From Candidatus Electrothrix sp. GW3-4 (lineage in GTDB: Bacteria > Desulfobacterota > Desulfobulbia > Desulfobulbales > Desulfobulbaceae), in NCBI RefSeq assembly GCF_037902255.1, contig NZ_CP147990.1, forward strand, positions 4,080,001 to 4,112,000: a DNA stretch of 32,000 nt, in the 5' to 3' direction. A model generated the notes under the pieces. That model saw nothing but the letters and a program-made list of their open reading frames with translations, was not told the origin of the DNA and ran no database searches. This document shows, one piece after another, positions 1 through 32,000 of this stretch. The position numbers and the translations under genes are program-made. The first letter of the stretch is position 1. Every line of letters starts with the position of its first letter.

Positions 1-531
1 ACCATCCATATCAGTTTGAGAACCAAGGGCAAACATGGCCCAGTTGCGAACATCGCCATCAGCGTCCCGACTGAGCTGGATCAGGGCAGTTATCGCTTGC
101 TCATCGTCATGACAGCTCAAGCCAAAGGTGACCCCGAATCGGACCAGCGCGTCTTCATGCAGAGCCAGCTCGACCAGCGGAGAAATGGCCCGTACATCGT
201 TGCGATGCCCTAAACTGATTGCCGCATAATGGATGACCTGATGATCAGGATCGCTGAGCAGATTGATCAGGATCTCGACCGATTCCTCATGGAATGTCCT
301 TTTCTCCCAGCCCAGCTGGGCAAGAATGTCAGCACCAACAGCACGATCTTCAGGGTCTTCACTCTCTGTCAGCTGCCTTCCCAGCTCAAACTCCTTCCAT
401 CCTCCCCGAAAATGAAGAATAGCCATGGCTTCACGGGTATCCTTATCAGAATGCATCTCCTGGCGATGGGCTTCAACCAATTCCTCTGAACTTCTCGGGT
501 CTGCTGCATACTTCCTTAATATATCTTGCAT
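1..531 (-). CDS. HEAT / PBS-lyase-like repeat protein, N-terminal 177 codons only (C-terminus lies beyond the window start)
   Basis: The minus-strand frame is open from ATG 531..529 (GAGGT 5 nt upstream) to position 1. It is missing from the ORF track because no stop lies in the window. My translation MQDILRKYAADPRSSEELVEAHRQEM... contains repeated D-x-x-V-x-x-x-A-x-x-x-LG units (DRAVGADILAQLG, HQVIHYAAISLG, DGDVRNWAMFALG). The + ORFs 16..213 and 229..489 are antisense shadows of this gene. Confidence 0.6.
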   Translation of the reverse strand, partial: MQDILRKYAADPRSSEELVEAHRQEMHSDKDTREAMAILHFRGGWKEFELGRQLTESEDPEDRAVGADILAQLGWEKRTFHEESVEILINLLSDPDHQVIHYAAISLGHRNDVRAISPLVELALHEDALVRFGVTFGLSCHDDEQAITALIQLSRDADGDVRNWAMFALGSQTDMDG

Positions 532-817
532 TAGTACCTCACACGGAGTTTAAAAAGACGTCAAGACGTAGCGGGCCTGCAACGCGAGAAAAAGACTCTG
601 TTCTGCCGGTAAATACTGATCTGCGTGGGAACCTGAGAGAGAGGTAAAGGACATAAAGAAGGATTTCAGGTTCCATACCAAAGCAAAGCTTAACCATGTT
701 GGTCGCAAAAAGTAAACAGAAACAGGTTGTTTTCCTAAAAACTCCTTCCTGAAAAGGTCATGGGCAACACGAGCTTACATACAAGAGAAGGCTGGGGATG
801 GTAAAAAGGGGAGGAGA

Positions 818-881
818 GCAACAAGAAAAGAGAGGAAAAGCGAGCAAGATGCCCAGAGGAGGAAGAGGACTCCCTGCTCGC
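818..881 (-). terminator. Weak candidate terminator after the carboxyltransferase gene
   Basis: A 7-bp stem GCGAGCA/TGCTCGC (840-846 / 875-881) encloses a large 28-nt loop. On the minus strand it is followed by the pyrimidine-rich run CTTTTCCTCTCTTTTCTT, and it starts 19 nt after the stop at 900. Confidence 0.25.
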
Positions 882-899
882 TTAGGATACGCTGCGCTG

Positions 900-2867
900 T
901 TAGTCTTCGTTGACCTCGACTTTTAAGAGCTTATCACCGACCTTGAGGGCATCGCCCACCTTAACACTGATCCTCTTCACCGTACCGCTAACCTCAGAAA
1001 GGACCGGCGTCTGCATTTTCATGGCTTCCAGTACCATAACCTGCTCGCCTTCAGCAATCTCTTGCCCTTCTTGGACATTAATCGCGCTGACATTGCCAGC
1101 AAAAGGGGCCCGGATATCGCCTGCGCTGGCCAATTCCTCAATCTCTTCCTTGGACAAGGTGACCGCTACCTGGACGCCCTGCACCACCTCTGGCTCAAAG
1201 ACATAGACCCGTTCATGGTGATCTACATTCAGGTAGACATTGGTCTCCCCCTCGTCGGTCTTCTGCACCGGTCCGACCTCCAGCAAATGCTCCTTGCCGG
1301 AATGATCCCGAAAGGTGATGCTCTCGCCCAGATCAAAGCCGCCCTGGCGAAGGAAGATGGACGGCGGCAGCACATAGGACTTACCAAAGTCTTCCTCGAA
1401 TTTAAAAAAGTTGACCGCATCATTGGGATGCTGGAGATAGAGCACCAGCTGCTGCTCTGTGGGCTCAGACCCGAGGCGCTCTGTCAGGGTCGCACGCTCC
1501 TGCTCGATATCCATGTCCTCAATATCATCAATGCCCCCTTCTTCTTCCAGGATGGTCCGCCAGTCCGGGCCAAAGACCTTTTCAAAAATCCAGTCTTCCG
1601 GCCGGTAGAAGGGGAACGGGCCGTACTTGCCCAGGAGGAGATTTTTCAGGTCCCCGGACGGTGATTCATAGCGCCCATTCTGGACATTGGAAACCGCTGT
1701 GGTCCAGAGGATCTGAGAACCAGGAGTCACGCTCCAGTAGTTGCCCAATTCCTTCTGCACCTTGGGCAGCTCCTTGTGAAGAATGTCCGGCATCTTGTCC
1801 AGGAAGCCACCCTTCACGGCCTGCTCCAGGCTGGAGCCCATGGCACCGCCAGGCAGTTTATGGATCTGCACGGTGGGCTGGAATCCCTTGATCTGGGACT
1901 CAAACTGGGCATAGTGCTGACGTTCATCCCGGATAATATCAGAGGACTGGATCACCGCCTCTTCATCAATACTCACTGCGGTCTTCCCCAGGTCCTTCAG
2001 GGTCTGGATAACGGTCAGGATGGGCGGAGGACCGTAAAAACCGGTAAAGGAGTGATCAGAGGCATCAACGATCTTGGCCCCGTTCATGACCGCCTCGACG
2101 ATACGGCCTACATCGTTGCCATCGGTATTATGGCCATGGTAATGGATGATGATATCGGGATAGGCCTGCTTGATGGCATCCACCAGCTCACCGATGCGGC
2201 GCGGGGTGCCCAAGCCGCCGTGGTTCTTGATGCAGAGGGTGATCTCCTCGCCAGTGACATCCAGGATATCCTGGACCTTCTTGACATAGTACTCGTTGGT
2301 ATGCTCTGGTCCGGTGGAGAAACAGATGCAGGGCTCATTGATCTTGCCAGCCTTGGCCACTTCTTCAAACACGGCCTGCATGTTGGGAATATGGTTCATG
2401 AAGTCAAAGGTCCGCCAGACATCAACGTACTTGGCAAACTCCCGAACCGTAAAGCGGATCACGTTCTGTGGGTACGGGCGGTAGCCGAACAGGTTCACGC
2501 CCCGACAGAGGGTCTGGAACATGGTGTTGGGCATGGCCTCGCGCAGCAATTCCAGCTTGAGAAAGGGATCCACCTGCTTGCGCAGGATATCCACATGCAC
2601 CGAGGCACCACCGGTGATCTCCAAAGAAAAATATCCAGCTGCCTCCCTGGCCTTGGCCGCCATCAAATCGGTGTGCAGCAGGATCCTGTTTTTATAATCG
2701 GACTGGGACATGTCCCGGGCCGTATTGGTAATATAATAGCCGTCAGCCTCACGCACTGCCTTCAGCACTGCTGCTGTCTCCATATCCTGGGTAATTCGTG
2801 TCATAACTCTGTATCCGTGAAGTGTTCGTTGATTATCCGTTTTCTTTCGATCCCCTGCTCGGGTCAT
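900..2867 (-). CDS. Biotin-dependent carboxylase, carboxyltransferase + C-terminal biotin-carrier subunit (pyruvate carboxylase subunit B / oxaloacetate decarboxylase alpha / 2-oxoglutarate carboxylase large-subunit type)
   Basis: Features seen: an HMGL-like TIM-barrel region (HYHGHNTDG His cluster, IKNHGG Lys), a PYC_OADA-like segment (KLPGGAMGSSLEQ...VTPGSQILW), and a C-terminal biotinyl domain with EAMKMQ. It lies directly downstream of the biotin carboxylase gene. An alternative start is ATG 2804 (MTRITQDMETAAV...). Confidence 0.9.
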   Translation of the reverse strand: MTRAGDRKKTDNQRTLHGYRVMTRITQDMETAAVLKAVREADGYYITNTARDMSQSDYKNRILLHTDLMAAKAREAAGYFSLEITGGASVHVDILRKQVDPFLKLELLREAMPNTMFQTLCRGVNLFGYRPYPQNVIRFTVREFAKYVDVWRTFDFMNHIPNMQAVFEEVAKAGKINEPCICFSTGPEHTNEYYVKKVQDILDVTGEEITLCIKNHGGLGTPRRIGELVDAIKQAYPDIIIHYHGHNTDGNDVGRIVEAVMNGAKIVDASDHSFTGFYGPPPILTVIQTLKDLGKTAVSIDEEAVIQSSDIIRDERQHYAQFESQIKGFQPTVQIHKLPGGAMGSSLEQAVKGGFLDKMPDILHKELPKVQKELGNYWSVTPGSQILWTTAVSNVQNGRYESPSGDLKNLLLGKYGPFPFYRPEDWIFEKVFGPDWRTILEEEGGIDDIEDMDIEQERATLTERLGSEPTEQQLVLYLQHPNDAVNFFKFEEDFGKSYVLPPSIFLRQGGFDLGESITFRDHSGKEHLLEVGPVQKTDEGETNVYLNVDHHERVYVFEPEVVQGVQVAVTLSKEEIEELASAGDIRAPFAGNVSAINVQEGQEIAEGEQVMVLEAMKMQTPVLSEVSGTVKRISVKVGDALKVGDKLLKVEVNED

Positions 2868-2884
2868 TCCGCCGATGGCAAGGA

Positions 2885-4327
2885 TTACGCGGCATAGGTA
2901 TTTTCACCTTTTTGATGAATCTCGGCGATGAGGCGGGCCAGTTTATTGACTTCACTGGCATCCTCTTCGTAATCCAATAAATTCTCATGGGTATCAAGAA
3001 AAGAGGTATCAAAATGGCCTTCTTGAAAATCAGGCTCTTGCAGCAGACGGAGAAAAAAAGGAATAGTTGTCTTGGGTCCGCTGATAACAAAGTTATTCAG
3101 GCAACGTCTGAGCCGATCCACGGTTTCGTGCCAGGACCAACCAAACACGGTCAACTTGACCAGCAAAGAGTCATAGACTTGGGGAATGGTATAGCCTTGG
3201 TAGCAAAAGCCGTCCAGGCGCACACCATAGCCGCCGGGTGAACGATAAACCCGCACGGTCTTGCCGCCCTCAGGCATGAAGTTATTCTTGGGGTCTTCAG
3301 CGTTAATGCGCAACTCCACCGCATGACCACGCAGCTGGACATCTTCTTGGTTAAAGAGCAGCTCTTTGCCCAGGGCGAGTTTGATCTGGGTCCGGACAAT
3401 ATCAATACCGGTGATCATCTCGGAGACGGTGTGCTCCACCTGGAGACGGGTGTTGATCTCCATGAAGTAATAGCTGCCGTCGCTGTCAAAGAGGAACTCC
3501 ACCGTGCCTGCATTGAAATAATTGGCCGCCTTGGCTGCCTGCACAGCGGTCTGGCTGATCTCTTCCTGCTGCTCCGGGCTCAGCTGGAAGGCTGGAGCGA
3601 TCTCAACCAGTTTCTGGTTACGACGCTGAATAGAACAGTCGCGGGTCCCGAGATGAACGGTATGGCCAGTCTGATCAGCAATGACCTGGACCTCAATATG
3701 CTTGGGCTTAACCACCACCTTTTCCAGGTAGACGGAATCATCGTTAAATGCGGCCTGGGCCTCTGTGCGGGCAATCCCGTACTGCTCCTCCAGCTCTTTC
3801 TCATTCTCGACCCGGCGGATACCGCGCCCACCACCACCAGAGGTTGCTTTGAGCATGATGGGATAACCGTATTTCCGGCCAAACGCCCTGGCCTCTTCCA
3901 GGCCTTCCTCACCGGCCTTCAGATTATCCGTACCCGGAACCATGGGGATACCGGCTTCAGCCATAATCCTACGGGCCATGACCTTATTGCCCAACTTGTT
4001 GATAGTATCTGAAGAAGGACCTATGAAGACAATACCTGCTTCTTCACAGGCCTTGGCAAAATCGGCATTTTCTGCCAAAAATCCATAGCCCGGATGGATC
4101 GCTGTTGCCCCGGTCTTTTGAGCGGCCTTAACAACCTTTTCGATGTTCAAATAATCACAGCGCGGACCGTCACCAAGCCAGAGAGCTTCATCGGCAATTC
4201 GTATATGTTTAGAATCATTATCAGGCGTTTCATAAATAGCTACAGCTTCATAATTTAATTCCTGGATAGCCCGGATAATCCGGATAGCTATTTCCCCCCG
4301 GTTAGCAACAAGTATTTTTGTTTTCAC
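2885..4327 (-). CDS. Biotin carboxylase subunit (pyruvate carboxylase subunit A / AccC type)
   Basis: MKTKILVANRGEIAIRIIRA at the N-terminus, an ATP-grasp region (GYPIMLKATSGGGGRGIR, EMNTRLQVEH-like FMEINTRLQVEHTV), 480 aa, and a stop 17 nt before the carboxyltransferase ORF. Confidence 0.92.
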   Translation of the reverse strand: MKTKILVANRGEIAIRIIRAIQELNYEAVAIYETPDNDSKHIRIADEALWLGDGPRCDYLNIEKVVKAAQKTGATAIHPGYGFLAENADFAKACEEAGIVFIGPSSDTINKLGNKVMARRIMAEAGIPMVPGTDNLKAGEEGLEEARAFGRKYGYPIMLKATSGGGGRGIRRVENEKELEEQYGIARTEAQAAFNDDSVYLEKVVVKPKHIEVQVIADQTGHTVHLGTRDCSIQRRNQKLVEIAPAFQLSPEQQEEISQTAVQAAKAANYFNAGTVEFLFDSDGSYYFMEINTRLQVEHTVSEMITGIDIVRTQIKLALGKELLFNQEDVQLRGHAVELRINAEDPKNNFMPEGGKTVRVYRSPGGYGVRLDGFCYQGYTIPQVYDSLLVKLTVFGWSWHETVDRLRRCLNNFVISGPKTTIPFFLRLLQEPDFQEGHFDTSFLDTHENLLDYEEDASEVNKLARLIAEIHQKGENTYAA

Positions 4328-4699
4328 TGGTTTAGCCTTTCTAAGATTTTTGATTAATGTGATGGCAGGTCAAGTTGAATAAAGCTGGATACTGCAATCG
4401 TATTTTTGAAAAAAATATGAGGGAAGGTTGTTATGATAACAGAAATTCTTCTTTTAGGCAAGTGAAAGGTCTGAAACGAGCAAGGGTATATCGCTTAAAT
4501 ATTGTTGGAACAGCAGGTTGGATGAAATGCTCCTATGAGTACACCACAAACCCTTTATGGTGTATAATATCCCCTGATGATGGCTAACGGCCGATCTATT
4601 CCCCCTGGCCAACCATATCTTTTTCCCCTTGCCTTTTCAGTCTACTAACCACCTTGGACAAGATAAGAAACTCGATCATTAACGTTTTGAGGATTGCTG

Positions 4700-5911
4700 A
4701 TGAATAAAAAGAGACAGGATAAGCCATTGAACACCCTGAGCAATGCACTCCTTATCTATTTTATTTTTATTGTACTTATTATCACGTTAATTCCATTCAA
4801 CTTTCAGATTCCAAATCAGATCGAGATTTCTTGGCATATAGGCCCCTCGGATACCATAACAAATATTTTTCTTTTTATTCCCCTTGGCTTTCTCTTCAGA
4901 CTCATACACCGCCACAAACATACCCTATATTCTCTCCCCACATTTTTCTTCGGTGCTTTCTTAAGCATCACCATTGAAATAAGTCAAATTTTCTCCCCGA
5001 GCCGCTACACTAATCCTATAGATGTGCTTACGAATGGATTTGGGGCCTGGTTGGGAGCCATTGCATTGAATATGCTGAGCAAAAAAATACGGGAGAAAGA
5101 GAGGACGAAAATTTTTGATTTAGAATTACCCCTGCTAGGACAAGTGTATCTCCTTATTCCCCTGCTATGGCTGAATGGACTTGCGCTGGGAGACGATCCG
5201 ACTCGCTTGCTCTTAATATTCCTGTTAGGCCTCTCGGGATCGTTTGTCCTCGGAATGATCTGGAAAAATCGTTGGATGCAGCATAAGACCTTTTCTCCCA
5301 AAAGATTATCTCTCATCACAGTCTGCTGGTTTATGATCGGGGTCCTTCCTTCATTTTTCCGATACCCCCTGCAGATCATGGGACAAGTCGTTCTGATAGG
5401 TATTTTTACGATGTTACTTATGCAAATTTTACAAAAAATTACTCTCAAAGAACGGCGGATAGAACAGCGGACACTTCAGATCGTATTCCCCCTGTATATC
5501 TTTTATCTGGCCTTAGCCACCTATTGGTCCAATCTCCCGGCAAGAGGAAACATCCATGACGTTTTCCAGGGAGTGGCTTTCAACAAAAGAATTGAAGTAA
5601 TCTTCCTTGCGGTTGAACTGGTCGCGTCCTACACCTTGATGGGCTATATGATTGCGGGGTTAAGAGGCAGACAAAAAGACTCTCAAGGATATACGTTCGG
5701 ACTGGCATTTTTCATAGCCTTAACGACCTCTCTTCTCACAGATTTAACAAATCCCTCCTCATCCATTGCAGATATAAATATCTCCCGAACAATTCTGGTG
5801 GGCTCCATGAGTCTCTATGGCGCTCTGATCTATAGCCTACAGCTCAACGCCATACAACGATTACGAAAAAAGCCTCACAAAGACTATAATCACGCCAACA
5901 ACCAACTCTAA
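4700..5911 (+). CDS. VanZ-like N-terminal domain fused to a ~270-aa polytopic membrane domain
   Basis: VanZ hallmarks are present: NIFLFIPLGFLF, SITIEISQIF.PSR..NPIDVLTNGFGAWLGA. Many hydrophobic segments follow them. ATG 4700 has GAGGA 6 nt upstream, whereas the track ORF begins at TTG 4694. Confidence 0.7.
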   Translation: MNKKRQDKPLNTLSNALLIYFIFIVLIITLIPFNFQIPNQIEISWHIGPSDTITNIFLFIPLGFLFRLIHRHKHTLYSLPTFFFGAFLSITIEISQIFSPSRYTNPIDVLTNGFGAWLGAIALNMLSKKIREKERTKIFDLELPLLGQVYLLIPLLWLNGLALGDDPTRLLLIFLLGLSGSFVLGMIWKNRWMQHKTFSPKRLSLITVCWFMIGVLPSFFRYPLQIMGQVVLIGIFTMLLMQILQKITLKERRIEQRTLQIVFPLYIFYLALATYWSNLPARGNIHDVFQGVAFNKRIEVIFLAVELVASYTLMGYMIAGLRGRQKDSQGYTFGLAFFIALTTSLLTDLTNPSSSIADINISRTILVGSMSLYGALIYSLQLNAIQRLRKKPHKDYNHANNQL

Positions 5912-5956
5912 ATTCTATAAAAAACGAGAAGATACCAACCAGCTCTCTGTAGATAT

Positions 5957-5987
5957 AAAAAGGGGCTCGCTGAGCAGCCCCTTTTTT
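5957..5987. terminator. Bidirectional intrinsic terminator between the convergent VanZ-like and carbonic anhydrase genes
   Basis: AAAAA-GGGGCT-CGCTGAGC-AGCCCC-TTTTTT: a 6-bp GC stem (5962-5967 / 5976-5981) flanked by an A-run and a T-run. Confidence 0.7.
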
Positions 5988-6023
5988 CAAACAGGATCAA
6001 CGGAAGGTCGGGTCGCGCAGGTG

Positions 6024-6761
6024 TTACTGCAAAAGCGGGCGGGCATTGACCGGCTGCACCGGACGATTATTGGGATGCTCCAGGGCCTCGGCAAGCTGCT
6101 TGACCTGTGCTTCTGAGACCGGAACGGGATTTTTCATGACCAGCCAGAGCACACCCTCGGTACAGGGCGGAGTGGTCAGCGAGCCGTTAAAACGGTAGTA
6201 CTCCTTGTTCTCCGGCATCAGGTGGTCCGCTCTGACCTGTGAGGCCATCCCTGCCTTCTTGCCCGCTTCAGCAGGCATCTGCTGCCATACCTTTTTCAGC
6301 TCAGCATTCTCCTCGCCAATATCGTACATCACCGCGATAACAGCAAGGTTACCGTCGGTGTCAGTATGGACGAAATGGGCTTCCATAGGGAATTGTTCAC
6401 CGTTAATCAGGTTTTCACTGGGGGTGTGAAAATGGAACTGCTTTAGGGCAAAGGTCTTTCCGTTCACCGTCATGGTCGAGCCTGCGGTGTAATCGGCCTG
6501 AATGGCATGGCCGTTATGTACCACTTCAGTTGCCAACCCTGTGTAATTAAAGCTGATGGGCTCCAGTTCTGCTTCAACAAGATCGGTCATATTGATCGGT
6601 GATTGATTGACGCCAGTCGCACAGAGGGCATAGGCCGGGTCTAAGGCACCCCAATGCTCGGGAGCACCTTCCCCGGTGTATCCCCAGTGCCCGCCCGAGG
6701 CCAGGGCATTTCCTGTCATCAACGTCAGTGCTACGGTGACAGCTGACATTATTTTTTTCAT
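6024..6761 (-). CDS. Alpha-class carbonic anhydrase, secreted (Sec signal peptide)
   Basis: HWGYTGEGAPEHWG, QSPINM, and the zinc-ligand histidines in QFHFHTPSE and EAHFVH. The signal peptide is MKKIMSAVTVALTLMTGNALA-SG. ATG 6761 has AGGAG upstream. The track ORF's 27 extra N-terminal codons (to 6842) are probably not translated. Confidence 0.9.
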   Translation of the reverse strand: MKKIMSAVTVALTLMTGNALASGGHWGYTGEGAPEHWGALDPAYALCATGVNQSPINMTDLVEAELEPISFNYTGLATEVVHNGHAIQADYTAGSTMTVNGKTFALKQFHFHTPSENLINGEQFPMEAHFVHTDTDGNLAVIAVMYDIGEENAELKKVWQQMPAEAGKKAGMASQVRADHLMPENKEYYRFNGSLTTPPCTEGVLWLVMKNPVPVSEAQVKQLAEALEHPNNRPVQPVNARPLLQ

Positions 6762-6971
6762 ATTATTTCTTCTCCTGTTCGGCAGTTGGCAACAGACTGT
6801 ACCGGTTGGATTTTTTCTTAGGGATTTTTCAAAAAATAACAAGTAGGCGCCCCTCCAGTATTTCCCTCAAAAGCGCTCCCCCCGGCCTGCGGCCAGGACC
6901 AAACTTCGAAATAACAGTGCGGTACTCATCATGTTACTTAGAAGCATGGCAAGTTATTTCTTGTTGCCCCC

Positions 6972-7976
6972 TTATAACGGCTTATTGGCTTCCATGTGCA
7001 GGACCAGATCAAGCATCCGGTTGGAATAGCCCCATTCGTTATCATACCAGGACATGATCTTGACCGTGGTTCCCAGTACGCGAGTACAGAGGCCATCCAC
7101 AATGGAGGAATGGGGATCGCCCTGGAAGTCAATAGACACCAGAGGCTCATCGCAATAGCGCAGAAAACGACCATCTGCCTCCTGAAGGGCCTTATTAACT
7201 TCTTCCACCGTGGTCTCGCGCTCAACCTCCATAACCACATCCACCAGCGAAACGTCAGGGGTAGGAACCCGAACAGCTAACCCGTCAAATTTATTTTTCA
7301 GCTCCGGGATAATCAAGGCCACGGCTGAGGCAGCACCGGTCTTGGTCGGAATCATGGACATGGCAGCGGCCCGCGCCCGACGCAGGTCAGGATGGGGAAA
7401 ATCCAGCAGACGCTGGTCCCCGGTATAGGCGTGAACGGTGGTCATCAGGCCCTGTTTTATACCAAAATTATTCAGGATAACCTGGGCCACAGGGGCAAGA
7501 CAGTTGGTTGTACAGGAGGCATTGGAAACAATATGATGCGCGGTCGGATCATATTCATCCTCATTCACCCCCATGACAAAGGTCTTTACCCCACCCTTTG
7601 CTGGCGCAGAAATAATGACCTTAGAAGCCCCAGCATCAATATGGACGCCTGCCGATTCCTGGTCCCTGAAAAGACCAGTACATTCGAGGACATATTCCGC
7701 ACTCAACTCTTTCCAAGGAATATCTGCGGGGTTCCGATGGTTGGTTACCTGTATTTCCCGCCCTTCAACAATAATGCCCTTATCACTGCTTGTGATATCG
7801 GCCCGACTTACTCCCATAACCGAATCGTATTTTAATAAATGGGCAATGGTCTTATTATCGGTAAGATCGTTGATGCCGACCACTTCAATATCTGCAAATG
7901 CCCCGTCTTCACTGAGTGCCCGAAAGATATTTCTTCCAATGCGTCCAAAACCGTTAATACCGATTTTTATGCTCAT
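6972..7976 (-). CDS. gap: Glyceraldehyde-3-phosphate dehydrogenase, type I
   Basis: MSIKIGINGFGRIGRN, the active site SNASCTTNCLAP, WYDNEWGYS, and an AAGGAAG RBS. Confidence 0.95.
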   Translation of the reverse strand: MSIKIGINGFGRIGRNIFRALSEDGAFADIEVVGINDLTDNKTIAHLLKYDSVMGVSRADITSSDKGIIVEGREIQVTNHRNPADIPWKELSAEYVLECTGLFRDQESAGVHIDAGASKVIISAPAKGGVKTFVMGVNEDEYDPTAHHIVSNASCTTNCLAPVAQVILNNFGIKQGLMTTVHAYTGDQRLLDFPHPDLRRARAAAMSMIPTKTGAASAVALIIPELKNKFDGLAVRVPTPDVSLVDVVMEVERETTVEEVNKALQEADGRFLRYCDEPLVSIDFQGDPHSSIVDGLCTRVLGTTVKIMSWYDNEWGYSNRMLDLVLHMEANKPL

Positions 7977-8105
7977 GATGTCTTCCTTTTCTCTGTTAGT
8001 TCCTGAAAAATGACTTCCCTGGCAAATACATCCATCCTTCTCTTCAAGAGGACGTCAGGTGCAGAAAAAGGGATATCCTGTGCCAGCAGCCTGTTCGCCC
8101 TGTTT

Positions 8106-9068
8106 CTATGCCGCGCCCAAAAAGGCGCTGTTTTTTTGAATCAACAAGTGCAATTCCTGGACTTTTTTCCCGGCCTCGCCACACCCTTCATCAAATTCTA
8201 AGGCCCGTTTATACATAATCAACGCACGGGTGTACCACTGACCGCTCATATAACTTTCACCAGCTGCACAGAATCCCTGAGCTGGAGTACCTGAGAACAT
8301 ATCAGCAAAGACATCGTCAAGGGGCTCTCCCCAAAGATCTTCCACAATATCTTCCTGTTCCACCAGAAAACGAACCAGGAGAAAATTATCTGCAAGCCCG
8401 GACAGCATAGTGCGCAGCATATTATGCGTCTGGCCAAAAAGAAAGGCCAACTGCTCCATCTGCTGCATAACATCAACCGCAACGCGCTTGATAAGGTTCT
8501 TGCGATCCATAGCCTGTGCCAGGCGAGAAACAGGAAGATTTTGTGACGGATATCCGTTCTCACAGGCCGCTTTTATCTGGCGATTTTTAAAGGCCGCACT
8601 CCCGTAATTATTGAGAATATGAACATCCTCCCTGAGTCGTATGGCTTCGTGAAAGATGGATCCCATGAGCCAATCAACCAGCGACCCTTCGACATTTTCT
8701 CCATGCTCACCTTCCGGCCAGACACGACGACAGAGCTCCCGCAAAGTCCAGAGCGACCCCTTATCGGCCTCTTCCCCAATCATCCAATTCAACCGATCCC
8801 AGATCCTGCAATGGGCATTCTCACCTTGATGGTGGAGTAAATAGCAACTGCTGCCCATAGCCGAGCCCCGGCAAGCGCAATAGGAATGATACAGTTTATG
8901 AAACGAATAGGTCAGGGTAAAAAAATCTGCAAAGAATTGGCGAACAAAAAAATTTCGCTGCTGGTCAAACCAGCTCTTTCGCTGCCGACGACGCTCACCT
9001 GATCCTCTCCTCTCTGCCCCATCCCCAGAGGTTGCTCTATAACGGGCTTTTTTTTCTGCCGTGTTCAT
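8106..9068 (-). CDS. Hypothetical protein (320 aa) between glgA and gap
   Basis: A long ORF that fills the gap between two same-strand genes: the glgA stop is 25 nt upstream and gap starts 130 nt downstream. It has an Arg/Lys-rich N-terminus and no motif I recognise. There is no clear SD at ATG 9068, so the start is uncertain. Confidence 0.6.
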   Translation of the reverse strand: MNTAEKKARYRATSGDGAERRGSGERRRQRKSWFDQQRNFFVRQFFADFFTLTYSFHKLYHSYCACRGSAMGSSCYLLHHQGENAHCRIWDRLNWMIGEEADKGSLWTLRELCRRVWPEGEHGENVEGSLVDWLMGSIFHEAIRLREDVHILNNYGSAAFKNRQIKAACENGYPSQNLPVSRLAQAMDRKNLIKRVAVDVMQQMEQLAFLFGQTHNMLRTMLSGLADNFLLVRFLVEQEDIVEDLWGEPLDDVFADMFSGTPAQGFCAAGESYMSGQWYTRALIMYKRALEFDEGCGEAGKKVQELHLLIQKNSAFLGAA

Positions 9069-9093
9069 AACAGAATACAGATCAGAGAAAAAA

Positions 9094-10692
9094 TTACAAG
9101 GCCTTCTGATAAAGCGCGAGATAATCCTCCATCACATGCTGCCAGCTATGATGGGTTCGGATATGTTCGATAGCTGTCCGCCGCATGACAGCCAGCCGGT
9201 CTGGTGCGTCTTGATATATCTCCAAGGCCCGACGCATGCTCTCGGCCAAGGCATCCGGGGTATGCTCCTGGTAAGAAAATCCTGTTTCCCTGTCCTGCAC
9301 CTTGACCAGCCCGCCCACATGATGCACAATGGGGAGATTGCCGAAGAGTTGGGCAATATAGTCTGTCAGGCCACAGGGTTCGTAGAGAGAGGGGATGAGA
9401 AAAAAATCTCCGGCCGCGTATATCTTGAGGGCCAGATCAGGATCATATCCTTTGAGAAAACAGACCCGATCATGAAAATGTCGCTCTTCGGTCAGCTCTT
9501 GCAGATCCTGATCCAGCTTACTATCACTGGCGCCGAGGACAAGCAACTGAAAATCAGCTGTAATGAGACGGGATACGGCCTGCAACAACACATCCACTCC
9601 CTTTTGTGGCGTGAGTCTACCGATAAAAGTGAACAGGGGGGAATGCGGTCTGTTCTCACTCAGATGGCCGTACTGTTCAACCCGTGCCCACTGGCTGCCC
9701 GCACGGCATAAGCACAGCATTTCTTCTTTGCAGACTCTCTTGCCGTCCAGCTCCCCTGTTTCAGGGTTGAAGTCAGCGGCCAAGCCTCGTTTTTTCCCCT
9801 GGACCGGGTTGAAGTCTTCAGCGTTGACACCATTGGTGATCCCGATCAAATCGACCCCTTTTTTCAAGAGCTTATGACCAAGCCAACCGGTCCGGCTGTC
9901 CTCATTGGTTTCCTGGAGTTCACGGGCATACCTCTCGCTCACCGTGTTCATCTGGGCATAGCCAGCAGCAACCACAAAGGGATTAAAGGCGTTATTGAAC
10001 AGTCCGGAACGAATAACAGATCCGGGCAGTCCAGTGATTGCCTGGGCAAAATCCAGGTCCTCCACATCCTGATGATAGCCGAGCCCTGCATTATGAACTG
10101 TCACCACGGCGCCGGTTTGGCAAAAAAAGTGGCGGTATCCGCTATGCTCCCAAAGCATGGCGGGCAGGATGGCTGCATGTCCATCATGACAATGGATGAT
10201 ATCCGGGCGCAGATCCAGAAGAATTAGCAGATCGAGAGTGGCCTTCTGGAGCAGGACATTCATGGCAAAGAAATCAAAATGGCCAGTCCCGGCCTTTTGC
10301 CAGCTCTTTTCCGCCTCTTCAGCCGGGGTATAGGTATAGACCGCCTGCTTTTCCGCAAAGCGCTGCGCATCCAGCAGGCAAATTATCACCCCTTGCTCTT
10401 TTTTCATCCAGAGAGAAACAGACTCCCTCCGCTCCTTGTCTGGATAGTTCATATCCACATCAAAGACTGTGGTCATTCCCGCAGCCTCTTCGCGACAAGG
10501 AACCTGCACCCGTTTAAAGCCAAGAGCAACAGGGTCCATAAAACCGTAACAGGGCAACACCACCCGAACATCACAACCAGCGTGTCGTACTAAGGCTTCT
10601 GATAGCTGCCGACAGACATCCTTGACCCCTCCGGCCCCAGCCACTCCGTCGTATTCGCGGGTAACCATCAAAACCTTATTGATCTTTTCCAC
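9094..10692 (-). CDS. glgA: Glycogen/starch synthase (GT5 family)
   Basis: The N-terminal KVLMVTREYDGVAGAGGVKDV matches the K-x-GGL-x-DV-type motif, and the GT-B C-terminal half contains FLIPSLYEPCGLTDYIAQLFG. The ORF uses a GTG start and is 532 aa, longer than typical GlgA. Confidence 0.88.
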   Translation of the reverse strand: MEKINKVLMVTREYDGVAGAGGVKDVCRQLSEALVRHAGCDVRVVLPCYGFMDPVALGFKRVQVPCREEAAGMTTVFDVDMNYPDKERRESVSLWMKKEQGVIICLLDAQRFAEKQAVYTYTPAEEAEKSWQKAGTGHFDFFAMNVLLQKATLDLLILLDLRPDIIHCHDGHAAILPAMLWEHSGYRHFFCQTGAVVTVHNAGLGYHQDVEDLDFAQAITGLPGSVIRSGLFNNAFNPFVVAAGYAQMNTVSERYARELQETNEDSRTGWLGHKLLKKGVDLIGITNGVNAEDFNPVQGKKRGLAADFNPETGELDGKRVCKEEMLCLCRAGSQWARVEQYGHLSENRPHSPLFTFIGRLTPQKGVDVLLQAVSRLITADFQLLVLGASDSKLDQDLQELTEERHFHDRVCFLKGYDPDLALKIYAAGDFFLIPSLYEPCGLTDYIAQLFGNLPIVHHVGGLVKVQDRETGFSYQEHTPDALAESMRRALEIYQDAPDRLAVMRRTAIEHIRTHHSWQHVMEDYLALYQKAL

Positions 10693-10747
10693 AAGTCTTC
10701 CGTCCTGATTGTTATGCCGGGTTATTTTGCCGTCTTTTCCGTTCGAC

Positions 10748-11824
10748 TTACTCGATTACCAATATCGCCTGTTGCCGCAAAAGATGATCTGCAAGCGTCA
10801 AACGTACCATGGCCTCACATACCGGAATAATTCTCGGAATGGCTGAAATATCATGACGGCCCCCCACCTTGATGCTCACTGGCTCATTGGCCCTGTTCAC
10901 GGTTTGCTGCTCCTTATGGATAGAGGGGATGGGCTTAACAGCTACCCGGACAATGATATCCTCGCCATTACTCAGCCCGGCCAGGATACCACCCGCATTA
11001 TTGCTGAGAAATCCTTCAGGAGTAATAGGGTCATTATTTTCAGAACCTAACATCTCTGCGGTCCTGAAACCGGAACCGATCTCGACCCCTTTTACCGCGC
11101 CGATGGACATCAGGGCACGGGCCAGTTCCGCATCCAGCTTATCAAAGACCGGTTCTCCCAGACCAACCTTGCAGCGAGCGCGGACCTCAACTATCCCGCC
11201 CAGGGTATCACCCTGACTGCGCACCTCTCTGATCCGCTCTTCCATCCGTTCTGCGGCCGCATTATCTGGACAAAAAAGGCGGTTTTCTCTAATCTGATCA
11301 AAATTACGTTGCTCTGCCTTGATCCCGCCCAGAGCCACCGTATAGGCCTGTACCGACATGCCGTGCCGATCAAGAAGCTGTTGAGCCACAGCTCCGGCTG
11401 CCACCCGTGCTGCTGTTTCCCGGGCAGAGGCCCGCCCACCGCCTCGGTGATCACGAATGCCGTATTTTTTTTGATAGGTCAAATCCCCATGGCCAGGTCG
11501 AAAGACATCCTGCAAATGGCTATAGGATTTAGAATGGGCGTCTTTATTCAAGATCACCAGGGAAATGGGGGTGCCTGTGGTCTTGGGAACAGCACTTCCT
11601 TCCGGCTGGAAGATTCCAGACATAATCTGCACCATGTCTGGCTCATTACGCGGAGAGGTGGCCCCGCCTTTTCCAGGGCGACGACGTTCCAGTTCCTCCT
11701 GAATCATTTCAGGGGTCAGGTCAAGCCCCGGAGGACAACCGTCAATAACTGCCCCAAGGGCGGTGCCGTGCGATTCACCCCAGGTTGTCACCTTAAAGAC
11801 TGTGCCAAATGTGCTTCCTGCCAT
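10748..11824 (-). CDS. aroC: Chorismate synthase
   Basis: [34 protein letters not shown] and [18 protein letters not shown]. Confidence 0.95.
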
Positions 11825-12146
11825 GAAGATACTCTCATCAGTTGCAGATTTTCAGGGATAGCGAGCTGCTTTTTTCGCTCTTTTTCGACATTCCACGCCG
11901 AATTTTGCAGTCACCGGATATGTTTTAATCCCTTTTCCCAATGATGACAAGCGATTTGAGCGTAATCAAAATTGCCCTATAATGTGGAAAGGATATTTCG
12001 AGGAAAGAGAGAAAGGCCTCCTCTGGCAGAGAACCGGAAGAAACAGGCTCCGCCTCCAAAGGAGGTGGGAAGGAAGATAAAGGCGTTTTCTCAGAAAACG
12101 AGGAACTCAGCAGGATAGCCTCTCACTTCAGGAAAGGCCAACCAAA

Positions 12147-14498
12147 TTACCAGATAGCCCTTAACCCTGCTGACTTACGCACATGATCAATTCTACGTTC
12201 CAGTTCCACCCGCCAATTGGCATGGATACGGGCCGCAGAAGGCGCAATCAACTCAGGCAGGCCATAGACCAGGCGATCGGCAGCACGGCTGGCCTCAATA
12301 ACCGCCTCAATGGAGCGTGCCCCAAATTTATACTCACCAAGAAGCAAACGGAGCAGGAGCCCTGAACTTTTTCGGGCTGCTTTTTTCCAATGAGTTTGCA
12401 TCTGGTGGGCAATGATCAAAGCGCGCTTATGCAGAATCCTGCGCAACTCCTCCAGATCCTCCTCAGTGGCTGACTCCTGCAGCAGATGGGCAGGTATCTC
12501 AATGCCGTCAATGTCCAGAACCACTCGTAGGCGACTCATAAAATCAGGAATTTTCAACGTCTTGGATCTCTTCAGCTGTTCAGAATTCTCAGGGGAGAGC
12601 AGGTCTTCCATCCCCTCCCAACTTGCCTTAACCCCGCCTGCAAAGACAAAGATAGCCCGGCCAATATGATAGGGGATGCCATGAACATAGGTTACCCCAT
12701 CCTGCATAGAGGGCAGAAAAAAGCGAAGATAGCCAAATTCATCCCTGTTATATCGACAGTCGAACTCATCCCAAAAGGCTATAGGAACCCGCCCCCTGGC
12801 TACCGAGGCCCTGATAGGATCAATAGCGGAATTGATCTCGTCAGGGCTGGCAAATTGAGTAAGATTAAACTCAAAAAAATCAAAAGGATCACCGTCATAA
12901 TGACGAGCAATCTCATTAGCAACCTGCTTCACAGCAAAAGATTTCCCAGATCCCGGAGGACCAAAAATTCCAATACAGAGGGGGCGCAGGACCGCCTCTT
13001 TGGAGACATAGGAATCCATGACCTGATGGAGAGTGATAACCGGATCAATTTCCGCTGGATCTGTGGTCCGCAGGTGACCGATTTGAAACATCGGGAGATG
13101 ATCAAAGCCGGTACCGCGATTGACCTCTTCCTTCAGGTAGTGTAGCACAGAAATAATGGTATCAATATGACCAGCATATCGAACCCCATCACTCTGCAGG
13201 TTACAATGCGACTCATACTTGCGGTGAAAAAAGGAACGCAAGGCCTTTTTCTTTTCCTCTCCCCAGGACTGGCTGGCCACCAGAGTTAAATTTTTTTCAA
13301 ATTCCGTAGAAGTATTCGGTAGTTCGACAAAATTAGGGTCCCGCCTGATCACCTCAGGAGAGGCACAAGGACAATCATTCTGACAGTTGGAAGCCTGATC
13401 CTGCCAAGCAAGTCGCATGCGATCTCCACGCTTCTCACCACATTCATTGACCGAGCATGGCCAGTCAGCCGGGCACACTGAGCCGAAATCAAGTTCTGGC
13501 AACTTAAGTTGGCCATCAAAATGATAGCCGTTGTCATTGAGTATTTTCCAGTTGACCAACACCTGCCTTGAAAAGGCAAAGAAGCAATTACGACAAAAGT
13601 CAAGGCAGTTGAAGCGAAAGATATTCATGGTCAGCATTGCGGTGACCATCGTGTCATAGCAGGGGACAGAGCCACGTTTTTTAGATGAACTCTTTTTCGG
13701 CAACATGCCCTTACGATATCGAAAAAAGGTGCCACCAGGCCCAACATAAAGAATGGCATGGGGAAACATCTCCACCACGATATGACAGAGGAAACGCTTG
13801 GTCAGCGGATCCCAGAGCCCCACCTCACTGGTCTTGAGAGCCCGCAGACACATGGCCACAATACTTTCCCAGGTGACGGCCGAGTCCATCTCCATCCGGG
13901 TGGTCTCCAGATCAGAAAGTCGACAGAACAACGTAAAATTCTTTCCAAGCCGCCTGGCCCATTGCTGCCAATGGGCAACAGAGATCCCCATGGCGATGCA
14001 CCACATATCAGGATTTAAGGCCATCATATCGTCGCAGACCTGCGGTGGGACACCGGAGTCGTCTATCAAAACCATCCCCGTGTTATTCCCCACAATGGAA
14101 CAGTCATGCTCGCTGATCACAAAGGCAGAAGACTTTTTCAGACGTTCTTCAGAGGGCAGCAGCTGACTCACCATAAACCAACCATCCTGGTAACCTTCTC
14201 TGCCTTTTTTTTGTCGCTTGAAAATTTGATACACTTGCTTTTCAGTCCCGTAAGAAAGGGAGTCAACTTGAGGTGTGAGACCTGATTCAGCAAGATAGGC
14301 ATTTAACCATGTCAGACATTGCTCTAATCTTCCCTTCTCAACAGTCACCGGGCCAGCAAGAAGATCGATATTATCACCCGGATTATAGCCATAGGCGGGC
14401 AAGCTACCTTCCTGGAGCAGGCTCACCTCCTTAACCGGAAGATTAGTGGTCTTTACATTGGAACCGAGGATGAGAATTTTTGAACTATTGGCGACCAT
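12147..14498 (-). CDS. Orphan multidomain AAA+ ATPase (unrecognised ~500-aa N-terminal region including a 10-Cys module; C-terminal classical AAA+ module)
   Basis: Walker A GPPGSGKS is at aa 513-520 (nt 12939-12962, checked against the DNA). Also present: Walker B-like VPIAFWDEFD, a sensor-1-like FVFAGG, the Arg-containing DFMSRLRVV, and a lid-like GARSIEAVIEASRAA. An in-frame TAG 4 codons upstream of ATG 14498 fixes the earliest possible start. Confidence 0.85.
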   Translation of the reverse strand: MVANSSKILILGSNVKTTNLPVKEVSLLQEGSLPAYGYNPGDNIDLLAGPVTVEKGRLEQCLTWLNAYLAESGLTPQVDSLSYGTEKQVYQIFKRQKKGREGYQDGWFMVSQLLPSEERLKKSSAFVISEHDCSIVGNNTGMVLIDDSGVPPQVCDDMMALNPDMWCIAMGISVAHWQQWARRLGKNFTLFCRLSDLETTRMEMDSAVTWESIVAMCLRALKTSEVGLWDPLTKRFLCHIVVEMFPHAILYVGPGGTFFRYRKGMLPKKSSSKKRGSVPCYDTMVTAMLTMNIFRFNCLDFCRNCFFAFSRQVLVNWKILNDNGYHFDGQLKLPELDFGSVCPADWPCSVNECGEKRGDRMRLAWQDQASNCQNDCPCASPEVIRRDPNFVELPNTSTEFEKNLTLVASQSWGEEKKKALRSFFHRKYESHCNLQSDGVRYAGHIDTIISVLHYLKEEVNRGTGFDHLPMFQIGHLRTTDPAEIDPVITLHQVMDSYVSKEAVLRPLCIGIFGPPGSGKSFAVKQVANEIARHYDGDPFDFFEFNLTQFASPDEINSAIDPIRASVARGRVPIAFWDEFDCRYNRDEFGYLRFFLPSMQDGVTYVHGIPYHIGRAIFVFAGGVKASWEGMEDLLSPENSEQLKRSKTLKIPDFMSRLRVVLDIDGIEIPAHLLQESATEEDLEELRRILHKRALIIAHQMQTHWKKAARKSSGLLLRLLLGEYKFGARSIEAVIEASRAADRLVYGLPELIAPSAARIHANWRVELERRIDHVRKSAGLRAIW

Positions 14499-14532
14499 AT
14501 TTACTGTCTATAAAGATTTACTGTCTATAAAG
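14499..14532. repeat. Perfect tandem 17-bp duplication abutting the AAA+ start codon
   Basis: ATTTACTGTCTATAAAG occurs twice (14499-14515 and 14516-14532). On the gene strand this reads CTTTATAGACAGTAAAT x2, directly followed by ATG. Confidence 0.95.
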
Positions 14533-14598
14533 AAGAGAACGTCTGAAACTTCTGATCGTGGAAAATTTGGGGCGAAAGGCAAGAAGAGAGCGTCTCAA
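14530..14598. repeat. Pair of 18-bp imperfect direct repeats, 51 bp apart
   Basis: AAGAAGAGAACGTCTGAA (14530-14547) and AAGAAGAGAGCGTCTCAA (14581-14598) are identical at 16 of 18 positions. Confidence 0.85.
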
Positions 14599-14606
14599 TT
14601 TTTTAT

Positions 14607-14648
14607 ATGAAAGTACCGACGACTCCTTGGAGTCGTCGGTACTTTCAT
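14607..14648. repeat. 42-bp perfect palindrome (20-bp arms, 2-nt centre); hairpin/operator or + strand terminator
   Basis: ATGAAAGTACCGACGACTCC-TT-GGAGTCGTCGGTACTTTCAT. On the + strand it is followed by GTTTTGTTGT. Confidence 0.9.
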
Positions 14649-14686
14649 GTTTTGTTGTCCCTCCCCAGAGGGGAGGAATAGGAGTT
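14643..14686 (+). repeat. Hairpin-containing repeat element, copy A1
   Basis: TTTCATGTTTTGTTG, then the hairpin TCCCTCCCC-AGA-GGGGAGGA, then ATAGGAGTT. It shares an exact 17-mer, TCATGTTTTGTTGTCCC (14645-14661), with 19210-19226. Confidence 0.75.
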
Positions 14687-14725
14687 ATATAAACATGGTT
14701 GGCGAAGTCGACGAGGCTTCTCTCC

Positions 14726-14780
14726 TTTCATACCTTGCTGTCCCGGCCCAGTAGCAGGCCGGGATGGGAGTTTACATCAA
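14726..14780 (+). repeat. Hairpin-containing repeat element, copy A2
   Basis: TTTCATACCTTGCTG, then the hairpin TCCCGGCC-CAGTAGCA-GGCCGGGA, then TGGGAGTTTACATCAA. It has the same layout and orientation as A1 and the 19.2-kb copy. Confidence 0.7.
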
Positions 14781-14864
14781 TACACAACTCCTTATAGAGC
14801 ATTTTACCCTTTCTGCAAGACCTCTGAGATTAGGCGGGTCAACGCATTGATCAATGGACACTCT

Positions 14865-14957
14865 TTAGAGGAGTTCGGTTTTTTTCAGCAACCTTATTGC
14901 AACCTGATAGGAAACAACTATCACAGCGACCCACGATAATAATAAAAATGCATTCAT
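14865..14957 (-). CDS. Candidate 30-aa hydrophobic peptide downstream of cydA (below the ORF-track size cutoff)
   Basis: My translation is MNAFLLLSWVAVIVVSYQVAIRLLKKTELL*: one predicted TM helix with a basic C-terminus. AGAGG lies about 10 nt upstream of the ATG. The ORF lies about 140 nt beyond the cydA stop, past a hairpin. Confidence 0.3.
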   Translation of the reverse strand: MNAFLLLSWVAVIVVSYQVAIRLLKKTELL

Positions 14958-15040
14958 AATCACTATACCTCTGTATAACTTTTTTTGTTACAAAAAAGTA
15001 GCAAACTCGACATTACCCTTACGTAGCAATACAGTTAAGA

Positions 15041-15061
15041 CCACCAGCCAAAAGCTGGTGG
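15041..15061 (-). terminator. Candidate terminator hairpin after cydA
   Basis: CCACCAGC-loop-GCTGGTGG forms an 8-bp stem 36 nt after the cydA stop. On the minus strand it is followed by TCTTAACTGTATT, a weak U-tract. Confidence 0.4.
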
Positions 15062-15096
15062 GGTGAAATCAACAGCTCAAATCATCTGCAAAATAA

Positions 15097-16632
15097 TTAC
15101 GCCTTTTCTGGTCCGAGACTAATCTGCTTCAGCATAATACTGATCTCGGCTATCAGCAGAACCGTGAACAGCGCCAGAAAAAGGAAAAAGGTTGTGGCAA
15201 CAGAGCCAGCTGGCAGATTGGTTCGGGCCACAGTGACGGGTAAGAGCTCTTGAATCGCCCAAGGCTGTCGCCCTACTTCAGCAACAATCCAGCCTGTCAT
15301 CTGGGCTATCATGCCGAAAAAAAACATTACAGCACCGCCAGCAAGGAGCCAACGTTGTTTCAACAAGGTGCCCTGCAGAGAAAAGAAGAGGAAGCCGAGA
15401 AAGACCAAGGGAAAAAAGGTACCCAAGGCGATCATAATGTGAAAGGCATTAAAGGTCAGCCCCACAGGCGGAACCGCATCTTCTGGTTTCTCCAGAAAAC
15501 CATACCCCATATAGTCTTTATTTCTTTCAAAACCTGCTAAGGCCGTAGTGGCCCCTGCTTCGTCACCTGCCTCCTTGGCCTTTTTATAGAGCTCCAGCTG
15601 GGTCAGGGCCATCTTCCCTTTAACCATCTTTTCCTTGGACCCCATAATATTTTCTTCGCTATTCCCGTAGACCAGATCCTCCAGTCCCGGAACAAAGGAC
15701 CCTATGGAACGATTAGCCAATAAAGAGAGGAGGCCGGGCACCTTGACAACAAAGGAAAAGGGCTCCTGGTCATCGCCAACCTTTTTTGCGCTGTTCAGGA
15801 CACCAAAGCCAATAAGGTCCGCGCCCTTTTCTCCCTGATACAGCCCTTCCATTGCAGCAAGTTTCATGGGTTGATGACGGGCGACCTCGTAGGCAGACTC
15901 ATCACCTGTAAAGGCGACAAAGCCAGAAGCGAACAGGCCGAAAATCGAGGCAACCATGATGGATCGCTTGGCCATCTTTTCATGGCGCCCCTTGAGCAGG
16001 TACCAGGAGGAAATGGAGATCACAAAGAGGGCAGAGTAGAGCATGGCAGAACTGGTGGCGTGGGTAAACTTGGACACCGCCACCGGATTAAACACCACAT
16101 CGGCAAAATTCTGCATTTCAAACCGTGCGGAATCTGGGTTGAATGCCTGCCCTACGGGGTGCTGCATCCAGCCATTGGCCACCAGGATCCAGACAGCGGA
16201 CAAGTTGCTGCCCACCGCGACCATCCAGGTGGAAAAGAGATGAAATCTTTTAGAGACTCGGTTCCAGCCGAAAAACATCACGGCAAAGAAGGTCGCTTCG
16301 CAGAAAAAGGCAAAAATACCTTCGATAGCAAGCGGTGCACCAAAGATATCACCCACCATCCAGGAGTAATTAGACCAGTTGGTCCCGAACTCAAATTCGA
16401 GAATAATACCGGTTGCCACCCCAATGGCAAAGTTGATACCGAACAGACGCATCCAGAATTTAGTAAGATGCTTCCATTCTTCACTCCCGGTCTTGATATA
16501 GATGGTGTGAAAAAAGGCAATAAGCCACGTCATTCCCAAAGTAAGCGGAACAAAGATCCAATGGTACAAGGCCGTCATAGCAAATTGAGCCCGGGCCCAG
16601 TTCACCGTGCTCAGGTCTACATTCTCAATCAT
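15097..16632 (-). CDS. cydA: Cytochrome bd-type quinol oxidase subunit I
   Basis: ARAQFAMTALYHWIFVPLTLG, GINFAIGVATGIILEFEFGTNWSNYS and GDIFGAPLAIEGIFAFFCEATF. There is an AAGGAG RBS. The start overlaps the stop of the upstream small ORF (ATGATTGA). Confidence 0.95.
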   Translation of the reverse strand: MIENVDLSTVNWARAQFAMTALYHWIFVPLTLGMTWLIAFFHTIYIKTGSEEWKHLTKFWMRLFGINFAIGVATGIILEFEFGTNWSNYSWMVGDIFGAPLAIEGIFAFFCEATFFAVMFFGWNRVSKRFHLFSTWMVAVGSNLSAVWILVANGWMQHPVGQAFNPDSARFEMQNFADVVFNPVAVSKFTHATSSAMLYSALFVISISSWYLLKGRHEKMAKRSIMVASIFGLFASGFVAFTGDESAYEVARHQPMKLAAMEGLYQGEKGADLIGFGVLNSAKKVGDDQEPFSFVVKVPGLLSLLANRSIGSFVPGLEDLVYGNSEENIMGSKEKMVKGKMALTQLELYKKAKEAGDEAGATTALAGFERNKDYMGYGFLEKPEDAVPPVGLTFNAFHIMIALGTFFPLVFLGFLFFSLQGTLLKQRWLLAGGAVMFFFGMIAQMTGWIVAEVGRQPWAIQELLPVTVARTNLPAGSVATTFFLFLALFTVLLIAEISIMLKQISLGPEKA

Positions 16633-16894
16633 TCTTGTTCTCCTTGTCGTGTAAAAAAAGACTGTTTGCCTGCTTGGAGCTGATCAGCTCACTGAGCACA
16701 TAATCCGCCCGTTCTTCGTCGGTGGTAAACCGAGTCCCGAGAAAATCCTCAAAGAAAAAGAGCTTCAGAACAGCAAACATGATAATCAATTTGATACAGA
16801 TAATTTTCCATAGGGTCTTGCCAACGGTCATGTTGCGAAAGCCATCACGATAAAATCGGTAGGCTTCCTGAAATACGCTCTGGTGCTCCTTCAC
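16625..16894 (-). CDS. Small membrane protein, DUF4492-like (family identity from memory)
   Basis: The 89-aa sequence YRFYRDGFRNMTVGKTLWKIICIKLIIMFAVLKLFFF resembles the small proteins encoded next to cydA in Bacteroidota. The GTG start has GGGGAAGGA upstream. It sits 12 nt after the cydB stop and overlaps the cydA start by 8 nt. Confidence 0.6.
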   Translation of the reverse strand: MKEHQSVFQEAYRFYRDGFRNMTVGKTLWKIICIKLIIMFAVLKLFFFEDFLGTRFTTDEERADYVLSELISSKQANSLFLHDKENKND

Positions 16895-16906
16895 AGGTCC
16901 TTCCCC

Positions 16907-18055
16907 TTAATACATTTCACCGGCCTCAGGGTTTGCCAGTTCCCCAACAGAGAGTTTTTTTCCATCCATTGCCTGCCATACATAGGCGATGTAGGCCAAG
17001 ACAAGGGGAATAGCCAAGGCGACCCAGGTCATGGTTTGCAGGGTGAAGAGGGTTGAAGAGGCATTATGGATAGTCAGGCTGGATTGTAAATCCACCTTGG
17101 AGGGATAAAAGGCCGTGTTATGAAAGCCAGCCAGCCCAAAAACGGTCATTCCGACCAGGAAGCTGCCCAAACCACCCAACCAGACACCACTCTTTTGGGT
17201 CGTTTGGGCTGCCAGCAAGACACCGGCAATCACCAAAACCAAGCCAATAGCCAGAGAACCAGCCAGGGCGGGGACCTCTATCAAGTTTATAAGATATTTT
17301 CGGGAAAGAAGTTCTATCTGACCGGCCTCATTCACCGCATATCCCTGCATCAGGAGAATCATGACCAGGAAACAGGCCAGAAAAGGGAGGCTGATATAAA
17401 AATTCTTCAACACAGCCTGACGTAGGCGCCCTTCCAGCTCTTCGCTTCCTTTAAAATCAATATTATTGATTAAATACATAGCCCCGAGTACACGGGAGTT
17501 AAAAACCAAAAAAAGCCCCAAGGCCAGATTGAAGATGGAGAAGGCCGCTTCAAGTCCGCGCAACGGGTTGGTCCAGCTCATCAGGTTATACCTGTCCAAG
17601 GTGAAATTCGAGCCAGTAAAGAAGGTGCCTACCGCTGCCCCGATAAGGAGGACTCCGACAGAACCATTGACAAAGAGAAAAACATCAAAGACCTTGGTCC
17701 CCAAGACATTATTCGATTTGCTGCGATACTCATAACTGACCGCCTGGAGAACAAAGGTGAACAGAATGAGCATCCACACCCAATATGCTCCACCAAATGA
17801 CGTCGCGTAAAATTTTGGAAACGCAGCGAACATAGCACCGCCAAAGGTGACAAGGGTGGTAAAGGTGAGCTCCCATTTTCTGCCCAGTGAATTGGCAATA
17901 AGACTTTTCTCTTTGTCTGTTTTTGCCAGCTGAGCAAGTAAGGTCTGCCCCCCCTGCACAAAAAAGAGAAAGATCAGGAGCGATCCAAGCACAGAGCAAA
18001 TAAGCCACCAGAGTTCTTGCAACTGGGCAAGTGTTGCGGTTCCAATCCAATTCAT
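16907..18055 (-). CDS. cydB: Cytochrome bd-type quinol oxidase subunit II
   Basis: LQELWWLICSVLGSLLIF, FAAFPKFYATSFGGAYWVWMLILFTFVLQAVSYEYRSK and the C-terminal SLTIHNASSTLFTLQTMTWVALAIPLVLAY parallel E. coli CydB. There is a GAGGAA RBS. Confidence 0.9.
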   Translation of the reverse strand: MNWIGTATLAQLQELWWLICSVLGSLLIFLFFVQGGQTLLAQLAKTDKEKSLIANSLGRKWELTFTTLVTFGGAMFAAFPKFYATSFGGAYWVWMLILFTFVLQAVSYEYRSKSNNVLGTKVFDVFLFVNGSVGVLLIGAAVGTFFTGSNFTLDRYNLMSWTNPLRGLEAAFSIFNLALGLFLVFNSRVLGAMYLINNIDFKGSEELEGRLRQAVLKNFYISLPFLACFLVMILLMQGYAVNEAGQIELLSRKYLINLIEVPALAGSLAIGLVLVIAGVLLAAQTTQKSGVWLGGLGSFLVGMTVFGLAGFHNTAFYPSKVDLQSSLTIHNASSTLFTLQTMTWVALAIPLVLAYIAYVWQAMDGKKLSVGELANPEAGEMY

Positions 18056-18191
18056 GAAAAGTTCCTCAAAGGTTGAAGGGATGGAAAAGGGTTGATACTG
18101 TATAGTTCAAGCATCCTTAAGAGAAGAAAGATGCCAATTATCTGCTGGCGAGAAAACAAAAATACCTTTCTTCAAATGTGACCTTTTTAAG

Positions 18192-18219
18192 GATATAGGA
18201 ATTTTTTTTTCTATGTCAA
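18192..18219 (-). promoter_or_regulatory. Candidate sigma70-type promoter for the cyd operon
   Basis: On the minus strand: TTGACA, a 16-nt spacer, then TATATC, about 135 nt upstream of the cydB ATG in an A+T-rich divergent region. Confidence 0.3.
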
Positions 18220-18386
18220 TGTGTAATATCAGTAACATCTTCTTTTTCTAAGTAACTCCCAGATCACGCCGCACGTAAGAATCTTTTTTAATTAGTATTT
18301 ACATGCAAAAAAATGCTTTTTTATGCGTTTACTTTTTATACATCCGACAAAAACACCCTTTCTTATTCCCTCAGAAAGAAAGGGTA

Positions 18387-18415
18387 TTGACAGGAGAAAG
18401 AATATACCTTTTAAT
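18387..18415 (+). promoter_or_regulatory. Candidate sigma70-type promoter for the MepK-like gene
   Basis: TTGACA (18387-18392), a 17-nt spacer, then TTTAAT (18410-18415). A 9-bp perfect stem-loop, CCCTTTCTT/AAGAAAGGG (18356-18384), precedes it. Confidence 0.35.
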
Positions 18416-18506
18416 AAATATATTGCGTATCATTTCAAACCGTTTGAATACAAATTATGTGGTCATCAAAATACCTTGCACAAAAACATAACCAAAGGAG
18501 TAGATT

Positions 18507-19064
18507 ATGAATAGACGTTCTTTTCTCGCCTTGGGAGCAAAGGCTGCTGTCGGGCTTTGCCTTGCCCAAGCTGCTCCAGCTTGGGCGAGCATACCCTCAT
18601 CTCGATCCGAACTGTCCCAAAAAAGAAAGACCCTCTCGTTTTATCATACCCACACCCGTGAACGACTCGATATAGCCTATGCCAAATCAGGAGAATATGA
18701 CCTGGAGGCCTTAGCCCAAATAAACACCTATCTCCGTGATTTTCGCACCTCAGAAATTCATTCTATTGATCCGGCTGTCCTGGATATTCTCTGGACAATA
18801 CAGCAAAAAATGTGCTGCAATAGTACATATGAAGTTATCTCCGGCTATCGTTCGCCGAAAACCAACCAACAACTTCGCAAAAAGAGTAACGGGGTAGCAA
18901 AACGCAGTCTCCATATGAAAGGTCAGGCAATTGACGTGCGCATTACCGGAGAAAAAACCAAGACCGTCCGAGATTGCGCAATCTCACTCAAATCCGGTGG
19001 CGTAGGATATTATGCAAAATCAAATTTTGTTCATATCGATACCGGTCGAGTCCGCTCCTGGTAA
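18507..19064 (+). CDS. Tat-exported DUF882 / peptidase M15A family protein (YcbK/MepK-like murein endopeptidase)
   Basis: The twin-arginine signal is MNRRSFLALGAKAAVGLCLAQAAPAWA. Also present: SGYRSPKTNQ, RSLHMKGQAIDVRI and FVHIDTGRVRSW. AAGGAG lies 7 nt upstream. Confidence 0.85.
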   Translation: MNRRSFLALGAKAAVGLCLAQAAPAWASIPSSRSELSQKRKTLSFYHTHTRERLDIAYAKSGEYDLEALAQINTYLRDFRTSEIHSIDPAVLDILWTIQQKMCCNSTYEVISGYRSPKTNQQLRKKSNGVAKRSLHMKGQAIDVRITGEKTKTVRDCAISLKSGGVGYYAKSNFVHIDTGRVRSW

Positions 19065-19074
19065 TCCCCTGAAA

Positions 19075-19118
19075 GGGAACACATGGATGGGCTGATTCGT
19101 GTTCCCTGTTTTCCTTCT
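19075..19118 (+). terminator. Intrinsic terminator after the MepK-like gene
   Basis: An 8-bp stem GGGAACAC/GTGTTCCC (19075-19082 / 19099-19106) is followed by TGTTTTCCTTCTGCTTCTTTTCTG. Confidence 0.6.
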
Positions 19119-19209
19119 GCTTCTTTTCTGCTGGCGCTCTCCTTGCCTTACCGTCTCTCTAAAAAATCACCTTGTTTCAGCCTGTTCTCGTTTTTCGTTT
19201 ATATAAAAA

Positions 19210-19253
19210 TCATGTTTTGTTGTCCCGGCCTGCCGGGATGAGGGGGACATCAA
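19210..19253 (+). repeat. Hairpin-containing repeat element, copy B
   Basis: TCATGTTTTGTTG, then the hairpin TCCCGG-CCTG-CCGGGA, then TGAGGGGGACATCAA. It contains the exact 17-mer shared with 14645-14661, and its 3' tail (ACATCAA) matches copy A2. Confidence 0.75.
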
Positions 19254-19445
19254 TTTTGTTTCCCCTCACTGAACGGAAGAGTTTACACTATCAGAAAAGA
19301 AGGGTATGCAAGACACAACCGCTGTTCATGAATCAACTGAAAGAGGAAAAACGCGTATCCATAAGGTGGTCAATGGAATTCAGTTTTTTCTTTCTTCGAT
19401 CAAATTCCAGGCTATATAATCGTTCCATAAATACTACATAAAAAA

Positions 19446-20345
19446 ATGTTCGATATTCAACAATATCTTAGAGAGCAACGTCTGCTTGTGGAAAATGGCC
19501 TGCAACGATACATGATGCCAGAGCAAGGGGATTTTTCCGCTCATATTGAATCGATGCGTTATAGCCTCTTTGTCGGAGGAAAACGAATACGACCTATCCT
19601 CTGTCTTGCAGCAGGACGTACTGTCTGTGCCGCCCCGGAGATCGAAGAGAAATTACTGCCTGCTGCCTGTGCCCTCGAATGTATCCACACCTACTCCTTA
19701 ATTCATGACGATCTCCCTGCAATGGACAACGATGATCTGCGGCGAGGGCAGCCCACCTGTCATAAAAAATTCGGAGAGGCCGAAGCGATCCTGGCCGGTG
19801 ACGGCCTGCTGACCTATGCCTTTGCCTTGCTCAGCAATCCTGATCTGCCCGGCCCGGAAACAGCAACACGTCTACAGCTCATTACCGTTCTGGCTCATGC
19901 CGCAGGATCCCAGGGAATGGTGGGCGGGCAATACCTGGATATCGCCAGCGAGAAAAAAACGATTTCCTTTGACCAGCTCAAAACAATTCATCGCTCCAAA
20001 ACCGGGGCCTTGATCACTGCGGCGATCCATATGGGCGCCCTTGCTGGCCAGGCCGATCAGGGGCAGCTTGAGGCCTTGACGCGCTATGGGGATGCTGTGG
20101 GACTGGCCTTCCAGATCGTTGATGACCTGCTGGATGTTACCGCTTCAACAGAACAGCTGGGAAAAACGGCAGGCACAGATGCACAGCAGGGAAAGGCTAC
20201 CTATCCGGCCTTTTTTGGTGAAGAGAAAACCCGTGCTCTGGCAAAGGAGGCTGTGGCGTCTGCTCAGAAAGCCCTTGCTTCTTTTGATGAGCGTGCAGAG
20301 CCGTTACGCGTCCTGGCCCAGTATATTTACCAACGAACATGTTGA
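19446..20345 (+). CDS. ispA: Farnesyl/geranyl(geranyl) diphosphate synthase (short-chain trans-prenyltransferase)
   Basis: The first DDxxD motif is LIHDDLPAMDNDDLRRG and the second is FQIVDDLLD. The ORF is 299 aa. Confidence 0.9.
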   Translation: MFDIQQYLREQRLLVENGLQRYMMPEQGDFSAHIESMRYSLFVGGKRIRPILCLAAGRTVCAAPEIEEKLLPAACALECIHTYSLIHDDLPAMDNDDLRRGQPTCHKKFGEAEAILAGDGLLTYAFALLSNPDLPGPETATRLQLITVLAHAAGSQGMVGGQYLDIASEKKTISFDQLKTIHRSKTGALITAAIHMGALAGQADQGQLEALTRYGDAVGLAFQIVDDLLDVTASTEQLGKTAGTDAQQGKATYPAFFGEEKTRALAKEAVASAQKALASFDERAEPLRVLAQYIYQRTC

Positions 20346-20502
20346 CGATGCGGGACTGGGCTCATACTGTTCCGATATACCGTCATACTGACGGAGTTAA
20401 AATAAAAACAGACACGATGTTGTTTTTGAGCATCTCTGAAGAGCAGGAGCCCTGTACCGACTGCCAGCAATGGGCGATACACAACAAAAACCCCCATGAA
20501 GA

Positions 20503-23229
20503 ATGAAAAAATTCTTTGCCTCCATACCTGTCAAAATATCTCTTTCTATCCTGGGAATAGAGACATTATTATTAGCGCTCATGGGGTATTATTATACCCA
20601 TAAATTCTGTGAGGAAATTGATCGAAATCTAAGAAATAAAATTTCCATGCCTGCTGTGCTCTTGTCTCAGCAGGATCTCAACGTGAATACGGTCATCAAT
20701 ATCGACTCGTTTGCAAAGCTCCTTCAGGAAAAGATTCACGATGTCTTTATCGTCCAACCCAATGGGATGATATATGATTCAGCCCATCCTGAACGGCTTA
20801 ATTCTTATTACGAACGCTATCTTGATAAGCATGAAAGAGAACAGTTTCAAAAGGTCAATCAGTATTTCTCAGAACAGCAAATAATTTCCCATCGACATAA
20901 GAAAAAAAATTTTATCTCTCTCCTGTCTCCCCTGAAAAAGGGAAACCATCTCATAGGTGTTCTCTATATAAAACTCGATGGCGATGTTATCGCAGATCGA
21001 AAAGATGAGATTATAACGTTTTTTTTTATTGGATCGATCCTTACGATCTTCTTGACCTCCCTCTTTGAGGTCTTGCTTCTCCATTACCTTTTTGTGCCCA
21101 GAATCAATAAAACCAGGGCAGCACTGAGCCTTGTTGAACAAGGCAACCTTTCCGTCCGCATCCCGCATGCCGATTCACAGGATCAACTGGGCAGTTTAAT
21201 GCGCCATGTCAATAGAATTATAGCTGCAACCGAACGAAATACGCACCTCCTCAAGATGGTGAATGAAGCTGGCGCCTCTTTTGTGACTGCTGACAGCCTG
21301 GAAAAACTTTCCGAGCTGATCAATAGGGAGGTAAGCAATCTCCAGAGCTATGTCGCAAAAACAGCCTACCTTGCTCCACAGTCTCAGGAGAGAAAAAATC
21401 ACGTTCTTTCCCCTGCCCCGGACCCGGACCAAGGATTCCAATTGCCTTCGCTCGATTCCTCCTCTGATGAGGAGAAGCGAGAAGGAGATGAAGAAAAATT
21501 TCTTTTCTCCCTCCTCACTATGGCAAACTGTGCTTTTTTCCGCCTCCGATCCTGGCAGAAAACGCGGGAAGCGGAAAAAAAATACCGCACTTTTTTCTCA
21601 TCAGCAGTGGAAGGGATATTCAGCTACTCTATTGATGGGGTACTGCAAGTTGCCAACCCCTCCTTAGCAAAAATGATGGGATACCAGAGTCCACGATCCA
21701 TGATTGACCAGTTTGAACGGGAAAAAAGCCTGCTTTTCGGGAGTGAAGAAGAGCAGAAAAACCTGCTTAAACGAATAACTGAGCAGGAGCAGATTCAGGA
21801 TGTGGAAATCCGCCCTCAACGTGCTGACGGCTTCCGTTTCTGGGCCTCGCTGACCGCCCATATAAAAAGAGATCAAGCAGGAGAACCAGTTGCCATAGAG
21901 GGGCGCATTGCCAATATTGAAGAACGAAAGAGGAGGGAAAAGATAGAATATGATTATTTGACCGCTAAAGCGGCCAACCAGGCGAAATCAGAAATGCTCG
22001 GAGAACTGGAGGTCAAAAATAGAGAGCTTGAAAAAACCCTTGCTGAACTCCATGATACCCAACTCCGCATGATTCAAGCCGAGCGTATGGCCGCCATTGG
22101 TATGACCGCCAGCGGTGTGGCCCATGATCTCAACAATATTCTTGCCGGGGTGGTGAATTATGCTGAGCTGATATTGTATCAGCTCCCAGAGAAGAGCCCC
22201 TTAAAGGTATCCGCTCAAAGTATTCTCGAATCCGGCAAACGAGCAACTGATGTGGTTGCCGACCTGCTGACTTTAACCAGAGGGACAGCTCATAATAGAA
22301 TACCGGTCCAGTTAAACTCGATTATTACCGAGTATCTTGCCTCAGCAGAATTTCAATACCTCTCTGAACAACATCCCCACATAGATATTACCCCCTCTCT
22401 TGCTCCAGACCTTTTTCCTGTTCTCGGAGTTCCTGTCTATCTTCATAAAATGATTATGAACCTTGTTACCAATAGCTTTGAGGCGATTGAGGCACGAGGA
22501 GATAGGGGGGAGGTCAACATTTTTACCGAAAACATGGTCATATCTCCAGCTGAAGATCTTTCCTCTCGGGATGCAGGAGAATATGTTGTCGTTAAAATCA
22601 TGGATAACGGAGCGGGTATTGTCCAGAGTGATCTCCACCATATCTACGAGCCTTTCTTTACCAAAAAGGCCTTAGGACGCAGCGGCACCGGGCTTGGCTT
22701 AACCATGGTCCAGAACGCCGTGATGGAGCATAATGGAACGATTGAGGTGGACAGCAATGCCCAGGGGACAACGTTTACTCTCTGCCTGCCAGCAGCCATG
22801 GAAGGCAAACCAGATGTCCTGGACAACAAAAATCATGAAGAAAACAAGCTCATTAAAGGCAGCGGAACAATTCTTGTTGTTGATGATAATCCGACAATAC
22901 GTGAAATAACACAGTCAATCCTTATAGAATCAGGATACACCGTTTATTTGGCCCAATCAGGGGAAGAGGCCGTACAATTTTGCCAGGGACAGGAGGTGGA
23001 CCTTATCCTCCTTGATATGCTTATGCCGCCAGGAATGAACGGTCGCCAAACCTTTGCTGCAATCCGCAAAATACATCCGCAGCAAAAGGCCTTGCTTGTC
23101 AGCGGATATTCTGAAGATGCGGAGGTCCAGAAGGCTCTGGCAGCAGGGTGCTCCGGCTTTCTGAAAAAACCCTACAGCATGTCACAACTCTCACGTCTGC
23201 TCAAACAAGTGATAACCAACAAGGGGTAA
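20503..23229 (+). CDS. Hybrid sensor histidine kinase (2 TM + periplasmic domain, HAMP, PAS, HisKA, HATPase_c, C-terminal receiver)
   Basis: TM helices flank a loop of about 140 aa. The H-box is ASGVAHDLNNILAGV, with N/G boxes (NLVTNSFEA, DNGAGI, GTGLGLTMV). The receiver reads ILVVDDNPTIREI...DLILLDMLMPPGMNG...LKKPYS. Confidence 0.9.
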   Translation: MKKFFASIPVKISLSILGIETLLLALMGYYYTHKFCEEIDRNLRNKISMPAVLLSQQDLNVNTVINIDSFAKLLQEKIHDVFIVQPNGMIYDSAHPERLNSYYERYLDKHEREQFQKVNQYFSEQQIISHRHKKKNFISLLSPLKKGNHLIGVLYIKLDGDVIADRKDEIITFFFIGSILTIFLTSLFEVLLLHYLFVPRINKTRAALSLVEQGNLSVRIPHADSQDQLGSLMRHVNRIIAATERNTHLLKMVNEAGASFVTADSLEKLSELINREVSNLQSYVAKTAYLAPQSQERKNHVLSPAPDPDQGFQLPSLDSSSDEEKREGDEEKFLFSLLTMANCAFFRLRSWQKTREAEKKYRTFFSSAVEGIFSYSIDGVLQVANPSLAKMMGYQSPRSMIDQFEREKSLLFGSEEEQKNLLKRITEQEQIQDVEIRPQRADGFRFWASLTAHIKRDQAGEPVAIEGRIANIEERKRREKIEYDYLTAKAANQAKSEMLGELEVKNRELEKTLAELHDTQLRMIQAERMAAIGMTASGVAHDLNNILAGVVNYAELILYQLPEKSPLKVSAQSILESGKRATDVVADLLTLTRGTAHNRIPVQLNSIITEYLASAEFQYLSEQHPHIDITPSLAPDLFPVLGVPVYLHKMIMNLVTNSFEAIEARGDRGEVNIFTENMVISPAEDLSSRDAGEYVVVKIMDNGAGIVQSDLHHIYEPFFTKKALGRSGTGLGLTMVQNAVMEHNGTIEVDSNAQGTTFTLCLPAAMEGKPDVLDNKNHEENKLIKGSGTILVVDDNPTIREITQSILIESGYTVYLAQSGEEAVQFCQGQEVDLILLDMLMPPGMNGRQTFAAIRKIHPQQKALLVSGYSEDAEVQKALAAGCSGFLKKPYSMSQLSRLLKQVITNKG

Positions 23230-23373
23230 GCAAAGGGATCAAATAAATAGCAACGTATTTTCAGATTAGTATCTCATCGTTTTCGCCCTGTGATGTTTTT
23301 AACATAACTGTAAATATCCAAGCTTTTTCAAACAAAAAAGTGCTACATTATTGGCGAGCAAACAGACAAAATC

Positions 23374-23401
23374 TTGCTCTACCAAGAGAATAGGTTATAC
23401 T
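23374..23401 (+). promoter_or_regulatory. Candidate sigma70-type promoter for the GltD/NfnB-like gene
   Basis: TTGCTC, a 16-nt spacer, then TATACT, about 50 nt upstream of ATG 23453. Confidence 0.35.
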
Positions 23402-23452
23402 TAGCGCCATTTTAATTTTATGATCAGAACTAATAGTGTCGTAGGAGGTGTA

Positions 23453-24874
23453 ATGAAACCGGCAGAACGAATGGCTATCCCCCGGCAGAATCCCCAGGAA
23501 CTTGATCCGGCTGAGCGAATAAAAAATTTTCAGGAAGTCACTGCGGGCTATGATGAAGAGACCGCAATACTTGAGGCTCAGCGCTGTTTGCAATGCAAAA
23601 AACCGGCTTGTGTAGACGGCTGCCCGATCCGTAATGACATTCCAGGATTTATCGCCTTGCTTCGGGACAAGAAATTCGAGGAAGCCTATTGGAAAGTACG
23701 GGAAACAAGCACCATGCCCTCAGTCTGTTCTCGCGTCTGTCCCCATGAATTTCAATGCGAAGGCAGCTGCCTGCGCGGAAAAAAAGGCGAACCGGTAGCC
23801 ATCGGTATGCTGGAGCGATTTCTCACCGATTGGATGGTCGCCAACAAGAAAGCAATGAACAAAGACTGTGCCATGGCCAACGGACGCAAGGTTGCCATTG
23901 TTGGCTCCGGGCCAGCCGGGATTACAGCGGCCCATGTGTTGGCTCACCAGGGCTACAAATGCACCATCTACGAATCCCTACCCGTGTTCGGTGGCATGCT
24001 CTCCGTGGGTATCCCTCACTATCGCTTGCCGCGCGATATCATCGGCGCAGAGCTTGCAGCCCTGAAGAGCTGTGGGGTGGAGATCAAACTCGGCGTGACC
24101 ATCGGCAAGGATAAAACCCTCCAGGAGCTCCGGGAGGACGGGTATGATTCCGTCTTTATCGGTGTGGGTGCCCATGAGGGCCGTCGCTTAGGGATTGAGG
24201 GAGAAGACACCACCAAGGGGGTGCTGCATGGTGTGGATTATCTCCGCCGGGTGCTGACTGGCGAAACCGTGGATATCGGCAAAAAGGTGGTTGTGGTTGG
24301 TGGCGGCAATGTGGCTATCGATGTGGCCAGAACAGCCCTGCGTACCGGCTCTGACGAGGTGTTTATTCTTTATCGACGCACCAAGGAAGAGATGCCTGCT
24401 TCTGGAGCAGAGATCCATCACCTTGAGGAAGAAGGCGTTCGGGTGGAAATCCTGGCCACCCCGGTGAAGATCCTTGCGGATGAAAAGAATCAGCTCACCG
24501 GGGTCGAGTGTGTCAGGATGGAACTCGGTGAACCCGATGAATCCGGTCGCCGCCGCCCAGTGGTTAAGGAAGGCTCAAACTTTATCATTGAAGCAGATTC
24601 CATCATCCCGGCCATCAGTCAAAAGGTTCAGCATGATGCGGATAAGGGGACTGATCTCAAGCTGGAATCCTGGGGTACCTACTCGGTAAATTCTCGCACC
24701 CTCCAGACCTCGGTTCCCTGGATCTTTGCTGGAGGAGATAATGTTCTTGGTCCCCAGACTGCGGCCAAGGCGGTCTATCAGGGTAAGGTTGCAGCCGAAT
24801 CCATGCAGCGTTTTATGGAAGGCAAAGACCTTGAAGAAGGACGGGATCTCTCCTGTTATATGGTGGATTGGTAA
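23453..24874 (+). CDS. NAD(P)H-dependent FAD/Fe-S oxidoreductase of the glutamate synthase small-subunit family (GltD / NfnB / SudA-like)
   Basis: N-terminal Cys clusters CLQCKKPACVDGCP and CSRVCPHEFQCEGSC, and dinucleotide folds KVAIVGSGPAGITAA and KVVVVGGGNVAID. AGGAGG lies immediately upstream of ATG 23453, whereas the track ORF starts 11 codons earlier. Confidence 0.85.
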   Translation: MKPAERMAIPRQNPQELDPAERIKNFQEVTAGYDEETAILEAQRCLQCKKPACVDGCPIRNDIPGFIALLRDKKFEEAYWKVRETSTMPSVCSRVCPHEFQCEGSCLRGKKGEPVAIGMLERFLTDWMVANKKAMNKDCAMANGRKVAIVGSGPAGITAAHVLAHQGYKCTIYESLPVFGGMLSVGIPHYRLPRDIIGAELAALKSCGVEIKLGVTIGKDKTLQELREDGYDSVFIGVGAHEGRRLGIEGEDTTKGVLHGVDYLRRVLTGETVDIGKKVVVVGGGNVAIDVARTALRTGSDEVFILYRRTKEEMPASGAEIHHLEEEGVRVEILATPVKILADEKNQLTGVECVRMELGEPDESGRRRPVVKEGSNFIIEADSIIPAISQKVQHDADKGTDLKLESWGTYSVNSRTLQTSVPWIFAGGDNVLGPQTAAKAVYQGKVAAESMQRFMEGKDLEEGRDLSCYMVDW

Positions 24875-24904
24875 AGAAATCCTCAAGCCTCCCTTCAATC
24901 TGCT

Positions 24905-24949
24905 GGCTTATAGACGGGTAGAACCTTGCTTCTGCCCGTCTATAGAGCC
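24905..24949 (+). terminator. Stem-loop 31 nt after the oxidoreductase stop (terminator or stabiliser; no U-tract)
   Basis: A 10-bp perfect stem TATAGACGGG/CCCGTCTATA (24909-24918 / 24935-24944) is extendable with one bulge to GGCT/AGCC. No T-run follows it. Confidence 0.35.
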
Positions 24950-25360
24950 CCCTTCATCATCTCACCTCCTGTCTCAATCAAGACAAGGGCATTTCTCACG
25001 CAATCCGCACAGCCGCCATAACCTACCGCTGTCATCATTGTAGATATATCCCAGGGTAGCGGTGTACCCATTGACCGGACGATGACGGCCAGGGTGCCAA
25101 CACAGATGACCTTCAACCTAAACTACTCCCGTTGTTTGGTCTGAATTACGAGCGATGTTTTTTTCAATCATCACTGGATAAGTGATCCAAACTACGCTCG
25201 ATGAATTTTTGGAAAGACGGGGGGTGCTATGGGAATTGGAGCGAGGGAATCATTGTGAGGTGAACCTGTGCCCCTGCTTCTATCTGTATTGCTGTGTGGT
25301 TTGAAAAGATACTATGGCACACCGAGCAGTAATTGGTTGTAATTATTTATATTAAATTTA

Positions 25361-25434
25361 TAACTGGTTACAAACAATGCGGCTGCAACACTGTGATGTA
25401 AATAAAATGCATAGATAACTGATTACAAAAAACT
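25361..25434 (+). repeat. Pair of 19-bp direct repeats in the A+T-rich island
   Basis: TAACTGGTTACAAACAATG (25361-25379) and TAACTGATTACAAAAAACT (25416-25434). A weaker relative, TTGGTTGTAATTATTT, is at 25333-25348. Confidence 0.7.
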
Positions 25435-25605
25435 CAATCGTAATACTGGAGTGTAAAGAAAATATTCAGCATAGTGCTATGCAGTATATAATACATTAAA
25501 ATTAGAGTAAAAAATAGAAAAAGACAAGAACAACAACGTCAGGTTATAACACAGAAAAAACGGAAAAGTTCTGTTTTATCACCACTCGTTAGCAGAACAA
25601 TCTGT

Positions 25606-25712
25606 TTACAGGAACAATTTATGCTACGGATTATACAAAAATGATATTTACTTTACAAAATAACTCGCTTACAGGGCAGCAATTTACATTGCTGATTGTA
25701 CAAAAATGATAT
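25606..25712 (+). repeat. Pair of ~43-bp direct repeats immediately upstream of the small ORF
   Basis: TTACAGGAACAATTTATGCTACGGATTATACAAAAATGATAT (25606-25647) and TTACAGGGCAGCAATTTACATTGCTGATTGTACAAAAATGATAT (25669-25712). The two share identical 5' (TTACAGG) and 3' (TACAAAAATGATAT) ends. Confidence 0.8.
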
Positions 25713-25757
25713 CTTGAGGGGTTAATTAAACCTGGAAGGCCATAGGAGAGCTGAGAA

Positions 25758-26003
25758 ATGTTGAACTCAATAAGCGAAGAAGAATTTAAATCAAAACTCA
25801 TTGCATTAGCCTATGCCTGCCCTCTTGAACAAGAGTCTCCCAATTGTCCTTTAAAAAAGGTCAGAGAGAAAAATTTTTCTGACAAAATAAAATGGGTTAA
25901 CAGCCTGTCATTGCCTACAAAAAAAACAATATATAAATATCATTTGTTATGCATTTCCAAGAATAAGAAGAAACAAGAGGTGGTCCCTGTCAGTCGCTCT
26001 TAA
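25758..26003 (+). CDS. Small orphan protein, 81 aa, Lys-rich with 4 Cys, in the A+T-rich island
   Basis: AGGAG lies 9 nt upstream of the ATG. It is the only ORF of 60 aa or more in about 1.2 kb, and I recognise no family. The sequence is MLNSISEEEFKSKLIALAYACPLEQESPNCPLKKVREK...YHLLCISKNKKKQ. Confidence 0.45.
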   Translation: MLNSISEEEFKSKLIALAYACPLEQESPNCPLKKVREKNFSDKIKWVNSLSLPTKKTIYKYHLLCISKNKKKQEVVPVSRS

Positions 26004-26136
26004 AAATTTATCTAGCTGAACGGTTTGACAAGGAACTTCGTGCCCTTTGACAAGGCATCACAAAAGACCGCCACCCAATCGCGTTCAACAGGGATTGATC
26101 CTGTCCCTGTCGAACAAAAGAGCAATTGGCCTTACT

Positions 26137-27381
26137 TCAGGACTTTTTTTCGACAGGAGAGCTTGCAGACTCCTGCCCATACAACTCCAGGATATGACCC
26201 ATCTTATCCCGCTTGCAACGAAGATAATCCCGGTTTTCGCATTCACAGAGCACCTCAATGGGGAGGCGTTCTACAGCCTCTAAGCCATACCCCTCCAGCC
26301 CGATAATCTTCTTGGGGTTATTGGTCAACAAACGCATCTTGCGTACCCCGAGATCACGAAGCATCTGGGCACCGATCCCGTAATCACGGAGATCTGGTTT
26401 AAAGCCGAGATGCTCGTTGGCCTCCACGGTATCCAAGCCTTCATCCTGGAGGTTATAGGCCTTGAGCTTATTCACCAGACCGATCCCACGCCCTTCCTGA
26501 CGCATATAGAGGATAACCCCGCTCCCCTCCTGCTCCACCATCCGCATGGCGGCCTGCAACTGGGCCCCGCAATCACAGCGGGCAGAACCAAAGACATCTC
26601 CGGTCAGGCATTCGGAATGAACACGCACCATGACCGGCTCATCCGGGTTGATCTCCCCCTTCACCAGGGCAACATGCTCAAAGGCATCAACATCGTTGGT
26701 ATAGGCGATAACCTTAAACTCACCAGCATGCAGGGTGGGCAGGCGGGACTCCACCGCACGATGGACCAAGATATCCTCACGCAGGCGATAAGCAACCAGA
26801 TCCGCCACAGTAGCGATCTTCAGGTCATGCTCTTTGGCGAATATCTCCAGGTCCGGCATCCGGGCCATGGTGCCGTCGTCTTTCATGATTTCGCAGATGA
26901 TACCAGCGGTCCGCATTCCGGCAAGACGAGCCAGGTCCACTGAGCCTTCGGTCTGACCCGTGCGTACCAAGACCCCACCTTCGCGGGCCCGGAGAGGAAA
27001 GATATGGCCCGGGCTGATAATATCACGTGGGGTCGCATCCGGGGCAACTGCCGCCTCAATGGTCCTGGCCCGGTCTGCAGCCGAGATCCCCGTGGTCACG
27101 CCGGTACGGGCCTCAATACTGATGGTGAATCCGGTACCGTAAGGGGACTGGTTGTCCTGCACCATCATGGGCAGCCCCAGCTGATCAATAATATCCGGGC
27201 TCATGGTCAGACAGATCAGGCCCCGACCATGGGTGGCCATAAAATTAATGGCCTCTGGGGTCACCGCCTCACCAGCCATGCAGAGGTCACCCTCATTTTC
27301 CCGGTCCTCATCATCGACCAGGATGACCATCTTACCGGCCTTGATATCTTCAATAACGTCTTCTATAGGACTGACAGCCAT
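26137..27381 (-). CDS. ribBA: Bifunctional 3,4-dihydroxy-2-butanone-4-phosphate synthase / GTP cyclohydrolase II
   Basis: [15 protein letters not shown] (RibB part) and [21 protein letters not shown] (RibA zinc site). I prefer ATG 27381; GTG 27390 in the track is the alternative. Confidence 0.95.
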
Positions 27382-27441
27382 GATGCTCACTCAATGTTTT
27401 GCACACCGGTCGGAGACGACGTGGTGCTGCATTTATTTCAA

Positions 27442-28101
27442 TTATCTCAAAAATCCGTGTTCTGCCAGGAAGGCCGGATTAATTTTACTTTCTTCAGTGC
27501 CTGCCCCTGTGGGTTGAACCGAGAGCAATTTTTCAACGTATTTACCGATGATATCCACCTCCAGGTTGACCCGACTGCCTTGACGGAGATTGCCAAGGGT
27601 CGTGACCGCCAGGGTATGGGGGATTATCGACACGGAAAACCGATTGCCGGAGCAGGAGTTCACGGTCAGGCTCACCCCATCAATGGTGATTGAGCCTTTC
27701 TCAATAATATATTTGGCCAAGCTGGCTTCAAGGGAAAAGGTGAACAGGGTAAAATCGCCTGCTGCTTTACGTTCCTCCACCCTTCCCAGTGTATCCACAT
27801 GCCCGCTGACCAGATGACCACCCAAGCGGTCAGCCAGTCGCAGGGCCCGCTCCATATTGACCTGGGAATCAACCTTTAACTGCCCCAGGCTGGTACGAGC
27901 CAGACTCTCCGGCGAGACATCTACCAGAAAACGACGACCTTTGATGTCACGAGCAGTCAGGCAGGCCCCGTTAACAGCAATGGACTCACCCTCTTCTGGA
28001 TCTGTCAGGTCAAATCCTGCCTCCAGGCAGAAAACCATTCCTCCGCCTGATGGCCGTTTTTCCATGACCGTCCCCAGTCCCTGAATAATACCGGTAAACA
28101 T
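27442..28101 (-). CDS. ribE: Riboflavin synthase (alpha chain)
   Basis: [10 protein letters not shown], two lumazine-binding repeats ([12 protein letters not shown] / [12 protein letters not shown]), 219 aa. Confidence 0.93.
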
Positions 28102-28104
28102 GAA

Positions 28105-28710
28105 TCAGGCCTGCTCCAGCTCTTCCGCAAGGGCAGCAAATTCCTCGGACATGCGTTTATGCTTGAAGTTTTTATGAATGGAGGAAATCGTGCGAAAGGT
28201 ATCCGCAGCTTTCTGATTTTCTCCTTTTTCCCGGTACAGCTCAGCAATCACCGTCATGACCTCAACCATTCCTTTGGGATTTTTGGTCAGATGGTAATGC
28301 TCAACCATATCAAAGAGGATCTCCATTGCCTTGTCCAGCTCCCCCTGCTTTCGGTAGAGCGCAGCGATCTTTTTGTTCAGGGCCAGGATGGAAAAAGAGT
28401 CCTCTTCTTTTTCGCAGATGGTATAGGCCCGCTGGTAATGCTCCAGAGCTGCTGCATAATCCAGCTTCTCCATGCAGACATCACCAAGCCGGTCCGAGGC
28501 ATTGGCAACCCCCTGCTCATCGCCCTTTTCCTCAAACCCTTTCAGGGCATTATGAAAGGACATGGCAGCCATGTTATAGTCGCCTTTTTTGAACTGCTCA
28601 CGACCTTCCAGGTAGTCGCGCTTGGCAGGATCTTTTTTTAATTCCTCTTCGCGGGCTTTTTCCGGGTCAGCCGGGCCGATGGAGCTCAAAGGCTGGATAG
28701 ATGTGGACAT
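28105..28710 (-). CDS. TPR-repeat protein (201 aa)
   Basis: Repeated A-x-x-x-Y-x-x-A helical pairs (YNMAAMSFHNALKGF, YAAALEHYQRAYTI, LDKAMEILFDMVEHY, NQKAADTFRTI). The stop lies 3 nt before the ribE ATG. Confidence 0.8.
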   Translation of the reverse strand: MSTSIQPLSSIGPADPEKAREEELKKDPAKRDYLEGREQFKKGDYNMAAMSFHNALKGFEEKGDEQGVANASDRLGDVCMEKLDYAAALEHYQRAYTICEKEEDSFSILALNKKIAALYRKQGELDKAMEILFDMVEHYHLTKNPKGMVEVMTVIAELYREKGENQKAADTFRTISSIHKNFKHKRMSEEFAALAEELEQA

Positions 28711-28805
28711 TGGTTTTCTCCGTAGGTTACTTCAAGATTAATCAATATATTTCGTCGTGGGATTCCCCAACGATTTTTTCTATATCAACGAACGAGAAAG
28801 ATTGA

Positions 28806-29288
28806 TTACGAACCTTTCTTTTTCAGACTCTCCATCCGCTGCCAGAGCCTGCACAAGGCCTCCCGAGCCTCGGGATTAGCAACATTTTCCGCCATAGAAC
28901 GAAATGCCCGTTCAGCATCAGGATCAACATCAAGCGGTGGAGGAACGTATTCTTCTTCAGGAGTCTCAATTAATTCTGCGGGCTGTAAGGTCCAACGGAT
29001 ATCCCCGACGATCAATGATCCTTGTAAAAACGCATTGATCTTGTTGATGATATCTTCCCTGCTGAAATGCATCTGCTGCATCCAGAGGGAGTTATGGGCA
29101 TAGATCCAAAGCTCGTTTCTCCGGAAATAGGCTGGCATGCTATACTCGGCAAAGACAGCACCGACCAGCTGAGGCCAGTGGTGAACTAATTTAAAAAGAT
29201 GCCACTGATTACCCCATTGCTGCTGCCCATACACAGAGGAAAAGCCATCGCCCAATGAGACAAGCTTTTTTTTCCTTTTTTCAACCAT
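28806..29288 (-). CDS. DUF721 (DciA-like) domain protein
   Basis: The pattern W.QLVG..FAEYS.P..F....LWIYAHNS.WMQQMHF....II.KINAFL matches my recollection of the DUF721 family. Confidence 0.6.
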   Translation of the reverse strand: MVEKRKKKLVSLGDGFSSVYGQQQWGNQWHLFKLVHHWPQLVGAVFAEYSMPAYFRRNELWIYAHNSLWMQQMHFSREDIINKINAFLQGSLIVGDIRWTLQPAELIETPEEEYVPPPLDVDPDAERAFRSMAENVANPEAREALCRLWQRMESLKKKGS

Positions 29289-29470
29289 ACAGCATGAATA
29301 ATCTTTCCTTTACAGGAGTGAAAAGCTTTAAGTATAACAGAACACCGATACGGTGTATACCCTTTTTCCCTAGAGTTCAGGAGATAAAAAAGGACAACTC
29401 TCACAATCAGTGAAAGATGTCCTTTGGTCATCAGCTTCAATACCCTTTGCAGAGCGAGGGATATCTTTTC

Positions 29471-30880
29471 TCATTGCACATACGTTACAGGGAGAATGAA
29501 GAAAAAATTATTTCCCTCCGAGGTCTTCTCATAGCCAACCACCCCTCCGTGCAGCTCAACAACATGCTGGATAAAGGCCAGGCCGTGCCCGGTGCCGTGG
29601 ATCCCCTTGCTGCTTTTGCCCCGCACACCTTCTTGAAAAATAAAGGGCACTTCTTCTGGATCAAGATGAGGGCCTGTGCTAAATACATTGAACTTAACCC
29701 CCTGCTCGCCGCATTGAGGAAAGTCATCAAGAACCTCACGCCCATAGGCGATAGCCTTACGTCTTGTTCCATCTCTGGTGACGACTTCTTGCGTATACTT
29801 GGTTGCATTGGAAAAAAGATTGGCATAGACCTGGGAAAGAAGCCCGATATCCACCACAAGCTGAAATTCTTCATCCAGCATATTATTCGGGCGATCCACA
29901 GTGATATGTGCCGCACGCAAGCGACTGGCATAGTTCTCCAACTGAGGCAGAATAATCTCCTTTTCCACAAAACACCGTTTAGGATGGAGCACTAAATGGC
30001 CGCTCTCGAAATGTTCCCGCCGGAAAAGGCTCTCTAAGAAGAGACTGATATTAGAATGATGCTTTACTATTTCAGAATGATAGAAAAGTAAATCATCACT
30101 GAGCTGATCACAACGACTCAAACAGCTCTCACATTGGTAGGAGGCAATATCCAAGTTGGTAGTTTGGCGTATCTCGTCTCGTATCTTTTCAAGCTCTGCT
30201 ATCTTTTGACGAAGTTTATTGAAGAGATGCCGGAAATACATATTCGGCACAATCACATTATGCTCAATATCCATCACCAAGGTATTGATGAATTTCAGGT
30301 GATCAATATTTTGCAGGGCAATAAGCCGATTATGCAGGTTATAGCCGATCCGGTTTGTGTACTTACTCAGAAAAAAACGATCCTCTGCGGAGAGCTTCTC
30401 TAAGGGAAAAACACTGAACATCCCCAGGATACGATTCCTGCTGTATACCTTCTTAGAGGGAGGGCTCTCCTGGCCCCTTTCCAGCCTTGTCTCTAGGGAT
30501 AATTTTCTCCCTCCAGCAGGCTTCTTGTTATAAATAGGAACAATATAAAAATTATCACATTGGTACGGTTCTATACTCAGGGCAACATGTTCTGGGGCTA
30601 CTTTTTTGGTCTGATAAACTCCCCGGATGCTGTCACAGGCCAAGTAGAGTTCCCTTGTTTCTTCATCCAAGAGATAAAGGGCACTGTCAAGGCCGGTCAT
30701 CTCCAGAGGAACAGCAACGCAGATTCGATAAAAATCATCAAGTGAATCGTACTCCTGCGCCAGATCAAAAAAGGCCTTGAGAAAATCATTAAACGCAGAA
30801 GTAAAATTATAGCGTTCATAATTTTTTGATTTTTCGCGTATCCGCTGGCAAATTCTTTGAAGATCTGAACAATGCGGCAT
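29471..30880 (-). CDS. Cytoplasmic sensor kinase-like protein with HATPase_c domain and an atypical H-box
   Basis: The C-terminal ATPase has an N-box (YANLFSNATKYT) and G-boxes (GTGHGLAFIQHVVELHGG). The candidate phospho-His segment is MDIEHNVIVPNMYF. The N-terminal ~170 aa look GAF-like, and there is no TM segment. Confidence 0.75.
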   Translation of the reverse strand: MPHCSDLQRICQRIREKSKNYERYNFTSAFNDFLKAFFDLAQEYDSLDDFYRICVAVPLEMTGLDSALYLLDEETRELYLACDSIRGVYQTKKVAPEHVALSIEPYQCDNFYIVPIYNKKPAGGRKLSLETRLERGQESPPSKKVYSRNRILGMFSVFPLEKLSAEDRFFLSKYTNRIGYNLHNRLIALQNIDHLKFINTLVMDIEHNVIVPNMYFRHLFNKLRQKIAELEKIRDEIRQTTNLDIASYQCESCLSRCDQLSDDLLFYHSEIVKHHSNISLFLESLFRREHFESGHLVLHPKRCFVEKEIILPQLENYASRLRAAHITVDRPNNMLDEEFQLVVDIGLLSQVYANLFSNATKYTQEVVTRDGTRRKAIAYGREVLDDFPQCGEQGVKFNVFSTGPHLDPEEVPFIFQEGVRGKSSKGIHGTGHGLAFIQHVVELHGGVVGYEKTSEGNNFFFILPVTYVQ

Positions 30881-30997
30881 TAGGCTCGCCCTCTGTTTCT
30901 GCGACCGTTTTCAAAAGAACGGTCGGGGAAAAAATACATTGTCGGGGACACACCCGTCATAAAAGGACAACGAAGGAGAATACCCCTTCGTTACTTC

Positions 30998-31531
30998 TTA
31001 CTTTATATCAACCGCCACTTCATCACCCTTCCGATCCTCAGACAGCAGCACATCAACCCGTTCTGATGCATCGGCACGAATACAGACCCCTGTAAAATCC
31101 GGTTGGATGGGGAGTTCACGACCCTGACGATCAACCAAGACAGCCAGCTGAATAGAACGAGGGCGCCCATAATCCATCAACGCATCCATAGCGGCCCGGA
31201 TAGTGCGCCCGGTAAAGATAACGTCATCCACCAGCACAACATCCTTATCCTCAACCGTGAATTCGATATTGGTTTTGCGAACAATGGGATTTTGCGAGAT
31301 CAGGCTCCAATCATCCCGGTACAGGGTGATGTCCAGGCTGGCCATGGGCACCTCGTTATCCTCATGGGCAGTAATCTTTTCATGAAGCCGGGCAGCCATA
31401 AACACTCCGCCCGTATGGATGCCGACGATAGCCAAATTTTCGACGCCTTGATTCCGTTCAAGAATCTCCATGGCCAATCGTTCTATGCTCCGCTCAATAG
31501 CTTCGCTGTTCATAACAATGCGGACGGACAT
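30998..31531 (-). CDS. pyrR: Bifunctional pyrimidine regulator / uracil phosphoribosyltransferase PyrR
   Basis: LAIVGIHTGGVFMAARL, the PRPP loop VVLVDDVIFTGRTIRAAMDAL, and LAVLVDRQGRELPIQPDF. ATG 31531 lies 2 nt after the purN stop; the track uses TTG 31537. Confidence 0.9.
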   Translation of the reverse strand: MSVRIVMNSEAIERSIERLAMEILERNQGVENLAIVGIHTGGVFMAARLHEKITAHEDNEVPMASLDITLYRDDWSLISQNPIVRKTNIEFTVEDKDVVLVDDVIFTGRTIRAAMDALMDYGRPRSIQLAVLVDRQGRELPIQPDFTGVCIRADASERVDVLLSEDRKGDEVAVDIK

Positions 31532-31533
31532 AT

Positions 31534-32000
31534 TCAACCTCTGTTCCAGAAATAGGCAGCACCCTTTTCATCCACCAAATTAATGGCTTCAGGAAAGGCC
31601 TCACACTCTTTGGCAAACACCTTATCTGCAATATCATCAGGTGAATCAGCAGGGGCTAACGAGACACATTTTTGCAGAATAATAGGACCTTCGTCATAGA
31701 CCTCGTTGGCAAAATGAACAGTACAGCCGCTGACAGTACAGCCTCTGGCCTTGACGGCCTCATGGACATGATGACCGTAAAAACCCGGGCCGCAGAAGGA
31801 GGGAATCAGGGAAGGATGAATATTAACAACCCGTTGTTGCAGTTGTTGCGATGGTTCATACAGTTTAAGGTAACCGGCAAGGGTGACAAGGTCAATATCA
31901 TATTCCGCCAGGATCTTATTAATGGCTGCATTATCAGCAGCGTGAAAGGCCGGATAGCCATATTTTTGTGCTTTCTCCAGCCCCAAGGCGTCACCGACAT
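31534..32000 (-). CDS. purN: Phosphoribosylglycinamide formyltransferase, C-terminal part (N-terminus beyond the window end)
   Basis: VVNIHPSLIPSFCGPGFYGHHVHEAV and GCTVHFANEVYDEGPIILQ. The frame stays open upstream of the track's TTG 31986 to the window edge. Confidence 0.9.
   Translation of the reverse strand, partial: VGDALGLEKAQKYGYPAFHAADNAAINKILAEYDIDLVTLAGYLKLYEPSQQLQQRVVNIHPSLIPSFCGPGFYGHHVHEAVKARGCTVSGCTVHFANEVYDEGPIILQKCVSLAPADSPDDIADKVFAKECEAFPEAINLVDEKGAAYFWNRG

Follow-up and report, generated by a model that had tools for sequence, protein, structure and literature searches.

A predicted PfkB-fold domain joined to an AAA+ ATPase module in a Desulfobulbales protein family: a candidate accessory factor encoded with cytochrome bd

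In the window, by which we mean the whole stretch of 32,000 nucleotides that was analysed, an open reading frame of 783 codons is a real gene whose ancestral position is the last one in the cytochrome bd oxidase cluster and whose family is confined to Desulfobulbales-type bacteria. Its product may be an ATP-driven accessory factor of a terminal-oxidase and oxygen-defence module, a reading to which we give a probability of about 0.4. It would be a soluble cytoplasmic protein composed of a diverged PfkB-fold domain, a helical linker and an AAA+ module with intact catalytic residues. The AAA+ factor would mature, maintain or remodel a client in the terminal-oxidase or oxygen-defence machinery, with the PfkB-fold domain acting as a ligand- or client-binding module in place of a separate adaptor. 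Given its usual place at the end of a cytochrome bd operon, the gene probably encodes a helper of the oxygen-handling machinery; gene neighbourhood as a basis is circumstantial, and both the client and the remodelling activity are putative. The protein is laid out as PfkB-fold domain, Cys-rich loop, helical linker and AAA+ module, with the following features.

12147..14498, minus strand: whole coding sequence, 783 aa plus stop, ATG start, uninterrupted (open reading frame list and translation)
13494..14498, minus strand: predicted ribokinase/PfkB-fold domain, aa 1 to ~335 (AF2 model and Foldseek)
13353..13481, minus strand: variable Cys-rich loop, aa 340-382, including an Electrothrix-specific insertion of ~30 aa (alignment, AF2 pLDDT)
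13089..13352, minus strand: helical linker region, aa 383-470, with conserved DPxF..LP and KKKALRSFF blocks and helices predicted in the AF2 model
12150..13088, minus strand: predicted AAA+ ATPase module, aa ~471-783 (Pfam PF00004, hhalign)
12939..12962, minus strand: Walker A GPPGSGKS, aa 513-520, K519 invariant (alignment)
12759..12776, minus strand: Walker B FWDEFD, aa 575-580, followed by invariant C581 (alignment)
12525..12536, minus strand: SRLR, aa 655-658, candidate arginine-finger region, invariant in 121 sequences and aligned with ClpX IPEFIGRLPVV
12084..12100, minus strand: terminator-like hairpin, 47 nt past the stop codon (consensus scan only)

The database holds 265 homologues, and the best 120 of the 265 are all full length, at 59-92% identity. 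The whole family forms one 50%-identity cluster and identity follows taxonomy, with 82-92% in Electrothrix, ~70% in Electronema and Desulfobulbus and ~63% in Desulfocapsa; the GC content of the gene is normal. The protein has no transmembrane segment, its highest 19-residue Kyte-Doolittle mean being 1.38. No DNA-binding or receiver domain was seen within it. The motifs lie where the first-pass annotation of this DNA had put them, with KILILGSNV at residues 7-15, GPPGSGKS at 513-520 (K519), FWDEFD at 575-580, FVFAGG at 617-622 and SRLR at 655-658. Its view that the family is undescribed also holds, since the members are named just 'AAA family ATPase', neither Pfam nor NCBIfam models the N-terminus, and the literature search yielded no paper on the family.

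The N-terminal ~500 residues gave no match in Pfam, NCBIfam or PADLOC, and the N-terminus found none among PDB sequences with either a single sequence or a profile, the family profile retrieving no PfkB chain. Pfam PfkB (PF00294) did not match the 783-aa protein, and a HMMER profile run exhaustively against 1.84 billion representatives returned the family itself and fragments only, with no outside relatives. The AlphaFold (AF2) model of residues 1-470 has a pTM of 0.76, and its comparison with the PDB by Foldseek gave 175 matches at E <= 1e-3; every one of the first 50 is a sugar kinase of the PfkB family (probability 1.0, E 4e-8 to 2e-6). On this model we are confident that the N-terminal domain has a ribokinase/PfkB fold, highly diverged, and the faint PfkB resemblance reported earlier is real at the level of the fold. 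Residues invariant in the domain include G12, S13, G37, N39, G41, D42, G56 and R57 as well as D146, D147, D196, E198, E203, D205, E243 and D282, and the acidic and polar ones among them suggest a preserved pocket. When hhalign compared the N-domain with four E. coli PfkB kinases, no score was significant (E about 0.1-0.27, best 0.099). The best local alignment, likewise not significant, places the invariant D282 on the catalytic Asp of GAGD (PCYD-TMV versus GAGD-SMV); the same non-significant comparison aligns the KILILGSN strand with the LVVLGSIN strand of ribokinase and reads P279-C280-Y281 at the position of the GAG anion hole. For the NxxE and GG motifs, SDLE (195-198) and G56-R57 are candidates by reading only, with no confident placement.

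The C-terminal module is, judged by its sequence, a P-loop AAA+ ATPase, which agrees with the first-pass annotation. Indeed, Pfam AAA (PF00004) scores 26.5-27.9 bits on the window protein against a gathering cut-off of 21.2 and matches all 16 family members tested (best E 2e-6), its coverage being limited to the stretch from Walker A to Walker B. All 121 sequences aligned share K519, D577/E578, R656/R658 and R728. The Arg residues are given their finger and sensor-2 roles by ClpX alignment and reading and not from a structure; with its catalytic residues intact, the ATPase looks functional. In hhalign comparisons the module matches RavA, FtsH, Lon and ClpX at E 2e-5 to 1.4e-4. The best score is that of the MoxR protein RavA (probability 78%, including FEYLMTRFSTPEEV versus FEFNLTQFASPDEI), the longest alignment is that with ClpX (248 columns, including IPEFIGRLPVV versus IPDFMSRLRVV), FtsH does not outscore RavA or Lon, and the clades are not separated by comparison with RavA, FtsH, Lon, ClpX and HslU. 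No MoxR-type Pfam model (AAA_3, AAA_5, bpMoxR) rises above threshold: bpMoxR stays below it in 16 of 16 members (window protein 19.5-21 bits versus a cut-off of 27; best member E 1.9e-6) and AAA_5 reaches E 0.006 at best. Torsin Pfam matches occur in the same number of members tested (16/16, best E 7e-5), below the gathering score, and weak STAND and KAP NTPase Pfam matches are seen at the P-loop. For aa 440-783 AF2 gave a poor model (pLDDT 42.8), because the alignment is shallow and 83% identical, and Foldseek on this poor model gave weak, mostly AAA+ matches (best E 3.5e-3), including TorsinA, ClpX and Skd3; PDB profile matches to Cdc48 and Mpa are at P-loop level only.

No equivalent of an aromatic pore loop is found in the ClpX alignment and no such motif is evident by reading, so that threading-type unfolding is doubtful. 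The sensor-1 position reads AGG, where the classical clade carries Asn/Thr; that clade is further marked by R-x-G-R arginines within a second region of homology and by a pore loop of the aromatic-hydrophobic-Gly type. Furthermore, an invariant GAR (726-728) stands where classical AAA proteins are without Arg; it resembles the sensor-2 GAR of ClpX by reading, and the two are not aligned by hhalign. Since the AAA+ clade is not separable, the 'classical-clade' label first given to the module is unsupported, FtsH scoring no better than RavA or Lon and both the missing aromatic pore loop and the AGG and GAR positions speaking against it. A P-loop small-molecule kinase instead of an AAA+ module was also considered, on weak NCBIfam and PDB P-loop matches only, and was rejected given the Pfam AAA match above threshold and the long hhalign alignments to AAA+ proteins.

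Upstream of the 783-aa gene lie the cytochrome bd genes and several smaller features.

16907..18055, minus strand: cydB, cytochrome bd subunit II (Pfam E 4e-67)
16625..16894, minus strand: DUF4492 small membrane protein (Pfam PF14899, E 1e-30)
15097..16632, minus strand: cydA, cytochrome bd subunit I (Pfam E 2.4e-159)
14865..14957, minus strand: conserved 30-aa hydrophobic open reading frame (MNAFLLLSWVAVIVVSYQVAIRLLKKTELL), cydX-like by position, translation checked
14607..14648, no strand assigned: perfect 20-bp inverted repeat between the cydX-like frame and the 783-aa gene, unique to the window
14499..14532, no strand assigned: 17-bp tandem duplication (ATTTACTGTCTATAAAG, two copies, given for the + strand), abutting the start codon

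The gene had been described as stand-alone and wedged between unrelated units, but upstream cyd is a conserved partner: of 36 assessable Desulfobulbales loci outside the cable bacteria, 32 have cydA/cydB next to the gene and in the same orientation and, when neighbourhoods are compared across relatives, synteny with the cyd cluster is conserved across the order. The usual order is Rrf2, DUF4492, cydA, cydB, the 30-aa cydX-like frame and the 783-aa gene (X), and three arrangements are found, Rrf2-DUF4492-cydA-cydB-X, cydB-Rrf2-DUF4492-cydA-X and AhpC-X-DUF4492-cydA-cydB, with gaps of 3-98 bp; the gene would be co-transcribed with cyd. The regulator of the cyd cluster is an Rrf2-family protein. 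DUF4492 stands directly before cydA in 37 loci, and its protein is probably the 'CydS' of the published CydBSA cluster (PMC11247825). The conserved neighbour clusters are Rrf2, DUF4492, cydA, cydB, the cydX-like frame, AhpC, Hpt, a hybrid kinase and a lipoprotein, with no VWA-domain partner among them. In 8-10 Desulfocapsa-type loci the next gene downstream, on the same strand, encodes an Hpt phosphotransfer protein (gaps 8-217 bp), and in Electronema-type loci the next one downstream encodes a hybrid histidine kinase (gap 0-149 bp). A second hybrid kinase is present in the window, 6 kb from the 783-aa gene. In the cyd-less loci L048 and L055 the neighbours are a haem-copper oxidase subunit I and AhpC.

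The region upstream of the gene, singled out earlier as unusual and 600 bp long, measures 598 bp and does contain a hairpin and a tandem duplication, but it also harbours the conserved cydX-like frame. This frame is present in 55 loci, always with cydAB; it has no Pfam or NCBIfam match, including to the known CydX/CydS small-subunit families, and its label is based on size, hydrophobicity and constant position after cydA/cydB. In the window the spacer between it and the 783-aa gene is 366 nt long with a strong hairpin, compared to usually 30-120 nt elsewhere, hence the gene may be transcribed on its own here; in locus L044 no terminator-like site was found between the two. The 20-bp hairpin does not recur as a repeat within the window or among 83 loci, Rfam gave no RNA family anywhere in the window, and no Shine-Dalgarno sequence is visible at the start of the gene.

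Cable bacteria have been reported to be without a complete cytochrome bd (PMC10030654). Those without it keep the 783-aa gene at 70-92% identity, closed genomes included (L003, L010), and cyd is near the gene in 0 of 9 assessable cable-bacterial loci. In the cyd-less Electrothrix loci tblastn detected no cyd pseudogene remnants, and all that is left is 47-101 nt of DNA from the start region of cydX; no CydA-like fused cytochrome lies within 8 kb of the gene in cable-bacterial loci. As the gene is kept in cable bacteria without cydAB, the client cannot be canonical CydAB alone. That the protein works in the cytoplasm, driven by ATP, to assemble or repair bd-type oxygen reductases, the unusual CydA-homologue of cable bacteria among them, with a sugar-kinase fold repurposed for cofactor or client binding, is a tentative proposal that we find rather doubtful.

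AAA+ maturation factors encoded beside respiratory or metallo-enzymes have precedent (PMC9976466, PMC13036017, PMC3471820, PMC3893208). The closest working analogues of the 783-aa protein would be NorQ, CoxD, CbbQ and RavA, each encoded beside its client enzyme. Like the MoxR-class factors (NorQ/NorD for cNOR, CoxD for CO dehydrogenase, CbbQ/CbbO for Rubisco, RavA/ViaA with respiratory complexes), it has one AAA+ module, a genetic link to a respiratory or redox enzyme and a proposed ATP-driven accessory role, with RavA as best hhalign match and sub-threshold bpMoxR matches. Unlike them, its family has no VWA partner, the MoxR Pfam models stay below threshold, and it carries a 470-aa N-terminal extension with a predicted PfkB fold, which to our knowledge is known in no MoxR protein. 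Nor do we know of any AAA+ factor for a bd-type oxidase, the putative client. In E. coli the known accessory system for cytochrome bd assembly is CydDC, a membrane ABC exporter, apart from which we know of no dedicated accessory factor for bd oxidases. The 783-aa protein would also serve cytochrome bd in an ATP-dependent accessory function, but it is soluble, has no transmembrane segment and is of unrelated architecture, with no homology seen.

With ribokinase/PfkB kinases (E. coli RbsK and PfkB, S. aureus LacC, B. cenocepacia HldA) the protein shares, over aa 1 to ~335, the overall predicted fold and long lid beta-strands (target-normalised TM-score 0.45-0.55), and the invariant D282 may equal their catalytic Asp. 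In contrast to these kinases, its N-domain has ~10% identity to them, goes undetected by sequence and profile methods, has, on the non-significant alignment, PCY for the GAG anion hole and is fused to an AAA+ module. Likeness to the HCLR clade of AAA+ proteins (ClpX, Lon, ClpB-D2, Torsin) lies in the ClpX alignment being the longest, in the Torsin Pfam matches and, by reading, in the GAR, whereas the marginal scores are no better than those of other clades, the GYVG pore-1 loop is absent and there is no protease partner. From the classical AAA clade (FtsH, p97, proteasomal ATPases) the module differs by having, on reading, no aromatic pore-loop motif and by its invariant GAR Arg.

Among the other readings that we weighed is a metalloprotein whose core function relies on a Zn or Fe-S site in the Cys cluster of residues 298-378. 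This segment had been credited with 10 Cys; the actual count is 9 in 81 residues, and a tenth is reached only if C280 is included. Two observations fit a metal site: the Electrothrix sequences all keep eight of these Cys, among them a C-x3-C-P-C motif, and the loop of Electronema, though shorter, carries 4 Cys. However, 4 of the 9 Cys sit in the ~30-aa insertion missing from more than half of the homologues, the loop being a gap in >50% of them, and family-wide C348 (98%) is the sole conserved Cys of the segment, with C302 partly kept (61%). The Cys-rich module, as read from the alignment, is thus a loop insertion specific to cable bacteria and not, as had been supposed, part of the family architecture. 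Since the insertion is absent outside cable bacteria, the Cys site cannot be the core function of the family, and the loop is furthermore the least confident part of the AF2 model (pLDDT < 50), which makes this reading very improbable; a lineage-specific metal or redox site in the cable-bacterial proteins is possible.

The signalling genes near the 783-aa gene fit a regulatory or sensory switch, in which the PfkB-fold domain would bind a metabolite (sugar phosphate, nucleoside or nucleotide) reporting redox or energy state and the AAA+ module would be a nucleotide-dependent switch into a phosphorelay or cyd regulation, with no oxidase remodelling. The Hpt protein of the 8-10 Desulfocapsa-type loci, the hybrid kinase of Electronema-type loci, the Rrf2 regulator in the cluster, retention of the gene in cable bacteria without cydAB and a pore loop that is not evident are all in line with it. 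However, each signalling neighbour is restricted to one lineage and may thus stem from one event, such genomes abound in hybrid kinases, as the one 6 kb away illustrates, and the protein itself is without a DNA-binding or receiver domain; we consider such a switch unlikely. We are also disinclined to favour an active bifunctional enzyme, whose N-domain would still be a ribokinase-superfamily small-molecule kinase, joined to a P-loop NTPase, making or recycling a metabolite needed on meeting oxygen. The confident fold match to sugar kinases, the alignment of D282 and of the KILILGSN strand with their ribokinase counterparts and the many invariant acidic residues argue for it, but those hhalign scores are not significant, no Pfam PfkB match and no kinase relatives by profile search were obtained, the GAG anion hole would have become P-C-Y, and neither an NxxE nor a GG motif can be recognised. 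The reading preferred by the first-pass annotation, an ATPase that acts alone in stress response or phage defence and carries an orphan effector domain, draws on the large single protein with an NTPase and an unrecognised N-terminus and on some weak STAND and KAP matches at the P-loop, and is scarcely credible. Indeed, PADLOC returned only mad8 (E 8e-4) and TRIP13 (E 0.05), on the Walker A region alone, which is P-loop-level noise; synteny with a respiratory operon holds in 32 of 36 assessable non-cable loci; identity tracks taxonomy at normal GC content; and the family sits in one 50%-identity cluster, unlike fast-evolving defence genes. A confident structural match together with conserved synteny, the combination by which that annotation had proposed to judge its own idea, largely refutes a stress or defence island. 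Where it had offered stress/defence or a dedicated remodelling chaperone, the chaperone half is plausible and the defence half is without signal in PADLOC.

For the accessory-factor reading, strong conservation, restriction to one order and bd linkage over three rearrangements make the protein a concrete, testable candidate. Our literature search found no bd-linked AAA+ protein, nothing on DUF4492 together with cytochrome bd, and no published description of a ribokinase fold fused to an AAA+ motor, of which this family, on its predicted fold, offers a clear case, diverged past sequence recognition. Cytochrome bd gives oxygen survival to sulfate reducers and sulfur disproportionators. That cable bacteria have deleted cydAB and kept the gene suggests a more general service to their oxygen physiology. 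If the assembly or repair proposal is true, cytochrome bd would have its first known AAA+ chaperone, and the protein would offer a way to study how oxygen-reducing machinery is built in cable bacteria and 'anaerobic' Desulfobulbales.

The ATPase gene, on the minus strand at 12147-14498, is an uninterrupted ORF of 783 aa with an ATG start; the coordinates and residue numbers of the first-pass annotation are correct once the strand is allowed for, and its motifs could all be located (KILILGSNV at 7-15, GPPGSGKS at 513-520, FWDEFD at 575-580, FVFAGG at 617-622 and SRLR at 655-658). It is a genuine gene, with 265 homologues among the 5.8 billion proteins searched, the best 120 of which are all full length (744-784 aa, 59-92% identity). 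Named sources among these 120 are Ca. Electrothrix, which supplies the closest proteins, Ca. Electronema, Desulfobulbaceae, Desulfocapsa and Thermodesulfobacteriota, and the family forms a single 50%-identity cluster from one order only. The homologues are labelled 'AAA family ATPase', 'ATP-binding protein', 'ATPase' or 'hypothetical protein', with no other name in the sources, and the gene goes unmentioned in publications on the cyd cluster or on oxygen reduction by cable bacteria. No transmembrane segment is predicted.

The C-terminal module is supported as AAA+, as had been proposed at first reading, by Pfam AAA (PF00004), which is the only match of the protein above the gathering score, spans Walker A to Walker B and is found in 16/16 members tested (bpMoxR and Torsin matches are below threshold in the same 16). 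Furthermore K519, D577/E578, R656/R658 and R728 do not vary among 121 sequences, and the ATPase motif set looks intact. The assignment to the classical clade is unsupported, as hhalign of the C-terminal region against E. coli proteins gave marginal scores that are alike across AAA+ clades: 78% for RavA (with FEYLMTRFSTPEEV against FEFNLTQFASPDEI), 67% for FtsH, 65% for Lon, 53% for ClpX (the longest alignment, with IPEFIGRLPVV against IPDFMSRLRVV) and 12% for HslU. The protein has no equivalent of the ClpX pore loop, GYVG. The AlphaFold2 model of residues 440-783 is poor (pLDDT 42.8) and its Foldseek matches are weak, mostly to AAA+ proteins.

The first ~500 residues gave no match in Pfam, NCBIfam, PADLOC or PDB sequences, and no curated family model covers the N-terminal region. 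Residues 1-470 were modelled with AlphaFold2 from a 23-sequence alignment (pLDDT 74.9, pTM 0.76), and Foldseek against the PDB returned 175 matches at E <= 1e-3. All of the top 50 are ribokinase/PfkB-family sugar kinases, among them ribokinases, HldA, tagatose-6-phosphate kinase and Pfk-2 (E 4e-8 to 2e-6, probability 1.0, ~10% identity over ~350 columns). Hence the faint PfkB resemblance suspected earlier is right at the level of the predicted fold while undetected by sequence methods; indeed, the N-terminal family profile found no PfkB chain in the PDB. In an exhaustive HMMER search of 1.84 billion cluster representatives, the profile of the same region recovered a single full-length representative and, besides it, 24 short fragments only; at sequence level the domain is restricted to this ATPase family.

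A Zn or Fe-S module of 10 Cys had been proposed for residues 298-378, where the count is 9. Cys conservation was scored on an alignment of the window protein with 120 homologues, in which residues ~352-382 are an insertion missing from more than half of the homologues, C353, C372, C376 and C378 each occur in 1-4% of sequences, and C348 (98%) is the only family-wide conserved Cys of the stretch. Electrothrix proteins keep eight of the Cys, a C-x3-C-P-C motif among them, Electronema proteins have a shorter, four-Cys version of the loop, and those of other Desulfobulbales have one or two Cys. The segment is also the lowest-confidence part of the AlphaFold2 model (pLDDT <50). Being patchy across the family and poorly modelled, the insertion is a variable-loop elaboration specific to cable bacteria; it is not part of the family core, although it may bind metal in the cable-bacterial lineage.

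In order to examine the genomic context, 185,579 species genomes were scanned and relatives were found in 201, of which the best 80 loci were read; these are Desulfobulbales-type, except for three under the labels Desulfobacteraceae, Desulfoarculaceae or Desulfobacterales and several whose labels are generic. Synteny was assessed by tblastn with the window's neighbours and by unbiased clustering of all flanking ORFs. Both reveal a conserved block of an Rrf2 regulator, a DUF4492 small membrane protein, cydA and cydB, followed by the ATPase gene, with gene identities backed by Pfam and NCBIfam. In 32 of the 36 non-cable loci that extend 3.5 kb or more in each direction, the cydA and cydB genes are adjacent to the ATPase gene and on its strand, so that the gene is not the stand-alone unit between unrelated neighbours first described. 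The linkage persists through three gene arrangements (X, ATPase gene):

Arrangement 1: Rrf2-DUF4492-cydA-cydB-X
Arrangement 2: cydB-Rrf2-DUF4492-cydA-X; the window has the same without Rrf2
Arrangement 3: AhpC-X-DUF4492-cydA-cydB, with gaps of 3-98 bp

In the window (15097-18055, minus strand) the order is cydB, DUF4492, cydA, with subunit II before subunit I; this order is common to four Desulfobulbus-type loci (L009, L013, L014, L016), where Rrf2 lies between cydB and DUF4492. In two further loci (L048, L055) cyd is replaced as neighbour by a haem-copper oxidase subunit I and AhpC. The linkage of the ATPase gene to terminal-oxidase and oxygen-defence genes is strong and resistant to rearrangement.

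Other genes recur at these loci. Desulfocapsa-type loci (L043, L044, L047, L049 and similar) carry, at ~500-4100 and on the strand opposite the ATPase gene, a ~847-aa CydA-like/multihaem cytochrome c fusion similar to the 'CydA homologue' that has been discussed in cable bacteria; it is accompanied by a 356-aa membrane partner, both being divergent and upstream of the Rrf2-cyd cluster. In 27 loci a predicted lipoprotein of ~167 aa with conserved Cys and Trp and no Pfam match lies convergent downstream of the ATPase gene (L013 10425-10922, L036 10247-10816). Elsewhere in the window, a 320-aa ORF without Pfam or NCBIfam match (8106-9068, minus strand) has the GAPDH gene on one side and a glycogen-synthase-like GT5 gene on the other, a position kept in Electrothrix loci L005 and L006. 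Three patches (4000-5500, 17500-19000 and 25000-26000) have a GC of 0.38-0.41 against ~0.50 for the whole window; the second covers the cydB start together with the intergenic stretch on the side of the M15 peptidase gene.

The other Electrothrix and Electronema loci have the ATPase gene without cyd, which is nearby in 0/9 assessable cable-bacterial loci. Published closed cable-bacterial genomes lack a complete cytochrome bd (PMC10030654; bioRxiv 10.64898/2026.01.20.700514), with the exception of Ca. E. antwerpensis, whose 'CydBSA' cluster (PMC11247825) agrees with the window order cydB, DUF4492, cydA; the window therefore probably derives from Ca. E. antwerpensis or something closely related to it. 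Compared with the window at ~15000-18275, the cyd-less Electrothrix loci (L002, L003, L004, L005) miss a ~3.3-kb segment holding cydB-DUF4492-cydA: similarity runs through the M15 gene and ~230 nt past it, and resumes at the start of a small ORF named cydX-like from its position, of which a 47-101-nt remnant of the start region is left. This remnant at the exact spot points to cytochrome bd having been deleted inside the cable-bacteria lineage and, given that Desulfobulbus relatives have the window's arrangement, deletion of cyd with retention of the ATPase gene in most cable bacteria is the parsimonious account.

The cydX-like ORF (14865-14957, minus strand) encodes a hydrophobic, single-helix peptide of 30 aa and is conserved between cyd and the ATPase gene in 55 loci, after cydA or cydB. 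Since it follows cydB in the inverted order and is missing where cyd is missing, it belongs to cyd. Neither Pfam nor NCBIfam matches it and it fits no known small-subunit family; probably it is a small subunit of these bd oxidases, other than DUF4492, that has escaped annotation. Usually 30-120 nt separate it from the ATPase gene (the spacer of L044, a Desulfocapsa-type locus, holds no terminator-like site), and in the window the spacer is unusually long, at 366 nt. This spacer contains a 20-bp inverted repeat (14607-14648) whose arms match perfectly around a 2-nt loop, 108 nt ahead of the start codon, with no second copy in the window and none in the 83 loci examined; its T-run is on the plus strand, which shows no evident gene for it to terminate. 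Directly abutting the ATG, before which no Shine-Dalgarno sequence is visible, is an exact tandem duplication of 17 bp (14499-14532, two copies of ATTTACTGTCTATAAAG); it could reflect a recent duplication, or a transcript that is leaderless or has a short leader. With such a spacer, hairpin and duplication, the ATPase gene may be transcribed separately here.

We infer that the protein would be an ATP-driven accessory factor for the terminal-oxidase and oxygen-defence machinery, in which the PfkB-fold domain would take the place of a separate adaptor. The closest analogues are AAA+ proteins encoded beside their client enzymes: NorQ/NorD, CoxD, CbbQ and RavA/ViaA (PMC9976466, PMC13036017, PMC3471820, PMC3893208). 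The main evidence against this reading is that cable bacteria keep the gene without CydAB, and the client would then be broader than, or other than, canonical bd. A rival reading, a metabolite-sensing regulatory switch, is suggested by the neighbours in two lineages, both directly downstream and in the same orientation: in Electronema a hybrid histidine kinase of ~985 aa (gap 0-149 bp; L010 10266-13223, L012 10415-13372), and in Desulfocapsa-type loci an Hpt protein of ~125 aa (gap 8-217 bp; e.g. L041 10132-10512).

Another rival reading is that the N-domain, which may be just a binding module, is an active kinase. Against four E. coli PfkB kinases hhalign gave a local, non-significant match (E 0.099) that pairs the invariant D282 (PCYD-TMV) with the catalytic Asp of GAGD-SMV; in it the Gly-Ala-Gly anion hole is Pro-Cys-Tyr, and the NxxE and GG motifs have no placeable counterpart. 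The domain keeps numerous acidic and polar positions without variation (D42, D146, D147, D196, E198, E203, D205, E243 and D282), which argues for a preserved pocket. A Cys-cluster metalloprotein, to which the Cys-rich Electrothrix loop had pointed, is excluded for the family by the Cys conservation and the per-lineage counts. The stress/defence role that had also been considered is essentially excluded, as PADLOC gave no support and the cyd synteny is conserved (32/36 assessable non-cable loci).

The domain architecture and the fold of the N-domain we count as established, together with an ATPase motif set of intact appearance, the confinement to one order and the linkage to terminal-oxidase and oxygen-defence genes. 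Taken as an accessory factor, the protein would be an enzyme-linked AAA+ ATPase carrying a ribokinase-fold module that is without precedent and an orphan at sequence level.
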